From positions 276,342 to 340,341 of the IMG/VR virus record IMGVR_UViG_3300020172_001601: a stretch of DNA of 64,000 nucleotides; one strand, written 5' to 3'. Numbering within the stretch: the first letter of the stretch is position 1; the number at the start of each line of letters is the position of its first letter. The notes below the pieces were generated by a model. That model ran no database searches. It worked only from the letters and a program-made list of their open reading frames with translations, and was not told where the DNA came from. The position numbers and the translations under genes are program-made. This document shows positions 1 to 64,000 of this stretch, in pieces.

Positions 1-67
1 GCCCGGCTGCGAAGGCAGATGTAGGTCCAGTGTACCCTAGTGGGTGTCACCTAACGGGAGAAGTCGA

Positions 68-238
68 ATGTGGTATGTGATCCAAGATGACGATGGACCA
101 TTCCTGACGAATGAAACGCCTGCGGAAACAGATGTGATTCTGTTCCAAGGCACTATTGTCGAGGCCGAACGAGCCTTGCAGCGTGCTTGTGAAGATTGGG
201 AATCCGAACACGACGACATGAACGAGGACTTTCAATGA
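68..238 (+). CDS. small acidic hypothetical protein
   Basis: ATG after GGGAG, just downstream of the repeat at 22. Confidence 0.6.
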   Translation: MWYVIQDDDGPFLTNETPAETDVILFQGTIVEAERALQRACEDWESEHDDMNEDFQ

Positions 239-642
239 TTTTTGTAAGCGTCACAAAGAATGACGGCCAAGCCGTTGTTTCGATCAACGCTGCTCAGGAA
301 AGGAAGTATTTTCCTTTGACGAAGCGGGGTTGTATTGCTGCGGGTAAGTGGCTGGCTGAGATCGGAGCGGATAGTTGGAGCAATAGTTCCAGCGTTGACT
401 TCCCGAAAGAAGTCAAGCCTCGCTTCCGGCACAATGTTTCAGACCTGATGACTGAGGGCTTTCGGTCGGTGCCGCCTGTGGTCCAAGAGACTGTGGTTGG
501 CGACTACGAAATTCGTGGCAATCAATACGTTGCGATTGCCATCAACGTCAAGAACCCGAAGGACTCTCATTACTTCGACCCCGATGTGAACAACAACGCC
601 TTTATTCGAGCCTGTGGTTGGGCTTATGAACCGGAGGACTAA
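235..642 (+). CDS. hypothetical protein
   Basis: ATGA overlap with the previous stop; 135 aa. Confidence 0.7.
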   Translation: MIFVSVTKNDGQAVVSINAAQERKYFPLTKRGCIAAGKWLAEIGADSWSNSSSVDFPKEVKPRFRHNVSDLMTEGFRSVPPVVQETVVGDYEIRGNQYVAIAINVKNPKDSHYFDPDVNNNAFIRACGWAYEPED

Positions 643-894
643 ATGTCTTTTCCAAAAGACGGGACAGTGTTAAATGGGGCATTCTGGCTAAATGGGGAAT
701 CATGGCTAATCATGGAACCCCAAAAGCCACTGAATGAATATCTTGCACAATCATTGCAGGAGCAGCGGCAATACATTGAACGCCTGACCAAAAGGGCAGA
801 CGCACTGGAACAATGGCTGGCTAGGTCCAGTGTACCCTCAAGGGCAAGGAGAACAAAACATGGCAAGTCCTTGGAACGTGGTGGAACTGGTTGA
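643..894 (+). CDS. hypothetical protein (reads through the repeat at 822)
   Basis: ATG abuts the previous TAA; contains repeat-encoded RSSVP. Confidence 0.5.
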   Translation: MSFPKDGTVLNGAFWLNGESWLIMEPQKPLNEYLAQSLQEQRQYIERLTKRADALEQWLARSSVPSRARRTKHGKSLERGGTG

Positions 895-1297
895 GAAGCC
901 GAAAGGCAGTGTTGGCATGAGTCTGGCTGAGGCCGACAAGTTGCTGCGAACTGCGGGATATTTGCAAGGTGATTGGGACTATTTGAAGGACTATCACTTT
1001 GCGAAGTACGTTTACTTCGACATCAACACAGTGGAAGACGTGGAAGCCTTCCTTGTGAAGCTGGACAAGGACAACGAAGACCATACGAAACCTGGGCCAT
1101 TCCGATGGGGCTGCTCGAAGGCGAAGGGCATTCGGTCCTATTTGAAGAATGAAACATGGAAGAAGGACGAAACTTGGCTAAGGGCAGCAATATCCCACAA
1201 TCGTCGCATCATTTGTTCCTGCCATGAGGGTGGGTCATATAAGCGACGGGATGAACTGCCGATTGGTCATCAAGAGAGGCCGTGGGGGATGAAGTAG
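860..1297 (+). CDS. hypothetical protein
   Basis: AGGAG RBS then ATG 860; the stop is the repeat TAG. Confidence 0.8.
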   Translation: MASPWNVVELVEKPKGSVGMSLAEADKLLRTAGYLQGDWDYLKDYHFAKYVYFDINTVEDVEAFLVKLDKDNEDHTKPGPFRWGCSKAKGIRSYLKNETWKKDETWLRAAISHNRRIICSCHEGGSYKRRDELPIGHQERPWGMK

Positions 1298-1349
1298 GTC
1301 CAGTGTACCCTAGCTGGTGTTGAGAGAACGAACTCGAACTGGAGAAATC

Positions 1350-2060
1350 ATGAAAGAACTCGAAGCTGCGTTGAACGAAGAGTTGGCGAAGGTGCTGGGT
1401 GCAAAGCACAACTGGATGGGCGTGATTGCCGGGGTTGCCGGTCGCCGAGCCAGTGAGTTTGCCCGGACGAAGAACGGTTTGCTGGAAGACGTTGTGACCG
1501 ACGTGACTGGCGACATCATTCTTCAGGCGAAGGAAGGCAAGCTGGCGGGTGCGGTGATTCGTGCCAAGGAAGCATCCCATACGGATGAAGAACTGGTGGA
1601 GAACTTACGGCACGTCGTCATGAAGGCGGCGTTCTACCGGGTGAGTGATGCCATGAAGTGGCGCTATCGCAGCGGCACTCAGTTCAGCCAGATCAGTGCT
1701 GAGAATGACTTCTCCGAGACTGTGGAAGCTCGCCCGGAAACCGAAACCGACTTGACCTATTACACGGACCTGTTGGTGAATGAGTTGGAAGTGATGGCGA
1801 CTGCTGCCGACTGGAAGCACAATCGCACCGGGAACCCCAGCTATCCGAAGCAGGCGAAGCGGTTACGGAAGTCCAAGGAAATGGTGCCGGATCGGGTCGA
1901 GGGGATGGCGTTGAAGGATTTGATGGAGAAGTACAGCGTCGGCAGCAAGGGCGGGATGCAACAGCATCTTGACGACATTGGGCAGGCACTTGCCCGTGTT
2001 GCCGGTCGGCTGGGTGATCCTACCTTGGTTCGAGGGACCAAGGGGATCGAGGTTGCTTAG
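1350..2060 (+). CDS. putative sigma-70/ECF-like sigma factor
   Basis: Region-2-like LEDVVTDV...LRHVVMKAAFYRVSDAMKWRYR and region-4 HTH-like RVEGMALKDLMEKYSVGSKGGMQQHL; GGAG RBS; the stop is the repeat TAG. Confidence 0.55.
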   Translation: MKELEAALNEELAKVLGAKHNWMGVIAGVAGRRASEFARTKNGLLEDVVTDVTGDIILQAKEGKLAGAVIRAKEASHTDEELVENLRHVVMKAAFYRVSDAMKWRYRSGTQFSQISAENDFSETVEARPETETDLTYYTDLLVNELEVMATAADWKHNRTGNPSYPKQAKRLRKSKEMVPDRVEGMALKDLMEKYSVGSKGGMQQHLDDIGQALARVAGRLGDPTLVRGTKGIEVA

Positions 2061-2114
2061 GTCCAGTGTACCCTAGTGGGTGTAACAACCCACTAGACTT
2101 TGCGAGGGAATCAA

Positions 2115-2399
2115 ATGCCAAAAGGTCAATTGCCAAAAGATCAAATTGTATATCAGGTCGTCACTAAAGGTGGCGGCGTTGATGGTCGGGACCATACTGA
2201 CAAGGGCGGCAACATCAAGTTCGCATCCTTTGATCGTGCCGAAGCTGAGAAGCAAGTCACGGCATGGGATGACCTGAAGTTGGTTGCCATGAGTGGCAAA
2301 GAATTGCTGGCCCTTAAAAAGAAGGTCTTGGCAAAGTTGGACGGTGTTGAAAAGCTGGTGCTTGAGTTGCCCGCAACGGTGCGGACGAACAATTGGTAG
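2115..2399 (+). CDS. hypothetical protein
   Basis: GAGGG RBS; the stop is the repeat TAG. Confidence 0.75.
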   Translation: MPKGQLPKDQIVYQVVTKGGGVDGRDHTDKGGNIKFASFDRAEAEKQVTAWDDLKLVAMSGKELLALKKKVLAKLDGVEKLVLELPATVRTNNW

Positions 2400-2455
2400 G
2401 TCCAGTGTACCCTAGTGGGTGTAACAGCCCACTGGACTTTGCGAGGAAGTGAACC

Positions 2456-2782
2456 ATGCGATTGAGATATGACTATTCAACAAAGATGTGCCGTGACCGA
2501 TTCGCAAGGATCGAGAAACTCGGCAAGATCAAGTTGGTGCGGGGCTATCGCTACTTTGGCCGGTACAACACGAGCCATGAAGCGGTGCTAGTTGTCGGAG
2601 AGAACGGCACTGCACGCTTCGGCGGGTTGTTGTGGGGTTATGGTGGCGAAGGTCCACGGGGATTGCAGGAACTATTGTTGAAGCTGAATGTGCCAGCGGC
2701 ACAAGCTGAAGCGATTGCTTTCTCAACACCCCGGAAGGATGAGATCGGCGAAGACTGGCGGCTGGTGCTGCCGGTCAACTAG
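2456..2782 (+). CDS. hypothetical protein (WGYGGEGP motif)
   Basis: GAGG RBS; the stop is the repeat TAG. Confidence 0.8.
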   Translation: MRLRYDYSTKMCRDRFARIEKLGKIKLVRGYRYFGRYNTSHEAVLVVGENGTARFGGLLWGYGGEGPRGLQELLLKLNVPAAQAEAIAFSTPRKDEIGEDWRLVLPVN

Positions 2783-2844
2783 GTCCAGTGTACCCTAGTG
2801 GGTGTGCTGGTGAGTGTTTCAAAACCCTGTTTCGGAGAGATCGA

Positions 2845-3111
2845 ATGAGCAAGTCAAGTGCAGTTGTGGTTGTTGGTCGTGGCCGTCCTGAGCAGTACAG
2901 CGCCGGATTCATCCGTGCCTTCAAGGTGATCGTGCGGAAGCACGGTTTGCTGGCGGGTCGGGAGTTCATCAACGCCAACGGCGTGACGGTCGGCGGGAAG
3001 CATCGGGACGTGAGCATCAGCTTGCCGACCCTGAGCAAGTACGTCAAACGTGATGAAGTCGGTGGCAAGGCCGTGCCTCTCTTCCGTGGTCGTCCTACGA
3101 AGGCAGCGTAA
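2845..3111 (+). CDS. small basic protein with two AT-hook-like RGRP motifs
   Basis: GRGRP near the N-terminus and RGRPTK at the C-terminus; GGAG RBS. Confidence 0.7.
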   Translation: MSKSSAVVVVGRGRPEQYSAGFIRAFKVIVRKHGLLAGREFINANGVTVGGKHRDVSISLPTLSKYVKRDEVGGKAVPLFRGRPTKAA

Positions 3112-3266
3112 CCTTCGGGTATGCGGGGCAGGGAATGGTCCCTGCCCTATAGGGTGCTTGGCCTAGCCGAGCAATAGCAATACCCAAATGAGAATCACTG
3201 GGCGGCGTTTAGGTCTAATGTACCCTAGAGGGTGTTGAACACAACATCCTTGAATGCGAGGAAATC

Positions 3267-4091
3267 ATGAGTGGATTTGCAGTCGGAACGTATGTTGGCC
3301 CGGCTGGTGTTCGTCGGCTGTCTTATGAGGACGGGCTGGCGAAGCTGAAGGGAAAAGACCAGAAGAAGTTGGAAAACAACACCTATCTGGTGAAGGTGGA
3401 TGACAAGACGCTGGGCGTGAAACTTCACAATACCATCGTCGTCTACATCTTCAAGAGCGGGGTGTACCAACTGGACACGGGCGGTTGGCGTACCGTGACC
3501 TCAAAGGACCGCATCAACCGATATGGTCCAGCGACGGTGCATCAGAAGAACAACATTTGGTACATCGGTGACGGCATCTATGAGGATGGCGTCCGGGTCA
3601 ATGCTGAAGGCAAGGTGTTGACGCCGCAACGTGGGGTCAAGGTGGTCGAAGCGAAGAAACGCAAGCTGGACCGCATGGTGTTGAAATACATCAAGGGGTT
3701 CGGGGAGCATGTGATTCGCAACGGGTTGCAAGTGGATAAAGCTGACAAGCCCACCGAGCAATCGCCGTGGAAGGTCGTGGAGTTAGTTGAAGGCCCCAAG
3801 CCTATTGCTCCGGGGCCGGGAGACTGTTGGGCGTGTTACTTCGGTATCACGTCAGACGATCCCCTGAAAGAGCCACTAGGGGTCGAGCATCTGCTTGAGC
3901 ATATGCTCGAAGCATACTTCGTCCCCAGCTTACTCTGGAAGGCGATTGTGGCGAATGGGTATCAAAACCCCGGCTTCATCTGGCATAGCATTGCCAGCGA
4001 TGCCCGGCGTGGCGAAAGCCGGTTCCTAAGTCGTGTCCTGACTGCCTACTTCCGAAAGCGGAAACCGGCACTGTTGGACTTGATGGAATAA
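3267..4091 (+). CDS. hypothetical phage protein
   Basis: 274-aa ORF, GAGG RBS, followed by a hairpin. Confidence 0.85.
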   Translation: MSGFAVGTYVGPAGVRRLSYEDGLAKLKGKDQKKLENNTYLVKVDDKTLGVKLHNTIVVYIFKSGVYQLDTGGWRTVTSKDRINRYGPATVHQKNNIWYIGDGIYEDGVRVNAEGKVLTPQRGVKVVEAKKRKLDRMVLKYIKGFGEHVIRNGLQVDKADKPTEQSPWKVVELVEGPKPIAPGPGDCWACYFGITSDDPLKEPLGVEHLLEHMLEAYFVPSLLWKAIVANGYQNPGFIWHSIASDARRGESRFLSRVLTAYFRKRKPALLDLME

Positions 4092-4097
4092 AAAACA

Positions 4098-4140
4098 GGA
4101 ACCCGCCATGAACTGAATCATGTGCGGGTTCTCTTGATTT
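4098..4140 (+). terminator. hairpin / putative terminator
   Basis: GAACCCGC...GCGGGTTC followed by TCTTGATTT. Confidence 0.5.
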
Positions 4141-4165
4141 ACAACTTGTGAAAGGCTGGTGGACA

Positions 4166-4465
4166 ATGAACGCTGTTGGATTGAAGAACTTTACTGAACA
4201 GGTGATAAACTCGCCTGAACCCGTGCTGGTTGACTTCTGGGCAAGTTACTGCGCTCCATGCCGGGCGTTAAAGCCGATCCTGAATGAAGTGTCAGCGACG
4301 GGGGCCAAGGTTGTGACGGTGGACATAACCGAGGAACCTGAACTGACTGCCCACTACGGCATCACTGCAATTCCTACGTTGGTCGTCTTCAAGGGCGGGC
4401 AACCGGGCCAGCGGGTTGTCGGGGTGAAGAAGAAGGACGAACTTCTGCAACTCATCAGTGCCTAA
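4166..4465 (+). CDS. trxA: thioredoxin
   Basis: VLVDFWASYCAPC active site, cis-Pro motif AIPTL, 99 aa. Confidence 0.9.
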   Translation: MNAVGLKNFTEQVINSPEPVLVDFWASYCAPCRALKPILNEVSATGAKVVTVDITEEPELTAHYGITAIPTLVVFKGGQPGQRVVGVKKKDELLQLISA

Positions 4466-4547
4466 ACCGTGTGCCGCCTTCGGGCGGCAACACCTTGCGA
4501 AGTCTAGTGTACCCTACGGGGTGTTCCAAGAAAGAAGAGGAGCTACT

Positions 4548-5153
4548 GTGAATGAGCTTGCGATTGCACGCCCCGGAAGTCTTGATCCCCGAACCCGTGT
4601 TCGTCACGGCAGAGAACGTGAACGGCAGATCGCCGTTGCGTTGAAGGATCAAGTGGGCCTCCCCATTACTGATGCCACTGAGTTCGAGGACAAAGAACGC
4701 AAGGTTGACCGATGGATCGCCTATCCTTCGGGCCGAGTTGCCCTTCAGATCAAATACCGAGAAGTCGGGGAAGACCTTCTGTTCGAGGTCTACGACAAGT
4801 TCTTCGGTTGGGATGATCCGAAGAACAAGCTGGGCCGGGATATGTTCGGCGATGCCAAGGAGTACGCCGTGCTGCTGGCTGACCGTCATACCGTCGTGAT
4901 GGTTCCGACACAGCTTGCCAAGGATACCGTCGCCAAGATGACGGAGAAGGCACGCAAAGAAGGTTTCACGCATGGAGCGGTGAGTTCAACTCTCCGCTAC
5001 TATGTTCACGGCCTGAAGCTGGAATTGAAGGTCCAGCGTGATCCCGGCGACGGACGCCAGAAGATGGTGGCATACATCCCCGCCAGCTACTTCGTGGCCG
5101 AGGCTCAAGCCAAGGTTTACCAAGTGGCACTGCCGAAGAAGTGGCAATCGTAG
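4548..5153 (+). CDS. putative PD-(D/E)XK-family nuclease
   Basis: G.E.E helix, KVD...LQIK motif; GTG start after GAGGAG; the stop is the repeat TAG. Confidence 0.55.
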   Translation: MNELAIARPGSLDPRTRVRHGRERERQIAVALKDQVGLPITDATEFEDKERKVDRWIAYPSGRVALQIKYREVGEDLLFEVYDKFFGWDDPKNKLGRDMFGDAKEYAVLLADRHTVVMVPTQLAKDTVAKMTEKARKEGFTHGAVSSTLRYYVHGLKLELKVQRDPGDGRQKMVAYIPASYFVAEAQAKVYQVALPKKWQS

Positions 5154-5206
5154 CTCCAGTGTACCCTATGGGGTGTGAAGACAATATTGCACCCCATAGG
5201 GAGATG

Positions 5207-5431
5207 ATGATGAGCATTGAACGACAACTTGTGAAGGGAGTAACGACGACTGATGTTGCCGAAGTCGTCAAGGTCAATGAGTGCATTCGCTACATTGAAT
5301 CTTGCGGCTGGTTGTTGAAGCAACGTGCCAGGGGCTATTACTACTTTCGCAACGAAAACGCCAATGAAGGTCAGCGAGACATGACTTTTTCCTTGGCAGA
5401 ACTTCGGGAGGCATACCACAATGGATGGTAA
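5207..5431 (+). CDS. hypothetical protein
   Basis: GGGAG RBS after the repeat at 5151. Confidence 0.65.
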   Translation: MMSIERQLVKGVTTTDVAEVVKVNECIRYIESCGWLLKQRARGYYYFRNENANEGQRDMTFSLAELREAYHNGW

Positions 5432-5627
5432 AGTCAAAATAAGTCACAACTATTGGTGGGAAAACGCAGTGTATTACAGGCGTTCCATCTGCGGCGGCAA
5501 TATTCAGGTCTGGAACGGTCGAATATGGACTGATGCTGCCGAGTCCTGACTTATACTGACTATTGCATACCCTTCTCCATAGGGAGTATGGGGAAGAAAG
5601 TCAGGTCTATTGTACCCTAGCCGGTGT

Positions 5628-5930
5628 AATCGCAAATTACAACACCCAGCACGGGTGGAACGCCGAGAGCCACAGGAGTAAGCACAGAAAGCATCCTCGC
5701 TGCGAAAACAATCGAGGATCGACCCGGAATAAGCCGGTCAGACAGAGTGTGAAGGCAAGAGGGTAAGCCCCTCCCACAATATATCACTCTGAATCAGTGT
5801 GGCCACACTGAGTCTGATCGAACGAAGAAGGGCAGTGCCGAAACGACTGGACGGGCGAAAGTCAGTCACTTGCTGTTGCACAGTGCATCGAAGACCGAAG
5901 GGGACGCCCTTCGGTTTTTCTTTTTTCATT
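5628..5930 (+). ncRNA. candidate structured non-coding RNA filling one repeat unit
   Basis: No RBS-led ORF; nested stems (ATCCTCG/CGAGGAT, CAGAGTG/CACTCTG, TCAGAC/GTCTGA, 18-bp palindrome 5794-5811); ends in a terminator. Confidence 0.5.
5895..5927 (+). terminator. intrinsic terminator
   Basis: ACCGAAGGG-ACG-CCCTTCGGT plus T tract. Confidence 0.85.
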
Positions 5931-5984
5931 TTGTTTAGGTCTATTGTACCCTAGCTGGCACAACCCCTAACGAAAGGCAATGCG

Positions 5985-6173
5985 ATGAACGAACAAGAAT
6001 GGCTGGAAGCATTCAATGCCGAGTTCCTGCGTAAAACCGGCATCACATGGGCAGACGGTGGGCTGGAAGATCAGGACGCCATCAATCGCTACTTCCCGGA
6101 AGACGTGAAAGACGCTGTTCTCCAGCACATGGAGAAATACGACTTGGACGACGTGACCCAACTGTGGGCATAG
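5985..6173 (+). CDS. small acidic hypothetical protein
   Basis: The stop is the repeat TAG. Confidence 0.75.
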   Translation: MNEQEWLEAFNAEFLRKTGITWADGGLEDQDAINRYFPEDVKDAVLQHMEKYDLDDVTQLWA

Positions 6174-6192
6174 GTCCAGTGTACCCTATTGG

Positions 6193-6324
6193 GTGTAATC
6201 GACCCGGCAACGCCCGAAAGATTCTAGGCAAGTACGGCGTAACCGTGACATTCCGATCATCCTGTTCACCGGCCTGCGGGTCAAAGGGGATAGAGAGTCG
6301 GGTCGATTACATTCTTTTTCTTTT
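6193..6324 (+). ncRNA. candidate structured RNA or leader closed by a 16-bp stem
   Basis: 6193-6208 pairs with 6297-6312 (2 G-U), followed by a T tract. Confidence 0.45.
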
Positions 6325-6337
6325 AGGAGAACCTGCG

Positions 6338-6502
6338 GTGAAGAAAAAATACCTTATTGCTCTGCCTTCTTTCCCTAATTCCAAGGGATTCAATCATCGA
6401 ACCATTCTTGTCAGTGCAACCGACAAGAACGATGCCGTTAGCCTTGCCCGGCATTTGCGTCCGGGTGAAAACATTGGCGACATCAAGGAAGTGAACTACT
6501 AG
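6338..6502 (+). CDS. small hypothetical protein
   Basis: AGGAG RBS, GTG start; the stop is the repeat TAG. Confidence 0.65.
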   Translation: MKKKYLIALPSFPNSKGFNHRTILVSATDKNDAVSLARHLRPGENIGDIKEVNY

Positions 6503-6558
6503 GTCCAGTGTACCCTAGTGGGTGTAACGATCACTCAACCCCTGCGAAAGAAACGACA

Positions 6559-6990
6559 ATGGACAACCTCACGAAACTTGCGATTTCCAAGGCTCTGGAA
6601 AAGGACACGAAGAACTTCAAGGCCACGCCGGGAGTTCACGACATCGACACCACGATCACCCTGCGAGTCAAAGGCACGGTGAAGAAGGGTGCGGATTCGG
6701 ATTACACGCCGACCGTGGACATTCCGCTCCTGCCGACCTTGGCACTCGTCATGGAGAAGGCTGGCTTCATGCGGGAACGGGCAAAGGAATTGCTGATCGA
6801 AGCAATGACGGAAGCCCTCGAACTCAGCACCAAGGGCGAAGAGTTCGTTGCCGACCGTGTGAAGAACATCGACGAAGCGATGGCGCACGTCCGGGAAGTC
6901 ACCGGGGCCTTGCCGAAGAAGACCAAGAGCGGGGCAACGAACGTCACCGTGACGGTCGAAGAAGTCGCTCCGGTCGAAGTCGGTGCCTAA
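6559..6990 (+). CDS. hypothetical protein
   Basis: 143 aa, strong codon bias, followed by a terminator. Confidence 0.85.
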   Translation: MDNLTKLAISKALEKDTKNFKATPGVHDIDTTITLRVKGTVKKGADSDYTPTVDIPLLPTLALVMEKAGFMRERAKELLIEAMTEALELSTKGEEFVADRVKNIDEAMAHVREVTGALPKKTKSGATNVTVTVEEVAPVEVGA

Positions 6991-6998
6991 CACTGACC

Positions 6999-7034
6999 GC
7001 ACGGCAACACTGACAATGTTGCCGTGCTTTTTGT
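6999..7034 (+). terminator. intrinsic terminator
   Basis: GCACGGCAACA...TGTTGCCGTGC plus T tract. Confidence 0.8.
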
Positions 7035-7096
7035 TGGTCGTTGTTAGGTCTAGTGTACCCTATTGGGTGTAACGAACCCCAACCTGCGAGAATAAA

Positions 7097-7429
7097 ATGA
7101 AAACTGCGACCATCCCGCAACGCAATCAACGCCTGTACAAGTGCTGGAACGGCGAACTGGAAACAGTGCTGTTCCGTGAGCAATCAATCTCCGAAGGGGC
7201 GTTTGCCGAAACGTGGCTAGTGTTCGACCCGAAGGACAGCCGCCGCATTCGTTGCAGCATTGGCAGCTACTTCACCACGCCTTACTTGGCATGGAAGGCC
7301 GAACTCAAGAGCTACCAAGACGGCCTGAAGGCCCAACGGGTGGCACTGAAGAAGGCACGGGAAGAGATCGTCACCACGAAGGCCACCATTGCCCGGCTCA
7401 AGGACATGGTTGCCCGCTCAAGCACATAA
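7097..7429 (+). CDS. hypothetical protein with C-terminal coiled coil
   Basis: ORF directly after the repeat at 7045. Confidence 0.75.
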   Translation: MKTATIPQRNQRLYKCWNGELETVLFREQSISEGAFAETWLVFDPKDSRRIRCSIGSYFTTPYLAWKAELKSYQDGLKAQRVALKKAREEIVTTKATIARLKDMVARSST

Positions 7430-7439
7430 GGAAAGAACA

Positions 7440-7673
7440 ATGGCACGGCCTCAAGCATACGACCCGCAAGAGGGTTACAAGTATCAAATCCTGACCCGCA
7501 ATCCAGCGTATGGCAGAGCATGGGAGCATTGCGACTATGCGAAGGACAAGGACGAGAAAAACCACTTGATCGGCGAATATCGCTTGGCCTATGGTGCCGG
7601 GTGGGAATTCAAGGTCATCACGTTGCCCGTCAAGTATTGGCCGAAGAGGTCCAGTGTACCCTTGATGGTGTAA
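7440..7673 (+). CDS. hypothetical protein
   Basis: AAGGA RBS; C-terminal RSSVPLMV is encoded by the repeat at 7646. Confidence 0.7.
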   Translation: MARPQAYDPQEGYKYQILTRNPAYGRAWEHCDYAKDKDEKNHLIGEYRLAYGAGWEFKVITLPVKYWPKRSSVPLMV

Positions 7674-7697
7674 CCAACACCCTGCGAGGACAAGACA

Positions 7698-7928
7698 ATG
7701 ATTAGCCGTGTGCAAGTATTTGAAACCAAGGGCAAGCAGTTCCCGACCTTGAAGAAGGCAATTGACTTCCGGGAGGGGCTGATTGAAGAGTTCATTCGGA
7801 AGCTGCCAGGGTTCGATCAAATGCGACACAAGGACCGCATTGCCTTCATTCAATCCATCATCGACAACCGTGAGGTTCTGGTGGACTTGTTTGACTACAA
7901 CGAAATTCTGGACGAAGACGAAGAATAA
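7698..7928 (+). CDS. hypothetical protein
   Basis: GAGGA RBS. Confidence 0.75.
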   Translation: MISRVQVFETKGKQFPTLKKAIDFREGLIEEFIRKLPGFDQMRHKDRIAFIQSIIDNREVLVDLFDYNEILDEDEE

Positions 7929-7937
7929 AGAGGATCA

Positions 7938-8100
7938 TTCAGGTCTGTGAGCAGCGGGGTAACTGGCAGGGAGGCATCCTGTCAGCCTGAATCGAGCGAT
8001 GGTAAGGGCCAGCGAGGGGGCTGGACATTCGACTGTATTAGGTTCCAGCCCTGATGCGACCGAATGCCCCTCGCTGGCACCTGCCTGCATTCAAACCAAG
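7938..8100 (+). ncRNA. candidate pseudoknotted RNA
   Basis: 12-bp stem 8008-8019/8067-8078 enclosing crossed pairings GCTGGA/TCCAGC and CATTCG/CGAATG. Confidence 0.4.
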
Positions 8101-8165
8101 GGTACAAATGACCTTACGTCTATTGTACCCTAGTGGGTGTAACAAACAACAAGAAAAGGAACACA

Positions 8166-8327
8166 ATGAACCCTGCCCTGCAAGCTGCTTTGATTACACT
8201 CGTTCAAGTCATTGTGAAGCTGGAGCCGCATCAATTGGCTGCGGCCCTTGACGAAATCGACCTGAGCGATGAAGGGTTCGAGGAAGAACTCAATATTGTG
8301 AAGCAAGCCATCAAGTGGCAGGATTAG
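8166..8327 (+). CDS. small hypothetical protein
   Basis: AAGGA RBS; the stop is the repeat TAG. Confidence 0.7.
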   Translation: MNPALQAALITLVQVIVKLEPHQLAAALDEIDLSDEGFEEELNIVKQAIKWQD

Positions 8328-8380
8328 GTCCAGTGTACCCTAGTGGGTGTAACGAATAACAATCATCAAGGAAACCGATC

Positions 8381-8584
8381 ATGGCTCGCAAGACCAAAGA
8401 AGAAAAACGAATCGAAGCCGCTGTCGATGCCGCCTTCAGCAAGGTGGGCAACCGTCGCCAGTTCAACATCTTCGACCTGAGCAAGATTCAAGCCGCTGGT
8501 GTGGCTGCTGGCAAGGCCGGGGAGGACATTGAAGCCGCCGTGAGCAAAGCCTGCGATCAATACGAGATCAAAGAAGCAGCGTAG
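8381..8584 (+). CDS. small hypothetical protein
   Basis: AAGGA RBS; the stop is the repeat TAG. Confidence 0.8.
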   Translation: MARKTKEEKRIEAAVDAAFSKVGNRRQFNIFDLSKIQAAGVAAGKAGEDIEAAVSKACDQYEIKEAA

Positions 8585-8634
8585 GGCCAGTGTACCCTAG
8601 TGGGTGTAACGAACAAAACTAATGCGAGACACTC

Positions 8635-9072
8635 ATGAACACCTGCAAAACCTGCAAATCTTGGAATGATGGCATTTGTGAATTGGCTGATACGGTCACA
8701 GGGCCTAAATTGTTTGACATTGTTGTTAGGGTTGCCGACGATCACGGACTTGAAACATCATTGAGAACAGGTCCAGACTTCGGCTGCGTTCATCATTCAA
8801 GCCCTGCCGTGCGACTTGGCACGTTGAACGTAGAGACTGATTGGGATTTCAGTCTTGAATTGAATGGCACTGTTTACAGCGACAGCGAGTTTTCGATTGA
8901 TATTGATTCGATGGATCAATTGGAATCAATCCAAGTTATGGGGCCATTCGGTTCACCGTCTGGCGGCAAACAATGGGAAATCCTTGCAGCTTTGGAAGCA
9001 ATCAAGGCAAATCCTAGTGAGTTCTTTTCTAATCAGGGCGGCAACCGTGGGGCAATGTGGCATCCGAAATAG
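8635..9072 (+). CDS. hypothetical protein with Cys-rich N-terminus
   Basis: CKTC...C...FGCVH; the stop is the repeat TAG. Confidence 0.75.
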   Translation: MNTCKTCKSWNDGICELADTVTGPKLFDIVVRVADDHGLETSLRTGPDFGCVHHSSPAVRLGTLNVETDWDFSLELNGTVYSDSEFSIDIDSMDQLESIQVMGPFGSPSGGKQWEILAALEAIKANPSEFFSNQGGNRGAMWHPK

Positions 9073-9107
9073 CTCCAGTGTACCCTGGTGGGTAAGGAGA
9101 TCAAACC

Positions 9108-9401
9108 ATGCTGACAACTGCGGAACGAATTGAACAAGCGACAGCTTACGGCGTAGGCACCAAAGCCTATGTTGACACCTTCGGGGGAATGGTCCCCTGT
9201 GTGGTCACGGAAATTCACAAGCCGAACGCCAATGGCATTGTCATCGGCCACGACGAATTGACCGTGCGAATTGAAGAAACCCGTGGGGGATATACGAAAG
9301 GCGAGATCGTCACACGGTCAGCCGCATACACTCCCCCACGAAAGCATCGTATCCTGCGGGGATACAGCTACCGAATCAACACGGCGTACAAGTACGTCTA
9401 G
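9108..9401 (+). CDS. hypothetical protein
   Basis: AAGGAG RBS; stop lies inside the repeat at 9393. Confidence 0.8.
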   Translation: MLTTAERIEQATAYGVGTKAYVDTFGGMVPCVVTEIHKPNANGIVIGHDELTVRIEETRGGYTKGEIVTRSAAYTPPRKHRILRGYSYRINTAYKYV

Positions 9402-9418
9402 TGTACCCTACATGGCAA

Positions 9419-9749
9419 CACGGTATGGCTGCTCAAGTGGTGTTGCAGCATTGCTTGAGCATAACACGAGGAGAGAAAAACCAATGGGCAACTAATTCCC
9501 CGATGATGACAAATAGGCGATGCAACAAGCCTTGATCGGACGCAATCGTGCTGCAATACGATTGAACAAGACAAGAAACGACTGCAAGACCTTGCTGTTT
9601 AGGGGCGACCATACGGAATGTCGCAAAACTTAGCCGTGCCGAATTGGTCAGTGCGCAAAGCAGAGAAAACCAGCACCAGCTACCACTGGTGAAAGGCATC
9701 GGTAGAGCAGGTTGGAGTCCTGCAAATCTGGTTTTCTCTGCTTTGGGCA
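9419..9749 (+). ncRNA. candidate structured non-coding RNA filling one repeat unit
   Basis: No credible ORF; hairpin 9430-9461; perfect 18-bp stem 9656-9673/9728-9745 enclosing two hairpins. Confidence 0.5.
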
Positions 9750-9805
9750 TAGGTCTAGTGTACCCTAGTGTGTGTAACGAACACTCAACCCTGCGAGACA
9801 AGAAC

Positions 9806-10171
9806 ATGGCCGACTTGAAAGAAAAGATTGCTGAGTTTGTGAAGGCCGCTGACGAAGTGTCTGCCGCTTATTGGGAGCGACAGAAATTCACCTTCGCCAA
9901 GCCGACGCAACACCGTGCCGACTTCATCAGCGACAAATGGGTGCGTGTCGTGTCTCTGGACGTGCCGCATGAAGGCCCGCCAGTCGTGTCGTCGGTCTAT
10001 GCCTTCATCGCCCTGCAAGACGGCCACACGAAGACGCTGGGAGCAATCAAGGCGGGCGACATTCACAAGCCTGCCGGGTTCAAGGCCCCTGCCAAGCACG
10101 CACGGGGCAACGTCTTCGAGGATGACTTCCGCAAGGCTATCCAGCCGAACGGCATCGTTTACTTGAAATAA
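9806..10171 (+). CDS. hypothetical phage protein (GDIHKPAGFKAPAKHARGN motif)
   Basis: ORF after the repeat at 9750; the motif resembles one I recall from other phage hypothetical proteins. Confidence 0.85.
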   Translation: MADLKEKIAEFVKAADEVSAAYWERQKFTFAKPTQHRADFISDKWVRVVSLDVPHEGPPVVSSVYAFIALQDGHTKTLGAIKAGDIHKPAGFKAPAKHARGNVFEDDFRKAIQPNGIVYLK

Positions 10172-10303
10172 TACAACGCAGACTAGGCCAGTCTGCGGGG
10201 GAGCCAACGAGCGGCTATGCCAAGCAGGAAACTCCCCTGAAATCACAGGTCCAGTGTACCCTGGTGGGTGTGAATAACACCCACCACTTCTAAGGAATGC
10301 GAG

Positions 10304-10531
10304 TTGACTTACCAAGAATTGAAAGCAAAGGTCAGTGCAGCACTTGGCGACGTTGGATTTTCCATCGAAGCGACGGACGACGGCCAGTTGGTCATTTATA
10401 CCGACTTGAAAGAAGTCGAAGATCAGGACGAACTGGAGAACTACGAGCCGACGAATGAACCCTTGGAATCATTGGACGACTTTCTGAGAGAAGAGTTGGG
10501 CGACAAAGACGCTTCCCTGTTTCTCAAGTAG
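10304..10531 (+). CDS. acidic hypothetical protein
   Basis: AAGGA RBS, TTG start; the stop is the repeat TAG. Confidence 0.7.
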   Translation: MTYQELKAKVSAALGDVGFSIEATDDGQLVIYTDLKEVEDQDELENYEPTNEPLESLDDFLREELGDKDASLFLK

Positions 10532-10585
10532 GTCCAGTGTACCCTAGTGGGTGTAACGAACAACCTCAACACGGAGAACTCTGCG

Positions 10586-10816
10586 ATGGCTATTACGCTG
10601 ACCCCTTCCTATGGTCGTGACTACAAGAACGGCAAAGAAGTCCAAGAAGCCTGGGACGCTGGCAAGGACTTCACGATCAACTCCATCGGCCACCCGGACG
10701 ATGGGCGGCAGATCAACAAGCAGGACGCCGAACGTGAGGGCGGCACCTTCAACATCCGGTACAAAAAACTGACCCAGATCAAGGTCATCAAGGTCAAGAA
10801 GGTCGCTGCGGCTTAG
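10586..10816 (+). CDS. hypothetical protein (LTPSYGRDYK motif)
   Basis: GGAG RBS; the stop is the repeat TAG. Confidence 0.85.
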   Translation: MAITLTPSYGRDYKNGKEVQEAWDAGKDFTINSIGHPDDGRQINKQDAEREGGTFNIRYKKLTQIKVIKVKKVAAA

Positions 10817-10842
10817 GTCCAGTGTACCTTACACAGTGTAAC

Positions 10843-11053
10843 GCCTCCCAAACATCGGCCTTGGGCAAGCCAATCAATCAGAATAAAGGAACCCCTTCCC
10901 ATGAATGTCTGAAGTCCGCTAACTCCCCGGCGTAGTCATCCACGTTAGAGCGGGGCGGGACTGCAAAGCGATGGCCGCACGTCAGCAATGGGCAGCATTG
11001 TGCTGGCTGACGTGTGAATGAAGTGCCTCCCAAACATTGGCCTTGGGCAAGCC
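10843..11053 (+). repeat. pair of 29-bp direct repeats in a non-coding unit
   Basis: GCCTCCCAAACAT(C/T)GGCCTTGGGCAAGCC at 10843-10871 and 11025-11053. Confidence 0.9.
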
Positions 11054-11067
11054 GAAAGCAAATGCGT

Positions 11068-11100
11068 AGGGCAGGACCAACCTGCCCTTTTTTTGTTTTT
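11068..11100 (+). terminator. intrinsic terminator
   Basis: AGGGCAGG-ACCAA-CCTGCCCT plus T tract. Confidence 0.85.
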
Positions 11101-11149
11101 GTTTGTGTAGGTCTATTGTACCCTAGAGGGTGTAACAAGCGAACAACAT

Positions 11150-11287
11150 GGCGGCGTAGCTCAACTGGCTAGAGCAACCATCATTATCGTAGCGATTGAT
11201 CGGGGGTCCACGGTCAATGCGGCCAACGTGTGTACAGCGTTGGTTTGAGAGGATGGGAAGACGGGGGTTCGATGCCCTCCGCTGTCT
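11150..11287 (+). ncRNA. tRNA-like RNA with the anticodon loop replaced by a ~70-nt insert
   Basis: Acceptor GGCGGCG/CGCTGTC, TA, D arm GCTC-AACTGGCTA-GAGC, stem CCATC/GATGG, 5-nt variable loop, T arm GGGGG-TTCGATG-CCCTC; no encoded CCA. Confidence 0.8.
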
Positions 11288-11402
11288 GCTTACACTGTAG
11301 GGCATTTGCCCGAACAACGAGGCGTCAGAACACGCCTACAACCCCGAAAGGGGAGAGAGTGTAAGGTAGCCGTAGTGTACCCTAGTGGGCAGGAGAACAA
11401 CA

Positions 11403-11561
11403 ATGCGAAAAACTGAAGGGGCAACCAAAGCCCACGCCTCTGTCGGGTATCACAAACACCTTCGACCATTCGGCAAGCGACTGGCGAACAAAGCCACTCG
11501 CAAGAATGGCAAGCGTAGCACCAGTGTACCCTATGGGGCAGGAGACAAACATGGAAATTGA
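11403..11561 (+). CDS. small basic protein
   Basis: AGGAG RBS; MRKTEGATKAHASVGYHKHLRPFGKRLANK...; reads through the repeat at 11516; below the ORF-track cut-off. Confidence 0.55.
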   Translation: MRKTEGATKAHASVGYHKHLRPFGKRLANKATRKNGKRSTSVPYGAGDKHGN

Positions 11562-11922
11562 AGACGTGCGAAATACCCGATCCATGAGAATGGACCCGGA
11601 AAGCCCTGCGGAATACGACGAGATGGACGCCATCACCGCTGGCCCCAATGGTATGAAATTGATGCCAGTGTTCAGCGGTGAGATGTTTCAACAGTCCGTT
11701 GCCTATCCCGTCATCGTGGAAGCATGGGACAAGAAGAACAGCGGACGCCACAAACGCCGATGGGAAGCGACATTCACCCAAGCCGAACGGAACAAGATCA
11801 GCCGGTATTATGGCCGGTTTTACCGCTGGTATCTGGTCAGCGGCACGCCCAAACGTGTGTCACTGCAATTGAACACCTTGACCCTCCTGCAAAGGGCAGT
11901 GAACTTCTTCGCTGAATGTTAG
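11551..11922 (+). CDS. hypothetical protein
   Basis: AGGAG RBS; the stop is the repeat TAG. Confidence 0.8.
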   Translation: MEIEDVRNTRSMRMDPESPAEYDEMDAITAGPNGMKLMPVFSGEMFQQSVAYPVIVEAWDKKNSGRHKRRWEATFTQAERNKISRYYGRFYRWYLVSGTPKRVSLQLNTLTLLQRAVNFFAEC

Positions 11923-11943
11923 GGCTAGTGTACCCTAGAGGGC

Positions 11944-12237
11944 ATGATGAAAGACGCATACGGAAACGATCAAGTATATCTGGTCCAGCCCACAACTCTG
12001 GACTATGAGATCAGCTATGGTGGCGATGGTGTCAAAACATGCCAAGAGGGACGCTATCGACACTATTTCACTGCCAGTGCTGGCGGTTTGTCGGGTAGCA
12101 TTAGAATTCAATTGAACCGAGTCAGCGCCGAACGGTTTGCTGCCTATAACGGCCTGCGGTTGATAACCGACGTTGAACGTGAAGAAATTCAAGAAAGGTG
12201 GAGCGTCAGAGTGCCGGATTGGTCCAGTGTACCCTAG
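11944..12237 (+). CDS. hypothetical protein
   Basis: Starts 6 nt after the 18-bp repeat core; ends WSSVP* inside the next repeat. Confidence 0.65.
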   Translation: MMKDAYGNDQVYLVQPTTLDYEISYGGDGVKTCQEGRYRHYFTASAGGLSGSIRIQLNRVSAERFAAYNGLRLITDVEREEIQERWSVRVPDWSSVP

Positions 12238-12274
12238 ACGGTGTAACGATCACTCAACCCTGCGGAGAATGACA

Positions 12275-12526
12275 ATGGTTCAATTGAAAGTCGTGGCTGT
12301 GTCGAGCAACCACAATAGTTTCGGCCTGCGAAACATGATCCTCATCGGGGACAATGGCGAAGGCTGGCAAGCTGCGGCCAATGACCTGAACGTGAAGCCG
12401 AAGGATACCATCCTGCGGATACCCGAAGGGCAGGACATTCCCACGTTCCTGACGCTGCAATCTTTCGAGATTCCTTCACAACTGGCCGACCCGCCTGCCG
12501 AACTATTGAAAGAAGTTTGGGGCTAG
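12275..12526 (+). CDS. hypothetical protein
   Basis: GGAG RBS; the stop is the repeat TAG. Confidence 0.8.
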   Translation: MVQLKVVAVSSNHNSFGLRNMILIGDNGEGWQAAANDLNVKPKDTILRIPEGQDIPTFLTLQSFEIPSQLADPPAELLKEVWG

Positions 12527-12584
12527 GTCCAGTGTACCCTAGAGGGTGTAAGGAACACTTCAGTCCTCTGCGAAAGGCAATGCG

Positions 12585-12920
12585 ATGTTGAGCCACAAAA
12601 TTGCGATTTACATTCCTTCCACTGTCAACGGCAATCAGCCCGCCCCGGTTGATATGATCGAACGGTGGGTGCGGGCCAGCAAGATCAAGCTGGCCAACCT
12701 GTTCGGTGGGTTTACGACCTACAACGGGCAAGGGGGATGGTACTCGCCCGAACACGGTTTGATCGAAGAGAACGTGATTATCGTTCAAGCGTTCACCGAT
12801 CAAGAGGGGCTGACCAAACTGGACAAAGTGAACGAACTGGCGAAGGAAATCGCCAGCGACATGGGCCAGGAAATGGTGTCGGTCGAAGTCGATGGAACAC
12901 TCAACTTCGTGACAGCGTAA
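12585..12920 (+). CDS. DUF3574-like / PII-fold-like hypothetical protein
   Basis: FGGFTTYNGQGGW...E...GQEMV pattern. Confidence 0.55.
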   Translation: MLSHKIAIYIPSTVNGNQPAPVDMIERWVRASKIKLANLFGGFTTYNGQGGWYSPEHGLIEENVIIVQAFTDQEGLTKLDKVNELAKEIASDMGQEMVSVEVDGTLNFVTA

Positions 12921-12925
12921 GGCAG

Positions 12926-12955
12926 GGACGGGCAGTAATGCCCGTCTTTTTTTCT
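12926..12955 (+). terminator. intrinsic terminator
   Basis: GACGGGCA-GTAA-TGCCCGTC plus T tract. Confidence 0.85.
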
Positions 12956-12988
12956 GAGTTTGTGTAGGTCTATTGTACCCTAGAGAAC

Positions 12989-13255
12989 ATGAGAGTCAGC
13001 AACACATTATTGATTTCCCTGTTTTATGAACCGGGAACGTCACATATTGCCGGAATTGAAAACCGAGCAATACAAGCGATGGAATTGGGGATGATTTCAG
13101 AACTCCCCAAGATCACTGTGGCGAAAAGTGAGAAGACACCATTCTGGCACTTGAAGCTGGAAGTCAAGGATGAAGATCGGCCATTCTGGTTCGGTTTTTA
13201 CTTAGGGAAAGACTTCTGCATCAACAATCGACCAATCACTGTCGGCTGTGATTAG
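12989..13255 (+). CDS. hypothetical protein
   Basis: Starts 6 nt after the repeat core; the stop is the repeat TAG. Confidence 0.7.
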   Translation: MRVSNTLLISLFYEPGTSHIAGIENRAIQAMELGMISELPKITVAKSEKTPFWHLKLEVKDEDRPFWFGFYLGKDFCINNRPITVGCD

Positions 13256-13309
13256 GTCCAGTGTACCCTAGAGGGTGTAAGGAACACTTAACCCCCTGCG
13301 AGATACGCC

Positions 13310-13495
13310 ATGCCGAAGAAAATGGATCATGCCGCCTACCAACGTGGTCTGCGGTCGAAGTCGGTTGCTCAACTCCAATTTATTGCGAAGGATGCCAACG
13401 AAGCCGCCACGGTTAACCCGCAAGGCGAAAACGCTGGCTACTACGCCGACGAAGTGCATTATGCACTCGCCGAACTCAAACGTCGTCAAGGATGA
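13310..13495 (+). CDS. small hypothetical protein
   Basis: 61 aa after the repeat at 13253. Confidence 0.75.
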   Translation: MPKKMDHAAYQRGLRSKSVAQLQFIAKDANEAATVNPQGENAGYYADEVHYALAELKRRQG

Positions 13496-13671
13496 AAAAC
13501 ATGAAACTGGCAAGCATAGCGGTCGCATTCCTCCTGTTGGCGGGATGCGCCGCTCCTCCGAGACATTGGGAAGCTCCCCGTGAGCATTACCACAAGGAAT
13601 TAAGCGTCGAAGTCCGGGAAAGCGGCGATGGCCGTCCCCAAGTCGTTGCTACGTTCAAAATCACCAACTAG
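13492..13671 (+). CDS. small lipoprotein
   Basis: MKNMKLASIAVAFLLLAG-C lipobox; ATGA overlap; the stop is the repeat TAG; 59 aa, absent from the ORF track. Confidence 0.75.
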   Translation: MKNMKLASIAVAFLLLAGCAAPPRHWEAPREHYHKELSVEVRESGDGRPQVVATFKITN

Positions 13672-13725
13672 GTCCAGTGTACCCTATATGGTGTGAAGGA
13701 CACCAACAAAAAGGGAAACCAAGCC

Positions 13726-13911
13726 ATGCACACAACGACCGCACGAAAGGACAACAAGAAAACAACAATCGTTCTGCCGCCGCTTCCACCGTGGCAAGTG
13801 GCGAAGGGACACCAACAACACCGTGGCGGGGCAGGCACTCACGCCGACCGCCGCACGAACCGTCAACGGACACGAGCCGCCCAACAACGGGCAGCAGTGT
13901 CAGATGACTGA
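13726..13911 (+). CDS. small basic protein
   Basis: Arg-rich AGTHADRRTNRQRTR. Confidence 0.65.
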   Translation: MHTTTARKDNKKTTIVLPPLPPWQVAKGHQQHRGGAGTHADRRTNRQRTRAAQQRAAVSDD

Positions 13912-14093
13912 AAGGCACCATCATGTGCAAACTAAACTCTAAGGCAAGGAGGCTGCAAAAGGCAAGACGTTGGGCTGAAAAGATGCTGATCGACCTGAAG
14001 ACGTGGCCCGGTGGACTTGAAGACTTCGCCGAAGCACTTAGGTCCAGTGTACCCTATATGGTGTGAAGAACACTCAACCCTGCGAGATCAATC

Positions 14094-14321
14094 ATGAAGA
14101 CCGAACCGAAGACGTTCCGCTTGGGCAGCAACGACATGGTTTCTGCCCCCGGCATCCTCAAGTGGGCCATGAATGGCTACAAATTCAAACGTGACCGCAA
14201 GAAGATGGTCAACGTGATGAAAGCGTGGGAGGGCCTGACCGATGCCCAATGGGGCAAGGTGCTGGCGGGTGAAATCCCCCACACCATCGAAGGCGATGTC
14301 GTGGTAATCACCATCGAATGA
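14094..14321 (+). CDS. hypothetical protein
   Basis: ORF between a repeat and a terminator. Confidence 0.8.
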   Translation: MKTEPKTFRLGSNDMVSAPGILKWAMNGYKFKRDRKKMVNVMKAWEGLTDAQWGKVLAGEIPHTIEGDVVVITIE

Positions 14322-14325
14322 CAAC

Positions 14326-14356
14326 AAAGGGCAGCAAGTCGCTGCCCTTTTCTTTT
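14326..14356 (+). terminator. intrinsic terminator (same hairpin as at 16169)
   Basis: AAAGGGCAGC-AAGTC-GCTGCCCTTT plus T tract. Confidence 0.85.
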
Positions 14357-14414
14357 ATGTTTTTGTGTAGGTCTATTGTACCCTAGTGGGTGTCACACAA
14401 AGGAGACAATTGCG

Positions 14415-14762
14415 ATGATTACCAAAGTATCTGCTGACACGTTTCACAATGATGTTTACCACCACGATGGCCCTGTCGTCGTGACCTTCGGCTATACGGG
14501 CTGCGGCCCATGCCGTTCCTTGCAACCCAGCCTTGAGAAGCTGGCCGAAACTGGCGTCAAGGTCGTCAAGGTCGATATTGTCGATGACCCTGACATTGCC
14601 ACGCACTTCGGCATCAGCAGCGTGCCGACAACCCTGTTCTTCGCCCGTGGCGAACCACGATTGTCGTTCAATGGCGTTGCCAACGTCAAGAAGCTGCAAG
14701 CACTGCTGGCTGAAGCCGTGGCCGATGGCGAGAAGTCGCCCGCCGACCACGCCCATGCCTAG
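14415..14762 (+). CDS. thioredoxin-family protein
   Basis: VVVTFGYTGCGPC, SSVPT cis-Pro motif; the stop is the repeat TAG. Confidence 0.88.
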   Translation: MITKVSADTFHNDVYHHDGPVVVTFGYTGCGPCRSLQPSLEKLAETGVKVVKVDIVDDPDIATHFGISSVPTTLFFARGEPRLSFNGVANVKKLQALLAEAVADGEKSPADHAHA

Positions 14763-14816
14763 CCCTAGTGTACCCTATAGGGTGTGATGGAACGAAACCT
14801 TCAACGGAGAACTGCG

Positions 14817-15056
14817 ATGGCTAACGGTTGGCATGAAGACTTTGAAGACGAAACCTTCCCGCCCGAACTGCACGAGCAGGAAGACTGGAGCGAACTCGAA
14901 GAAGACTTCGACGACGAAGAGTTCGACGATGACGAATTCGAGGACGATGACGGCGAACTGGCCCGTGACCTGATCCTTGAACGTCAGGAACTCGAAGACT
15001 TCGAGGGCCTTGATCCCTTCGAGGATCGCTACGACTACGAAGGCGACGGCTTCTAA
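14817..15056 (+). CDS. extremely acidic small protein
   Basis: 38 of 79 residues are D/E, no Lys; GGAG RBS. Confidence 0.8.
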   Translation: MANGWHEDFEDETFPPELHEQEDWSELEEDFDDEEFDDDEFEDDDGELARDLILERQELEDFEGLDPFEDRYDYEGDGF

Positions 15057-15065
15057 GGGCAACGA

Positions 15066-15100
15066 AGGACAGGGAAAGCCTCCCTGTCCTTTTTCTTTCT
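15066..15100 (+). terminator. intrinsic terminator
   Basis: AGGACAGGGA-AAGCC-TCCCTGTCCT plus T tract. Confidence 0.85.
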
Positions 15101-15172
15101 GAGTTTGTGTAGGTCTATTGTACCCTAGTGGGTGTGTCGAAGAGAACGAAACCTGTCCAACGGAGAACTGCA

Positions 15173-15358
15173 ATGGTGACTGCGACCATCGAAGGCAACG
15201 AACTCGTGATTCGCCTTCCCCTCAACACGCCCCGGCCCAGCGCCACGGGCAAGACGCTCGTGGTTGCCACGAGCAGCGGCAACAAGGCCACCGAAGCCGA
15301 AGTCAACGGGCAAAAGGTAGTCGTCGGCGTCAACGCCTACATCTACCCGCCCAAATAG
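15173..15358 (+). CDS. small hypothetical protein (SATGKTLVVAT motif)
   Basis: GGAG RBS, strong codon bias. Confidence 0.8.
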   Translation: MVTATIEGNELVIRLPLNTPRPSATGKTLVVATSSGNKATEAEVNGQKVVVGVNAYIYPPK

Positions 15359-15438
15359 TCAACAAAAGGCAACACTAGGGTACGTCCAGTGTACCCTAGT
15401 GTGTGTTGGGATCAATCACCTTCACTCAAGGATCGACC

Positions 15439-15684
15439 ATGCGAGTATTGGCTAAGACGTTCGGCTGGCTTGTCGTCAGTGGGCTTATCATCTTCATCAG
15501 CAACCTGAGCGCCGGTGTCGATTGGAAAGTCGCCCTGATCGGTGCGGCTGTTGCGAAGATCGGCACGACCATTGCCTACTTCTTCTACGAAATCGGCTTC
15601 GAGAAGGCGTGGAAACGTCAGCCAAAGGCAACGACGGTCACGGCAACAACGGCATCGGCAACGCCATGCCCTTGCCCGGCTTAG
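15439..15684 (+). CDS. DUF2061-like membrane protein
   Basis: R..AKT..W, two hydrophobic segments, YFFYE...W; the stop is the repeat TAG. Confidence 0.6.
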   Translation: MRVLAKTFGWLVVSGLIIFISNLSAGVDWKVALIGAAVAKIGTTIAYFFYEIGFEKAWKRQPKATTVTATTASATPCPCPA

Positions 15685-15752
15685 GGCTAGTGTACCCTAG
15701 AGGGTGTCCAACACGGACGAACGACAACCCCCTGCGAATGAGGAACTGAGTT

Positions 15753-16160
15753 ATGGCCACTACTGAAGTCAAGCTGGTATCGGAAATCATCGAAGCTGTC
15801 CCCGGCGTCAAGCGTGCGTTCCACGTCTTCACGCCAGCCCTTCAGCATCGCCTTGAGAACAACGCCAGCAACCTGCCGGTGATGGCCCTGCGGTCTTCAA
15901 TCCACAACTACGGCAAGATGAAGCTGTACGCTCGCATCGAATGCCTTGGGCCGTCCAGCCTTGACCCGCTGTTCGGCAACCCACTGCCCGGCACGGGTGG
16001 CCGTGGCGTGGCAATCATGTTCACCGAATTCCCCCTTCGGGTATGGTATCCCGAAGGGCAAAAGCCCCCGGTCGTTGACACGCCGGACGGACGCAACCCG
16101 AAGGACATACTTGAGGAAGTCAAGCTCAAGTATGAACTCGCCTTCCACGACGATTTCTAA
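15753..16160 (+). CDS. hypothetical protein
   Basis: GAGGA RBS, followed by a terminator. Confidence 0.85.
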   Translation: MATTEVKLVSEIIEAVPGVKRAFHVFTPALQHRLENNASNLPVMALRSSIHNYGKMKLYARIECLGPSSLDPLFGNPLPGTGGRGVAIMFTEFPLRVWYPEGQKPPVVDTPDGRNPKDILEEVKLKYELAFHDDF

Positions 16161-16168
16161 TCGTCAGG

Positions 16169-16200
16169 AAAGGGCAGCAAGTCGCTGCCCTTTCTTTTTG
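16169..16200 (+). terminator. intrinsic terminator
   Basis: AAAGGGCAGC-AAGTC-GCTGCCCTTT plus T tract. Confidence 0.85.
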
Positions 16201-16514
16201 TTTATGTTTGTGTAGGTCTATTGTACCCTAGAGGGCAAGGAGATCGGCACATGACCTTTCGAGAGTGGTATCGGATGACCGAACGTGAGATTCGGTGGAA
16301 TCGCAGTTTCCTGTATCGTGTCTTCAACAAGATCGGACTCGCATGATTCGCAAAGCTCTGGCCTTCGTGGTCAACGTCTTCAACTTCCTCGTTCCTGCGA
16401 ACCAAGGGCCGCAACCGACGCCGCCCAACTACTTCGGCCCCTGCCCGTAGTAGGTCAAGTGTACCCTAGTGAGTGCGGGCAATGTCGCCCGCCTCACTCT
16501 TGGGGTTTTACAAA

Positions 16515-16655
16515 ATGAAAAAGAAACATCGCAACGACAAGAACCACGGGCGCAACGGCTGGGTCGGTGGCAACCCACGCTATGCGGGCAAGGGATTCAA
16601 GAAGGGCGACCGAGCCAAGGCAAAGGCCGAAGCCCGTAGGTCCAGTGTACCCTAG
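16515..16655 (+). CDS. small basic protein
   Basis: Lys/Arg-rich; ends RSSVP* inside a repeat. Confidence 0.55.
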   Translation: MKKKHRNDKNHGRNGWVGGNPRYAGKGFKKGDRAKAKAEARRSSVP

Positions 16656-16729
16656 TGAGCTAGTGTACCCTATGGTGCATAGTGCATAGTGCATAGCATA
16701 GACTATGCACTTCTTTATTCAAAGAAGCA

Positions 16730-16809
16730 TAGGGTACAATAGCCCTAACAATGTTGCATAATTAAAAACAAAACAATTATTCGAGAAAACATTGGGTACA
16801 ATAGACCTA
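16730..16809 (-). repeat. two inverted copies of the array element
   Basis: Reverse complement of 16730-16747 is TAGGGCTATTGTACCCTA; of 16792-16809 is TAGGTCTATTGTACCCAA. Confidence 0.92.
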
Positions 16810-16984
16810 CCCACCCCCTCCCCCACGCAATGACTGTGTTTTCTTTTTAATGTCCAAAAGAAAAATCCTGGCCGGGGAAAACAAAAATCGCAAATCGGCA
16901 ATTTTGAGTATGTCCTGCCACGATTTTGAGTTTTTGTGTGAACTCATCCTGAAAAAATCGCCGGGGCAAAAATTCTGGCCCTGG

Positions 16985-17578
16985 CTAACCTTTTGATCGC
17001 TCGGCTTTGTTTAAGTAGTATGCCACCTTCTCCTCAATAGTGGCCCACATTCCTGGCTTGGCCCGGAACTCTTCCTCAATGACATCATGATCCCACCAAT
17101 ATGTCTTGTGAACTGGCACCTGAAGTTCCACATCCTGCACTTCTTCGTCTTCTGGAAAGATTGCGTCATGTAAAGGCAACAAGTCTGGTGGTAGTCCAGC
17201 AACTTTCGTCAGTGTGTCGGCAATTAGACTTTGCCGCTTCAATTCACAATAGGCTTCTGGATTGGTCCTGTAGCCATTCATGGTATTGGGACTGTTCTCC
17301 TCGACAACCCACCCGATGGCAATCTTGCGAAACTTCTCTTCGACCGGAGGCACTTCAGTAGTTTCTTTGATGATTCGCTTTAAGACGATATGCTTGTCTG
17401 CATCCTTGAAGTATTCATCGTAGTCTTCGTTAGGTTTGCCAAAGTGCCGCTTGTCAAATTCCCGTGGTGTGACTTGATTTGAGTAATCGCTATATGGAGA
17501 TTCTGGCACTGAACCAATAGTGCCGCAACCATAAGAAGTCACAGTATTAGATGGCGGGAACCCTTTTAATATTGCCAT
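16985..17578 (-). CDS. hypothetical protein
   Basis: GGAG RBS before MAILKG; 197 aa. Confidence 0.8.
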   Translation of the reverse strand: MAILKGFPPSNTVTSYGCGTIGSVPESPYSDYSNQVTPREFDKRHFGKPNEDYDEYFKDADKHIVLKRIIKETTEVPPVEEKFRKIAIGWVVEENSPNTMNGYRTNPEAYCELKRQSLIADTLTKVAGLPPDLLPLHDAIFPEDEEVQDVELQVPVHKTYWWDHDVIEEEFRAKPGMWATIEEKVAYYLNKAERSKG

Positions 17579-17645
17579 ATCTTCTCCCAAGGTAGAGCAA
17601 TGGCTGGGGAGAAGCCCCAGCCCTGCTATGCGAAAGCATTATCAA

Positions 17646-18278
17646 TTATCCTAACAAGTTGGCGATCTCTACTGCTGACACCATATTAACGATCTGGGCA
17701 GTCTGCTCCAGGCTCAATGACTCGGACAGATCGAGTGAGTCATGATAAGCTCGGTGAGCGGCATTAGCAGCGAACAAAGCCGGGTCATCCAGCATCACCG
17801 ATGCCAAAACAGCATGGCAACAAGCGGTGTATTCGTGTTCCCTGGGAACATTCGTCCCCAATTGGGCAATTAGCTTTTCATTCACGGCATGGGCCGATTC
17901 CTTGGTCTGATCTTCCCCACGGAGATACTTCAAGGCCCACTCACGGAACAAGGGATTCAACACCAAGTTCATGGCACAGAGAATTCCGAAGGTTACTCGC
18001 TGTTCGGTCGTGGGGAGCGTGATCGGAAGCTCATTGACCGTAGTGAGTTTGGCGAATTTGGTCCTGAACCCCTCATCACGAGTGAGATGTTCCCCAGCCG
18101 CCGTCCAAAGTTTCGGATTCTTGGTTCCCTCGTAACAGGGATACATATAGCAAGCGACTTGGGGGCTATTGTAAACGACAAAGTGATAATTGGAGTTTTC
18201 CTCCTCGTGGGTGACGTTAGCGCCCCACTGAATATCTCGCCAAGTCTTGTTGTCTTGATCTGTAATCAGGTAAAACAT
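17646..18278 (-). CDS. hypothetical protein
   Basis: About 210 aa; start uncertain; followed by a hairpin near 17603-17622. Confidence 0.8.
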   Translation of the reverse strand: MFYLITDQDNKTWRDIQWGANVTHEEENSNYHFVVYNSPQVACYMYPCYEGTKNPKLWTAAGEHLTRDEGFRTKFAKLTTVNELPITLPTTEQRVTFGILCAMNLVLNPLFREWALKYLRGEDQTKESAHAVNEKLIAQLGTNVPREHEYTACCHAVLASVMLDDPALFAANAAHRAYHDSLDLSESLSLEQTAQIVNMVSAVEIANLLG

Positions 18279-18921
18279 GAAACTACCTATTCCCAATAGA
18301 AAAGATTGGACGATCTTATTCATCCTCTTCTCAGGCATCTTTATTGTGTATTTAAGTGGGGCCGAAGAACGTACTCATCCCGATGAATACGTTATAAAAT
18401 TCAATTCGCCCCTGCAACAACCGGATCACATCACCTGTGGTCCAACGTCTGCTGCCATGATACTTCATCATTACGATATAAGAGTATCCCCAGACGAAGT
18501 AAAGAAACATAGCAAAACAGTTTGGTTTGCCCAAAACGGTAAAGATGTCGGCATGACTAGCCCGGATTACCTGCCCATCGCCATGAACAAGCTCGGTTTG
18601 CCCGCCACGATGAAATATGGCGATCTGGACGTACTAAAGCACTATGTTGCCAAAGACAAACCCTGTATCGTATTGGTGCGAAGCGGCGAAGCTCTCTGGC
18701 ATTATGTTGTTGTTTATGGCTTCACCCCGGAAAAACTCAATATCGCCGATCCAGGGAGCGGGACTTTATACGAAATGACTGAGAAAACATTCATCGGATG
18801 CTGGTCCTGGGCCACCGACATGGACGGAATTGCCTGCGGGAACAAATACCTTTGTACTCTATTACAAGCAATGGAGGTTTATCCCTATACCTTCATTTGC
18901 CCGGACAAGTCGCCGAACTAA
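18277..18921 (+). CDS. C39-like cysteine peptidase with N-terminal TM segment
   Basis: QQPDHITCGPT (Q, C), HYVVVYG (H), IADP (D). Confidence 0.88.
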   Translation: MKLPIPNRKDWTILFILFSGIFIVYLSGAEERTHPDEYVIKFNSPLQQPDHITCGPTSAAMILHHYDIRVSPDEVKKHSKTVWFAQNGKDVGMTSPDYLPIAMNKLGLPATMKYGDLDVLKHYVAKDKPCIVLVRSGEALWHYVVVYGFTPEKLNIADPGSGTLYEMTEKTFIGCWSWATDMDGIACGNKYLCTLLQAMEVYPYTFICPDKSPN

Positions 18922-18932
18922 AGGAACAATAT

Positions 18933-19940
18933 ATGGGTGACAGCAGAATCAAACTCTTGATCGTTGCAATTATTCTCATGCTGGGAATTGGCTATGCTTA
19001 CAAGCAAAAACGACATGACACACCCATTATTCAAGAACAGCCCACGCTGCCAATCCCCACTCCACCGGAAACACCCCCGGAAAAGCCTCCACAACCACCG
19101 CCAGAGATTAAATCCGTAGAACCTCAGTTTGATCCCTGGCCGAAAGTCCGCAATGTACAAAATACGGCCCTGGGGAAAATCCTCCAAGATATTGATTCCC
19201 ATATGCCTGCCGGACACCAATATTCCGATGGCAACAAAGTAACCTGGGCGCACGAAACCACCCACGGCATCAATAGCAATATCCGCAACAAACAACAAGC
19301 ATTGGAATTTGAAAACAAAACCAAAAAGATAGCCAACGGCTTCTATTGTCTGCAAGATCGGGCCTGCGTCATCTATGAACCCAAAACAACGATCCGGGCT
19401 ATTGCCCCCAAGGTTCCCCAGGCTCTCCGAGGACCAAGTTATCAGTTGTATCTGGTACAACAAGCAGGGGACTGGAATGATCGACCGCTTTATCTCTTTG
19501 ATGAGTGGATTGCCTATACCAATGGTAGTGAAACAGGCAGAGAACTGAATCACCAGGGTTGGTATTACGAATTGCTCCAGGCACATAACTTCAATGTGTA
19601 TTGCATGTATCTGGCCATGACCGTCAAGAAGACTTGCCCGGAATACGATGACAAACAAATGAAGGCATTCATGATGTGGAACATCGAGCGTACCTTCCGG
19701 TTGGCCGCACCCTTTGAGAAGCGAGCAGTTATGCAATCTGAACCAGAGGAAGTCGGCAATATATTGAAGAAACACTTGCACCACCATGATATTCCACATG
19801 GCGGGGACGATAATGATCCGATTACCAGTGCCTTGGGATATGTCGAAAAGGTGAGAACCCTACCCGAAGCGGAAGAACTCAGGAAGTTCGCCAGGGACTA
19901 TTTCGGGGCCGACTGGTGCAAGAAGGTCTATGGATTCTAA
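18933..19940 (+). CDS. membrane-anchored HExxH metalloprotease-like protein
   Basis: N-terminal TM, Pro-rich linker, WAHETTHG, downstream DEW. Confidence 0.65.
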   Translation: MGDSRIKLLIVAIILMLGIGYAYKQKRHDTPIIQEQPTLPIPTPPETPPEKPPQPPPEIKSVEPQFDPWPKVRNVQNTALGKILQDIDSHMPAGHQYSDGNKVTWAHETTHGINSNIRNKQQALEFENKTKKIANGFYCLQDRACVIYEPKTTIRAIAPKVPQALRGPSYQLYLVQQAGDWNDRPLYLFDEWIAYTNGSETGRELNHQGWYYELLQAHNFNVYCMYLAMTVKKTCPEYDDKQMKAFMMWNIERTFRLAAPFEKRAVMQSEPEEVGNILKKHLHHHDIPHGGDDNDPITSALGYVEKVRTLPEAEELRKFARDYFGADWCKKVYGF

Positions 19941-19982
19941 CCAGATGACTACATATGGTTGCCCCAATTAGGAAGCCACCTT

Positions 19983-20858
19983 ATGCCGAAGCTAACCAGA
20001 GAACAAAGCGAAGAGATCGCCAAGTGTGCCGCAGACTTTCCCTATTTCTGCGAGCAGTATGTAAAGATATACGTTACCAAGGGTGCTAACACGGAAATAC
20101 AGCCGTTTAAGCTGCATCCTTATCAGGTACGTTTATATGAGCATGTAGAGGATAATCGCTTCTCCATATTCAGTAAATTCCGACAGGGCGGCTTTACGAC
20201 GGAGTTAGCGATTTATGGACTCTGGAAGTGCTTATTCCGATTGGATCAGCGGGTATTGTGGTTATCTCAATCAGATCGTGCGTCACAGGATGTTTGTGAT
20301 CGGATCGTGAAGCGAGTCATTGACCATTTGCCGGAATGGATGAAGGGCAATGTCATGAAGATGACGAATTCCCATCAGAAGTCCTTTCCTGATACGGACA
20401 GTGCGATGCAGTTCTATACACCGGAAGCAGCGTGTGGTAAGTCAGTCAGTTTATTGATTGTAGACGAAGCCAGTTTCATCAAGGATATGACTAAGCATTG
20501 GAAAGCCATGTGGCCTTGTTTGAGTACGGGCGGCAGTGCCATTGTATTGAGTACCCCCAATTATGATGACGATTGGTTCTGGCAGACGATGGAGGATGCA
20601 GCCCTGAAGTTGAATTCATTTGCCATTTATCGCTGCAACTATAAGGAGCGGCCAGAACATTGCGATCCCCAATGGGAGATGGATGCCAAGAACAATCTCG
20701 GTCAGAAGGGATGGGAAGTCGAGTACGAGCAGAAACCTATGGAAAGGGTGCAGATCGAGAAGACCTCCAGGAAGCCCTCCAAGAAGCTGTGGCGGTCTAT
20801 TTGGGATGAATGGGATAGTTCGTCGTCTTTAGATGAGAGGGGCTTAGAAGGGCAATGA
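19983..20858 (+). CDS. terminase large subunit-like protein, ATPase domain only
   Basis: KC..D..YF...YVKI, adenine-binding PYQ, KFRQGGFTT, LLIVDEA Walker B, STPN coupling motif; ends before a nuclease domain. Confidence 0.85.
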   Translation: MPKLTREQSEEIAKCAADFPYFCEQYVKIYVTKGANTEIQPFKLHPYQVRLYEHVEDNRFSIFSKFRQGGFTTELAIYGLWKCLFRLDQRVLWLSQSDRASQDVCDRIVKRVIDHLPEWMKGNVMKMTNSHQKSFPDTDSAMQFYTPEAACGKSVSLLIVDEASFIKDMTKHWKAMWPCLSTGGSAIVLSTPNYDDDWFWQTMEDAALKLNSFAIYRCNYKERPEHCDPQWEMDAKNNLGQKGWEVEYEQKPMERVQIEKTSRKPSKKLWRSIWDEWDSSSSLDERGLEGQ

Positions 20859-21079
20859 GAGATCGTAGGAGGCTGGATCAATTCCTTCATGTCAAAGAGA
20901 CGATAAAAAGACTAGAGGCGTCGAGGCGACGGTATCGTTCGATGAACTTCGCCAACTTGCAGGCTTTGATTGTACTGTTGGGCAGAGTATTAGAGGGAGC
21001 TTCGCCGGGGCGATACACGGCGATGGTGAAGTCGATCATGAACGAGCATACAACCGATGAGGATGTAAGATGGCATTAA
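20855..21079 (+). CDS. hypothetical protein
   Basis: ATGA overlap with the previous gene. Confidence 0.5.
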   Translation: MRDRRRLDQFLHVKETIKRLEASRRRYRSMNFANLQALIVLLGRVLEGASPGRYTAMVKSIMNEHTTDEDVRWH

Positions 21080-21190
21080 GGTATTAAGGTATTAAGTGCG
21101 GCCCAGATGTATGTAATGGGGCAAAAATATTTAATACGTCTACCCCGATAGGACACCCGTGATTTAATAGGGTATCCCTTAACGGGTATA

Positions 21191-21454
21191 TCAAGCCTGA
21201 AAATCGACGTTTGTTACATATCCACCTTGTTCTTCCACTTCAAAGTTGTAGTCGAACGGATCATTGCCATCTGAGAAATACTTCAATTCATCCGGGTGGG
21301 CTTTGAAGTATTTGACAACAACTTTGCGCATAGATGTAAACAAGTCGTCAATAGGATTTAACTTATGTCCGACGAACTTCAGTAACATTCCATTGATAGC
21401 ACGGGTAGCAAGCCTCTTGCCTCTACGATTTGTCCAATAATTGATTGCTGGCAT
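21191..21454 (-). CDS. hypothetical protein
   Basis: GGAG RBS. Confidence 0.7.
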   Translation of the reverse strand: MPAINYWTNRRGKRLATRAINGMLLKFVGHKLNPIDDLFTSMRKVVVKYFKAHPDELKYFSDGNDPFDYNFEVEEQGGYVTNVDFQA

Positions 21455-21530
21455 ATTACTCCGAAAACGAAAAAGGCCCGATAAGCTATTTAAGCCTTAT
21501 CGGGCCTTTGTTTTTCGGAATGTTGCCAGA

Positions 21531-21863
21531 CTACGAGAACTTGCGGTCGGCGAACTCCTGCGCCTTGTCGAATCGTTCTTTCGAGATGTGTTTCGTGAAC
21601 TTCTTCTTCTGCATCAGTTCAAAAACAGCCTCCAATTGATCGAAGCTGACTGGCTTGGAGAAGTGAACCTTCTCTTCACCCTCAAGCCTGCCGATGTAGG
21701 CTAAGACTTCTGACGTATGTGGATCGGTCAACTTCACCACATTGTCGCCGAACCCCGAAAGGTCATTGCGAGTGGTCGGGGTTTCGGTCACGGCTTTCTT
21801 CGGCACGAATTCTCTCCTATCATTGAGGAACGGATCACCAAGGCGGGGTCCAGTCATCATCAA
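21531..21863 (-). CDS. hypothetical protein
   Basis: ORF followed by a terminator hairpin near 21471-21514. Confidence 0.65.
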   Translation of the reverse strand: MMMTGPRLGDPFLNDRREFVPKKAVTETPTTRNDLSGFGDNVVKLTDPHTSEVLAYIGRLEGEEKVHFSKPVSFDQLEAVFELMQKKKFTKHISKERFDKAQEFADRKFS

Positions 21864-21922
21864 TGGTCCGATGACTTGGTTTTTTCTTGGCTGGTTTGTT
21901 GTTCTTTTGGTTTATCTGATCC

Positions 21923-22189
21923 TCAATTTTCTTGAGGACTATCTTGGCTGTCAGTTTTACTGGATTCGTCGGGATTGGCAAGACCATCCACTTCGTTGAT
22001 GTTTTTTTCTTCTTGCTTATCATGACGTTTCCTTCTTCCGTCTCTACCATTGAGAGCAGAAGATTCCGCTGACCCATAGTCGAACTCACCAGGGTCAGCG
22101 GACAAGTCTTTCAAGAAGCGTCGAAGTTTTCGCTTTCCTGTTTTTTTGACCTCTTGCTTCAGCTTTCGATAAAATCGCTTGTCGTCCAT
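21923..22189 (-). CDS. basic hypothetical protein
   Basis: CTAAATA box 4 nt upstream of the ATG. Confidence 0.65.
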   Translation of the reverse strand: MDDKRFYRKLKQEVKKTGKRKLRRFLKDLSADPGEFDYGSAESSALNGRDGRRKRHDKQEEKNINEVDGLANPDESSKTDSQDSPQEN

Positions 22190-22202
22190 ACCTTATTTAG
22201 TC

Positions 22203-22970
22203 TCAGCCCAGCTTGTCTTCGTCCTTCCAAGCCGAGTCAGAAATCTTCTTGAGAATATCGGCGACACCTTCGTAGATCATACGACCGATGCGACGAAGCG
22301 GGTCGTTGAGCAGAGTCCAGAACAAGGACGGTGGCCAATACACAATCCATGCGGTAATGCGTGCCTTGAACTTATCTGGAGTCGGCTTTTCAATGCTGAT
22401 CCGGCGACCAAACCAATCCGAAAAGGTAGATTCCTGTTGATAGGACTTCCAATACGGAAGAAGGGCTTCGGTCATAACGCCATTGGAGGCCGTCCATGCG
22501 TTCAATTCTTCAGTGGCCCTGTCAATAGCTTGTTGATATTCGGGGTTGAGTGAATTGCCGTTGGCGGTATCACGCTTGGAGCGTTCCGTGTTGTTTTGGA
22601 TAGTATACTTCAAATCGGTAATGTGACGCTGCCAAGCTGCGAGCCAAGTCTGCTTCTGCTCCCGGTTGTTGTCACGAACATCCCGAACGAACCACCACCA
22701 TTTTCCGATATACGGAGAAATGACGTAGAGCGTACCGAATAGGAAATAACCAAGAACACCCGCCACAGTATAGGTGGGATTGTTATAAACCCACCGGACC
22801 AAATCCCCCAGGCCGGAGCCGCCGAAAATCACCAAGCCCAGCACGAGCAATAGGGAGAAGGGCGCTGCCAAATATCGTTCACGTTCCAGAAAGTATATCA
22901 GGAAAATGAATTCGATGGCGATCAACGCCCAAAACCAAAAAGTACCCACCACAAACAGTTCAAAAAGCAT
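22203..22970 (-). CDS. membrane protein
   Basis: Three N-terminal hydrophobic helices, WIVYWP motif near the C-terminus. Confidence 0.85.
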   Translation of the reverse strand: MLFELFVVGTFWFWALIAIEFIFLIYFLERERYLAAPFSLLLVLGLVIFGGSGLGDLVRWVYNNPTYTVAGVLGYFLFGTLYVISPYIGKWWWFVRDVRDNNREQKQTWLAAWQRHITDLKYTIQNNTERSKRDTANGNSLNPEYQQAIDRATEELNAWTASNGVMTEALLPYWKSYQQESTFSDWFGRRISIEKPTPDKFKARITAWIVYWPPSLFWTLLNDPLRRIGRMIYEGVADILKKISDSAWKDEDKLG

Positions 22971-22989
22971 TTCTTCTTCTTCCTTCTTC

Positions 22990-23358
22990 TTACTGGACGA
23001 CTTGGACAACACCACGAAGCACGAGCGGTTGGGCCAACGGCGTCCAATTGGTCAACTCATTGCTGTGCTTCGCTTTACCCCCGCCGTTCACATTGACGGC
23101 CACGGTAATATGTTTAATCTTGTTATTGCTGGGGACCATTGATGCAACGCCCACAGCAAATACACGTTTATCCTGGCCAACAGTTGTGGCTGTAACCACG
23201 AATTCCTGCCCAATCAAATCAGCAGCGGGTCCGGCCTCGGCGTTACCAAGGTTGATCGTCATGTGATGAGCAATTATCTGCCAATCACTTGGCACAACGA
23301 ATTGTGCCACTAATTTGGCATGAGATTCTGCATCAAGAACTAAGGCAGTGTATGTCAT
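22990..23358 (-). CDS. 2H phosphoesterase (RNA-repair cyclic phosphodiesterase-like)
   Basis: Two HxT motifs: HHMTI and HITVA. Confidence 0.8.
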   Translation of the reverse strand: MTYTALVLDAESHAKLVAQFVVPSDWQIIAHHMTINLGNAEAGPAADLIGQEFVVTATTVGQDKRVFAVGVASMVPSNNKIKHITVAVNVNGGGKAKHSNELTNWTPLAQPLVLRGVVQVVQ

Positions 23359-23681
23359 TCCTTCTCTCTCTTTTGGCGAGCAATATTGTCCAGTGCTTCT
23401 TCAATAGCCCCTGGAACTGCCCCGGCGAAATTGACTGGCTCGCCATTGGCTTTTTGTTCAATGGCTCGCTTCTGAATGCAAGGTACGCAAATCAGATTGG
23501 CTTTGGGATTTTCCGCAAGGAACTTTTGGCTGGTAGGTGCCAGATGAATTTCGATACCACAAGTTCCGCAGTGTTTAACGACACATCCTTCAGCGACATT
23601 CGAGGGATTCCACAATCCCATCTGGACGGTCATGCAGCCGATATAAATCTCGTCTTCCTTCGTTTCATCGGTCACGATCAT
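23355..23681 (-). CDS. zinc-finger-like protein
   Basis: CGTC...CVPC. Confidence 0.65.
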   Translation of the reverse strand: MIVTDETKEDEIYIGCMTVQMGLWNPSNVAEGCVVKHCGTCGIEIHLAPTSQKFLAENPKANLICVPCIQKRAIEQKANGEPVNFAGAVPGAIEEALDNIARQKREKE

Positions 23682-23847
23682 CGTCCTCATAGGGCAAGTA
23701 GTCGTAATTATCCCGATAACTACGTCTAGTTTGATTTTGATATTGTTCGATGGTTGTATTGGCGGCACGGAGCCGAGCCTGAAGCGAAGCGACCAATGCC
23801 TCAAGTTCCTTGATCCGTGCTTCCTTTGCTGCGTCGTTTTCGCTCAT
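23665..23847 (-). CDS. small coiled-coil protein
   Basis: Heptad pattern; lies in a run of minus-strand genes. Confidence 0.6.
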   Translation of the reverse strand: MSENDAAKEARIKELEALVASLQARLRAANTTIEQYQNQTRRSYRDNYDYLPYEDDDRDR

Positions 23848-24074
23848 ATACCTTCATGTTCTTGAATTGAAGGGTTTCGTTGCCTTGTTCGTCCGACTCT
23901 CGTTCGATAAAGACTTGCTTGGCAACGGGTTGCGGAGGCTCCCACATGGAAACGCTCCAAGGTTCCTCTATTGAACGAGCTTTAAGTTTCCTACGACGCT
24001 TCTTCATCTTGACTCACCATTCTACCACGAAAAAGCAGACTTGTAAAATGTCTGCCTGAAACCTAAATAATCCC

Positions 24075-24434
24075 ATGACGACCTTCCGTGATTTCATAGA
24101 GACAGCAGCAACTCCGGTTTACTATCGGTATATTCATCGAAACGGCCTGGGGCTGATGAACAATCAGGGGTTGAATCGCAGTCGTTTGAACGATGACGAA
24201 GAAGCAGAATTGGTTGATTTGATGGATTTTGGTTTGCGACAACCCATTCAAGTCCCCAATGATGCAATATTCGCATTTACCGAAGAAGGCAAAAGACGCC
24301 ATTTGCGTCTAATCAATCTTTTGAAAAAAGCATCCATTTACGGAGTCACGATGCAAAAATTACCGGGTGTTAATTATCAGGTGATTTGGGATAGTGGCGA
24401 TGGTCAAGTTGGACTACGGCCTATTTCTTCCTGA
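24075..24434 (+). CDS. hypothetical protein, possible internal head protein
   Basis: N-terminal MTTFRDFIE; CTAAATA box 5 nt upstream. Confidence 0.75.
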   Translation: MTTFRDFIETAATPVYYRYIHRNGLGLMNNQGLNRSRLNDDEEAELVDLMDFGLRQPIQVPNDAIFAFTEEGKRRHLRLINLLKKASIYGVTMQKLPGVNYQVIWDSGDGQVGLRPISS

Positions 24435-24900
24435 AATCCCAGGGCGGGACGGGATGTTTATCGGCCCACAGGCCCAGCTTATGGCTTTTGGCGTATTCTT
24501 GTGCCTCGGCCATTTCCGGTGAATGAGAATAATCCGTATAGTGCCATGCCCAGCCTTCCTCGATCATTTCCTTGTTGATGTACCTGCCATTCAAATAGAC
24601 CTTGCCGATAACTCGACCATATCGGTCTTTTTTGGTCCATTCCACTTTGACGTATTTGCCGAATATTTTCTCGCTGAGTGCTTCTTTGGCTTTGGTTCCG
24701 AATGGCTGTTTCTTTTCGGGACAGTCGATTTCGGCCAAGCGAACCTTCATTTGAGTTTTGTCAGGCTGCAATACTGTGATGGTATCGCCATCGGATATGC
24801 CTACAACATTCCCTGGGTCGGAAATAGAAAGACATATCCAAATCACTGGAATGAACGAAAGTATGGCAAGAACATAAACCGTCTTATACAGTTTGCTCAT
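24421..24900 (-). CDS. thermonuclease (SNase family), membrane-anchored or secreted
   Basis: DGDT, VRLAEIDCPE, DRYGR, PWDFR. Confidence 0.93.
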   Translation of the reverse strand: MSKLYKTVYVLAILSFIPVIWICLSISDPGNVVGISDGDTITVLQPDKTQMKVRLAEIDCPEKKQPFGTKAKEALSEKIFGKYVKVEWTKKDRYGRVIGKVYLNGRYINKEMIEEGWAWHYTDYSHSPEMAEAQEYAKSHKLGLWADKHPVPPWDFRKK

Positions 24901-26000
24901 TAGTTGATCCTAACGAAATCACGGCGTCCACATTGAACGACTTGCCCTGATTGCAGCAACAATTGTTCATCAAAGACTTTGGTGCCGTCTACTTTGACGG
25001 CTCCATCTTTAAGTCTTTGTCGGGCAGCGGTTTTCGAGATATTGCAACAGGCAACTACGGCACTCAATAGCGAAGAGGCCGGTAGTGTAGGAATATCTGG
25101 AGGCAGTTCTTTGTTCTGCACGGTCTTGAGGAAGTGTTCCTGAGCCGCCTGAGCGACTTGTAGTGTGTGTAGTTGATTCACGATCTCGACGGCAAGAATC
25201 TTCTTCTTGTCCATCGGATGAATATCCTCGACTGTGAAATCTACAAATAAAGGGAACCATTCCTGCATGACGGCATCAGGAATAGACATGACCTTCCCAA
25301 ATACGTCATTAGGGTCTTCATCGAAGAAGATGCAGTTGTCCAGGCTCTTGCTCATCTTTCTGCCATCTGTGCCATTGATGATGGGCATCATGATGCAAGA
25401 CTGAGGTTTCTGTCCGTTGGCTTCTTGTAGATGCCGGGCGACTTGAAAGTTAAACAATTGATCCTGCCCGCCGATTTCGATTTCAGATCGGAGGGCAACA
25501 CTATCCCAGCCTTGGCAGATAGGGACCAAGAGTTCGTGCATACCAATAGATTGCTGATTGGCAATACGATCTTGGAAGGCGTTACGGCTGGTCATGTGCG
25601 AGAGTGTGAACTTTGCCACCTGTTTCATAAAGGTGGGAAGTGTCATCTGATTATGCAGCCAACCATTTTTACATATGGTCCATTTTCCTGGGGATTCTGG
25701 CCCGAAGTTATCGTTGCCAAGTATTTGCTTGATTTGCACGAAGATGGATTCGGCGTTGGCTTCAACATCATCTTCAGCCAATATTGGCCGGGTTGTATCA
25801 CGACCAGAAGGGTCGCCGAGTTGGGCTGTGAAAGTTCCCAATACGATTGTGAGTTGATGCCCTTCTTGCATCATCTTTTTGGCGAGACGTAGCGGCACAA
25901 GATGCCCCAAATGCAAACGGGGGAAGGTCGGGTCGATCCCAAACTTCACCCGTTTGCAAGGGGGCAAATCGGCATTTTCAGGAAATACTTGAAAAGCCAT
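24900..26000 (-). CDS. tyrS: tyrosyl-tRNA synthetase
   Basis: GIDPT..LHLGH, GDPSGR, QGWDS, GGQDQLFN, KMSKS, C-terminal S4-like domain. Confidence 0.95.
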   Translation of the reverse strand: MAFQVFPENADLPPCKRVKFGIDPTFPRLHLGHLVPLRLAKKMMQEGHQLTIVLGTFTAQLGDPSGRDTTRPILAEDDVEANAESIFVQIKQILGNDNFGPESPGKWTICKNGWLHNQMTLPTFMKQVAKFTLSHMTSRNAFQDRIANQQSIGMHELLVPICQGWDSVALRSEIEIGGQDQLFNFQVARHLQEANGQKPQSCIMMPIINGTDGRKMSKSLDNCIFFDEDPNDVFGKVMSIPDAVMQEWFPLFVDFTVEDIHPMDKKKILAVEIVNQLHTLQVAQAAQEHFLKTVQNKELPPDIPTLPASSLLSAVVACCNISKTAARQRLKDGAVKVDGTKVFDEQLLLQSGQVVQCGRRDFVRIN

Positions 26001-26009
26001 GACTATTGC

Positions 26010-26579
26010 TCACACTAAATCTTTCAGGGACAAACCCGCTGCTCTTGCCTTCTGAATGAAGGCAGTGACCTTCACAGCAAAGGCGTCATAGTGGGCCATC
26101 AGTTCTTCAGGGATCACGTCGAAAATATCATCGCAGGCATTCTCGGCATAATCGGCGATGACCCCATTGAGGGTAGCAACTTGACTCTTGGTCAAGTTAT
26201 GGTCTTTCATCAGTTTCGCTTCAAATCTATGACTGAAGAGATCATCTTCAGTCACTTCGCCGTCATAGGCAAAGATGTTGGTGTAGGTGTCATCTTGGCC
26301 CAGGTTTGGCCCTTCGGTATTGATGGTGAATCGAATTGGAAGCACCAATTCAAAGGTGGATTTCCGGGCCAGCTTCTTGCCTTCTTTTCCGAGAGCCAGG
26401 AATTCCTTCTTGAAGGAATCCAGTTCACCGGACGCTTTGAGGGCTTTGACAGCCGCCTTGGTTTCTTTTTCACCTTGTTCGATTGCCCTAGTTCTGGCCT
26501 CTACGACCAGTGCTTCGAGTTGCGCAGTAGACAATCCAGTGAGATCAACGCCACTTGCCACGGGTTTTGTTTTCGCCAT
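26010..26579 (-). CDS. hypothetical protein
   Basis: 189-aa ORF in an operon-like run. Confidence 0.8.
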   Translation of the reverse strand: MAKTKPVASGVDLTGLSTAQLEALVVEARTRAIEQGEKETKAAVKALKASGELDSFKKEFLALGKEGKKLARKSTFELVLPIRFTINTEGPNLGQDDTYTNIFAYDGEVTEDDLFSHRFEAKLMKDHNLTKSQVATLNGVIADYAENACDDIFDVIPEELMAHYDAFAVKVTAFIQKARAAGLSLKDLV

Positions 26580-26584
26580 TGGAC

Positions 26585-26977
26585 TTAGAGTTCCTTTTGG
26601 AATAGAGACACTTGCTTAGTCTTGACACGATCCATCCAGACCATCTGGACAGGATTCGCTTCAATAGTAAGCTCAACAACTACTTCGCCGACTTTGGTTT
26701 CAATTCCATTGACGGTTGCGAACAACCGCACATAGGAGTTGTCGGCGGCGAGTTCGAGTCGAAGCGGCTGGCCATCAGAAGTGGCCTTATCGCCCTCGAT
26801 GACCATTACCAGATTGCCATCTGGTTCAAACCCGTTGCCATCCGGGTCGGTAATTTCAACGACTTTCCATTTGCCCTGAATATCCGTGATGGAAGAAATC
26901 GTCCTCACAGTGGGTTTTTCAGGGGCGCAGCCAGATACGAGCAGGGCCAAAACAAGGCACGAAAAAGCCTTCCACAT
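26585..26977 (-). CDS. lipoprotein
   Basis: Lipobox LVSG-C; IQGKWKVV lipocalin-like motif. Confidence 0.8.
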   Translation of the reverse strand: MWKAFSCLVLALLVSGCAPEKPTVRTISSITDIQGKWKVVEITDPDGNGFEPDGNLVMVIEGDKATSDGQPLRLELAADNSYVRLFATVNGIETKVGEVVVELTIEANPVQMVWMDRVKTKQVSLFQKEL

Positions 26978-27044
26978 GATCTTTCTCCCGAATGAAGGAG
27001 ACAGAATATACCACAGGGACCGGCATTTTGTAAAGTCGATTTCG

Positions 27045-27305
27045 TCACTCTGGACTGCCGTAGTATGGATACGGACAGATTTTGGTTTCGTGATATAGAA
27101 TCAGTTTGTTCTTGGCTGAATTGAGAACATCGAGAACGAACGAATATGCCCGATGACTTTTTTCGTCCGTGCAATTATCGAGCAAAAATTTGATGCGATC
27201 ACAAACGAAATATATTTCAGCAATTTCTTTTATTCGACAAAAGCCTGAGTCTGTGGTTATTTCAATGCAACCTGTTTTGTATTCGACTTTCATATAGTTG
27301 CTCAA
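27045..27305 (-). CDS. hypothetical protein
   Basis: AT-rich ORF. Confidence 0.45.
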   Translation of the reverse strand: MSNYMKVEYKTGCIEITTDSGFCRIKEIAEIYFVCDRIKFLLDNCTDEKSHRAYSFVLDVLNSAKNKLILYHETKICPYPYYGSPE

Positions 27306-27337
27306 TCATTCCGAATGGGAAGGTCATATATAACAGC

Positions 27338-27949
27338 ATGTACGATGAGTTGCAAGGCTTTAAGAAGTTTCTGATTGAAAGTGAACTCGCTCCGGTAAGT
27401 CGGGATGCGGGCCATGCCGAACTTGCACGTCTGGAGCGAGGGCATTATTTCTTTGTTTTGCCCACCGATCATAAGCTCGCTGGATATTTCATGCAGGGAC
27501 ACCTGATGAAAGCCAGCTTCATGAATTCTACATCGGCAGACGAATCTGATATTGGAAAAGCAATTACAAAATTGACACCAGAAAAAGACACCCTATTGAT
27601 TGTCTGTTTCCCCAAACGATGGGAGAAGAAATTGGGACGTGGCAAAAACGTCAAAGAATTGTTTGCCAATATGTTTGGTTCGCATGGAAAATCTGCTCAA
27701 TATGTTTGGGGCATATATTCACATTGGAATCCACGGCTTGAAGATCATGACGAGGGACATTTCTTCCGTAATCCAAAATATCATGCCAGCGACAGCTTAT
27801 TGGACAAGTGGTTGGAAAAGCATCCAGCCGTTAAAGAGAAGCCCGCAGTGCCGTTAAATCGCCAACCAAGAGTAATGGGACACCATTTATTGGATCAAGG
27901 CCGTCCTTCATTTCACGGTTGGAAAGAACCGGAATTACCGAGCAGCTAG
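27338..27949 (+). CDS. hypothetical protein, possible internal head protein
   Basis: N-terminal FKKFLIE; ATATATA box 5 nt upstream. Confidence 0.75.
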   Translation: MYDELQGFKKFLIESELAPVSRDAGHAELARLERGHYFFVLPTDHKLAGYFMQGHLMKASFMNSTSADESDIGKAITKLTPEKDTLLIVCFPKRWEKKLGRGKNVKELFANMFGSHGKSAQYVWGIYSHWNPRLEDHDEGHFFRNPKYHASDSLLDKWLEKHPAVKEKPAVPLNRQPRVMGHHLLDQGRPSFHGWKEPELPSS

Positions 27950-28792
27950 GCTTCTCTTTGCTAATTCAGAAATGAAGTGTGCGCTTTCGGTCGGAGAGTT
28001 CTCAGCCAACACTTCAAATGGATCACCGAACGATACGAAGTCTGGTGCTGCATATTGGAACATTGTCTTATTGAAGACAGGCGGCAACCCATGCTCATAA
28101 TGAACAAATGGCGAATTGCTGCTATCCAGCATGGTCATAGTCAGAGTGTAGTCTCCTCTTAGCAATAGTTGTCCTACAAAATCTGATAGGTTCATAGCCC
28201 AGGCCAAAGTAGCTGTATGTTCCCATATTGGTTGTTTGTTTAGCAATTGTTGAAGTGCCAATTTCTCAGCTAACACAATAGCTCTATCGAAAAAGTCTTC
28301 TGGTATTTTGTTGAATACCATGATGGGTCCAAGTGGAATCCATGCCGTTTCATAGTCAGCCCTATTTTTGTTTGTTACTTCCCAAAATGGACCAACTGCT
28401 TCTTCTGCCGATTCCAGCGTGAAGAATGGCGATGGAGAGAATACAACTTCTGAAAATTCAGATTGTAGCTGGATGTCGAGTTTGTTTTTCAAAACAACAT
28501 CTGTTGGGATATAAGCAAAAGGCTGAGTGATCCACTTGCTATGGACGGCCCAGGCGAGGTCATAGAGAGCGTTAAGTCCTTTATAACCTCTGATCTTGCC
28601 TATGTTTTCGTGGCCTTGAATTCTTTGATGTGTAGCGATATTGCGCCAAAACAAAGGATGTGTTGGCGCATCAGACTCGGCTAGGCAAACCAGCAGGTCT
28701 TTTTCGCAATTATGATATTTGAAGCTCTCGATCAAGAGTTCAAGTTGCCATTGTTGATATGGCGTGTTTTCGGCGCTTACTAAGTAGTCCAT
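27935..28792 (-). CDS. glycosyltransferase-like protein
   Basis: N-terminal S.E...Y..WQ..L...S resembles peptidyl O-glycosyltransferases (GT95/GT96 type); late HYxHG...FNK. Confidence 0.5.
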   Translation of the reverse strand: MDYLVSAENTPYQQWQLELLIESFKYHNCEKDLLVCLAESDAPTHPLFWRNIATHQRIQGHENIGKIRGYKGLNALYDLAWAVHSKWITQPFAYIPTDVVLKNKLDIQLQSEFSEVVFSPSPFFTLESAEEAVGPFWEVTNKNRADYETAWIPLGPIMVFNKIPEDFFDRAIVLAEKLALQQLLNKQPIWEHTATLAWAMNLSDFVGQLLLRGDYTLTMTMLDSSNSPFVHYEHGLPPVFNKTMFQYAAPDFVSFGDPFEVLAENSPTESAHFISELAKRSLAAR

Positions 28793-28804
28793 ACTTTGAA
28801 AGAG

Positions 28805-29176
28805 TTATTTGTACCGAATTTTATTGCACTTGGTCGTTTCATTTACTGTCGTCAAGTAGCATTGTTCATAAACCCGATAAACTTCACTATAGGCAACGCC
28901 CCAGGAGGCGTCGTGAGATCGCTTCTCGAATTCATGCCAATCTAAAGAGTCATGCAAATGATTCCAGGCAATGGCGTGCGCCCATTCATGCAATAGCGTA
29001 TCAATAGCCGAAGACTCAGATATGTCTCGGTTAATACGAATGAAGAATCTCTTTTTGCCAAGACTGCAATCACCATCTAATCCAACCATCTTTACCCGGC
29101 GAACACTTACGGGAAAAGCAGCAGGGCATTTTTTCTTTAATATGCACACCAAATGTTTATAGGCTCGATAATCCAT
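28805..29176 (-). CDS. zincin-like metallopeptidase (SprT/ImmA-like)
   Basis: DTLLHEWAHA plus downstream SHDASW. Confidence 0.8.
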   Translation of the reverse strand: MDYRAYKHLVCILKKKCPAAFPVSVRRVKMVGLDGDCSLGKKRFFIRINRDISESSAIDTLLHEWAHAIAWNHLHDSLDWHEFEKRSHDASWGVAYSEVYRVYEQCYLTTVNETTKCNKIRYK

Positions 29177-29258
29177 TTTCGTCCCCCAATGCCAATGAAA
29201 AAACCCATGAGTAAGCCGGGCGGCTCGCTCATGGGTATATACTGGCAGGGAGGGCTAA

Positions 29259-29861
29259 TTAAATATCGTGTTTTTCACCAGTTAAAACGTCGTGAATAAC
29301 GATTCTCTCCAAATGAGTGAATTTAGCCTTCCAACGCTTCGCCAAGGTGAAAAATGCACTGGTATGTTCAGGCCGATCTTCCCAAATCTCCAGCACCGTA
29401 AGTCCTTCGTGCATAAGGTCTTCGGTGATAAAGTTCGACTTGATCTCCAGCGTATCCCTTCCTTTTTGACCGGGTTGCCCCCTGAAATAGTGGCCGTGGA
29501 AGATCAGGTCAAAATGTTCACAGATCGCAATAACTCGCTTGCGATTCTTGAACGGACGACCTGTCATAAGGACGAGTTCGGTTTCGTCGTCCTTAAAATC
29601 TTTCCGATATGCAGTGATGGTATCTGCAATCAGCCACTCTTCTCCTGGCTTTTCCGGGACGATAGGTGGCGACAGAGATTCCAATCGACCCCACCATCCA
29701 GGGAACGGCAGCGTATTCCCGGTAGCTTCCAGGTACGCAAGTTCCCCAGCTTCTCGGTCGGGAGAATTGAACAGGGTTCCGTCGAAGTCGTAAATAACCA
29801 ACCGCTTTTTACGGTTGCGGGGCTTCGGGAGCCATTTTTCGAGGGTTTGTTGCTTGCTCAT
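29259..29861 (-). CDS. HAD-family phosphatase, RNA-repair type
   Basis: YDFDGTLFNSP, WW, LMTGR, K, WEDR. Confidence 0.85.
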   Translation of the reverse strand: MSKQQTLEKWLPKPRNRKKRLVIYDFDGTLFNSPDREAGELAYLEATGNTLPFPGWWGRLESLSPPIVPEKPGEEWLIADTITAYRKDFKDDETELVLMTGRPFKNRKRVIAICEHFDLIFHGHYFRGQPGQKGRDTLEIKSNFITEDLMHEGLTVLEIWEDRPEHTSAFFTLAKRWKAKFTHLERIVIHDVLTGEKHDI

Positions 29862-29956
29862 GATATACCTTGCCTACAGATTTCAAGAATATATCTTACC
29901 ACAAAATATCCGGTCTGTAAAGCACAAAGGCCAGCTTTTGCTGGCCTTTGCTTTGA

Positions 29957-31573
29957 TTATTCGTCGTCTTCTGGTGATGGAGAACCTGAAGGAGCGGCGG
30001 GTTTGCCGCCACCACTCTTCAGCTTGTTCAGACTGTCCTTCCAACGCTGAGTTGAAAGATTTCGTTTGACGGAATCGAACTCGCTGCCTTGTGGCGCACG
30101 TCCCAGGAACTTCGTATATTCTGGGTTGACGGTTCTTTTGCCATCAGCACCCTGCGAATATGGTGTCAAATCTTTGTCGTCATGAGCTAAGAAGTTATCG
30201 ACTTCTGGACCGTGAGCTTTGGCCATCTGCATCCATTCACGAATCTTGCTCTTGGTCAAACCTGTGTGTGCAGATTTCATGTCATAGAAGTCTTTAGGGT
30301 CGAACTTGTTCTTGGCTCCCCACTGATACAGCTTAACCAAATAAGCAATATCTCCAGACTCTTGCTTGGACCAACCGCCACCAGTCAACATTTTCTTGAC
30401 ATCTTCTGGATCGTTATTGCGAAGAACCCAGGCCGGAGCCAACCAACGGTCGCCTCGGAAGTCTTCTGGCATTTGTTCTGGGTCAAAGTCAACACCTGGG
30501 AAAACACTATTGAGCAAACCAGTATTCTGGAATGCCTTCATGTATTTGCGAGGATCGCTATCTGGATGTTCCAGACCGCTAAGGAATTCCTTACGAACTG
30601 TGTCCTTATCGACGCCATTCATGTCTTTGTGACGGGAGATAGATGCTTGATACTTTTCAGGAATCTTGTCGGAATTGCCATATCGTGTGACCATCTTCAT
30701 ATATCGCAGAGCGGTAGATGGGTCTTCTGACATGCGGGATTCCAGGTCGTCGCCAACAGCCTTAACTTCACCATTCTTCAAATGGTGAGCGCCACCGTGC
30801 GGGTCGATCAAGTCGCTATTGTCACCGTCCGCAGTCGTCAGCGGGATGTATAGTGAGTTAATCGTAAAGTCACGATTGGCTGAATCTTCTTCCACGGATG
30901 CGGCTGATTCACCCTTGTCAGGCTGAACTCGGCGGCTCTTAGAAGACTTAGAAAGGGTGGCAATAGAGAATTGTTCGCCGTTGATTTCGGCGGTTACTTC
31001 CAATTCTTTGCCTTGTTTGTCCCAGCGAGAAGCGTAGAAAATCTTGTTCTTAGTGCCTGGAGATGGAAGTTTTGCATATCTCTCGTCGCTGGCGTAGTCT
31101 CCTTCACGGGGCTTCGTTTCGGAAAACTGCGTTTCTAGCTGAGTCAGAATCATACGCATTTCACTTGGCGTAGCATCTGTAACCAGATCGTAGTTACGAG
31201 GGGTCTTGCCCTTCAAATGGTCACGAACGGCACCACCTGTGAGGTACAATACCTTCTTTTTGAGGTTTGGCTCAACTTCACCCTTGGACTTATCAATCGT
31301 GGTGTAGCCTACTCCCACGTTCTGGGAGTCGGCAAATGCCTTGATAAGCACTCTAAGGTTAGGGTGCGTGGTTTTATTGATGGTAAACGGTGCGAATTCC
31401 TTGGAGCCTTCCTTCTTCTGCAATTTAATGCGTGAAGTGATGTTTCCGGCTCCTGGTTGACCGCTACTACCGCTACTACCGCTGCCACCATTTCCACCGC
31501 TGGCCTCGCCTTCACTTGGCTTGGCTCCGGTTTCTTCTCTTAACTGAAAGTAACTTGCGAATAACTTTTTCAT
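29957..31573 (-). CDS. class II tRNA nucleotidyltransferase / poly(A) polymerase-like protein
   Basis: YLTGGAVRD, YDLVTDATP, RDFTINS, EDP...LR. Confidence 0.88.
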   Translation of the reverse strand: MKKLFASYFQLREETGAKPSEGEASGGNGGSGSSGSSGQPGAGNITSRIKLQKKEGSKEFAPFTINKTTHPNLRVLIKAFADSQNVGVGYTTIDKSKGEVEPNLKKKVLYLTGGAVRDHLKGKTPRNYDLVTDATPSEMRMILTQLETQFSETKPREGDYASDERYAKLPSPGTKNKIFYASRWDKQGKELEVTAEINGEQFSIATLSKSSKSRRVQPDKGESAASVEEDSANRDFTINSLYIPLTTADGDNSDLIDPHGGAHHLKNGEVKAVGDDLESRMSEDPSTALRYMKMVTRYGNSDKIPEKYQASISRHKDMNGVDKDTVRKEFLSGLEHPDSDPRKYMKAFQNTGLLNSVFPGVDFDPEQMPEDFRGDRWLAPAWVLRNNDPEDVKKMLTGGGWSKQESGDIAYLVKLYQWGAKNKFDPKDFYDMKSAHTGLTKSKIREWMQMAKAHGPEVDNFLAHDDKDLTPYSQGADGKRTVNPEYTKFLGRAPQGSEFDSVKRNLSTQRWKDSLNKLKSGGGKPAAPSGSPSPEDDE

Positions 31574-31648
31574 GTATCCTTCCCGGCTGATAATGAGACG
31601 ACTGGTTTATTTACTCTTGTGGAGTGATATTTTTGCGTTTTATCAGAG

Positions 31649-32146
31649 TTAGTTTGGTGGTGCTTGTAATCCCAACTTGTAAAGAATGTAGCCCGCAATA
31701 CACATAAGGGCTACTTTCCATACGGCATCGAATATTTGAGTCCACCTGTGATCGTGATGCCCGATCCTCATTTGAATGGTTTCGGCCTTGACTTCAAGGT
31801 TGTGGACTTTGGTTCTTAGTTCAATCAACTCTTTTTGAGGATCGTCGCTAACAATAATAGCAACCTTCTCACTAAGAGAGTGTAGGCTTTCCTGAACGCC
31901 ATTGAAGTCTTTTGACTCTACAGCAGACAATCGAGTAAGGGTGCTATGTTGTAGTTCCAAAAGTTTTTCAATTTGTACATCAAGTTCTTTTTGTCGTTCA
32001 ATTAGCATTTTGACCCGTTCATCAATCCTTGACGTTAATTCAAAGAGCATTTGGATTGATTCGGAGACTTGTCCAAAGAACTGTTCTGTCAGGGCAGCGT
32101 CTTTAACAGTCTTAGATGTTGGCGGCATATTTTTCCATTTCTCCAT
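31649..32146 (-). CDS. coiled-coil protein with C-terminal TM segment
   Basis: Heptads then hydrophobic VWKVALMCIAGYILYKL. Confidence 0.75.
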   Translation of the reverse strand: MEKWKNMPPTSKTVKDAALTEQFFGQVSESIQMLFELTSRIDERVKMLIERQKELDVQIEKLLELQHSTLTRLSAVESKDFNGVQESLHSLSEKVAIIVSDDPQKELIELRTKVHNLEVKAETIQMRIGHHDHRWTQIFDAVWKVALMCIAGYILYKLGLQAPPN

Positions 32147-32169
32147 TTCCTGCCCTATATATTTACGCT

Positions 32170-32718
32170 ATGACGAATAAACCCAAAGTCGAAGAAAAAC
32201 AGGAACCAGCAGTCACTCTGGAAGAAATCCCAGAGCAAACTGACGATAATTCTTTATGCGAACAAACCGATGAATTCTCTGAAGATGATCTCGATTTGCC
32301 ACAAATGAATGTCACCATGCCTGCCCAACAGGGGTCCGACGCCTCAGCCTTAATTACCGACTCTCAGTATCTAGGAGTGTTGGATGAAATCATGAACAAT
32401 ATCCGGGAAGACCGGAAACAAGTTAGTGATTACATTGACAACATAGCCGATATGGTCATCAATGATGGTGATGCGACGACTTCCAGCAAGGAAGCCTTGG
32501 TCAATTTTGTAAAAATCAAAACTGACCTTCAGGACAAGATGCTAAAAGCTGCGGATTTGATGACAAGGTTGAAGCTAAAGAATACATATGCGTATTCTGG
32601 TCCCCACTTAAATGCTATGCAGCAAAACAATTTCAATATTGGTGGCGGGGATTCGACGGATTTCAGCCGTAAGGAACTGATCCGAGCTATCAATCATGCA
32701 AAGAAGAAAAAGGATTAA
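32170..32718 (+). CDS. hypothetical protein, possibly terminase small subunit-like
   Basis: Helical core and C-terminal QQNNFNIG...S.KELI reminiscent of T4-type gp16; weak. Confidence 0.45.
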   Translation: MTNKPKVEEKQEPAVTLEEIPEQTDDNSLCEQTDEFSEDDLDLPQMNVTMPAQQGSDASALITDSQYLGVLDEIMNNIREDRKQVSDYIDNIADMVINDGDATTSSKEALVNFVKIKTDLQDKMLKAADLMTRLKLKNTYAYSGPHLNAMQQNNFNIGGGDSTDFSRKELIRAINHAKKKKD

Positions 32719-32721
32719 ACA

Positions 32722-34026
32722 ATGTCAAACCATGCACTAGAAGAATGGCTGATCGAAGATGCCGGAAATGTTGCTGGCGGTCCTCCAATGGCTGGCGGTG
32801 GCCCTCTTGGTGGAAACCCTGGTGCCGCTCCGGGAGCAGGTGCGCCTAATGATCCCAATGTTGCCAACCCAGCACCGCCAGACAGCGATCCTGAGCCACA
32901 GCAGCAGCAAAACTCAATGCCGGACATCACTCACGATCCCGCTACTCCAGATATGCCTGAGCAGATGGACGAGCAAGACTTCGAGCAATGGAAGGACTCA
33001 TTCTTCAAAGAAACAGTCAAAGGCGATGTCAACAAATTGGTAGACATGATTAGTCAAGTCCGTGATTTAGACTTGGATGCCTATCCCCGCAAATTCGTAG
33101 AAGACAATCTTCAAGTATGCTTTTTGCGACAGCACGCCAATGTGGATAAGGCGTCCAAAGAAATCAGGAAGTTGGTAAAAGACGATCTCGATCAGAACAA
33201 TCCTTCTGTATCTTTGGTTAACCACATTATCAACACACTAGGAGCCATGCCTGAACTCAATAACGTCTTCATTAAGCTGAAGGGCTTATTGGGCATGAAG
33301 GGCGATCTCCACCGCAAGTTCATTACTGGCATCATTGGCGGCGTTCAGGTTGGAACAGGCGGCAATAACGAAGATGTGGTCTACAACGAAAAGGACTACT
33401 CGATTCGTTTGTCCACTCGATATAACGACAAGTGGGGCAAAGTCGATATTGGCAAGTGGAGTCTGCGAGAAGACGATCCAGAGCGATACCTGACTGAGCC
33501 GGAACAACGACGTTTGGAAGAAGGCAGTCCAGAAGAAAAGGATGTACTTCGTCGTCGAGTGGTATTGGAAAGTATTGCCGAAACATTCAAGAAACGTGGC
33601 TTCTTGGTTAATGTTGTTGGACAAGACGGAACCATTTATACACTTGGATGGGATTTGGCTGGCAGTTTGAAGGGTGCTTATACAGACGGCAAGTTGGTTG
33701 TCCGCACCATTCAAAGCGACAATAGCGAGGCCATGATTGACGATCAGGGTGCCATCATTCCTTATGTGGACATCAAGATCAAGTATGTCAAAGAAGCTGG
33801 CGGTGTTGATGACCAAGGCAAACCAGCCAAAGAAGAACACGATTTCATGGAACGCATTGATGGGATGCTGTTTTTGACGGCTCAGTTCAATATTATCCGT
33901 GAGGCATCAACTTCATTCCCTGGCATCGTATTGAAAGAAACACCATACACAGGCAATCCTAGCGACCTGAGAGTTCTTCAGCGTTGCGTGCCGAATGCCC
34001 CTGAAATTCTAATGAGGCAATGCTAA
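32722..34026 (+). CDS. hypothetical (probably virion-associated) protein
   Basis: 434 aa, Gly/Pro-rich N-terminal linker. Confidence 0.85.
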   Translation: MSNHALEEWLIEDAGNVAGGPPMAGGGPLGGNPGAAPGAGAPNDPNVANPAPPDSDPEPQQQQNSMPDITHDPATPDMPEQMDEQDFEQWKDSFFKETVKGDVNKLVDMISQVRDLDLDAYPRKFVEDNLQVCFLRQHANVDKASKEIRKLVKDDLDQNNPSVSLVNHIINTLGAMPELNNVFIKLKGLLGMKGDLHRKFITGIIGGVQVGTGGNNEDVVYNEKDYSIRLSTRYNDKWGKVDIGKWSLREDDPERYLTEPEQRRLEEGSPEEKDVLRRRVVLESIAETFKKRGFLVNVVGQDGTIYTLGWDLAGSLKGAYTDGKLVVRTIQSDNSEAMIDDQGAIIPYVDIKIKYVKEAGGVDDQGKPAKEEHDFMERIDGMLFLTAQFNIIREASTSFPGIVLKETPYTGNPSDLRVLQRCVPNAPEILMRQC

Positions 34027-34508
34027 TGGCTATTCAATTTCTTGAATTCGTTGACCGTAAGCAGCGTGAGGGCAAAAAGCATCTCAAGTTGATCGAGCGT
34101 CTTCTGCGTAAGGGCGGGATGCAAGTCTATGCTCACCTAGAAGACGAAGAACAGCCCTATGTCTTTGTCAAGGCTCCTAATGAGAAGTTGAGCTTTGATG
34201 GAATTCGTGTTTACGAAATTGGCGAAATGATTGCCTATCGTATTCAGAAGGAAGAGAAGACCCACCCGTTTGGTAAGGCTTATATGTTAGACATTGAAGA
34301 TATGTTTAACGATTTCATGTCTGAGAACATGGAAGAGGAAGAAGCAGGACAGAAAGTCATTGAAAGCGTGGTTGAAGAACTGAAGAAGTTCTTTACCAAG
34401 AGTGGTAAGGCAGAGCAAGAGATGCGAGATAGCGGGGCAGATGGCAGTGGTTTGATTATCAAGACAGGCGGCAACGATTATGCAAGCTCAGTCTTAAACC
34501 GTGCCTAA
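34026..34508 (+). CDS. hypothetical protein
   Basis: TAATG overlap with the upstream gene. Confidence 0.85.
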   Translation: MAIQFLEFVDRKQREGKKHLKLIERLLRKGGMQVYAHLEDEEQPYVFVKAPNEKLSFDGIRVYEIGEMIAYRIQKEEKTHPFGKAYMLDIEDMFNDFMSENMEEEEAGQKVIESVVEELKKFFTKSGKAEQEMRDSGADGSGLIIKTGGNDYASSVLNRA

Positions 34509-34549
34509 TTTGCATATATAAGGTGTCTCTTTACCACATGGAGGTTTCA

Positions 34550-34756
34550 ATGGACGACAATAACGAAGTACAGAAACAAGACGTGCAAATTGATGAGACG
34601 AGCCTCATCGCTCTCATCCTAGCTTTCTTTCTGCCACCTTTGGGTGTAGCGTTGAAGGATGGGCTGGGCAGTAGCTTTATCATCAACTGCCTGTTGACCC
34701 TGCTAGGGTTTTTCCCAGGCATCATTCACGCTCTGTTCGTGATCTTGAGAAAGTAA
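34550..34756 (+). CDS. YqaE/Pmp3 family small membrane protein
   Basis: LAFFLPPLGV...INCLLTLLGFFPGIIHA. Confidence 0.92.
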   Translation: MDDNNEVQKQDVQIDETSLIALILAFFLPPLGVALKDGLGSSFIINCLLTLLGFFPGIIHALFVILRK

Positions 34757-34760
34757 ACGA

Positions 34761-34794
34761 GAAGGCCCCGGAGAAATCCGGGGCCTTTTTTATT
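34761..34794. terminator. terminator between convergent genes
   Basis: AAGGCCCCGG-AGAAAT-CCGGGGCCTT plus T tract. Confidence 0.85.
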
Positions 34795-35389
34795 CGTCAT
34801 CAATCCCATTGTGATATTTGAACATGAAGTCATTTTTGACTTTAGCAACCAGATATGGTGGCAAGTTCAATAATCTTTGAGCCTCATCCAATTCTGCTTC
34901 AGTCCAGCACTTATCCAGGATGAATTGTTTGAGATTAGGGTTGGAAAGCACTGTCCGAATAAATTCGACCTCGACAAGAAATTCTTCATGTCGATTTTTT
35001 GGATAGTTGGCAAAGGGATCGGCAGGAGCCACGGCAACTTGTTGCGTTGACACCGGCTGTTCGACTCGTGGGTTATTTGTATTTTCGTTGATTCGAGAGG
35101 TTGGCAATCCTTTTCCACATGCCCAGCAGTGGCTTGGCGAGGATGAACCACCGTCACCAATGCGAATCCGTGAATTACAGTACGGACAAGCCGTATGATT
35201 TGGGAGTTCGTAAGAGTCTCCCCAAAAAAGCGAGAGAGGGTTCAAATATTTGTTCACGACAAAATCGAGAGCAGCAAGATTAGCCCAGATTCCACGAAAT
35301 CGCCGCCCACAATTGCATGTGAAGATGTCGTAACGGCTTTCAGCGCCAATATCCACTCGGCTTTGACAAGACGGACAGATGAGTTTCAT
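34790..35389 (-). CDS. multi zinc-ribbon protein
   Basis: CPSC, CNCG, CPYC, CWAC. Confidence 0.75.
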   Translation of the reverse strand: MKLICPSCQSRVDIGAESRYDIFTCNCGRRFRGIWANLAALDFVVNKYLNPLSLFWGDSYELPNHTACPYCNSRIRIGDGGSSSPSHCWACGKGLPTSRINENTNNPRVEQPVSTQQVAVAPADPFANYPKNRHEEFLVEVEFIRTVLSNPNLKQFILDKCWTEAELDEAQRLLNLPPYLVAKVKNDFMFKYHNGIDDE

Positions 35390-35476
35390 GGAAGTCTTTC
35401 AAAAAATGGAGGAGTACCCGTCCTCACATTTATATTGTACCGTGGAAATACCCGGTTGTAAAGCCTAAATATCTGC

Positions 35477-35998
35477 ATGGCGATACCTTTTCAAGATGCG
35501 GTGCTTCCCAGCGGTCTGTCGGCTCCTTCCACGGTCAACCCTACAGTGGGCCGAGGCAGTCTCGTAACCTTCAGCTACCTATTCCACAAACCGGGCCACG
35601 ATGCGGCTCCTTTGGTGCTGGTGACAGATGTTTGGGGCAAGTACATTCGGGGTATTAACCTGCATTATTTGACCTTCCCGACTATTAAGAAGCTACTTTT
35701 CCCTGGTCCCGGTCAGTCGATTTGTGACAGCCCACAATTTACATACCAATATATCAAGGGCAACGACTACATAGTTTCAGCCTTCCGACAATACAAAAGG
35801 AACGGCATTGAGTCTTTGAAAAAGCTCAACTGCGAGTTCATTGTAAACGCTCTTGCCATATCTCGGTCATTCGACCCCAACGAGATAGAAGCTATACGCA
35901 AATCTGTGCGAGAGCAAATTCGACGCATGGCCAATCCGCAGGCCGCTCCCACGGGCGAAATGCCGATGGGACAGAATCCACAAACGCCGAATTTATAA
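35477..35998 (+). CDS. T4 gp2-like DNA end protector
   Basis: PLVLV...GINLHYL motif. Confidence 0.6.
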   Translation: MAIPFQDAVLPSGLSAPSTVNPTVGRGSLVTFSYLFHKPGHDAAPLVLVTDVWGKYIRGINLHYLTFPTIKKLLFPGPGQSICDSPQFTYQYIKGNDYIVSAFRQYKRNGIESLKKLNCEFIVNALAISRSFDPNEIEAIRKSVREQIRRMANPQAAPTGEMPMGQNPQTPNL

Positions 35999-36072
35999 GT
36001 TTCCCCTGCTGACTAAATAACTTGAACGATCAACTTCTCTATTAGGGAAGCAGAATAGCAATGTAGGTATCA

Positions 36073-39000
36073 ATGGCAACAGCGATAGACAATCTCGGAC
36101 GAAAAATCGACTCCACCAATATGTCACTTGGCGAGATCAAAGCCCTAGTTGGGACAATGATGAAATCCAAGGTGGGAGCGGCACGCCCCGTTGAATCCAA
36201 AAAAGAAGGCGTACCACAAGGCGACATGGGGAAAGTGCGTGAATTGCTTGAGCAATACACAAAGGACTTTGCCAAAGATATGCAGGAGCAGAAAGGCTTC
36301 TTGTCCGATGTTGTTGGTAGCTTAAAAGACCTTGTTCAGAAAAGACTGGCTAAAAAGGCAGAATCCAAAGGCCAGCCAAAAAAGGAAAAGAAAGAAAAGC
36401 CTTTCGTCAGCAAAGAAGAAAAGGCCATGTCTAAGAGCAGCGAAGGTCTTTACAAGACTTTCGCCAAGAAGGGTTCTGGCTACACTCACGACATCTATGT
36501 TGAAAAGGCCATTTACGAACTATGCAACTGTCTCAAGGGAATGACCCCTGCAACGCCATCGCCAGCAGCAGGAGATGGTGGTGCTGCGGGTGGTGGAGGC
36601 TCTGGTGGCAGTACAGGCGGTGCAGGAGCAGCCCCAGCCCCAGGTGGTGGCAAGAAAAAAGAAAAAACAAGAATGATGGGCGGTTTGCCAATCGCAGATG
36701 ACTTGGCAATCATGAGCTATTTCATTGGTCAGATTACCAATGAACTGGCAAAAGTAGAACAACACATCTTAGGCTTCAATGCTTTGTCTGAAGTGTTCAA
36801 AGGAACAATCAAACAAGAGCGAGAGTTTGTTCAGGGAATGCGTGCCATCAGCTATGAAACAGCCGGTGCGACGAAAGAAGCCAAGGGTTTAATGCGTTCT
36901 TTTGAGGATATTGGAGCGACCACCAAGCAGACAGGTGTAGATCGTGATGTATTCCAGAAATCATACATCAAAGCATTGAAGCACGGCATTAAAGACCTAA
37001 AGGTTGCATCTAATATTGTCAAAACCCAATTGAACACTGAAAAGCAATTGGGAATGGAAGCTGGAACTCTCAGCGAAGAATTCACCAATTGGAATAAAGC
37101 CGGTCGCATGTCGATGGGCCAAATTGCCGATATGGGTCGAGGTATGCGAGAAGTTGCTCGCAACACCGGAATGACCGGCGATGAATTGGCTGGAGTTGTA
37201 AAAAGCAGTGGCGAATTCATCAGCTCTTTAAGAAATGCTGCAACGCTAACGTCAGCAGCCGCTAAGAACGTCATTGAAATCGGCGTCAATGCAAAGAAGC
37301 TGGGTATTGAAAGCCAAATGCAACCTTTGTTGAAGGCAATGAGTAGTTCGTCCAATTTGATTCTTGAAGCATCAGATCAGACTAGAGCATTCTTGTTATC
37401 TGCCGCAGGTAGCGTAGGTCGCATTGACGAATTGATGAACGGCACAATCCTTCGGTCCAAGGCCGGAATCAAAGACATGGCTAAGGGCATGGACAATATG
37501 CTGAAACGCTTTGGCGTTGAAAGCATGGATGCCATCGACCAATTGTCGGACGATGCCAAGATGCGACTGAACGTATCTTTGAAGGCCACGTTCGGCATTG
37601 AACTTGGAGAACTGCGATCTCAATATGAGGCTTTGAATGAAGCCGGTAAGGGGATGGCAGAGCGACTGGCCGACATCAATAAGAAGCGTCAACAGAATTT
37701 GACGTTAGAAGAGAAGGCTGCGCTCATGGAAGATGAGCGAAAATTGAAGGCCAGCAAGAACCTAGAAGTGTTAACGGCCCTGGATGAAGCGTCCAAAGGT
37801 GCCAAGGACATGAATCAAGCTCTAGCCACCTTCGGAAAACGTCGAGGCGAATTCGAGGCAGACTTAAACGCCCTGGGTCAAACATGGACTAGCGAAGCTG
37901 ACGTAGCACGAGGAGCGATCCAAAGTGCTATGGACAGTGTTAATGCTGGGTTGAAGAAGTCCGGCAAACAAGAAATTAAGATTGATTCCACTGCAATCGA
38001 GCAGGCGTTGAAAGACCCAGCAGCGATGCGGGAGCTTACGGGAAAAATTGCAAAGGGAGAACAAGAGTTAGCTACGGCTCAAAAGGCTCAACTTGATCCG
38101 ATGACGGATATGCAGCAATCTTTAAGTGAAATCAATGATAACATTAGGAACTTTACAAACAAAGGATTTTCTTCCTTATTCAATAGTTTGATTGGCAAAA
38201 TTGCCGTAATCGGTGCTACTATCGCAGGTGTTATTGGTGGCATTTCTTTACTTGCTATAGGCATTATCAGCAAAATCGACAGCTTTAGTCGTGTATTCAA
38301 AGAAATGAAAGATCATGGTGGCCCGCTTAAAGTCCTCATGGGAGCAATATTAGGAAGAAGAGACAATTCACCCGATCCTGCTGCCGAAGCTAATGATGCC
38401 GCATCTGCTGGAGGTAAAACTACAGGAAAAAACACTGCTGCAACAGCAGTGAAAGATGCTCTGGCTGGGCTTAAAAAGGATGATGACCAAGACATCTTCC
38501 CGTTGATGCTGAAAGAGCTTCAGGCTATCCGTCAGTGTATCTGCACCGATAAGGCAAAGACAACTGCCGACAAAGCCAGCGCTCAAGAAAAGAGAGATGA
38601 AAAAACCAGAAGAAGACTGTTGAAAAATGAAGTTAAGTCTGCCAAGGTTGGCGACAACATTCAAGACCGAACAGACAAATTGGTTGATCGACAAACAGTT
38701 GTTGCAAAAGCACAAAAAGTACCAGGAACTCCTAGTGTAGAAGGATTCGACATTGCTGGAATGATGGGTGCTGGAAAAGAAATGGCTAAGGCTGCTATTG
38801 GCGTGGCTATTTTGGGTCTTGGAGTTGTTGCTCTTGGAGCGGCCATTGTATTCTTGTCTGCCAAGATCATGAAGGCTTTCAAGTTAGACATTAAGACTGT
38901 GCTTGAAACAGCAGCAGTTGTTGGAGCAGTGGCTCTTGCTGGCGGTGCCATTGCCGCTGCTGGTGTTGTTGCCTTCCAAGCATTAGCTTCTGACGAAATG

Positions 39001-42000
39001 AAAGGCTTCACAGAAAAAGCCAAATCATCTTATCCACAAGTTCTTAAAGCCGCAGCAGCACTGCTACTGATTGGTCCCGCTATTGTTCTGCTTGGTGCAG
39101 CAGTTGTCGCATTGACTGGACTCATTTTGTCTAAGCTGGGATTAAGTCTTGGTTCTGTTGCCGAAACCGCTGGTGTAGTTATCGCCGTAGCTGGTGTCGC
39201 TGGTGCAATGGCAGCAGGGGCCTCTCAATTCGTTGAGTGCTTGGACGAACTCAAAAAGAACAAGACTTGGAATGACATCATCAGCAAGCCAGGAACTCTT
39301 GCCAAAGAAATAGGCAAGACTGCTTTGGCGCTTCTGTTGGTTGGTGGTGCCATCATGGTCCTGGGCGTTGCTCTGGTCAAGATGGGTCAGGTCATCATGA
39401 GTGTGGCCGGATTGGATGGTTCAACAGCAGCTAAAGTCGGAATGCAAGTCGCTGGATTGATTGTCGCCGCTGGCGCAATAGCCGGTGCTATCATTGGTGC
39501 GTCTTTTGGATTGAAGGCTTTAGGTGAATTCGCAAAGAAGTCAACAGGTCTTGTTAAGGACATGGCAGTTGGAGCTTTGGCTCTTTTGATTATGACTCCG
39601 GCCATCGTGTTGTTGGCATCTGCTGTTGTCTGGATGTCCAAGTCGATCATGAGTGCATTTGGAATGGATTCTGGAACTGCCGCTAAAGCAGCAATGAATA
39701 TTGCTGAACTATTGTTGGCAACAGGATTTATTGCCTTGGCCGTTATTGGTGCGTCGGCTGGATTGATTGCCCTTGGTACATTAGTCACAAGTCTCGGCAC
39801 TTACACTGGTGGCATTGGCTTGTTGGCCGCTGCTGGACTGATGGCAGCAGGGGCCGCAGCCCTATTGATTATGACTCCGGCGATCACTGCTTTGGCTGCT
39901 GGCGTTGTATATCTTGCACAACAAGTCATGGGTTCATTTGGACTAGACTTGGGAACGGCAGCGAAAGTAGCTAAAGACTTGGCGGGAGTGCTAATGGCGG
40001 CTGGCTTCATTGCCTTGGCCGTCATCGGGGCCGCATGGGGATTGGGTCAACTCGGCGCACTGGTATGGAGCGGGCTGATTTGGCCTACAGTATTGTTGGC
40101 AGGGTTAGGAGCAATCGGATTGATGGCTTTGACTCCAGCAATCGCTGCATTGGCCTCAAGTGTAATCTACATGGCTCAGTCTGTGATGAAAAGCATCATC
40201 GACCCATCAGAAGCCGGTAAGGTAGCCGAAGCACTGGCAGACGTAATCGGTGCTGCTGCTGAAATTTCCCTGTCGGTGCTTGGCATGGGCGCTGCATTAG
40301 CAGCTTTGGGCTTGGCAATGACAACAGGGGTCTTCTGGATCATGGCTGTCTTGGCTGTGATGGGGGCCGCTGCAATGTTGGTTCTAACACCAGCAGTTGT
40401 TGCTTTGAATACGGCAATTATCAACATGGCCCAAAGTGTCATGAAGGGATCAGTCAGTCCTGAAGAAGCCAAGATGACATCTGAAGCACTAGCTTCAATT
40501 CTAGCAAGTGCTGCAAGTATTTCTTGGTCGGTCATTAAGAGCGCAACAACCCTGGGCATATTGGGTCTGCTGGCCGCATTCTCGGCTGTAGCCTGGGTGA
40601 TTACTGGTGCCATGTATCTTGGCTCTAAGGCACTTCAGTTCTTGACTCCTGCTGTAGTGCATATGGCCAACACCATTATTCAAATGGCTGGTGGCTTAAT
40701 GGCAACTGGCGTAAGCCCGGCTCACGGCAAGGAAATTGCCGAAGCCCTGTCTTCGATATTGAGTTCCGCAGGAAACATTGCCGATGGCGTGCTAGGTGCA
40801 GTTAGCAGCTTGAGCAAGCTAGGGCTTCTCAGTTTCTTTGCCGGAATGATTGCTGGATTGATGTGGATGGGCGTAGGAGCGTTAGCAGTCCTAGCAGAAC
40901 CAGTAAAGGGTTACATTGGTGCGGTTGTAGACATTGCCAAGTCAATGGGTTCAACTCTCAACCCTAAACAGGCCGCTGAAATGGCTCAAGGTGTAGCCGA
41001 TGTATTGGCGGCTTGTGGTGATGTTACAAACAGGATCATGGCAGCAAAAGAGAAACTATTGTCTTTGCCAGCATCTACTGGTTTTTGGGCTTGGTTGACG
41101 GGAAATGGAGTTACTGCCATGCAAAATGGAGTAGATTCACTTACGGCGATCAAGAAGCCAATCGTCAATTATGTTGGAGCAATAGTTGACATTGCTCAAA
41201 GCATCGGTAGCAAACTCAATCCTAAGCAAGCAGTAGAAATGGCAAAGGGTGTTGCAGACATCCTCGCTGCTTGTGGTGCGGTCACAGATGAGATTATGAA
41301 GGCCAAAGACAAACTCGTGTCCATGTCTCCAAGTGTGGCCGGAAGACTATGGACATGGCTTACAAGTTCATTCATGCCAAGCATTGAAGGTGGAATTGAT
41401 GTTCTGAAGAAGCTAGAAAAGCCTCTCACCAGTTATGTTGAAACAGTAATTGGCGTTGCACGAAGCATTGGTGGAAAGCTCGATCCTCGTCTAGCAACTT
41501 CGATGGCTAGAGGAGTCGCTGACATCTTGAATGCCACAGGCGCAGTCACAGACGAAATCATGAAGACTAAGGATCGCTTGTTGTCAATCAAGTCGAGCCA
41601 GGGATTCTGGATTTGGGCAAGTGGCATCGAAGATTCAATGAAGGCTGGAGTTGAAACGCTCAATAAAATGAAGCAGCCAATCATGGATTATGTTGGAACC
41701 ATTGTTGGTTTCGCTAGAGACATGGGCAGCAAAGTTGACATTGGTTCGGCTAAGTCAATGGTCAAGAGCCTAACAGCCGTATCAACCATTATTGAACTCG
41801 TCTCGAAGGTTTTGAACACCTTATCTGAGAAGATCGTGCCATTGACACAAGGCGGCTGGTTCAGCGGTTCTCCTATCAAGCAGATGACAAGAGCCAAGGG
41901 CCAAATGGAAGTGTTCTTCCCAGCTATGGTTGACCTTATCAGAACAATTGTCGATAAGGTTCGTGGCAGCATGGGCGACACCAAAGAATTGAAGAGTGCG

Positions 42001-45000
42001 GCCAAGGGTCTTAATGCAATGGCAATGATTTTGAATGCGGCCATGCCGTCAATTTCAATCATGAGCGAAAAGATTGCACCGCTGACCCAGGGTGGATTCT
42101 TCAGTGCATCTCCTGTTGACAAGATTAAGTCGGCCATTCCTCAGTTCAACGGATTCTTCGATTCCGTCAGTGACTTCGTGAATACGATTGTCGCTTCGAT
42201 GACAAAGATCAAGGATACGACTGGCTTGAAAGAAGCCGCCAAGAAAATGACCATGTTGGCTGTTGTTCTGGATTCGACCAGCAAAGCCATCGGTTCTTTG
42301 GCGAGCATGGTCGGATTGATGGACGACGGGTTCTTCACCAAGTCGCCGATCACCAAGATTATTGAAAACAAAACCAAATTCGCCGATTACTTCGGACAGA
42401 TCGCTGAGTTCGTCAACACGGGAATTGTTTACCCGATCAACAACGTCATTCCAGATGCCAAGAAGCTCCAGAATGCCTCGGTGATTGTATTGGCCCTAGC
42501 ACGACTATTGTGCGGAACCAAAGTAACATTAGAAAGTCTGGCAGCAGTGATCGGACTGATGGAGCCTAAGTGGTTCTTCCAGAAGGCTCCTCTCCAGAAG
42601 ATCATGGATAACAAGGACCAGTTCAAGGAATGGTTCATTGCCATCGCCAACTTCGTCAACAATGGCATTGTGAAGCCGGTCAACGATGAATTCAAAGACC
42701 CATCGCAAATCCTAAATGCGGCAAAGATTGTCAATGCAATGGCTGTTGTTGCCAAAAACATTGTTCCAATGATTAAGAATCTGGCTGCTGCGATTGCACT
42801 TGGAACGGATGCTTCTAGCTTCTTCTCGGAAGCACCAATTCCAAAAATCATTAGCAACAAAAAACAATTCGGAGAGTGGTTCCAGGCCATTGCCATCTTC
42901 ATGAGAGACGGGATTGTAAATCCGGTCAACAAGGAAATGGCTGGAGTTGACATCTCTGGTGCAGCGAAAACGATCACGGCTATGGCCAAGATTGCGGCGA
43001 ACATCGTCCCATTGATTAAGAATCTATCCGGTGCCATGAGTCTCATGAGCAGCCCGGCTGAACGCTATTTCGACACAGACTTCCCAATTGACAAGATTAT
43101 GGTCTACAAGGGCGAATTCGCCCTGTGGTTCAAGAGTATTGCCATCTTCATGAGAGACGGCATTGTGAATCCAATTCTCAATGAACTGCCAGAGCCTCGC
43201 ACCATCATGATGGCAGCTAAGATTCTGTCGGCCATGAGTCGCATTGTCACATTGATTCCTATTGTCATCAACAATATGGCTAACGGACTCATTCCTTTGA
43301 TTGACTCTGGCATGTCCATGAAGGATACAGCTAAAGAGAAGATGGAAGGAAAGACCAAGTTGTTTGGCGACTGGTTCACCAGCATAGCCGCCTTCATGCG
43401 AGATGGAATTATCGCTCCAATCTTGAATGAGCTTCCAGAACCTCGAACCATCATGATGGCAGCTAAGATTCTGTCGGCTATGAGCCGCATCTTCACCCTG
43501 TTGCCTTCAGTGATCTCCAAGTTGTCAGCTTTGTTTGTTCCACTGGATGCAAGCAAGTGTCTGAAGGATTCGCCTATTGGCATGTTGGCTGCTAATACAG
43601 ATATGTTCTCAGCGTGGTTCTATTCCATCACATCATTCGTGCGTGACGGAATCTTGTATCCAATCATGAACAATCTGCCTACAGCAGAAGAGATTACTGC
43701 TGGCATGAGCCAAATGAGCAATATGTCAAAGGGACTTGATGCCGCTGAACAAATTATTGCTTATGTCTCAGAGAGAATGAATAAGTTTTCAATCAATCCA
43801 TTCTGGATGATGATGGCAAGCTGGAAGGCTTCAATGTTTGGGTATGCCTTTATGAGCATGGCAAATGCCATCAATAACGGGATTCTTCAGCCAATGAAGT
43901 TGTTGCCGCCATCTTCTGAAATTGATGAAGTTGTGAATCAGCTTGACGGAATGGTTCAGGCACTTAACAAGGTCGAAGAGGTCTTGGGTGCTATGGACAT
44001 CGCCATGAAGTCGATTTCCAATTCTGGACTGGACTTCTCCGCTCTGGACAAGATTCCAATCCAGAAGATGGCAATGTTCGCATCGGCCTTGAAAGACATG
44101 ACTGCTGCCACAAGCATGGGCGGCGGTGCTGCAACTGGTGCGGGTGGCAGTGGTGTCGTAAATCCGAGCGACAAGGCTATTGAAACACAATTGTTGAGAG
44201 ATCAGTCAATTGCTCAACAATCAATGGCAAAATCTCTGAGCGAAATGGTTGTGGAGGCCCTGACTGGCGATGGTCTGTTTGTTCGAGACAGATTGAATTT
44301 CAAGGCTCAAAACGACATGATTAAGATTCAGCGGGACGAAGCCAAGTCTGCGTTGATGCCAACTGCCGCTGAATCTGCTGCTGGAATTAAGTCGGACTTT
44401 GGAAGTGGAGACAAGAAGTTAAGAGAAGAGTCTGAGAAGAAATTCAAGGAAAATCAGGCAAAGTCTAATCTACTGAAGCCTGCCATTAAATCTGTCAATC
44501 CTGCTCCTGCTGCGGGCAATGTTGATATGCGTCGTGCTTCTGAAAGCATGAGAGACACGCCGATGCAAAGAGCGTTGGGCGATGAAGTTCGTGAACGCCG
44601 TAGTCGAAATCCATACACAGATCGTCTTAAAGAAAGAAACGAAGCTCGTCGAATCAGAAGAGAGCAGGCTGGATTTGAAACTGGCGGGACAATCATGCCA
44701 TCTCAAGGTGGCAGCGTTCGTGGTTCTGCTGGCAGTCCTCGTGGGGAAGCTCATGGCCAAGGATTGATGACTGAGCAAGCTATGGCTAAAGCTATGGAGC
44801 GTCAAGCAAGAGAAGCACAAGGCGACCAGCCTATTGGTTACAAGTTGGCTAATGCAGCTAGTGCGCAGCAAATTGCAAACCAGGGAATGATGCCTTCGAT
44901 TAGCGCTCCTCAGATGGGAACATCTGAAACAGATGCTCTATCGGCTTTGAGCAGACTGGTTAACCAGCCAACATCTGCCAGCGGAATGATTGCTCAGGGG

Positions 45001-45411
45001 CCAATGAGTGTTGAGCCGATGTCTGTGGCGGGAGCCGGAGAGTCGCCAGCAAGCGTTCGACCTATTGCGCAAACATCACCAGCAATGCCAGACATGCACT
45101 CGGCAATTGCCGGAGAACGTGCGGCAACGTCACCAGTTAAAACGGAGATCACATCTCCTGAATTGGGTGCTATTGCATCTGAAGCTGGGGACCATAATGC
45201 GAAATTGGATACATTGATAACATTATTCCAGCAAGTTTTGACTGCTTTGAAGCCCACAAGCACTCCTATTACAAGTAGCGGTGGTGTTCCAGGTGACACA
45301 GCCACTAGAGAAGTTGTTCACAAGCCAGCAAATTACTTTAGAAACACAGTAGGCTTGGCTTCTCAAACTGCTGGAAAAGCAGCACTTAACTTAGGCCCAC
45401 AAACATCGTAA
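36073..45411 (+). CDS. tail tape measure protein
   Basis: 3112 aa, Ala/Gly-rich helical, hydrophobic middle, ~80-aa aromatic-spaced repeats, directly upstream of baseplate genes. Confidence 0.88.
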   Translation: MATAIDNLGRKIDSTNMSLGEIKALVGTMMKSKVGAARPVESKKEGVPQGDMGKVRELLEQYTKDFAKDMQEQKGFLSDVVGSLKDLVQKRLAKKAESKGQPKKEKKEKPFVSKEEKAMSKSSEGLYKTFAKKGSGYTHDIYVEKAIYELCNCLKGMTPATPSPAAGDGGAAGGGGSGGSTGGAGAAPAPGGGKKKEKTRMMGGLPIADDLAIMSYFIGQITNELAKVEQHILGFNALSEVFKGTIKQEREFVQGMRAISYETAGATKEAKGLMRSFEDIGATTKQTGVDRDVFQKSYIKALKHGIKDLKVASNIVKTQLNTEKQLGMEAGTLSEEFTNWNKAGRMSMGQIADMGRGMREVARNTGMTGDELAGVVKSSGEFISSLRNAATLTSAAAKNVIEIGVNAKKLGIESQMQPLLKAMSSSSNLILEASDQTRAFLLSAAGSVGRIDELMNGTILRSKAGIKDMAKGMDNMLKRFGVESMDAIDQLSDDAKMRLNVSLKATFGIELGELRSQYEALNEAGKGMAERLADINKKRQQNLTLEEKAALMEDERKLKASKNLEVLTALDEASKGAKDMNQALATFGKRRGEFEADLNALGQTWTSEADVARGAIQSAMDSVNAGLKKSGKQEIKIDSTAIEQALKDPAAMRELTGKIAKGEQELATAQKAQLDPMTDMQQSLSEINDNIRNFTNKGFSSLFNSLIGKIAVIGATIAGVIGGISLLAIGIISKIDSFSRVFKEMKDHGGPLKVLMGAILGRRDNSPDPAAEANDAASAGGKTTGKNTAATAVKDALAGLKKDDDQDIFPLMLKELQAIRQCICTDKAKTTADKASAQEKRDEKTRRRLLKNEVKSAKVGDNIQDRTDKLVDRQTVVAKAQKVPGTPSVEGFDIAGMMGAGKEMAKAAIGVAILGLGVVALGAAIVFLSAKIMKAFKLDIKTVLETAAVVGAVALAGGAIAAAGVVAFQALASDEMKGFTEKAKSSYPQVLKAAAALLLIGPAIVLLGAAVVALTGLILSKLGLSLGSVAETAGVVIAVAGVAGAMAAGASQFVECLDELKKNKTWNDIISKPGTLAKEIGKTALALLLVGGAIMVLGVALVKMGQVIMSVAGLDGSTAAKVGMQVAGLIVAAGAIAGAIIGASFGLKALGEFAKKSTGLVKDMAVGALALLIMTPAIVLLASAVVWMSKSIMSAFGMDSGTAAKAAMNIAELLLATGFIALAVIGASAGLIALGTLVTSLGTYTGGIGLLAAAGLMAAGAAALLIMTPAITALAAGVVYLAQQVMGSFGLDLGTAAKVAKDLAGVLMAAGFIALAVIGAAWGLGQLGALVWSGLIWPTVLLAGLGAIGLMALTPAIAALASSVIYMAQSVMKSIIDPSEAGKVAEALADVIGAAAEISLSVLGMGAALAALGLAMTTGVFWIMAVLAVMGAAAMLVLTPAVVALNTAIINMAQSVMKGSVSPEEAKMTSEALASILASAASISWSVIKSATTLGILGLLAAFSAVAWVITGAMYLGSKALQFLTPAVVHMANTIIQMAGGLMATGVSPAHGKEIAEALSSILSSAGNIADGVLGAVSSLSKLGLLSFFAGMIAGLMWMGVGALAVLAEPVKGYIGAVVDIAKSMGSTLNPKQAAEMAQGVADVLAACGDVTNRIMAAKEKLLSLPASTGFWAWLTGNGVTAMQNGVDSLTAIKKPIVNYVGAIVDIAQSIGSKLNPKQAVEMAKGVADILAACGAVTDEIMKAKDKLVSMSPSVAGRLWTWLTSSFMPSIEGGIDVLKKLEKPLTSYVETVIGVARSIGGKLDPRLATSMARGVADILNATGAVTDEIMKTKDRLLSIKSSQGFWIWASGIEDSMKAGVETLNKMKQPIMDYVGTIVGFARDMGSKVDIGSAKSMVKSLTAVSTIIELVSKVLNTLSEKIVPLTQGGWFSGSPIKQMTRAKGQMEVFFPAMVDLIRTIVDKVRGSMGDTKELKSAAKGLNAMAMILNAAMPSISIMSEKIAPLTQGGFFSASPVDKIKSAIPQFNGFFDSVSDFVNTIVASMTKIKDTTGLKEAAKKMTMLAVVLDSTSKAIGSLASMVGLMDDGFFTKSPITKIIENKTKFADYFGQIAEFVNTGIVYPINNVIPDAKKLQNASVIVLALARLLCGTKVTLESLAAVIGLMEPKWFFQKAPLQKIMDNKDQFKEWFIAIANFVNNGIVKPVNDEFKDPSQILNAAKIVNAMAVVAKNIVPMIKNLAAAIALGTDASSFFSEAPIPKIISNKKQFGEWFQAIAIFMRDGIVNPVNKEMAGVDISGAAKTITAMAKIAANIVPLIKNLSGAMSLMSSPAERYFDTDFPIDKIMVYKGEFALWFKSIAIFMRDGIVNPILNELPEPRTIMMAAKILSAMSRIVTLIPIVINNMANGLIPLIDSGMSMKDTAKEKMEGKTKLFGDWFTSIAAFMRDGIIAPILNELPEPRTIMMAAKILSAMSRIFTLLPSVISKLSALFVPLDASKCLKDSPIGMLAANTDMFSAWFYSITSFVRDGILYPIMNNLPTAEEITAGMSQMSNMSKGLDAAEQIIAYVSERMNKFSINPFWMMMASWKASMFGYAFMSMANAINNGILQPMKLLPPSSEIDEVVNQLDGMVQALNKVEEVLGAMDIAMKSISNSGLDFSALDKIPIQKMAMFASALKDMTAATSMGGGAATGAGGSGVVNPSDKAIETQLLRDQSIAQQSMAKSLSEMVVEALTGDGLFVRDRLNFKAQNDMIKIQRDEAKSALMPTAAESAAGIKSDFGSGDKKLREESEKKFKENQAKSNLLKPAIKSVNPAPAAGNVDMRRASESMRDTPMQRALGDEVRERRSRNPYTDRLKERNEARRIRREQAGFETGGTIMPSQGGSVRGSAGSPRGEAHGQGLMTEQAMAKAMERQAREAQGDQPIGYKLANAASAQQIANQGMMPSISAPQMGTSETDALSALSRLVNQPTSASGMIAQGPMSVEPMSVAGAGESPASVRPIAQTSPAMPDMHSAIAGERAATSPVKTEITSPELGAIASEAGDHNAKLDTLITLFQQVLTALKPTSTPITSSGGVPGDTATREVVHKPANYFRNTVGLASQTAGKAALNLGPQTS

Positions 45412-45424
45412 TGGATAAAAATCA

Positions 45425-45982
45425 ATGAAAGCGACACTGCCATCTGGCGTATTGACTCCACTTCAGGAATGTTATATTGACATTCCTGAACTAGAGACAA
45501 AAATTACAATGAACATTCTGCCAGATTTGTCGGACTCTAAGTCTGCGAGCTATCCTGACGAGAATGCCATTGGTCGATCCATGCCATTCAAGAGCTACCA
45601 GAACTCGGAAAACAGAACGATTTCTTGGACGGCTCACTTTGTTGTGTGCAAGGAAGGCGACCAACAGCAAATTATTGATTGGCTTAGGGTCATTGAGGCT
45701 TGTACTTATCCAATGACTCAGACAACGGGTGGCGCACCATATGCCCCACCACCAATTTGTCATTTGCGATGCGGAGACTTGCTATCGGATCGTGGTGCGC
45801 CTGAATTATGTACTGTGATGAAAAGTTACTCTGTTAAGTTCGATACAAGTGTGCCTTGGGATGTAGAGGGGTATATCCCTTACAAGTTAGATGTGGATAT
45901 GCAATTTGAAGTTGTTTACAACCAAGCTGACTTGCCTGGGGCTGAACAAATCATGATAGATGGAGTAGGCAATCCTAATTAA
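45425..45982 (+). CDS. baseplate / tube-initiator-like protein
   Basis: Position after the tape measure; GRS.P...Y..S..R.I and PPP motifs. Confidence 0.6.
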   Translation: MKATLPSGVLTPLQECYIDIPELETKITMNILPDLSDSKSASYPDENAIGRSMPFKSYQNSENRTISWTAHFVVCKEGDQQQIIDWLRVIEACTYPMTQTTGGAPYAPPPICHLRCGDLLSDRGAPELCTVMKSYSVKFDTSVPWDVEGYIPYKLDVDMQFEVVYNQADLPGAEQIMIDGVGNPN

Positions 45983-45992
45983 AGGAAGTGAT

Positions 45993-46319
45993 ATGGCAAA
46001 CTACATTGAAACAACAAGAATTGACCCTAAAAGATTCGTGCCAGTCACAAGTCGCTATGCTGATGTGCCTGTAATCTACTACACAGAAAACAAACTTCTG
46101 ACTTTCACGATTTACAAAAAGACACAAACGCCACTTAGTCGAAAAGATAAGTATTACGTTGTTACGGCTGGTACGGAATATCGGCCCGATTTGGTATCAC
46201 AAACAGCTTATGGAACGGTTGATTTCTGGTGGAAAATTATGGAGGCCAATGAGATCAAAGATATATTTGAATTCAAGGCTGGACTTAACATCAGAATTCC
46301 TGACGCCGTATTTGGGTAA
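45993..46319 (+). CDS. LysM-like baseplate wedge protein (gp53/gpX-like)
   Basis: YRPDLVSQTAYG...WWKIMEAN...IRIP. Confidence 0.8.
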   Translation: MANYIETTRIDPKRFVPVTSRYADVPVIYYTENKLLTFTIYKKTQTPLSRKDKYYVVTAGTEYRPDLVSQTAYGTVDFWWKIMEANEIKDIFEFKAGLNIRIPDAVFG

Positions 46320-46322
46320 ACT

Positions 46323-47789
46323 ATGGCTTGTACAGTAGATTGTCTTCAAACATATGGTTGTGGAGCGCCACAAGAGCCTACACCTGGAGCTATTTTTGCG
46401 CCATATTTGAAGCTGGAATTTGGCGGCGGTCAAGTTATCACAGTCGGAAATGCTTCGGCTCCTCCTGACAACCATGCGACTATCAGTTCGTTTCAATATG
46501 GCTTTGGTCCTGGAACGCCCGGTTATGGTGCGGACTTTGAGATTATTGACCAAGGCGGCGTCATGTACAGAAGGATCATTAAGGCTCTGAATAAGACCAT
46601 TACTAGGGCCAATGATGAAGTGTTAGGCACACACTTTGATTTTGGATGGATCATCAAAAGTTGTGATGGACAGGTGCAATTACAAACAGCATACACCATG
46701 ACTGGCAAGAAGCTCCACGGTATGTTTACAGGAGTGGAGCAGACCTATGAAGGTGGTAAAGTAAAGCTCAAGTTTAGACTTGAAGGACCGCAAAATCGCA
46801 TTCCTGACGTTCGCCACGACGATACTGAAGGGGACGAGGCTCAAAAAATTACATTGAAAGAAGCGTTGAGAGAACTGTTCACGGAAAACCATCCTAAGTT
46901 CACTGATATTCAATTTCGCAGTAAAGATGATGGCGAACTTAAATTCAAAGAATCTGATGGTGGGGAAGACGGACCTAAAGGTGCATGGCCGATAAATCAA
47001 CAAAATCCATTGGCGGCGGCTAGAACATGGTTAAGTTCTGTTTCCACAGAGAATGATCGAGGCATTTTAATTTGTTATGATCCTGATACTTCATCTATCA
47101 TTTTTCAGGAAGACAAAACAGAAACACAATGTTGTGGACAAAACATTGCAACCTATATCGTCAATGGTGGAAATTGCTCGCCTGTACTGGAATTTAACCC
47201 AACCATCAAATGGCCTTTAGGCTTCGTTCCTGGTGGTGGTGCGACTACAGGTGGCAATGCCAGCGGTGCCAATGATGCTTATGTAGAGCCAACAATAGAT
47301 GTGCAAAATGCAGGAACTCAAACTGGTCCTGCGATTCAACAGCATGAATGGATGTGGAGACACCCAGACTCTTTGTCTACAGGAGCATCTCAGGGAAATG
47401 CTGCCCACATGGAAGCCAACAAGAATGTTGAACACATTCCAGGCTTTAGTGCCGAATTGAAGATTCATGGCGATCCTGGATACGCCGATCCGATCTATAT
47501 GATGGCTAAGACAATATCCATTATTGTAATCAATCCTTTTCACATTAACGATCAATGTACTTGGATAACAAAACCTAATTGCAATGCGATCATGAGCAAT
47601 AAGAAATATCGAATTCAAGGTGTAAGTCACCAAATCACTGGTGGTAGTTTTGTGACAACACTAAAAGTTTTCGTGGAACAACCCAACAAAGACATTGACG
47701 CAAGTGATGCTTTGGGCGGCAATGGTTGCGGAACTGAAACATTTGGAGACGATCCAGGTGGTTCATTCGCAACGGACGCCAACGAATAA
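46323..47789 (+). CDS. baseplate hub-like protein
   Basis: Synteny; C-terminal IHGDP and YRIQGVSHQI...FVTTL. Confidence 0.65.
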   Translation: MACTVDCLQTYGCGAPQEPTPGAIFAPYLKLEFGGGQVITVGNASAPPDNHATISSFQYGFGPGTPGYGADFEIIDQGGVMYRRIIKALNKTITRANDEVLGTHFDFGWIIKSCDGQVQLQTAYTMTGKKLHGMFTGVEQTYEGGKVKLKFRLEGPQNRIPDVRHDDTEGDEAQKITLKEALRELFTENHPKFTDIQFRSKDDGELKFKESDGGEDGPKGAWPINQQNPLAAARTWLSSVSTENDRGILICYDPDTSSIIFQEDKTETQCCGQNIATYIVNGGNCSPVLEFNPTIKWPLGFVPGGGATTGGNASGANDAYVEPTIDVQNAGTQTGPAIQQHEWMWRHPDSLSTGASQGNAAHMEANKNVEHIPGFSAELKIHGDPGYADPIYMMAKTISIIVINPFHINDQCTWITKPNCNAIMSNKKYRIQGVSHQITGGSFVTTLKVFVEQPNKDIDASDALGGNGCGTETFGDDPGGSFATDANE

Positions 47790-47799
47790 GGAGAATTAA

Positions 47800-49986
47800 A
47801 TGTCATTAGCAAGACAAGATTATGTAGAGCTACTAGAACGTCGCATTGCTTCTCTTGAGAATCAAATCGGTGGAGTAGCATACAACATGAAATCAGTCGC
47901 AAGACAAGAGCTTGTGGCCAATGCTACCGTTGTAGAACAAGCAGAAATGCAATTCGGCATGTATACAGCGTTATGTATAGAAACAATTGACATTTGGAAG
48001 CAGAACCGAGTTCGCTTCTTTTCTCCTTTGTTCCACGATCAAAAGATGACCGTCAAGAAATTGCCGTGGGCAAGTCCAGTCTCTAATCTGGGCGGCTTCG
48101 ATGACTGTGGAGCCACTTGGGTTCCACCGGCTGGTTCGACGGTTTGCATCATGTTCGAGAACGGAAACCGTGCGTCCCCATACTACATCGGAACGACATG
48201 GCATAGAAACCGTGGTCCCGATGGGCAGCACAATTGGGGCTACAACATTGAAGAATACTACAAGATTTGGGACGGTAAACGCAAAGGGTATTTGGTTGGC
48301 CCCGACGATGGTTCTCAAGTATTTCCACCTTGGAATACAGAAAACTATAACGGGTTCGATCTGTCGTCTCTTGTTGACTTTGCCGACAACCCTGAAGCAC
48401 AAAAGTTAATCACCTATCCAAACATCTTTGGCATCAAAACCCCAGAGAAGCATTACATCAAGATGGTGGATGGTGATCCAAAGTGCAATAGAAAATGGAA
48501 GCGGTTTGAAATCATGTCCAGTTGTGGAAACTGGATCATGCTTAAAGACGATCACTTGCATTATGCAGGGCAGTGGGCGCACCCACAGTGCGGGGTTCCA
48601 GATGGAGAAACAAGTTGCGTAGAAGACGCAGACAATAGTTCTCAAGAAGACAAACTAAGGGGTGGATTCGGTATTCAAGGATTGAATACTGAGGTTCAGG
48701 GAGAAATCACAGTCAAGACTGTGGCTGATGCCGAAGAAGAAGCGAACACAACAGATATAACGCCAAAAACAGGAAAGAAGAAAGAAGAAGTTCCTTGCGA
48801 GGGCAAAAAGAGCAATAGCAAGATTATTGGTGGACACCCTTCTACTGGTGCGCCAAATACGAAACACTACAAGTCTCAGGTTGGAGCAAACCCATTCTTC
48901 AAGCATCGTCAAGAATGTCGTCCATACAAGGGACCACCAACTCCACAGAACAATACTTGTGATTTACCTCAAAGCGGCATTCAGATTATGTCGATTAGCG
49001 GACACACGTTCGTTATGGACGATTCTGTTGAGGAACCATCGGGAGAGCCAACTTGGGATAGAGAGTTTGATTTCGGTTGTAATGACCATTATGTGGGCCG
49101 AACGTATTGGAAGTCTGCCACGGGCCATCTCATTGAGATAAGTGATGTGGAAAGTCCTCCAGGCGATGATGGGGCCAAATTGCGTGGCAAAGACAACTAT
49201 ATCAAGATTTTGACTGCCACTGGCAACAAAATCGAGTTAAACGATCACACAGAGTCCCAGAAGGACTGTCCTGGTTGCCCGCCAAACATTGCCGGTTCTG
49301 AACGTGGCATTCACCTAAGAAGCACTAGCAATCACACCATTGATATGGTGGATGAGACGAATGAGCAATGCGCTCCATGTCGTATGGAAGGCGGCGTGCC
49401 GATTCCGAAGGCGAAGAAGGCTTTCGTTAGAATCCGCACAGGGTATGGTCTGGAGATGAAGTATCATGATGATGATAGCCAAGAAGAGACAAAGCAACAA
49501 TACATTCAAATATTCTGCCCTCAAAAAGACAACGAAGAACGTGGTCCGCACATTCACAGGTATCAGGAAGCCCCATCGGGTCCAGGTCTTGTATTCCTGC
49601 GTGTAGGTGGAAACTACATTGTTTCAACTTACGACAACCACATTACCATTGTGGGCGACGAAGAGAAAAATCCGTCAGATTTGATGGAGATAGTAACCAG
49701 AACCAACCTCGTATATACCAAAGACGTATACCTCAACATCACCGACAAACTCCATCTGTTTTATGCCAAGGAAGTCATATTGCTACTGGCCGGTGAGGAT
49801 TGCAGTCCTCCTCCGGGTTGCGGGGGTTGTGGTGGTCCAGACCCGTGCTTCGGAGCCGTTATTGTTTACGACTTCTGTACTGGCTGCGTGAGGATTAGTG
49901 ACCGTGTATTTGCCAGCACATCTGCAAAGGCACAACAATTGTCAATCTTCCAGTTGGCACCGTTCATGAAATGCCCACCATGCTAA
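47800..49986 (+). CDS. baseplate central spike (gp5/VgrG-like)
   Basis: OB-fold motif LPWA...VPPAGSTVCIMFENGN...PYYIG; SGH..E..D repeats. Confidence 0.8.
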   Translation: MSLARQDYVELLERRIASLENQIGGVAYNMKSVARQELVANATVVEQAEMQFGMYTALCIETIDIWKQNRVRFFSPLFHDQKMTVKKLPWASPVSNLGGFDDCGATWVPPAGSTVCIMFENGNRASPYYIGTTWHRNRGPDGQHNWGYNIEEYYKIWDGKRKGYLVGPDDGSQVFPPWNTENYNGFDLSSLVDFADNPEAQKLITYPNIFGIKTPEKHYIKMVDGDPKCNRKWKRFEIMSSCGNWIMLKDDHLHYAGQWAHPQCGVPDGETSCVEDADNSSQEDKLRGGFGIQGLNTEVQGEITVKTVADAEEEANTTDITPKTGKKKEEVPCEGKKSNSKIIGGHPSTGAPNTKHYKSQVGANPFFKHRQECRPYKGPPTPQNNTCDLPQSGIQIMSISGHTFVMDDSVEEPSGEPTWDREFDFGCNDHYVGRTYWKSATGHLIEISDVESPPGDDGAKLRGKDNYIKILTATGNKIELNDHTESQKDCPGCPPNIAGSERGIHLRSTSNHTIDMVDETNEQCAPCRMEGGVPIPKAKKAFVRIRTGYGLEMKYHDDDSQEETKQQYIQIFCPQKDNEERGPHIHRYQEAPSGPGLVFLRVGGNYIVSTYDNHITIVGDEEKNPSDLMEIVTRTNLVYTKDVYLNITDKLHLFYAKEVILLLAGEDCSPPPGCGGCGGPDPCFGAVIVYDFCTGCVRISDRVFASTSAKAQQLSIFQLAPFMKCPPC

Positions 49987-49996
49987 TGGAGATTAA

Positions 49997-50419
49997 ATGA
50001 GATTATTCCTCGGCGTACCATATCCTATCGTAAAGAATGCAAGGGGCTTCCTTTATTCTCAGGATGGGATTGACCAGATTAAATCCGATATGTTGGTTCT
50101 TTTGTTGACCAATCCAGGCGAACGGGTGATGAACCCGACTTTCGGCACTCCACTGCGCAAGTTGATTTTCGAGCCTAATGATGTTGCACTAAGACTTCAG
50201 GCAAAAAACATGATAATCAACTCAATTAAGAAGTGGGAGCCACGAATTGCCGTCACGAACATTGAAGTTAGCTCGAAGATTGACAAGAACTCCTTAAACA
50301 AAGCAGAGCAAAAACAAGACCTTGAGCATATTTTGTTCATCCGAATTATTTTCGTGGACCCACAAAACATTAAAGAAGTGCAAGAATTACTGCTCGAAGT
50401 GCCACTAGGGGGAACATAA
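49997..50419 (+). CDS. baseplate wedge subunit, gp25-like
   Basis: LLTNPGERVMNPTFG...LIFEP...WEPRI. Confidence 0.93.
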   Translation: MRLFLGVPYPIVKNARGFLYSQDGIDQIKSDMLVLLLTNPGERVMNPTFGTPLRKLIFEPNDVALRLQAKNMIINSIKKWEPRIAVTNIEVSSKIDKNSLNKAEQKQDLEHILFIRIIFVDPQNIKEVQELLLEVPLGGT

Positions 50420-51975
50420 TGGCGACCAATAACTGCCCGTTTGACATTACACCATATACTCAGTCGCAAATTATCACGACTCCGAACATCTTTAATTTGA
50501 ACTATACAAATCAAGATTTCTGGTCGATGAAAACCCGATTGATTGAATTCACAAGACAGAAGTTTGACAAGGAATTTTCAGACTTCGTAGAGTCGTCGCT
50601 TGCCATTATGCTCATCGAAAATTGGGCGTTTTTGGCTGATACTCTGTCTTTCAAAATGGACCAAATTGCCAATGAAGTATTCATTGACACCGTTACAGAA
50701 GCAGAAAACGCATTTCGGTTGGCAAAGCTAGTTGGCTTTAAGCCACAGCCACCTATTGCTGCAAGAATGCTATGGACTGCGAGTCTGAATAATCCGGTTT
50801 TGACTGATGTGGTCATTCCTGCTCCGTTTGATTTGAAAATCAGCACTGGCAACAAACAACTATCAATTGAACTATTCCCTGCTGACGCTGACAACAACCC
50901 TATCTTCGACCAGGATATTTTGATTCCTGCCGGTGGCGTGGTGAATGCCAGTATCGTCGGATTGGAAGGCATTACCCGCCTGTTGGAAACAAATGGCAAT
51001 GGAACAGTAGCCCAGACAATCACACTAGAAGAATTCCCTGTAATCTACGACTCGGTTCGAGTGCAGGTCGATGGCGTATTGTGGACTCAGGTTGATTATT
51101 TCACCGACTCTCAGCCACGAAGAGAATACCGACTGGAGTTCAATTCCAATTATCAAGCATTCGTGATTTTTGGAAACAATCGAGCCGGATTGATTCCTTC
51201 TCAGGGAAGCAAAATTTTAATCACTTACCGCAAGGGTGGTGGTTCAATTGGAAACATCGTCAGTGGAACCATTGAAAAACAAACCATTGTCAATGTTCCC
51301 GGACTCTCTTTCAGTGTGCCTATTGGTTTAAGAAATTACACCAAAGGTGAATTTGGTTATGACGGCGACACGATTGAAGACATCAGAAATAAATTGCCAG
51401 CCTGGGTAAGAGCGCAAAATCGAGCAGTCACCGGATTAGATTACAAGACGTTGACCGATCAGTTTGCTACGGCTTACCAGGGTCAAATCGGTAAATCCAC
51501 AGCAGTATTAAGAAACTATGGTTGCTCTGGCAACATCGTTGACTTGTATGTTTTGGCATTGAATGGAAATGACAAGTTGCAGGAAGCAAGCAATGAGCTA
51601 AAGGTAGAATTAGAGAACTACATAGATTCCTTAAAGATGTTTACAGATCACGTCTGTATTCGTGATGGGCAAGTAGTGGTTGTCGATACAGGACTTGATG
51701 TTGTGCTGGATCGGTTTTACCGAAAGTTTGAAGATGAATTGAGAATCAAAATTCAAAGAAGGCTTGATTCTTTCTTTGCATTGAAAAATTGGGAATACGG
51801 TCAGACCCTAAGAGATTCAGACATGATTAAGTCTCTTTCCGACTTGAAAGAGATTCAGAGATACGAAGTAAATTTCGTTACGAACGATGCCGACAATGGT
51901 GGGAGCAGAGTGACAACTAAGTTCTACGAAATCATCCGGCCCGACACAACGGATATTACATTCACATACGAGTAA
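50419..51975 (+). CDS. baseplate wedge subunit, gp6/J-like
   Basis: YT..DF, D.LSF..D...NE.F, AQNRAVT..DY. Confidence 0.9.
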   Translation: MATNNCPFDITPYTQSQIITTPNIFNLNYTNQDFWSMKTRLIEFTRQKFDKEFSDFVESSLAIMLIENWAFLADTLSFKMDQIANEVFIDTVTEAENAFRLAKLVGFKPQPPIAARMLWTASLNNPVLTDVVIPAPFDLKISTGNKQLSIELFPADADNNPIFDQDILIPAGGVVNASIVGLEGITRLLETNGNGTVAQTITLEEFPVIYDSVRVQVDGVLWTQVDYFTDSQPRREYRLEFNSNYQAFVIFGNNRAGLIPSQGSKILITYRKGGGSIGNIVSGTIEKQTIVNVPGLSFSVPIGLRNYTKGEFGYDGDTIEDIRNKLPAWVRAQNRAVTGLDYKTLTDQFATAYQGQIGKSTAVLRNYGCSGNIVDLYVLALNGNDKLQEASNELKVELENYIDSLKMFTDHVCIRDGQVVVVDTGLDVVLDRFYRKFEDELRIKIQRRLDSFFALKNWEYGQTLRDSDMIKSLSDLKEIQRYEVNFVTNDADNGGSRVTTKFYEIIRPDTTDITFTYE

Positions 51976-51985
51976 GGAGAAGGTT

Positions 51986-54900
51986 GTGGCGATACTGACA
52001 ATAAATGACAACCCGTCTATTTCGGACACGATTGTATTCACTTTGTATACACCGGATGCCCAAGGCTGCTTCACGTCCAATCCTTACAAAGTCAATCGTC
52101 TTGTCATCTATTATGTAGAACGTGATTTCACCAGTGGTAACTTAAATGAGTATCAAAACAAGACCTATGACTTAGCAAAACTAAAGGCTGCTGAAGTTGC
52201 CGAGGCCACAGCTTGTGCCACGCCAAATGATGCAAATATAGCAGAAGCCAAAAGACTTCGAGCCATTGCAGAAAGCAATGTGACGGTTTCGCCATTCTTC
52301 TTCAATGAAGCATCTCCAGTTCACATCGTAGGCAATGATAGTTTCCCGGCATGGCTCTCCACTGATCTGGACAACACCTTTGTCGATTTAGTTGATGGAG
52401 TCTTTGGTCAATACACCTACACATGGCAACCACAAGGTATGCGTGAAGGTGACTATTTCATTTGTTGGACTTGGACACCGTTGATTGCTGGCGACAGCTT
52501 GTCGGCCCATGTTAGGTTTACCCTAAAGGGCGACACACAAACCACCACCAGCATTCCATCGCACTTTACCAATCCAGATAAATATGAAACGCTGCTTGAG
52601 CGATACACTCCCGATATGTTCAAGATGGTCATATCAGAAAATGACCGTACACCTGACGTATTGGATAAATTCAATAAAGCAGTTGCGTTGGGATTCAACA
52701 CCTTAGAAGACCTGGGCAATCAGATTGTCGATCTTCAAGATGCCAACTCAATTCATGAAGCCTTAATCCCATATTTGTCCAATTTGTTTGATCTCAAACT
52801 GAAGACAGACGACCCTACACGTTGGAGAGGTCAAATCAAACGTGCCGTTCCGTTATACAAAATGAAAGGAACAAAAAAGGGTTTGGCCGAAGCGTTAGAA
52901 CATGCAGCTATCACCATGATGGGATTGACCCAATTATGGGAGGTCACTTCATCTTACACATGGCAAGAAGTGGTCAAGTTCGATGGAACAAGCGATACCT
53001 TTGAGCTTGAAAAAGTTGCATTGCCTATTGATTACGACAATTTTGAATTGTGGCTACGACCTGCGGACAGCACGACATGGATTCCTTTAAGTTCTGATTA
53101 TGTTGAGTTTCTAACTAGCGATGGCACAACCTATATGACTTGGGCAGGAAGCGGCCTGTCTATTGAGCCTATTGATCTATTAGAGGGAGATGAAATCAGG
53201 GTTCTGTACAAGTATGCAGAAGTTGCCGATCCCACCACCCAAGCAATAGAAAACTATGTTAGGTCATTGCCCTTAATGGACCAACGAGATGAACGAGATC
53301 AAGTTTATCCTTTGAAGAATTGGAATGTCCGAGTAATCCCTGAAAATGATTCGATGTTTGACTTAGTGATTCCAACTCGCCATCCATACCATGAATTTTT
53401 GGTATATGGAAAGGTGCGAACTGAATTCCCATATAGTGAAAACATCTACAACATGGAAGAATACAACGGCAGTATTCGCAACTCTAAATTGCCTTGCGAT
53501 ATTGACCGCAACTTCGTTGATCCATGCACTGCATGTATTAGCAGCAACTACAACATCGACTTGGAAATTGAAAACTTATCAGATGATCGCATTCTTGAAG
53601 CAAAGGAAGTTCTTCGAGAATTTTCGCCGTTTCATGCTGTGCTGCACACTTTCAATTTTATTGGTGGCATCAACGAATTCGTTGAATCTCCAATCGAAGA
53701 AGTAGAAGCCTTAGTATCCATGCAAGGCAGTGAGTTTGTTATTGCTGGTGAGGGCCAACAATACTTCAACCGAATCATGAGATTGGTTGAGACGACTGGC
53801 ATTCTTAGAGATGAACTGGCAGACAAAACGGTTGCTGTGGCAACTACCACGGGAACAGCATACAACGATGAAGTTGTATTGTTCTGTCCTGACTTGCAAT
53901 TAAATCGAATTGGAATGGCATTAGATGGCAGTGCCACAATGACTGTGTTTGCTCCGTCGCTTCTCGCTGGCGGCTACACGGTAGACAATCCGAGGGGTAA
54001 TGCTGCATCGGTTTCTGGTGCCATCAATGTAAACTTAATGGTGACAAGCAATCAGGCTTTTACTTTTGACATCGACAATTTGGTGTTGGATGGAACACTG
54101 TGCAACATTGCCCAAGACAACATCTTTGTCATTTCAGATGCTACTCAAGATTTTGGACTGCTGGGAACCCAATCAACATTTGACGTAGATCAAGGAACTG
54201 CAATAACTGCATGGAAAGTTTTGATTCCGGCTTATAGCGGCACGCCATATGTGATTAAAAACGTACAACCAGATGGAAGTTTGGTTTTAACCAATGATGG
54301 CACGTTGCCTAGCAATAATGCTTCCAATGTAACTTACAGTTTGATTCGCAACCTGACAACAATTGTCACAAGTACAGTTGGTGAGTTTAACGTCACTAAG
54401 CGTGGTCGTGTGACTGCTTTGAGTAGTTCAGTGTTGCCAATTCGCAATGCAATCCGACTGGATAATACATTCCAAAAGATCAACTTGGAAGAATACCCAA
54501 TTCTTGAATTTGTAGATGGCACAACTGACCAGTATTACATCGGCAAATATTATGACAATATGGGCAACAACCGGGGCGACATCAACAACACCAACTTGCG
54601 GGTCAACCAAAAAGTTGCCGAAAAACAAGTTGGCTACCTGCATTATCGAGGCTTAAAGCTACAGATGGCAGGCAATTTAGAGTCCAGTCTGGGAATCCAG
54701 AACGGTGCTAACTCTCTTGTAGTTGTGGACGAAGGTGTTGAAAACAATGAATTTAGAGAGAATTTCGTTGTTGTTATTGGGTCTGACAGCTACTTCATGG
54801 ATCAAATAGACGGCGATAATCCATCAGGATTTACGACGTTTACATTGTCTGGCAACCCTTATTGGTGGAAAACATTAAATCTGGGTGGAACATCCGTCAG

Positions 54901-55150
54901 CGTGACTATTTACAAATACACAAAGAATGGTGCAACTATAGCTGGACAGCAATTCAATTTGCCCGCACATACTTTCCGTACATTGGATCGGGCTGGACGC
55001 CCTGTGATTGATCGAGTGGATCAAGACGGGACGGTAACTGGATTAAGTCTGCCTGAAGGGAATCAAATTAACGAATTCGTTCAACAAACTGAGGGGATCA
55101 CCTTTAGCATTGAATATGCTGACGGAACGACCGAACAAGGAGAGATATGA
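51986..55150 (+). CDS. baseplate wedge subunit, gp7 / tail protein I-like
   Basis: LIPYLSNLF...IKRAVPLYKMKGTKKGL; P.H motif. Confidence 0.75.
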   Translation: MAILTINDNPSISDTIVFTLYTPDAQGCFTSNPYKVNRLVIYYVERDFTSGNLNEYQNKTYDLAKLKAAEVAEATACATPNDANIAEAKRLRAIAESNVTVSPFFFNEASPVHIVGNDSFPAWLSTDLDNTFVDLVDGVFGQYTYTWQPQGMREGDYFICWTWTPLIAGDSLSAHVRFTLKGDTQTTTSIPSHFTNPDKYETLLERYTPDMFKMVISENDRTPDVLDKFNKAVALGFNTLEDLGNQIVDLQDANSIHEALIPYLSNLFDLKLKTDDPTRWRGQIKRAVPLYKMKGTKKGLAEALEHAAITMMGLTQLWEVTSSYTWQEVVKFDGTSDTFELEKVALPIDYDNFELWLRPADSTTWIPLSSDYVEFLTSDGTTYMTWAGSGLSIEPIDLLEGDEIRVLYKYAEVADPTTQAIENYVRSLPLMDQRDERDQVYPLKNWNVRVIPENDSMFDLVIPTRHPYHEFLVYGKVRTEFPYSENIYNMEEYNGSIRNSKLPCDIDRNFVDPCTACISSNYNIDLEIENLSDDRILEAKEVLREFSPFHAVLHTFNFIGGINEFVESPIEEVEALVSMQGSEFVIAGEGQQYFNRIMRLVETTGILRDELADKTVAVATTTGTAYNDEVVLFCPDLQLNRIGMALDGSATMTVFAPSLLAGGYTVDNPRGNAASVSGAINVNLMVTSNQAFTFDIDNLVLDGTLCNIAQDNIFVISDATQDFGLLGTQSTFDVDQGTAITAWKVLIPAYSGTPYVIKNVQPDGSLVLTNDGTLPSNNASNVTYSLIRNLTTIVTSTVGEFNVTKRGRVTALSSSVLPIRNAIRLDNTFQKINLEEYPILEFVDGTTDQYYIGKYYDNMGNNRGDINNTNLRVNQKVAEKQVGYLHYRGLKLQMAGNLESSLGIQNGANSLVVVDEGVENNEFRENFVVVIGSDSYFMDQIDGDNPSGFTTFTLSGNPYWWKTLNLGGTSVSVTIYKYTKNGATIAGQQFNLPAHTFRTLDRAGRPVIDRVDQDGTVTGLSLPEGNQINEFVQQTEGITFSIEYADGTTEQGEI

Positions 55151-55626
55151 TAGAAATTACTGACGGGCTGAAGCCCTGCGGGTTCGTCCAAGCTATAATT
55201 GATTATGAATCCGGCGAACGAAAGATCGTTGAATTCCCCAATACTGTATTGACGAAAGGGCGAGAAGCCCTAGCTTCTTGTTTGGCTCGTGACATCGGTG
55301 ATGGATTCAACTTCTATGTCAATCGAATGTTATTTGGCGACGGCGGCACAGCAGACGGTTCCACTAAATTTGTGGCGACCAGTCGAAATGGTTTGTTTGG
55401 AATTACCCAAGCCAGCAAACCAGTTGTAGCCTCAGTTGATCCCAATATTCCTTCGCAAGTGATTTTCACATCTGTTATTGCTTTCTCCGAAGCTAATGGT
55501 GCAGTTCTTAACGAAATGGCACTTCAAATGGCAAGCGGGAATCTATACAGCATGGTGACGTTCCCAGACTTAACCAAGACTGCACAAATGCAGATCACTT
55601 GGAATTGGCGATTAACTTTTGTATAA
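55147..55626 (+). CDS. tail fibre attachment / collar-like structural protein
   Basis: N.V...G, GDGG, EANG..LNEMAL, K......I.W. Confidence 0.65.
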   Translation: MIEITDGLKPCGFVQAIIDYESGERKIVEFPNTVLTKGREALASCLARDIGDGFNFYVNRMLFGDGGTADGSTKFVATSRNGLFGITQASKPVVASVDPNIPSQVIFTSVIAFSEANGAVLNEMALQMASGNLYSMVTFPDLTKTAQMQITWNWRLTFV

Positions 55627-55640
55627 ACACAGGAATAAAA

Positions 55641-55988
55641 ATGAAGAATTTTTGGTTAGAAAGAGCAGAGAAGAAAGAAGCCGCAGCAATGGAGCAAAGC
55701 ATTGAGAAGATTCTCGATACTTACTTTAGCTATGTAATCACCCCATTGACAATGGACACATGCGGCCCTTGTAGCACAATTACTGTAAGTATTGGATATT
55801 TGCCAACAAGCCTTTATGCTTCAATCGGCACAGTGGTTGCCTCTATTGACGCAGATGGTTTTGCACGAGATGCGGGCAACACAATGATTACTTGTAGTCC
55901 ACAGCTTACTGGCTTTGTCTATACAGACTCATCTTTTCAGAAAGAATCAGAACGTGTCGAAGCTCAAGGCTGGGTTTTGGACGTTTAA
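55641..55988 (+). CDS. hypothetical protein
   Basis: AGGA RBS. Confidence 0.65.
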   Translation: MKNFWLERAEKKEAAAMEQSIEKILDTYFSYVITPLTMDTCGPCSTITVSIGYLPTSLYASIGTVVASIDADGFARDAGNTMITCSPQLTGFVYTDSSFQKESERVEAQGWVLDV

Positions 55989-56016
55989 GCAATAGATAAG
56001 ATAATCAAGGAGAGCC

Positions 56017-56868
56017 ATGCCAGATTTAAGCCAATTACCAGTACCGCTATACAGCGCAGATCAGCCGTACCATTGGGAATATGACAATTTGCCGTTGAAG
56101 ACTCTGGCAGACAGAGACTTAATCATCAACGCCGAAGTCGATGTCCAAGGAGCGGTTCTGCGTGAAACCGCAGGCACACAGGGTACATTGGCTAATCGCT
56201 TGGCTCAATCCATTGATGAAGATGGCAATTTGCTTCCTGATGCTGTCGATCAGGCTGCACATAATATTGCCGAGCATACAGATGGCACAAAAAGTGTATC
56301 AGGCCCAGAATTAGCTGACTATATTGCTCTAGGGTTTCCCACCTTAACTAACCCTGTGGGCTTTGTCAGAATGCTTGCCTCTGAACGAGACAAGCTGGCC
56401 CTGATAGCTGATGAAGCTACAAATTTGATGATGTCAGTTGAGACAATATCGAATATAGTGCTTTTTGAAGAAGGCACGGTAGAATTTGTATCTTCAGAAA
56501 GCGTCAATTGGGAAGTTGAAGCACCAAACAAGGTCAAGGCTGTACTAACAATCTCGACCGAGTTTGCTCATCGACACTATTACGATCTGACGCCGATAAT
56601 GCTACCGACAAACGATCTAGTGCCTATTGACTACAAACTCTTCAAGGTTACTTCAACGTCTACGCCATATATCGAGGACAGTCTTCGTGTATATGTTAAC
56701 GGAGTTCGATTGAACCGCAACTACAGCGTTTATTATCCAAGCAATCCAATTTCAACATGGAGCTTGAATGCTTTCACCGCTGATGCCGCAAACGGCTTGT
56801 TCACCCTGAGCAATCCAATTACCGATGAAGATATTATCCAGATCGACTTCGACGAAGCCTTAACCTAA
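56017..56868 (+). CDS. putative structural protein
   Basis: DNLPLKTLADRD and SLRVYVNGVRL tail-associated patterns. Confidence 0.75.
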   Translation: MPDLSQLPVPLYSADQPYHWEYDNLPLKTLADRDLIINAEVDVQGAVLRETAGTQGTLANRLAQSIDEDGNLLPDAVDQAAHNIAEHTDGTKSVSGPELADYIALGFPTLTNPVGFVRMLASERDKLALIADEATNLMMSVETISNIVLFEEGTVEFVSSESVNWEVEAPNKVKAVLTISTEFAHRHYYDLTPIMLPTNDLVPIDYKLFKVTSTSTPYIEDSLRVYVNGVRLNRNYSVYYPSNPISTWSLNAFTADAANGLFTLSNPITDEDIIQIDFDEALT

Positions 56869-56889
56869 TCTCCAATCAGGAGAATCAAT

Positions 56890-57426
56890 TTGAAAATGTA
56901 TAGCCACAAAGACCTTAAATGTGGTTTTGTGATACTCTGCCCTGAGCATACCGTAGGGCTGCTTAAATGCACTGTGAATTCAATCAAGTGCCGCTACCCA
57001 GACTTGCCGATGGTATGCGCTACAGATGACTCGGCGACCGCCGCAGACATGAAAGAATTAAAGGCTATTTGCCCAACCTACAAGGGCAAATCGACCTTCT
57101 CTTCTCTTATCAATGTTGGAATGAGACACGCCCCAGCCGAATGGAGCTTCATCCTTTGTGCCGGAGTTACCGTAAACTGGAAAATGGACGAGCGATTCGC
57201 CTACTTCACAGAAAGCGAAAAAGACATCTTGTTTCCTATTGTCGAAAAGAAGGCCAACTTTGTTGACGCCACCCTCAATGGTCTTTTCATTAACAAAAAG
57301 ACATGGAAAGAAGTTGGCGATATGGACAATGACGGCACCTTTGAGGAAGTTAAAATTCTCTGGGGCATAAGAGCCATTGATAAAGGCGTCCAATTCAAAG
57401 CCATTGCAGGCAGCAAAGTCTGCTAA
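56890..57426 (+). CDS. GT-A-fold-like protein
   Basis: LKCTVNSI..., SLINVGMRHAPAEW; no clear DxD. Confidence 0.5.
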   Translation: MKMYSHKDLKCGFVILCPEHTVGLLKCTVNSIKCRYPDLPMVCATDDSATAADMKELKAICPTYKGKSTFSSLINVGMRHAPAEWSFILCAGVTVNWKMDERFAYFTESEKDILFPIVEKKANFVDATLNGLFINKKTWKEVGDMDNDGTFEEVKILWGIRAIDKGVQFKAIAGSKVC

Positions 57427-57944
57427 ATTAGGCCATACCGATACCGCCACCGACGATTCTCGGTGTGCTTCCAGTCTACTACCTCTTGTAGATAGACGTA
57501 TAAATCCTCCCACGATCCGAACATGCAGGCATGGGGAATAAACCCATAATACCAGAGCGGGACGTGCTGCTTGCCCTGTGGACAAACCAGTAGGGTGGGT
57601 TTTTTGTTGTTGCTGCTAAAGATGATCTCATGGTGAGTGCCAGTTGTCGGCACCCCTTTAGGCAGATATGACACCAAGAAATCTGACCGTTCGACCATAA
57701 TCAGGTCTTTGGAAACAAAATCTTTAGCAATCCTGGTCATTGTCTCGAAGTCGCATTTTTCACGAGCTTCCGTTAATGTCGGAACCCATTGCTGCTTAGG
57801 GTCCGCAAAGGGGTCAAATAGATTGACCCCAAATCTCTCAATTAGAACCTTCGTCGGCTCCGTCCTCCAATTATGGTGGGTGGAGTCGTTTTCTATAGGA
57901 CCGCCCAAATAACATCGGGCATCTTTCAGTGGGTTTATTTTCAT
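57423..57944 (-). CDS. nucleoside 2-deoxyribosyltransferase-like protein
   Basis: YLGGPI, WR, DL..V..SD, GT..E. Confidence 0.8.
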   Translation of the reverse strand: MKINPLKDARCYLGGPIENDSTHHNWRTEPTKVLIERFGVNLFDPFADPKQQWVPTLTEAREKCDFETMTRIAKDFVSKDLIMVERSDFLVSYLPKGVPTTGTHHEIIFSSNNKKPTLLVCPQGKQHVPLWYYGFIPHACMFGSWEDLYVYLQEVVDWKHTENRRWRYRYGLI

Positions 57945-57998
57945 CGTATCCTCGCTATTGGAAACTCTACTATAGCAGCTTTACAAAAAGGAGCCAAT

Positions 57999-58703
57999 AT
58001 GTCAACCGAAAACAACAACAAATTGTTCGCAGAAATGGATGAAGCATTGAAGCATGAAGTAGCACAAAGGCACAGCTATTTCCAACTCAAATACTTCGTA
58101 ATAGGCAAAGAGCCTACTGTACAGTCAAAAATGTGGCAGTGTCTTCGAGAATTGAAGACACGCCGGGAGTCCCTGGGAGCCATTGAGCTTGAGGTAGAAG
58201 ACTCAAAAGACAAGCTGGAACTACTAGATATTTCTATCGAAAAGATTGATCTCGCACGTCCTAATGCCGACGAACTCACCCAGCGGGAGAGCGACATCAG
58301 AATTCGACAGATCGAGAGACAGAAGAAGGCTGCTCAGGCGAACCTACTACAACTCGCCGAACGTAAAAAATGGCTGGAGGAGGAATCTCGATTCTTCTTG
58401 GAAACATACAAAAACCTTCTACGGATTGAGCCTCTGAAGCATTTTGATGATCTCGACTCCCAGAAACAATATTGGGGCGAGCGACTGGCTCAGAAACTTA
58501 ACCTCAAGATGTTAACTCAAAATCAACTAGATACCGAACTGGTGGAAACCATTGTCGCCTTACCAGATGACATGCCCATCAAAAAACAAGCTCTTGGAAC
58601 GCTGGAACTGCGACATGCCAATATGGTTCATCAATTGAAATCAACGATGCAGCATATCGGAGCAATCGAAGGCAAGCAAGAGGAAAAAAATAAGGAGAAC
58701 TAA
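57999..58703 (+). CDS. coiled-coil hypothetical protein
   Basis: AGGAG RBS; TAATG overlap with the next gene. Confidence 0.85.
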   Translation: MSTENNNKLFAEMDEALKHEVAQRHSYFQLKYFVIGKEPTVQSKMWQCLRELKTRRESLGAIELEVEDSKDKLELLDISIEKIDLARPNADELTQRESDIRIRQIERQKKAAQANLLQLAERKKWLEEESRFFLETYKNLLRIEPLKHFDDLDSQKQYWGERLAQKLNLKMLTQNQLDTELVETIVALPDDMPIKKQALGTLELRHANMVHQLKSTMQHIGAIEGKQEEKNKEN

Positions 58704-59770
58704 TGGCCGTCACAAGAGTTGCATCTACCGATACAGGATATACGACCGGATCATTGTCGTTATTCCCCCAAGCCAAAGACTCGAAATTCCAGCTATATCA
58801 GGCGAGCAACAATTGCCAGACGACATTGAAACAAAGCCTCACTTATGCTGGCAAATATATCGTCGTAGAAGACAACAGCCTCTTCCCCGATAGTGGAATA
58901 TTGAGAGTTGGACCGCCACCTGGAAAACCGGGTGCTGCGGAGATGATATATTACGAAACAAAAACCCCTGGCGTATTTCGCAACCTCATTCGAGGCTTTG
59001 CTGGATCACGACAGAACCCCTGGCCTGTAACGAGTTACGTCACCAACGCCGTCTTTGCGGAACATCACAATGCCACCAAAGATGCGATCATTCAGATCGA
59101 GCGAGACTTGGGAACAGAAGACTTACCGGACCCATTATCGCTTAATGGCATTCTGAAGGCCCAGGAGAATCGGTTTTTGTCTCCACGGCCTTTATTCCGT
59201 GCATATCCATTCAAAGGCGCACCACCGCTGAAGGTTAGATTTCAAAACTTTAGCACGGGACCATTGATTCGATATTTATGGGATTTTGGAGACGGCACAA
59301 CCTCAATCGAGAAATCGCCAACCCATACCTTCCAAAAAGAGGGCATATACACGGTCAAGTTGAATATTATCACGTCTCTGGGTGCGCAGGGTGTTATCAC
59401 AAAGACTAACTATATCACTGTGTCTGAGGAAGAAAAACAACCTTTTTTCTATGTGACGCCGAACCAGGGTTATTCAGTTCAAACAGCAGAAGCAATGACT
59501 GCTGGCGGAAACCCAACCGATCCAACTGTATTTACATATGTGGATCAAACGGATGGCGACATTATCCAAAGATATTGGATTTTCGATGGGCCGGGAAAAC
59601 ATGATGGGCAAGATGTTCCCACTCAGAGTATTCCAGAATACGACCCGAACATTCATACAACCAGTTTTGTATATGACAGTCCTGGAGATTATGAGCCTTC
59701 TTTGTTGATCTTATTTGAAAGCCAAAGATTACAAAGAGCGTTCTTGAAAGACAAAATTACGGTGACATAA
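58703..59770 (+). CDS. PKD-domain virion protein
   Basis: G.APL.V.F, YLWDFGDG, P.HT....G.YTV.L. Confidence 0.85.
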   Translation: MAVTRVASTDTGYTTGSLSLFPQAKDSKFQLYQASNNCQTTLKQSLTYAGKYIVVEDNSLFPDSGILRVGPPPGKPGAAEMIYYETKTPGVFRNLIRGFAGSRQNPWPVTSYVTNAVFAEHHNATKDAIIQIERDLGTEDLPDPLSLNGILKAQENRFLSPRPLFRAYPFKGAPPLKVRFQNFSTGPLIRYLWDFGDGTTSIEKSPTHTFQKEGIYTVKLNIITSLGAQGVITKTNYITVSEEEKQPFFYVTPNQGYSVQTAEAMTAGGNPTDPTVFTYVDQTDGDIIQRYWIFDGPGKHDGQDVPTQSIPEYDPNIHTTSFVYDSPGDYEPSLLILFESQRLQRAFLKDKITVT

Positions 59771-62040
59771 TGACAATACCAGTAGCCTCTACATATCCGA
59801 CCACAATTGACACCAATCAGAACTTGTATCAAGTTCATGACTCGCTCAGGGTACGTCTAATTGAAGACTACACTCCAGGCGATACTTCAATCACTGTGTT
59901 CGGCGATGAACCTACCATGCGGGCATTTAATGCTACTGGCATCATTACGCTCACAGAGCAGTGCAGCGAGCCAGAATACAGAGCCATTTCCTTTTACTAT
60001 GGTTCTCGGACATTAACCACGTTCGATCAACTAGAACTATTGCCTGGATTCGTGGATGTAGCAAAGCCAAAGAGCTTGACCAATGTGACCCAGAACGTCA
60101 TGTCGGTGCATCATAACTCCCTGAAGGATGCTTTGATCGCCATTGAACGCTTTGCTGGCAAAAAAGGAGAAGTGGCTTTAAGACCATTAGAAGGAACAAT
60201 GGAGCAAAGAATCAATTACCTTCGTAAATTGGCTTTGGCTCCGAAAGCATGGTTCAGAGTAAATAAGACCATAGGACTTGCCCCATTAACTGTGGAGTTT
60301 GAAGATCAGAGCTTCCGATTAGGTGGTGATGGCACTTCGCACTCAATTGAACATTTATGGGACTTTGGTGATAACAGTGGGCCTTCCATCATCACCATCA
60401 GCGAAGACACAGAAGTTCCATCTAACATCAGTGATGTCTTAGTAAAAGACACAGATGGTGGAATAATCAGAAAAACATACACAAGACCTGGAATTTACAC
60501 TGTGACTTTGACCGTCACAAATGATTTCGGTTCAGACAGTGTTACATTTGACGACATTATCACAGCCCGGTTCCCGGCTCCAGATTACGCAGTTGTTAAC
60601 TTTGTTCAAAGAGCAGGACAAATAGTAACTCCTGGATCGCCAATTGGTGGACCATACACAACAACGCCGCCTAAAATTCGTGCGGCTTCAAACACCATCA
60701 TTGATTTGGCAATCTCACCTGGAATCAATTCGTTTACAGGAAGAACATACGGCGGCGAAGCAGTAGATGGAACAAACACTCCCATTGACCCTATTCAGGA
60801 TTACACATGGTCCTTGTCTGACGACTTAATTCACAGCAATGCTTCAAGTGCAAGAGCGGTATTTAGCGTCGGTGGACTCTATGACTTAAATCTACGAGTA
60901 GATACAGAATTTGGTGCTTACAGAATTACAACTTACGAAGACAGCTTTGATATTGTCGAAAAAGTAAACCTTTGGTTGTGGACTTACAATAACACCAATT
61001 CTGTGTCATCTTCTGAATTTGGAATGATAAGTGAAACATTCAAAGCCAAAGGTGCAGGCAGTCTTTCATTGGGCGTTGATGATTCGTTCTTGACGGGACA
61101 GTTAAACGAAACACAACAAAAACGTGAATTCCACAGAAATAATGGATTCGCACAAAGAGGGTCAGCAGCATCGGGGGCTGGTGGTGTCGGACTACTGTAT
61201 TGGGCCAGCGGCAGAAGCAGCGTTGACAGTCCAACGACTGAAGAAATTCTAATGTCTGAATACAACGGATTTGTTGAAACGTACACATCTCGACCTTCCG
61301 TTTCACGTCCTTGGAATTGGATTAGCTTTGCATCAGCAGACAGTCTTTATTTCTTTTTAGGTGGAGTGACTGGTTCTATTGCTCCAGATACGTCTCCGAC
61401 AAACCAAGTCAAAAATAGGATGCTCTTAAATGATCTTTCTGTTTCTTCTTCAACAATAGCTAATGCCAATTACAAAAACGGCGCTGATGAATTGACGAAT
61501 AATGAGGTAACATACAATATTTCTGGTGAGCCGCTTCAAGGACACATGAGCGTTTATCGCTCAACATGGCACGAGGAGACAGGATATTTTTTGCGAAATG
61601 AAGGGGTGGGCGATTTCTTCAGAATCAAGAGCTTTTACAAAACCAGCGGAAATTCCGCTGAACCATTCCAAGACATTAGAAAGCTGCCTGACATGATTGG
61701 CTCTGCCAAAGTGGAAGGACAATTGGTGTCTTTGAGCCAAGGCGTGTATTTCTTCAGTAATTCTGGCGCTGTGGCTGCTTACAACCCGACGAGTGGAATT
61801 TGGGCGACTGGCGGTCCAGGAGCCAATTCTTCATCATTCCGACTACTACAAGATACTGATGTTGTTGGCTTTGATGAGCCAAATCAAACATTCCTGGCGG
61901 CTTCAGACGGGGATCGCACGGCGTATTTGAGCTTTGATTACAGCCCGAAGGCATTCATTAAGTTCAATGAGTCAGACACCACATTTAGTGGGGTCACTTC
62001 ACGTCCAGCGGGGACGCAGTGGCAAATGTCGATCTTTTAA
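59770..62040 (+). CDS. PKD-domain virion protein
   Basis: GLAPLTVEF, WDFGD, YTRPGIYTVTLTV; shares HHN..KDA.I.IE with its neighbour. Confidence 0.85.
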   Translation: MTIPVASTYPTTIDTNQNLYQVHDSLRVRLIEDYTPGDTSITVFGDEPTMRAFNATGIITLTEQCSEPEYRAISFYYGSRTLTTFDQLELLPGFVDVAKPKSLTNVTQNVMSVHHNSLKDALIAIERFAGKKGEVALRPLEGTMEQRINYLRKLALAPKAWFRVNKTIGLAPLTVEFEDQSFRLGGDGTSHSIEHLWDFGDNSGPSIITISEDTEVPSNISDVLVKDTDGGIIRKTYTRPGIYTVTLTVTNDFGSDSVTFDDIITARFPAPDYAVVNFVQRAGQIVTPGSPIGGPYTTTPPKIRAASNTIIDLAISPGINSFTGRTYGGEAVDGTNTPIDPIQDYTWSLSDDLIHSNASSARAVFSVGGLYDLNLRVDTEFGAYRITTYEDSFDIVEKVNLWLWTYNNTNSVSSSEFGMISETFKAKGAGSLSLGVDDSFLTGQLNETQQKREFHRNNGFAQRGSAASGAGGVGLLYWASGRSSVDSPTTEEILMSEYNGFVETYTSRPSVSRPWNWISFASADSLYFFLGGVTGSIAPDTSPTNQVKNRMLLNDLSVSSSTIANANYKNGADELTNNEVTYNISGEPLQGHMSVYRSTWHEETGYFLRNEGVGDFFRIKSFYKTSGNSAEPFQDIRKLPDMIGSAKVEGQLVSLSQGVYFFSNSGAVAAYNPTSGIWATGGPGANSSSFRLLQDTDVVGFDEPNQTFLAASDGDRTAYLSFDYSPKAFIKFNESDTTFSGVTSRPAGTQWQMSIF

Positions 62041-62090
62041 CAATCAAGGCTAAATAACATGAAGCATTACCGCAAGGAATAAGGACTGCC

Positions 62091-64000
62091 GTGGCAAACT
62101 ACTTCCCGCCTACACCTGTTTATCCGAAAAACTACGATAGTGATTACACGCTGTTCTTGGTCTACAACACCAGCGAAACAATCACGACCGAGGACAATGC
62201 GCCTTGGTCGGCAGAAATTGCCATCAAGCCTGTGGCCCCGGATAAGGACGAATTGTGGGCGACCAATGGATTTGCCAATATTGATGGCGAATTGTTCTAC
62301 TACGACGATGTTGGCTATAACATTTATGGAAAAATCAACAAGCTAAAGAGATGCGCACGCAACATCGGTGGCACTCACACAAAACATAATCGAGCAGGAT
62401 CAGAAGTTCGTGGATTTGTTATTGCAGAACACCACAATCAAATTGTGGATGCGATCATAAAGATCGAAGACTTTGTTGGAGCCAACTTCACAGATGAGAA
62501 AGCGACGTTAGATTGGCGAATTCGTAATCTGCAACAGCTTCCTGTAATTTTCGATGACTTTAGTTGTCCTGACGTATCTTTTGACTTCTTTATCGTTAGT
62601 GATGACCCTGCGACGGGCATTGTCGCACAATACACAATTGTTATTGATGGAGTGTTCACCAGTTATCGTTTGGACTTTGGAGACGGAGAGTTTACGACTA
62701 CCTCAACCAGAGGCACGCACCGCTACGCACCAAACGCAACGATTGACCCGATCATTACGATTGCTAATTCAAAATGTACCATTGTACAAACGCCGATTGA
62801 AAGAACGGTTGCTACAGAGCCACCGAATCAGACCACCCCAACAAGATTCGAGATCAAAATCCCAACGATCCCGAATATTCCACCTTTCAATCCACCAATA
62901 CCACCAACGCCGTCCAATATTGTGACGCCGCCTCCAATTGTGTTCCCATGTTTAGACATTGGGCCAATTGGACCAATTAACATACCATCGGTTATTGTCA
63001 TTGATCCGCCAATCAACTTGCCGTCGATCATCGAGATTGTAACGCCATTCAGCTTACCATCTTTGATTGAGATCACGCCAATTGATTTGCCAACACTGAT
63101 TACCATCACGTCAGTTAACATCCCGACTTTGATTAACTTCGGGCCAGTGAACATCCCGACTTTGATTAGCTTCGGGCCAGTGAACATCCCGACTTTGATT
63201 AGCTTCGGGCCAGTGAATATCCCGACCTTGATTAGCTTCGGGCCGGTAAACATCCCGACTTTGATTAACTTTGGTCCAGTGAACATCCCGACTTTGATTA
63301 ACTTCGGGCCGGTAAACATTCCGACTTTGATTAACTTCGGGCCGGTAAACATTCCGACGCTAATCAACTTCGGGCCGGTAAACATTCCGACGCTAATTAA
63401 CTTCGGACCAGTGAACATTCCGACGCTAATCAACTTCGGGCCGGTAAACATTCCGACCTTGATTAACTTCGGGCCGGTAAACATTCCGACGCTAATTAAC
63501 TTCGGACCAGTGAACATCCCGACCTTGATTAACTTCGGGCCGGTAAACATCCCGACGCTAATTAACTTCGGACCAGTGAACATCCCGACCTTGATTAACT
63601 TCGGGCCGGTAAACATTCCGACTTTGATTAACTTTGGTCCGGTGAATGTTCCGACTTTGATTAACTTCGGGCCGGTGACAGTGCCAACACTAATCAACTT
63701 CGGACCAGTAAATATTCCGACTTTGATTAACTTTGGTCCAGTGACCATTCCGACTTTGATTAACTTTGGTCCGGTAACAATACCATCCACGATTAACTTT
63801 GGTCCGGTAACAATACCATCCACGATTAACTTTGGTCCAGTGACATTACCATCCACGATTAACTTTGGTCCGGTAAGTGTTCCATCCACGATTAACTTCG
63901 GGCCGGTAAGTGTTCCATCCACGATTAACTTCGGGCCGGTAAGTGTTCCATCCACGATTAACTTCGGGCCGGTAAGTGTTCCATCCACGATTAACTTCGG
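62091..64000 (+). CDS. virion protein with 11-aa tandem repeats (3'-truncated by the window)
   Basis: GTG after AAGGA; MANYFPPTPVYP...; AEHHNQ..DAIIKIE paralogous motif; LDFGDG; in frame with the IPTLINFGPVN repeats; absent from the ORF track because it has no stop in the window. Confidence 0.88.
   Translation, partial: MANYFPPTPVYPKNYDSDYTLFLVYNTSETITTEDNAPWSAEIAIKPVAPDKDELWATNGFANIDGELFYYDDVGYNIYGKINKLKRCARNIGGTHTKHNRAGSEVRGFVIAEHHNQIVDAIIKIEDFVGANFTDEKATLDWRIRNLQQLPVIFDDFSCPDVSFDFFIVSDDPATGIVAQYTIVIDGVFTSYRLDFGDGEFTTTSTRGTHRYAPNATIDPIITIANSKCTIVQTPIERTVATEPPNQTTPTRFEIKIPTIPNIPPFNPPIPPTPSNIVTPPPIVFPCLDIGPIGPINIPSVIVIDPPINLPSIIEIVTPFSLPSLIEITPIDLPTLITITSVNIPTLINFGPVNIPTLISFGPVNIPTLISFGPVNIPTLISFGPVNIPTLINFGPVNIPTLINFGPVNIPTLINFGPVNIPTLINFGPVNIPTLINFGPVNIPTLINFGPVNIPTLINFGPVNIPTLINFGPVNIPTLINFGPVNIPTLINFGPVNIPTLINFGPVNIPTLINFGPVNVPTLINFGPVTVPTLINFGPVNIPTLINFGPVTIPTLINFGPVTIPSTINFGPVTIPSTINFGPVTLPSTINFGPVSVPSTINFGPVSVPSTINFGPVSVPSTINFGPVSVPSTINF
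63120..64000 (+). repeat. 33-bp coding tandem repeat, ~27 copies
   Basis: ATCCCGACTTTGATTAACTTCGGGCCAGTGAAC-type units with mostly synonymous variation. Confidence 0.97.

What the first reader, a model, noticed from the sequence alone, without database searches (positions are those of the whole stretch)
5602..16240. Two element classes track upstream context: TAT variant after terminators, CAG variant after stop codons
Seen: GTCTATTGTACCC copies (5602, 5936, 8115, 11108, 12965, 14368, 15110, 16213) follow a hairpin or structured non-coding stretch, usually a T-tailed terminator and often TTTGTG. GTCCAGTGTACCC copies mostly abut a coding end. The terminator+spacer+element block is near-duplicated (14326-14385 vs 16169-16230 share the hairpin; 12951-12982 vs 15096-15127). 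Neighbouring copies share extended flanks (2058/2397, 12524/13253, 13669/14039). Inference: there are operon-head and internal versions of the signal, spread as mobile regulatory blocks and homogenised locally.
Basis: partly seen in the sequence, partly recalled or inferred. Interest (0 to 1): 0.6.

Follow-up and report, generated by a model that had tools for sequence, protein, structure and literature searches.

The report
Two-grade promoter-like element in huge phage
An uncultivated huge phage carries about 58 same-strand copies of a 26-base promoter-like signal in front of its small genes, in an A/T-only form after terminators and a G/C-interrupted form that overlaps the previous gene's stop codon, and related phages keep this split.

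Summary
The window is the last 64 kb of a 340-kb phage contig. The element is a contiguous 26-nt block, TAG-GTCYAKTGTACCC-TAGWGGGTGT. About 58 copies sit on one strand of a 28-kb array of small genes and non-coding cassettes, and nowhere else in the contig.

GTCTATTG copies follow a hairpin plus T-run in 10 of 13 cases and never abut an ORF end. GTCCAGTG copies follow none in 33 cases, and in 26 of them the element's own TAG is the upstream stop codon.

The split recurs in related contigs. These include a 78%-identical relative in which the first three bases changed in nearly all copies (TGT-CAGTG against TGT-AATTG), and a 603-kb phage contig (TGT-CATTG against TGT-AATTG). The general rule is that head copies have an A/T-only tetranucleotide at +3..+6, and internal copies carry a G or C there.

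Cassette gains and losses between relatives break at the element. The phage's other genes use about 33 canonical sigma-70-type promoters, so this element is a separate class.

I read it as a promoter for a phage-specified transcription factor or polymerase, strong at operon heads and attenuated internally. No RNA data exist, and the protein that reads it is unidentified.

It resembles T4-type PeSL cassettes in behaviour but is not a member of that family.

The parts
1..16711 (+). Window part of a 28-kb co-directional array of small ORFs and non-coding cassettes. It begins 11.1 kb upstream of the window, at genome 265,227. Each cassette is preceded by the 26-nt element.
   Evidence: about 58 + strand copies with at most 1 mismatch between genome 265,227 and 292,981. 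Elsewhere in the 340 kb there are only two scattered 1-mismatch hits.
5602..5627 (+). Head-type element (TAG-less here: CAG-GTCTATTGTACCC-TAGCCGGTGT). It follows a 10-bp hairpin without a T-run and is followed by a ~330-nt non-coding cassette.
5936..5961 (+). Head-type element after the terminator at 5890-5919
8115..8140 (+). Head-type element. An inverted partner copy (8100-8112, - strand) lies 5 nt upstream, and the pair is a perfect 13+13 palindrome in relative L001.
11108..11133 (+). Head-type element after the terminator at 11068-11088. It drives a tRNA-like cassette.
12965..12990 (+). Head-type element after the terminator at 12924-12949
14368..14393 (+). Head-type element after the terminator at 14326-14350. 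It precedes a thioredoxin-like gene.
15110..15135 (+). Head-type element after the terminator at 15064-15092
16213..16238 (+). Head-type element after the terminator at 16166-16196. A Shine-Dalgarno sequence (AAGGAG) starts at +21 of the element.
22..16665 (+). Internal-type elements (TAG-GTCCAGTGTACCC-TAGWGGGTGT). The GTC starts at 25, 825, 1298, 2061, 2400, 2783, 6174, 6503, 7649, 8328, 10249, 10532, 12222, 12527, 13256, 13672, 14042, 15384 and 16640. One-mismatch copies are at 5154, 8585, 9073 and 10817. GTCTAGTG-type copies are at 4502, 7048, 9396, 9753, 11923 and 15685. Degenerate copies are at 3213, 11519, 14763, 16454 and 16658.
   Evidence: In most, the upstream ORF's stop codon is the TAG at -3..-1.
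6999..7027 (+). Terminator followed by a GTCTAGTG (intermediate) element at 7048. This is one of two terminator-preceded GTCTAGTG (intermediate) copies in this genome.
16688..16711 (+). Hairpin plus T-run that closes the array
16732..16806 (-). Two head-type copies on the opposite strand (16794-16806 and 16732-16744) that face into the array's end. They are conserved in relative L001.
4138..4167 (+). The one sigma-70-like promoter inside the array (TTTACA-18-GACAAT). It sits in front of a thioredoxin gene that lacks the element.

Best explanation
The 26-nt block is a class-specific promoter of a huge myovirus-like phage. It is read on DNA by a phage-specified factor, either an alternative sigma or an unidentified polymerase, and not by the host's housekeeping sigma. 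Transcription probably starts inside the block at about +14 to +20, counted from the G of GTC. The block comes in two grades. Head copies sit after a terminator, after a non-coding RNA cassette or at the array's edges, where no transcription arrives from upstream. They carry an uninterrupted A/T tetranucleotide at +3..+6 (TATT here; AATT or ATTT in relatives) and usually a T-rich flank. I infer that this makes them the stronger, self-sufficient initiators. Internal copies carry a G or C in that tetranucleotide (CAGT or TAGT here; CATT in a relative). I infer that they are attenuated promoters that top up read-through transcripts. Their TAG doubles as the upstream gene's stop codon. The repeated block also serves as the crossover point for cassette gain and loss. 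Shown: the anatomy, the association, its conservation across lineages, and the breakpoints.
For: (1) The block is contiguous from -3 to +22, and nothing is conserved upstream of it. This fits a single reader better than a -35/-10 pair.

(2) Every strong + strand terminator inside the array is followed within about 20 nt by the element, and no other conserved or sigma-70-like sequence lies before the next gene (8 sigma-70-like sites against 9.1 expected). Something there must restart transcription.

(3) Three post-terminator copies have a Shine-Dalgarno sequence starting at +21/+22, and start codons cluster at a median of +52. The start site must therefore lie within the block.

(4) Elsewhere the same genome has 33 strict matches to TTKACA-N13-15-nTGGTAnAAT, against 0 expected. 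The host-type promoter is thus standard, and the array element is a different class. Three hits pass Pfam's Sigma70_r2 cut-off and a fourth falls below it; all four lie outside the array.

(5) Class against context. A/T-only against terminator: G000 10/4 against 3/43, p = 3e-6. Relative R2 6/2 against 1/31, p = 5e-5. The 603-kb relative 4/2 against 0/17, p = 0.0017.

(6) In the 78%-identical relative, bases 0..+2 changed from GTC to TGT in nearly all copies of both classes, yet the class split was kept. This argues for a co-evolving sequence-specific reader and for selection on the split.

(7) TAT never swaps with another form between orthologous sites, whereas CAG and TAG swap freely.
Against: There are no expression data. 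No RNA run holds this DNA, so the start site, promoter activity and relative strength are all untested.

No polymerase gene was found in the 340 kb. PF00940 and PF00562 gave nothing, and 29 of the 32 ORFs over 450 aa gave no polymerase in PHROGs or Pfam. The contig is estimated to be only 69% complete.

The four sigma-like proteins have a region-4-like C-terminus. That would normally imply a bipartite promoter, and this block does not look bipartite.

Orthologous head copies are old, so part of the association is inherited rather than independently evolved.

The inward-facing copies on the - strand at the array's end, and the inverted partner copies, are not explained by a simple promoter model.
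Confidence: 0.6

Rival explanations
1. Division of labour. Only head copies are promoters. Internal copies act in the RNA, as cleavage or binding sites that cut the polycistronic transcript into monocistronic mRNAs sharing one 5' leader.
For: Internal copies are certainly transcribed if the heads fire, because no terminator lies between them. All cassettes then share the same leader start and a tight distance to the start codon. The G or C that marks internal copies could be an RNA-level requirement.
Against: The small hairpin in the block (+8..+21) shows no compensatory change. Its 5' arm is invariant, and 9-26% of the 3' arm bases vary and simply break the pair. Downstream folding is no better than in shuffled controls (mean z = 0.03). 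Rfam finds nothing. Internal letters differ between lineages (CAGT, TAGT, CATT) without a common RNA motif.
Confidence: 0.15
2. The element is a binding site for a regulator, either a repressor or roadblock in the manner of mycobacteriophage stoperators or an activator. It is not the promoter itself. The two forms are high- and low-affinity sites.
For: The site is asymmetric, present in many copies, always oriented with transcription, and often overlaps stop codons. Three head copies here, and all copies in the 673-kb relative, have an inverted partner that forms a palindrome suited to a dimer.
Against: Post-terminator genes would then have no promoter at all, because nothing else is conserved or sigma-70-like between terminator and gene. 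No repressor-like gene was identified. At 26 nt and roughly 40 bits (summed by hand from the per-position values), the block is long for a monomer site.
Confidence: 0.12
3. The class split is only history. The variable bases lie in the 5' half of the repeat and travel with whatever lies upstream, because crossovers fall in the invariant core. All terminator-ended cassettes would descend from one terminator-plus-TAT block.
For: In recombinants the head form stays with the upstream terminator while the downstream cassette differs (L001 11329 and 13787 against window 12968 and 16216). Terminator tails resemble each other, and one pair shares its hairpin.
Against: At least nine different hairpins precede head copies. 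Head copies without any terminator (5605, 8118, the array edges and the - strand copies) are still A/T-only. Bases 0..+2 were replaced in both classes of a relative while the split survived, and the class letters themselves changed class by class (TATT to AATT; CAGT to CATT).
Confidence: 0.1

Closest known systems
PeSL (promoter-early stem-loop) cassettes of T4-type phages (Arbiol et al. 2010, PMC2839356; Comeau et al. 2014, PMC4122927)
   Same: Repeated promoter-plus-terminator motifs flank small ORFans in a hyperplastic early region of a large myovirus. Insertions, deletions and replacements between close relatives break at the motifs. No dedicated recombinase is needed.
   Different: PeSLs are sigma-70-like (-35, -10, A/T-rich upstream) and always include a stem-loop. 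This element is a contiguous 26-nt block unlike the phage's own sigma-70-type promoters. Only about a quarter of copies follow a terminator. The block overlaps the upstream stop codon. It has two context-bound forms, which I did not find described for PeSLs in the passages I read.
Promoters of T7-type single-subunit RNA polymerases (T7, T3, SP6); from my own knowledge
   Same: About 20-26 contiguous conserved bases that run a few bases past the start. A G-rich initial transcribed sequence (GGG at +17..+19 here). An upstream part where A/T content matters. Lineage-specific changes of a few bases in all copies, as between T7 and T3.
   Different: No T7-like polymerase gene was found, and the phage is a huge myovirus-like phage. 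The copy number (58 in 28 kb) is far higher. The start site is unmapped.
Stoperators of cluster A mycobacteriophages; from my own knowledge
   Same: Short asymmetric sites in many copies. One orientation relative to transcription. Frequently at gene ends and stop codons.
   Different: Stoperators are 13-bp repressor sites in temperate phages and are not needed for initiation. Here the element is the only candidate initiator after terminators.
Integron gene-cassette arrays (attC)
   Same: One-directional array of small cassettes, each bounded by a repeated site at which cassettes are gained and lost.
   Different: No integrase lies beside the array. The element has no attC-like imperfect palindrome. 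Cassettes appear to bring or receive their own promoter rather than being promoterless.

Membership tests
PeSL (T4-type promoter-early stem-loop) | Sigma-70-like -35 and -10 boxes with an A/T-rich upstream region | tested here: not met
   There is no conservation upstream of -3. Sigma-70-like sites in the array number 8 against 9.1 expected. The genome's real sigma-70-type promoters are a different motif.
PeSL (T4-type promoter-early stem-loop) | A stem-loop terminator or attenuator as part of each motif | tested here: not met
   Present for 10 of 13 head copies and for 0 of 33 CAG copies.
PeSL (T4-type promoter-early stem-loop) | Indels between close relatives break at the motif | tested here: met
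   Block starts lie at -1..-9 and block ends at +12..+35 of the element, in many contigs. 18 of 54 collapsed breakpoints fall within the element zone in both genomes, against 12% expected, p = 4e-5.
PeSL (T4-type promoter-early stem-loop) | Excised mini-circles | not testable with these tools
   Needs inverse PCR on infected cells or phage stocks.
T7-type single-subunit polymerase promoter | Contiguous conserved block of about 20 bases ending just past the start | tested here: met
   Block -3..+22. The start is constrained to about +20 or earlier by Shine-Dalgarno positions.
T7-type single-subunit polymerase promoter | A cognate single-subunit polymerase gene in the genome | tested here: inconclusive
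   PF00940 found nothing in 340 kb, but the control genomes also gave nothing and the contig is about 69% complete. 29 of the 32 ORFs over 450 aa gave no polymerase.
N4-type virion-polymerase hairpin promoter | Conserved hairpin in the promoter and a giant virion polymerase | tested here: not met
   The mini-hairpin shows no covariation. The 3112-aa ORF has no polymerase motifs or PDB sequence match and looks like a tape measure.
Host sigma-70 promoter | -35 and -10 hexamers 16-18 nt apart | tested here: not met
   Geometry is impossible within the block given a start at or before +20, and nothing is conserved at the position where a -35 would lie.
Integron attC | Adjacent tyrosine-recombinase integrase and an imperfect palindromic attC | tested here: not met
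   Flanking ORFs have no recombinase domain, and the element is not an attC-like palindrome.
Stoperator-type repressor sites | Bound by the phage repressor; not required for initiation | not testable with these tools
   Needs binding assays. The sequence argument against is that post-terminator genes have no other promoter candidate.

The most novel reading that the evidence does not exclude
A clade of huge phages (contigs of 340 to 673 kb) runs its small-gene array on an orthogonal transcription system. The promoter is a single contiguous block centred on TTGTACCCTA. The promoter has a built-in two-level strength switch, set by whether a four-base A/T tract is intact. The same block acts as universal stop codon, restart signal and recombination joint for gene cassettes.
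Probability: 0.35. Interest if true: 0.7.

Novelty: new variant of a known kind. Interest (0 to 1): 0.55.

Why it matters
Huge phages are known almost only from metagenomes, and how they schedule transcription is largely unknown. This work gives a concrete, testable promoter class that is separate from the host-type promoters of the same genome. It also gives a simple sequence rule that separates operon heads from internal sites, and that rule holds over deep divergence. The lineage-specific switch of three bases in nearly all copies offers a handle for finding the protein that reads the element, by looking for co-varying residues. If the two forms differ in strength, they are a natural graded promoter pair. 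The finding also extends the idea that repeated regulatory motifs drive cassette shuffling beyond the T4-type phages.

Tried and rejected
Expression data. No RNA run holds the stretch.

Read laying. The one read-laying run (5,901 letters, four DNA runs) returned only Logan contigs. Every joint lies at an element, but with 20-33 letters on the short side. That is what a 26-nt repeat does to a k = 31 assembly, so I do not count it as evidence of recombination.

RNA families. Rfam at gathering and at E <= 1 gave nothing beyond terminator look-alikes. ARAGORN found no tRNA in the window or the upstream 18 kb.

5' stem-loop. A conserved stem-loop after the element is rejected. Mean z against shuffles is 0.03, and only 5 of 57 copies have a strong hairpin.

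Polymerase hunt. PF00940 and PF00562 were negative. 29 of the 32 ORFs over 450 aa, scanned in PHROGs and/or Pfam, gave DNA polymerase, ligase, helicase, RNA ligase and baseplate proteins but no RNA polymerase.

The 3112-aa ORF. No family match, no PDB sequence match and no polymerase motifs. It has an A/G/L-rich hydrophobic centre and lies just before the baseplate genes, so it is probably a tape measure.

The conserved 527-aa array gene. A good model (pLDDT 86) gave only weak Hsp90/GHKL-like matches.

ECF-type reading (TGTAAC as -35, CGAG as -10). Rejected, because the spacing to TGTAAC varies from 10 to 16 nt while the spacing to ATG is constant. TGCGAG is therefore part of the ribosome-binding region.

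Sigma-54 reading. Rejected, because the GG-N10-GC pattern is absent.

Literature. A full-text search for the motif found nothing relevant.

Inaccessible records. The 603-kb and 673-kb records could not be searched for polymerase genes.

No other genetic code was used.
Full report
WHAT THE WINDOW IS

The window is the last 64 kb of a single 340,341-bp virus record. CheckV estimates the record to be about 69% complete. Baseplate wedge, hub and P2-I-like tail proteins mark it as a myovirus-like huge phage. It also encodes a tyrosyl-tRNA synthetase and a CCA-adding enzyme. Elsewhere in the contig there are a DNA polymerase, ligase, helicase and RNA ligase. Only DNA runs from freshwater and sediment metagenomes hold it.

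CHECKING THE OBSERVATION

There are 8 + strand and 1 - strand copies of GTCTATTGTACCC and 19 + strand copies of GTCCAGTGTACCC, against none expected.

With one mismatch allowed, there are about 58 + strand copies. They lie between genome 265,227 and 292,981, which is from 11.1 kb upstream of the window to window 16,652. The rest of the 340 kb has essentially none.

Aligned on the 13-mer, the conserved unit is one contiguous block from -3 to +22: TAG-GTCYAKTGTACCC-TAGWGGGTGT. Nothing is conserved further upstream.

I scored two things for each copy. One was an upstream hairpin of at least -8 kcal/mol followed by a T-run. The other was whether an ORF stops at the element. In this genome, TAT copies follow a terminator in 10 of 13 cases and never abut an ORF end. 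CAG copies follow a terminator in 0 of 33 cases, and in 26 of 33 the upstream ORF ends at the element's own TAG (p = 7e-8). An independent pattern scan finds the same strong terminators.

DOES IT HOLD ELSEWHERE?

A pattern scan of metagenome contigs found about ten contigs 85-97% identical to this array. Counting only copies whose context is not identical to one already counted, TAT is 10/14 after terminators and CAG is 1/37. Collapsing all copies with similar upstream sequence gives TAT 14/4 against CAG+TAG 2/56. Between orthologous sites, CAG and TAG swap freely, but TAT never changes.

Two more distant relatives are more telling.

The first is IMG/VR contig UViG_3300027976_002058. It is syntenic and 78% identical over 14 kb. 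Its element begins TGT instead of GTC in nearly all copies. Internal copies read TAG-TGTCAGTGTACCC. Copies after terminators read TGTAATTGTACCC or TGTATTTGTACCC.

The second is a 603-kb contig, found through a conserved array protein. It has TGTCATTGTACCC seventeen times, none after a terminator. It has TGTAATTG or TGTATTTG six times, four of them after a terminator.

The rule that covers all three lineages is this. Head copies have only A or T at +3..+6 (TATT, AATT, ATTT). Internal copies have a G or C there (CAGT, TAGT, CATT). A/T-only against terminator gives:
- this genome: 10/4 against 3/43, p = 3e-6;
- the 78% relative: 6/2 against 1/31, p = 5e-5;
- the 603-kb contig: 4/2 against 0/17, p = 0.0017.

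A 673-kb contig has a still more diverged version. Every copy there pairs with an inverted partner about 20 nt upstream.

WHAT IT IS

The case for a promoter rests on anatomy.

- Each of the seven strong + strand terminators inside the window's array is followed within about 20 nt by the element. The element is followed by a ribosome-binding site and a gene.
- Nothing else is conserved in that gap, and sigma-70-like sites are no commoner than in shuffles.
- Three post-terminator copies have a Shine-Dalgarno sequence starting at +21/+22. Start codons sit at a median of +52. The transcript must therefore begin inside the block, at about +20 or earlier.
- That leaves no room for a -35/-10 pair, because nothing is conserved where a -35 would lie.

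The rest of the genome uses a quite different and entirely canonical promoter, TTTACA-N14-GTGGTAGAAT. It has 33 strict matches, 31 on the + strand, against none expected. One of these sits inside the array, at 4138-4167, in front of a thioredoxin gene that lacks the element. So the host's housekeeping promoter type is standard, and the array element is a second class that needs its own reader.

No single-subunit or multisubunit polymerase domain was found. There are three hits above Pfam's Sigma70_r2 cut-off and a fourth below it, far from the array. At least one of them sits behind a canonical promoter.

The wholesale GTC-to-TGT change in a relative is what a co-evolving, sequence-specific reader would produce. 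The T7-type polymerase promoters are the familiar precedent (from my own knowledge).

WHY TWO FORMS?

The distinguishing bases come after the stop codon, so coding does not constrain them.

They are not a simple hitch-hiker on one ancestral terminator block, for three reasons:
- At least nine different hairpins precede head copies.
- Head copies that follow non-coding RNA cassettes, or that sit at the array's edges, are also A/T-only.
- The neighbouring three bases were replaced in both classes of a relative while the split was kept, and each class changed its own letters (TATT to AATT; CAGT to CATT).

I therefore take the split to be selected. The simplest mechanism is a four-base A/T tract about 10-15 nt upstream of the start that raises affinity or eases opening. 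Where no polymerase arrives from upstream, the full tract is needed. Inside an operon, a weakened tract gives a modest top-up and avoids a strong promoter complex in the path of elongating polymerase. This mechanistic step is inference.

RNA-level roles are not supported. The small hairpin in the block shows no compensatory change. Downstream folding equals shuffled controls.

CASSETTES

Between this phage and its relatives, homology blocks begin 1-9 nt before an element and end 12-35 nt into or after one. Single cassettes are missing, added or replaced between neighbouring copies. Breakpoints are enriched in the element zone.

In recombinants, the head form stays with the upstream terminator while the downstream cassette differs. 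Crossovers therefore fall in the invariant core or further 3'.

The block closes two of the three reading frames: TAG at -3, TAG at +13, and often TAA at +22. TAG is the stop of 35 of 59 array genes, against 40 of 213 long ORFs elsewhere.

Many unrelated genes share the 5'UTR that follows the block (GTAACGAWCACTCAACCCTGCGAG). Adjacent copies are more alike than chance. No recombinase flanks the array.

COMPARISON WITH WHAT IS KNOWN

In behaviour this is closest to the PeSL cassettes of T4-type phages (PMC2839356, PMC4122927). Those are repeated promoter-terminator motifs around ORFans, at which indels occur. It is not a PeSL, for three reasons. It is not sigma-70-like. Most copies have no stem-loop. 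It has two context-bound forms.

In architecture it looks most like a T7-type promoter, but no such polymerase was found. It also shares orientation and stop-codon overlap with mycobacteriophage stoperators, and cassette logic with integrons. It fails their defining features where these could be tested.

VERDICT

The finding is a new variant of a known kind. What is missing is any measurement of RNA.

Noticed in passing
genome 58-254 kb and 300 kb (outside the window, except window ~24,030); inside the array at window 4138-4167: A second, canonical promoter class, TTTACA-N14-GTGGTAGAAT (extended -10). It has 33 strict matches, 31 on the + strand, against 0 expected. At least one of the sigma-like genes (232 aa, genome 62,375) has one directly upstream.
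   Followed up: partly
window 11147-11290 (+): A tRNA-like sequence. It has an acceptor and D-arm at the 5' end and a GGTTCGATGCC T-arm plus acceptor at the 3' end, interrupted by about 70 nt. ARAGORN and Rfam do not call it. It has its own head-type element and is conserved in relatives.
   Followed up: partly
window 5628-5935, 6187-6340, 7930-8100, 9410-9750, 10830-11100; genome 267,915-268,250: Cassettes with an element in front and often a terminator behind, but with no ORF. They are candidate small RNAs of 150-350 nt. No Rfam family matches.
   Followed up: partly
window 8100-8130; genome 265,308-265,349 and 268,223-268,264; window 16732-16806 (-): Inverted partner copies (GGGTACAAATGNN) lie 5 nt upstream of three head copies and form palindromes. 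The whole array is bracketed by head-type copies that face inward (genome 265,227 on + and window 16806 on -). Their role is unexplained.
   Followed up: partly
window 36073-45411 (+): A 3112-aa ORF just upstream of the baseplate hub gene. It has no family or PDB sequence match and has an A/G/L-rich hydrophobic middle (residues ~1000-1600). It is probably an exceptionally long tape measure.
   Followed up: partly
genome 268,635-270,218 (locus L058), inside the array: A 527-aa protein with more than 700 homologues in huge-phage contigs of up to 673 kb. It carries an ExxSNAxDR motif. The model is confident (pLDDT 86), and its only weak fold matches are to Hsp90-type GHKL ATPases. It always sits a few genes after a RuvB-like AAA+ gene.
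   Followed up: partly
locus L065 5170-5300 and 5330-5400, 6460-6660 (genome ~263.5-265.0 kb): Iteron-like direct repeats (CCCAGCTATCTCCACA, four to five copies) and repeated TGTGTGAAG boxes lie in the non-coding stretch between the divergent left-hand genes and the array.
   Followed up: no
window 4166-4465 and 14415-14762: Two thioredoxin-like genes lie in the array. One is behind a sigma-70-like promoter and the other behind a head-type element.
   Followed up: no
genome 70-163 kb and 275.3-275.5 kb: About 45 copies of the tRNA T-loop word GGTTCGAnTCC on the + strand suggest a large tRNA gene set. Two lie inside the array just upstream of the window, although ARAGORN called none there.
   Followed up: no
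genome 1-1,720 and window ~63,100-64,000: Both contig ends carry short tandem repeats (GGCAACCAAGG about 16 times; CTTCGGGCCGGTAAAC-type about 12 times), the latter inside an ORF with a weak WSN-domain hit.
   Followed up: no

What the first reader, a model, noticed from the sequence alone, without database searches (positions are those of the whole stretch)
16637..16984. Array terminus: element polarity flips, then A-tract-rich DNA
Seen: two overlapping forward copies (16637, ~16655), three GTGCATA repeats plus an inverted one, and two reverse-strand copies (16730-16747, 16792-16809) facing the array with no gene between. These are followed by a C-run, repeated A/T tracts and GCCGGGG motifs before convergent minus-strand genes. 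Inference: head-to-head copies without cargo are hard to explain as simple promoters and point to a protein-bound DNA site, such as an origin, packaging or terminus site, injection stop, or the array's insertion point.
Basis: partly seen in the sequence, partly recalled or inferred. Interest (0 to 1): 0.68.

Follow-up and report, generated by a model that had tools for sequence, protein, structure and literature searches.

The report
Conserved end module of phage promoter array
The flagged 350 bases are the conserved right-hand end of a 28-kb array of about 60 promoter-like repeats in a huge freshwater phage: a gene-less stretch kept across nine related phages that probably marks where array transcription ends and may also serve DNA replication or packaging, though neither role has been tested.

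Summary
The window is the last 64 kb of a 340-kb phage contig. About 60 same-strand copies of a 26-bp promoter-like element fill 27.7 kb and stop at 16675.

Anatomy of the terminus:
- a cassette-loss scar (two abutting forward copies);
- a last forward copy with no gene, followed by a hairpin;
- reverse copy 1;
- a 43-bp box that is 79% A+T;
- reverse copy 2;
- a C-run;
- an 11-mer that occurs once in the contig, followed by a T-run;
- A-tract DNA;
- the terminator of the convergent gene.

Nine related lineages (37.7-55.3% G+C where measured) keep the AT box and the T-run; eight also keep the 11-mer in register. Six keep a clear reverse copy 2, and its upstream half follows each lineage's own promoter variant. 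Reverse copy 1 is reverse, forward or absent depending on lineage.

GC skew, predicted curvature, Rfam, RNA covariation and small-ORF conservation gave nothing. No RNA runs or raw reads were available. No contig ends at the module.

Best reading (0.38): a transcription-coupled, protein-bound DNA site, with gene-less promoters firing into an unwinding box, as at the T4 oriF/oriG and T7 origin and packaging promoters. Main rival (0.30): a pure transcription boundary. The function is inferred, not shown.

The parts
1..16675 (+). Right-hand 16.7 kb of a 27.7-kb array (genome 265,343-293,005) of about 60 co-oriented promoter-like elements, each in front of a small ORFan cassette
   Evidence: 57 of 61 elements have an ORF of at least 30 codons starting a median 34 nt downstream. 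Seven strong + strand terminators are each followed by the CTAT variant of the element. Array G+C is about 0.53 against about 0.47 elsewhere.
16636..16655 (+). Penultimate forward element, complete; it abuts the next copy with no cassette between (cassette-loss scar)
   Evidence: G001/L060 hold a 286-bp cassette and L098 a different cassette in exactly this slot.
16660..16675 (+). Last forward element (core 16664-16672), with no gene behind it; a gene-less last forward copy is present in the 7 lineages of the reverse-copy clade
   Evidence: no ORF. Relatives.
16688..16711 (+). Terminal hairpin (9-bp stem) built from the GTGCATA repeats, followed by a T-rich tail 16712-16720; the array's last stem-loop
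   Evidence: Flagged as terminator-like. Folding gives -15.8 kcal/mol, z -2.45. G001 carries a compensatory change (TAG/CTA to TGG/CCA). L098, L111, L116 and L122 have hairpins of unrelated sequence at the same place.
16728..16749 (-). Reverse copy 1 of the element (core exact); orientation is not conserved across the family
   Evidence: Reverse in window, G001 and L098; forward in L111 and L120; absent in L116 and L122. Replaced by 14 nt in one low-depth contig of run X5.
16750..16792 (.). AT box: 43 bp, 79% A+T; a 40-bp window here ties the contig-wide maximum of 80% A+T; its sequence is conserved in all 9 lineages
   Evidence: 99.99th percentile; about 9 sites in 340 kb reach 80%. Alignment A5 shows invariant columns. 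The RNA of either strand is unstructured (z about 0).
16793..16810 (-). Reverse copy 2, facing the AT box; its upstream half is a 17/17 match to the post-terminator promoter variant; its core ends CCCAA, not CCCTA
   Evidence: Clearly present in window, G001, L098, L111, L116 and L120; degenerate in L122. Each copy matches its own lineage's variant. The otherwise near-invariant T is missing in 5 of 6 clear copies.
16811..16826 (+). C-run (a C- or G-rich run in every lineage)
16826..16848 (+). 11-mer CGCAATGACTG (16826-16836) followed by a T-run (16839-16848); it occurs once in the 340-kb contig
   Evidence: Invariant except W at position 4 across the 7 aligned lineages. L120 and L122 each differ at one base. 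Only one such site exists in the contig. A T-run follows 2-8 nt later in all 9 lineages.
16849..16917 (.). Conserved A-tract block containing a 32-nt stretch (16878-16909) identical in window, G001, L111 and L098
   Evidence: Window 16748-16929 is 88.5% identical to L098, against 75-86% for most flanking segments and 88.8% for the last cassette. Predicted curvature reaches only about the 95th percentile.
16950..16985 (-). Weak hairpin plus T-run on the minus strand: terminator of the convergent gene; contains the second GCCGGGG
   Evidence: window -11.9 kcal/mol, z -1.4; the L098 counterpart is strong, -24.5 kcal/mol, z -5.1. L116 also has a hairpin with a T-run here.
16985..17590 (-). Convergent 201-aa ORF with no family match; the right-hand neighbour of the module differs between lineages
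   Evidence: G001 has a 3.2-kb T5orf172 and DNA-methylase island here. L098 has an unrelated 384-aa gene.

Best explanation
**Shown.** The region is the conserved right-hand end module of a promoter-cassette array in a huge phage. It reads, in order:
- a scar left by loss of the last cassette;
- a last forward promoter-like copy with no gene, followed by a hairpin;
- a roughly 170-bp gene-less module made of an AT-rich box, an inward-facing copy of the array's own element, a C-run, an 11-mer that occurs once in the contig followed by a T-run, and A-tract DNA;
- the terminator of the convergent gene.

**Inferred.** The element is a promoter for a phage-directed transcription machinery. That machinery could be one of the contig's sigma-70-family factors or an unidentified polymerase. 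The gene-less copies are real recognition sites for it.

**Proposed mechanism (inferred, not shown).** The module is a transcription-coupled site where proteins assemble on the DNA. Gene-less promoter copies fire into, or hold polymerase at, the easily melted AT box. This opens the DNA next to conserved protein-binding motifs, either to start DNA replication or to mark the genome for packaging. The replication case would resemble the promoter plus downstream unwinding element of T4 oriF/oriG and the T7 phi1.1A/B origin. The packaging case would resemble my recollection of the T7 phiOR promoter and concatemer-junction pause site. The hairpin and the 11-mer with its T-run would at the same time stop array transcription before it runs antisense into the convergent genes.
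For: **The element behaves as a promoter.**
- 57 of 61 copies sit a median 34 nt upstream of an ORF.
- Seven strong terminators are each followed within about 15 nt by a copy.
- Conservation is contiguous over about 26 bp and strand-specific, and the element occurs only in this block.

**The module is functional.**
- It is as conserved as the best-conserved flanking DNA: 88.5% identical to L098.
- The AT box and T-run are kept in 9 lineages (37.7-55.3% G+C where measured), and the 11-mer in register in 8.
- The 11-mer followed by a T-run occurs only once in the 340-kb contig.
- No ORF is conserved in frame (and reading of the sequences).

**Reverse copy 2 is a recognition site.** Its upstream half changes together with each lineage's own promoter variant. 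Examples are GTAGGTCTAT in the window, GTAGTGTAAT in L098 and CTAGTCTATT in L116.

**The layout is promoter plus unwinding box.**
- Reverse copy 2 always faces the AT box.
- The box ties the contig-wide maximum of A+T over 40 bp.
- Its RNA is unstructured.
- In L111 and L120 a forward and a reverse copy flank the box directly.

**Precedents.**
- The T4 minimal origins are a promoter plus an A+T-rich unwinding element in about 100 bp (PMC3016281).
- The T7 origin consists of the phi1.1A and phi1.1B promoters (PMC12796468).

**Association.** The module travels with the array end while its right-hand neighbours differ in every lineage.
Against: - No transcript, R-loop, read-end or marker-frequency data exist. 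Only assembled contigs were available.
- No GC-skew inflection maps here.
- No RNA polymerase, family-B DNA polymerase or DnaB helicase was detected in the held 69% of the genome. The enzymes the model needs are therefore unidentified.
- Reverse copy 2 lacks the near-invariant T of CCCT in 5 of 6 clear copies and lacks the conserved downstream GNGGGTGT. It may bind without initiating.
- L113 and L117 keep the AT box and 11-mer but show no clear reverse copy.
- The co-variation could come from gene conversion among repeats rather than selection.
- About 8 other sites in the contig are as AT-rich.
- T4 unwinding elements need no specific sequence, whereas this AT box is conserved in sequence.
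Confidence: 0.38

Rival explanations
1. Pure transcription boundary. The hairpin, the sequence-specific 11-mer with its T-run, and an opposing promoter-like copy together stop and insulate array transcription from the convergent genes. The reverse copies make only short antisense RNAs, or act as polymerase roadblocks. There is no role in DNA replication or packaging.
For: - The module always lies exactly between the last forward copy and the convergent genes, with terminators on both flanks.
- An invariant motif followed by a T-run, with no convincing hairpin, recalls the sequence-specific class II stop signals of T7 RNA polymerase: ATCTGTT plus a T-run (10.1101/2021.01.11.426313).
- A structure-conserved, sequence-variable hairpin follows the last forward copy in 6 lineages.
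- Reverse copy 2 lacks the conserved T and the initiation region, as expected for a site that binds without firing.
Against: - A general stop signal should recur at other unit ends, yet the 11-mer occurs once in 340 kb while the array uses ordinary hairpin terminators.
- A boundary does not require three or four separately conserved sequence blocks over 170 bp, or sequence conservation of the AT box.
- The hairpins of L098, L111 and L122 lack a proper T tail.
Confidence: 0.3
2. Packaging recognition site (pac or cos type) for the nearby terminase. The repeated A-tract and GC-rich motifs are terminase-binding sites.
For: - The site occurs once in the contig, is conserved and has several motifs. 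It lies 1.8 kb upstream of the C39-peptidase and terminase gene block.
- The order array, module, variable genes, C39 peptidase, terminase recurs in L111, L117, L122 and L123.
- From my own recollection, not checked here: T7 and T3 packaging involves a gene-less phage promoter and a pause site at the concatemer junction.
Against: - None of about 10 independent contigs ends at or near the module.
- Contig-level data show no pile-up of ends.
- The distance to the terminase varies by kilobases between lineages (3.2 kb inserted in G001, about 4.5 kb in L117).
- Predicted curvature is unremarkable.
- The GCCGGGG motifs are not conserved in L098, L116 or L120.
Confidence: 0.1
3. Small non-coding RNA gene. 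The gene-less last forward promoter would transcribe rightward an RNA of about 165 nt: a 5' hairpin, an AU-rich stretch, the anti-element sequence, a C-run, the 11-mer and a U-run. Alternatively, reverse copy 2 would make a leftward RNA antisense to the last cassette.
For: - A gene-less forward copy precedes the module in the 7 lineages of the reverse-copy clade.
- A T-run closes the conserved stretch in all 9.
- In L111 and L120 no terminator separates the forward copy from the AT box.
Against: - There is no Rfam match.
- Neither strand shows covariation support (1 compensatory pair out of 59 and out of 49 predicted pairs).
- The AU-rich part is unstructured.
- The anti-element matches best the post-terminator promoter variant, which is the variant least likely to be present in RNA.
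- The region upstream of reverse copy 2 is the best-conserved part, which a leftward RNA would not explain.
Confidence: 0.12
4. A relic with no function of its own: leftover inverted cassette boundaries produced by the same repeat-mediated recombination that shuffles the array.
For: - Reverse partial copies also occur inside arrays (window 8098, 15376; genome 265,326; L111 4732).
- The orientation of the copy left of the AT box flips between lineages.
- Recombination at the elements is frequent.
Against: - Position, orientation and lineage-specific sequence of reverse copy 2 are kept in 6 lineages.
- The surrounding non-coding block is as conserved as the best-conserved flanking DNA and persists across a wide range of G+C content.
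Confidence: 0.06
5. Either a T5-type injection-stop signal at the end of a first-entering early region, or an integron-like insertion point for new cassettes.
For: - The array makes up about 6% of the estimated genome (27.7 kb of 340 kb / 0.69). It consists of small ORFan genes and is followed by repeat-rich non-coding DNA. From my own recollection, this resembles the layout of the T5 first-step-transfer region.
- The slot next to the module is empty in the window and holds different cassettes in G001/L111 and in L098.
Against: - The array is internal to the 340-kb contig, and contigs read through both of its boundaries.
- There is no evidence of a physical end.
- Cassette gain and loss occurs all along the array, not preferentially at this end.
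- No tyrosine or serine recombinase is found in the contig.
- The element has no attC-like structure.
Confidence: 0.04

Closest known systems
PeSL (promoter-early stem-loop) cassettes of T4-type phage hyperplastic regions (PMC2839356, PMC4122927)
   Same: - Both are blocks of small ORFan genes.
- In both, each gene is flanked by a repeated promoter, often just after a stem-loop terminator.
- Close relatives differ by insertions, deletions and replacements whose breakpoints lie in the repeats. In the window versus G001, about 8 of 13 right edges lie 8-13 nt before the core.
   Different: - The repeat here is a contiguous, phage-specific element of about 26 bp, not a sigma-70-like early promoter.
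- About 60 copies form one 27.7-kb unidirectional block with raised G+C.
- The PeSL abstracts read here do not mention a conserved terminal module with an inward-facing copy.
[quoted passage not shown]
   Same: A phage-specific promoter with no need for a gene product fires into an A+T-rich stretch of about 40-50 bp, all within about 100 bp.
   Different: - No R-loop or replication data exist here.
- The AT box is conserved in sequence, whereas T4 unwinding elements are not sequence-specific.
- Extra conserved motifs flank it.
- The polymerase or factor is unknown.
T7 gene-less 'replication' promoters and primary origin (phi1.1A/phi1.1B; PMC12796468 citing Romano et al. 1981). phiOL and phiOR are from my own recollection.
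   Same: - Copies of the phage's own promoter without cargo are associated with AT-rich DNA.
- The window, G001 and L098 have two tandem copies pointing the same way.
   Different: - No T7-like polymerase was detected (PF00940).
- The tandem arrangement holds in only 3 of 9 lineages.
- The AT box lies between the copies, not downstream of both.
T7 RNA polymerase class II (sequence-specific) terminator and concatemer-junction pause site (10.1101/2021.01.11.426313)
   Same: A strictly conserved short motif without a convincing hairpin, followed within a few nt by a T-run, on the non-template strand for array transcription. The motif contains CTGT followed by Ts.
   Different: - The core sequence differs (ATGACTG against ATCTGTT).
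- The polymerase type is unknown.
- Termination or pausing has not been tested.
T5 injection stop signal at the end of the first-step-transfer region (my own recollection; not retrieved)
   Same: Repeat- and palindrome-rich non-coding DNA closes a block of early-type ORFan genes.
   Different: The T5 site lies near a physical genome end inside a terminal repeat. Here the array is internal to the contig and no end is evident.

Membership tests
PeSL-type promoter/terminator shuffling cassettes | Repeated promoter motifs, often paired with stem-loop terminators, flanking small non-essential ORFs in a plastic region | tested here: met
   60 elements; 57 of 61 precede ORFs. Seven terminator-plus-element composites. 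The ORFs have no family matches above cut-off.
PeSL-type promoter/terminator shuffling cassettes | Indel and replacement breakpoints between close relatives fall in the repeats | tested here: met
   Window versus G001: most gap edges lie 8-13 nt before or 9-28 nt after a core.
PeSL-type promoter/terminator shuffling cassettes | The promoter is a strong sigma-70-like early promoter | tested here: not met
   The element has no -35/-10 pair. The sigma-70-type scan found 10 sites against 12.4 expected, none at the elements.
PeSL-type promoter/terminator shuffling cassettes | Formation of encapsidated mini-circles by recombination between repeats | not testable with these tools
   Needs PCR or long reads on virion DNA.
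T4 oriF/oriG-type origin | Phage promoter plus an A+T-rich unwinding element within about 100 bp | tested here: met
   Reverse copy 2 (16793-16810) faces the AT box (16750-16792), whose 40-bp A+T content ties the contig maximum of 80%.
T4 oriF/oriG-type origin | Persistent R-loop and origin activity (autonomous, phage-dependent replication) | not testable with these tools
   No RNA or raw reads. GC skew is uninformative because it follows gene strand.
T7 primary origin and gene-less promoters | Single-subunit T7-like RNA polymerase encoded by the phage | tested here: not met
   PF00940 has no hit in the 340-kb contig. The contig is only about 69% of the genome and no control genome rang, so absence is not proven.
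T7 primary origin and gene-less promoters | Two tandem phage promoters followed by an AT-rich region | tested here: inconclusive
   Tandem reverse copies occur in window, G001 and L098 only. L111 and L120 have a convergent pair; L116 has a single copy.
T7 class II terminator / CJ pause | Core ATCTGTT on the non-template strand followed by a T-run, with no hairpin | tested here: not met
   The motif is CGCWATGACTG followed by a T-run. It shares only CTGT plus Ts. The resemblance is to the kind of signal, not its sequence.
Integron (attI/attC cassette array) | Adjacent tyrosine-recombinase integrase and structured attC sites | tested here: not met
   No PF00589 or PF00239 hit in the contig. The element is an unstructured promoter-like site of about 26 bp.
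pac/cos packaging site | Virion DNA ends or a packaging-series start at the site | not testable with these tools
   Only contigs were available. No contig ends here and there is no pile-up of ends.
T5-type injection stop signal | Located at the inner end of the first-entering terminal segment | tested here: inconclusive
   The array is internal to a 340-kb fragment classed as linear, with no end repeats. The physical ends are unknown.

The most novel reading that the evidence does not exclude
The module is a family-wide replication origin and/or packaging-initiation site of a clade of huge freshwater phages, occurring once in the held contig. It would be switched on by gene-less copies of the phage's own early-array promoter firing into an AT-rich box. 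It would be the first cis-acting DNA-metabolism site I am aware of being defined for such uncultured huge phages, and would link their promoter array to genome replication or packaging.
Probability: 0.3. Interest if true: 0.72.

Novelty: new variant of a known kind. Interest (0 to 1): 0.52.

Why it matters
As far as I know, the origins, packaging sites and transcription programmes of huge uncultured phages are essentially unmapped.

- This locus offers a short, alignable, single-copy non-coding landmark kept across lineages from 38% to 55% G+C. It is attached to a 60-copy array of phage-specific promoters.
- If the module is an origin or packaging signal, it gives a handle for building replicons or packaging substrates, and for orienting fragmentary contigs of this clade.
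- If it is only a boundary, it still defines the stop of a large early-gene programme and a possible sequence-specific stop signal.
- The array itself shows that promoter-mediated cassette shuffling, known from T4-type phages, works with a non-sigma-70-type promoter and on a much larger scale.

Tried and rejected
- **Reads.** The one run search found only Logan contigs and no RNA runs. Laying four runs gave fragmentary contigs, joints at the repeats and no pile-up of ends. Termini and start sites therefore remain untested. In run X5, contig depth is 7-9 on the array side against 2.7-4.3 to the right. X2 and X3 show no such step, so I draw no conclusion about a terminal repeat.\n- **GC skew.** Cumulative skew rises almost steadily with gene strand, with no inflection at 293 kb.\n- **Curvature.** The A-tract DNA reaches only about the 95th percentile. 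RNAalifold on both strands shows no covariation.\n- **Small ORFs.**\n - The minus-strand 46-codon ORF 16810-16947 is open over about 29 codons in three close lineages. It is frameshifted or stopped in L098 (after codon 29), L116 and L122, and has no database homologue.\n - The + strand ORF 16850-16996 is not kept in frame in L098.\n - Both were rejected as genes.\n- **Enzymes.** There are no hits for T7-like or multisubunit RNA polymerase, integrase, resolvase, family-B DNA polymerase or DnaB. The 3112-aa ORF has no Pfam, PHROG or PDB match.\n- **Relatives.**\n - Distant terminase relatives (31% identity or less) have no array.\n - The metagenome contigs could not be extended.\n - A DNA search of the phage collection found no relative.\n - L114, L115, L118, L119 and L121 carry the cassette gene in unrelated contexts.\n- **Literature.** A search for the core sequence returned only unrelated papers.
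Full report
**Context.** The window is the last 64 kb of a single 340,341-bp viral contig (window = contig 276,342-340,341). The contig is classed as a linear fragment, about 69% complete.
- It is a huge tailed phage. It encodes a terminase large-subunit domain (19959-20858), a tyrosyl-tRNA synthetase, a CCA-adding enzyme and baseplate wedge proteins.
- Public runs that hold it are freshwater and sediment metagenomes, plus runs labelled with one coded organism.

**The observation.**
- Matches to the core TGTACCCTA, allowing one mismatch, number 51 in the window against 5.7 expected.
- A weight-matrix scan of the whole contig gives 60 forward hits, all between 265,343 and 293,005. Its single reverse hit is at this terminus.
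- Reverse copy 2 is a 17-18-nt exact reverse complement of one promoter variant.
- The short motifs in the A-tract DNA are each 50-100-fold enriched locally.

**What the repeated element is.** Conservation is contiguous over about 26 bp (consensus TAGGTCCAGTGTACCCTAGTGGGTGT).
- 57 of 61 copies have an ORF of at least 30 codons starting a median 34 nt after the core. The exceptions include the two terminal copies.
- Seven strong + strand intrinsic terminators are each followed within about 15 nt by a distinct variant, GTAGGTCTATTGTACCCTA. Transcription must therefore restart there.
- I read the element as a promoter. This is an inference; there are no RNA data.
- It has no sigma-70-type -35/-10 pair.
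- The contig shows no Pfam-detectable RNA polymerase. It does have three to four sigma-70 region-2 matches.
- The array genes have no family matches above cut-off, and array G+C is 0.53 against 0.47 elsewhere.

**Plasticity.** A relative about 90% identical (G001, 42 kb) is syntenic but differs by cassette-sized insertions, deletions and replacements. Their edges mostly lie 8-13 nt before or 9-28 nt after a core. This is the behaviour described for PeSL cassettes of T4-type phages (PMC2839356, PMC4122927). No tyrosine or serine recombinase is present, so homologous exchange between repeats is the likely mechanism.

**Anatomy of the terminus.**
- 16636-16655: complete forward copy.
- 16660-16675: last forward copy. 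Its upstream half is replaced, and no ORF follows either of these two copies.
- 16675-16695: GTGCATA three times.
- 16688-16711: hairpin, followed by a T-rich tail.
- 16728-16749: reverse copy 1.
- 16750-16792: AT box.
- 16793-16810: reverse copy 2, whose core ends CCCAA.
- 16811-16826: C-run.
- 16826-16836: CGCAATGACTG, then a T-run at 16839-16848.
- 16849-16917: A-tract block.
- 16950-16985: weak minus-strand hairpin with a T-run, then the convergent ORF.

**Comparative evidence.** G001 and L060 hold a 286-bp cassette exactly between the two forward copies that abut in the window. L098 holds a different cassette there. The 'overlapping' copies are therefore a cassette-loss scar. A cassette protein 0.5 kb upstream (15753-16157) has 71 homologues. 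Through these and a terminase search I obtained eight further lineages that span the array end:

| Lineage |
|---|
| G001 |
| L098 |
| L111 |
| L113 |
| L116 |
| L117 |
| L120 |
| L122 |

G+C of the loci measured runs from 37.7% (L120) to 55.3% (L122).

Conserved features:
- All nine lineages, counting the window, keep the AT box and a T-run. Eight of them, all but L122, also keep the 11-mer in register with at most one changed base (alignment A5).
- In the held contig the 11-mer with its T-run occurs only once.
- Window 16748-16929 is 88.5% identical to L098. Most flanking segments are 75-86% identical and the last cassette 88.8%.
- Reverse copy 2 is clear in the window, G001, L098, L111, L116 and L120. 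It is degenerate in L122 and not visible in L113 or L117.
- Its upstream half equals each lineage's own post-terminator variant.
- Five of the six clear copies lack the T of CCCT, which about 95% of forward copies carry.

Variable features:
- The copy left of the AT box is reverse in three lineages, forward in L111 and L120, and absent in L116 and L122.
- The hairpin after the last forward copy has a compensatory change in G001 and unrelated sequences in L098, L111, L116 and L122. Only some versions have a T tail.
- The gene to the right of the module differs between lineages. G001 has a 3.2-kb island with a T5orf172-domain gene and a DNA methylase. L098 has an unrelated gene.
- The module therefore travels with the array end.

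- Skew: no signal.
- Curvature: the A-tract DNA reaches about the 95th percentile. The contig-wide maximum lies instead at the array's left boundary (wedge parameters recalled from memory).
- Read ends and antisense 5' ends: not testable, because only contigs were available.
- Contig ends: none of about ten independent contigs ends in the module. This weakly argues against a fixed physical end there.
- Newest cassettes next to the site: the adjacent slot is indeed variable, but so is the whole array.
- New observation: the AT box ties the contig maximum of 80% A+T over 40 bp, one of about nine such sites.

**Non-coding status.** There is no Rfam hit and no covariation on either strand. The AT-box RNA is unstructured. 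The small ORFs are not conserved in frame in the more distant lineages, and the minus-strand one has no homologue.

**Interpretation.**
- Shown: this is a conserved, gene-less, multi-block module that occurs once in the contig, lies at the array end, and contains an inward-facing copy of the lineage's own promoter next to an exceptionally AT-rich box.
- Inferred: the module is a transcription-coupled protein-DNA assembly site.
- The nearest working models are the T4 oriF/oriG minimal origins (a promoter plus an A+T-rich unwinding element; PMC3016281) and the T7 origin promoters phi1.1A/B (PMC12796468). The motif with its T-run recalls sequence-specific class II stops of T7 polymerase in kind, not in sequence.
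- I give this reading 0.38. The rivals are a pure transcription boundary (0.30), a small RNA gene (0.12), a packaging site as sole function (0.10), a relic (0.06), and an injection stop or integron-like point (0.04).
- The co-variation of reverse copy 2 could reflect gene conversion rather than selection, and the enzymes required are unidentified.

**Novelty.**
- The array is a new variant of PeSL-type shuffling: a non-sigma-70 element, about 60 copies, one unidirectional block.
- In the sources I read, I found no description of a conserved terminal module with an inward-facing copy and a motif that occurs once in the contig.
- Its function is open, so I score interest as moderate.

Noticed in passing
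window 1-16675 (genome 265,343-293,005): The array itself: about 60 co-oriented promoter-like elements over 27.7 kb, with G+C 0.53 against 0.47 elsewhere, ORFan cassettes, and two element variants. The CCAG variant is internal; the CTAT variant follows terminators.
   Followed up: partly
genome 264,674-265,343 (locus L107 2674-3343), left boundary of the array: A 550-bp divergent non-coding region holds the contig-wide maximum of predicted curvature (264,738). It carries repeated TGTGTGAAG and TTGCCTTT motifs and 70-75% A+T stretches. The first forward copy follows, with a reverse partial copy back-to-back (265,326).
   Followed up: partly
window 8098-8132 and 15372-15402: Reverse partial copies lie directly upstream of forward copies inside the array. 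At 15372-15402 a perfect 12-bp inverted repeat embeds the promoter core. In G001 the counterpart of 8098 is a full reverse copy.
   Followed up: partly
window 18798-19940 and 19959-20858: The terminase region is two adjacent ORFs in every relative. The second carries the terminase ATPase-type match. The first (380 aa) has no match, and no nuclease domain was identified. This could be a split or interrupted large terminase, or a separate partner gene.
   Followed up: no
L013 14976-18213 (G001): A 3.2-kb island is inserted exactly at the right edge of the module. It holds a T5orf172/MUG113-domain gene, an N6/N4 DNA methylase and three unknown ORFs, and is absent from the window.
   Followed up: partly
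window 11117-11290: An element copy is followed not by an ORF start but by a sequence resembling the 5' half of a tRNA (acceptor and D arm). ARAGORN finds no tRNA, and Rfam gives only a weak tmRNA-like hit at 11239-11280 (E 0.34).
   Followed up: no
genome 48,055; 62,531; 156,410; 197,435: There are three to four sigma-70 region-2 matches in the contig, but no detectable RNA polymerase subunits, family-B DNA polymerase or DnaB helicase in the held 340 kb.
   Followed up: partly
window 36073-45411: A 3112-aa ORF upstream of the baseplate genes has no Pfam, PHROG or PDB sequence match.
   Followed up: partly
window 16682-16745 in run X5: One low-depth contig from runs labelled with a single coded organism replaces the hairpin and reverse copy 1 with 14 nt. 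In that run, contig depth is 2-3 times higher on the array side than to the right of the module.
   Followed up: no
genome 1-200 and 340,142-340,341; L108 1-60: Contig ends fall in tandem repeats (collagen-like GNQG-type coding repeats; a 20-bp unit repeated three times in G005). The contig ends are therefore assembly breaks, not genome ends.
   Followed up: no
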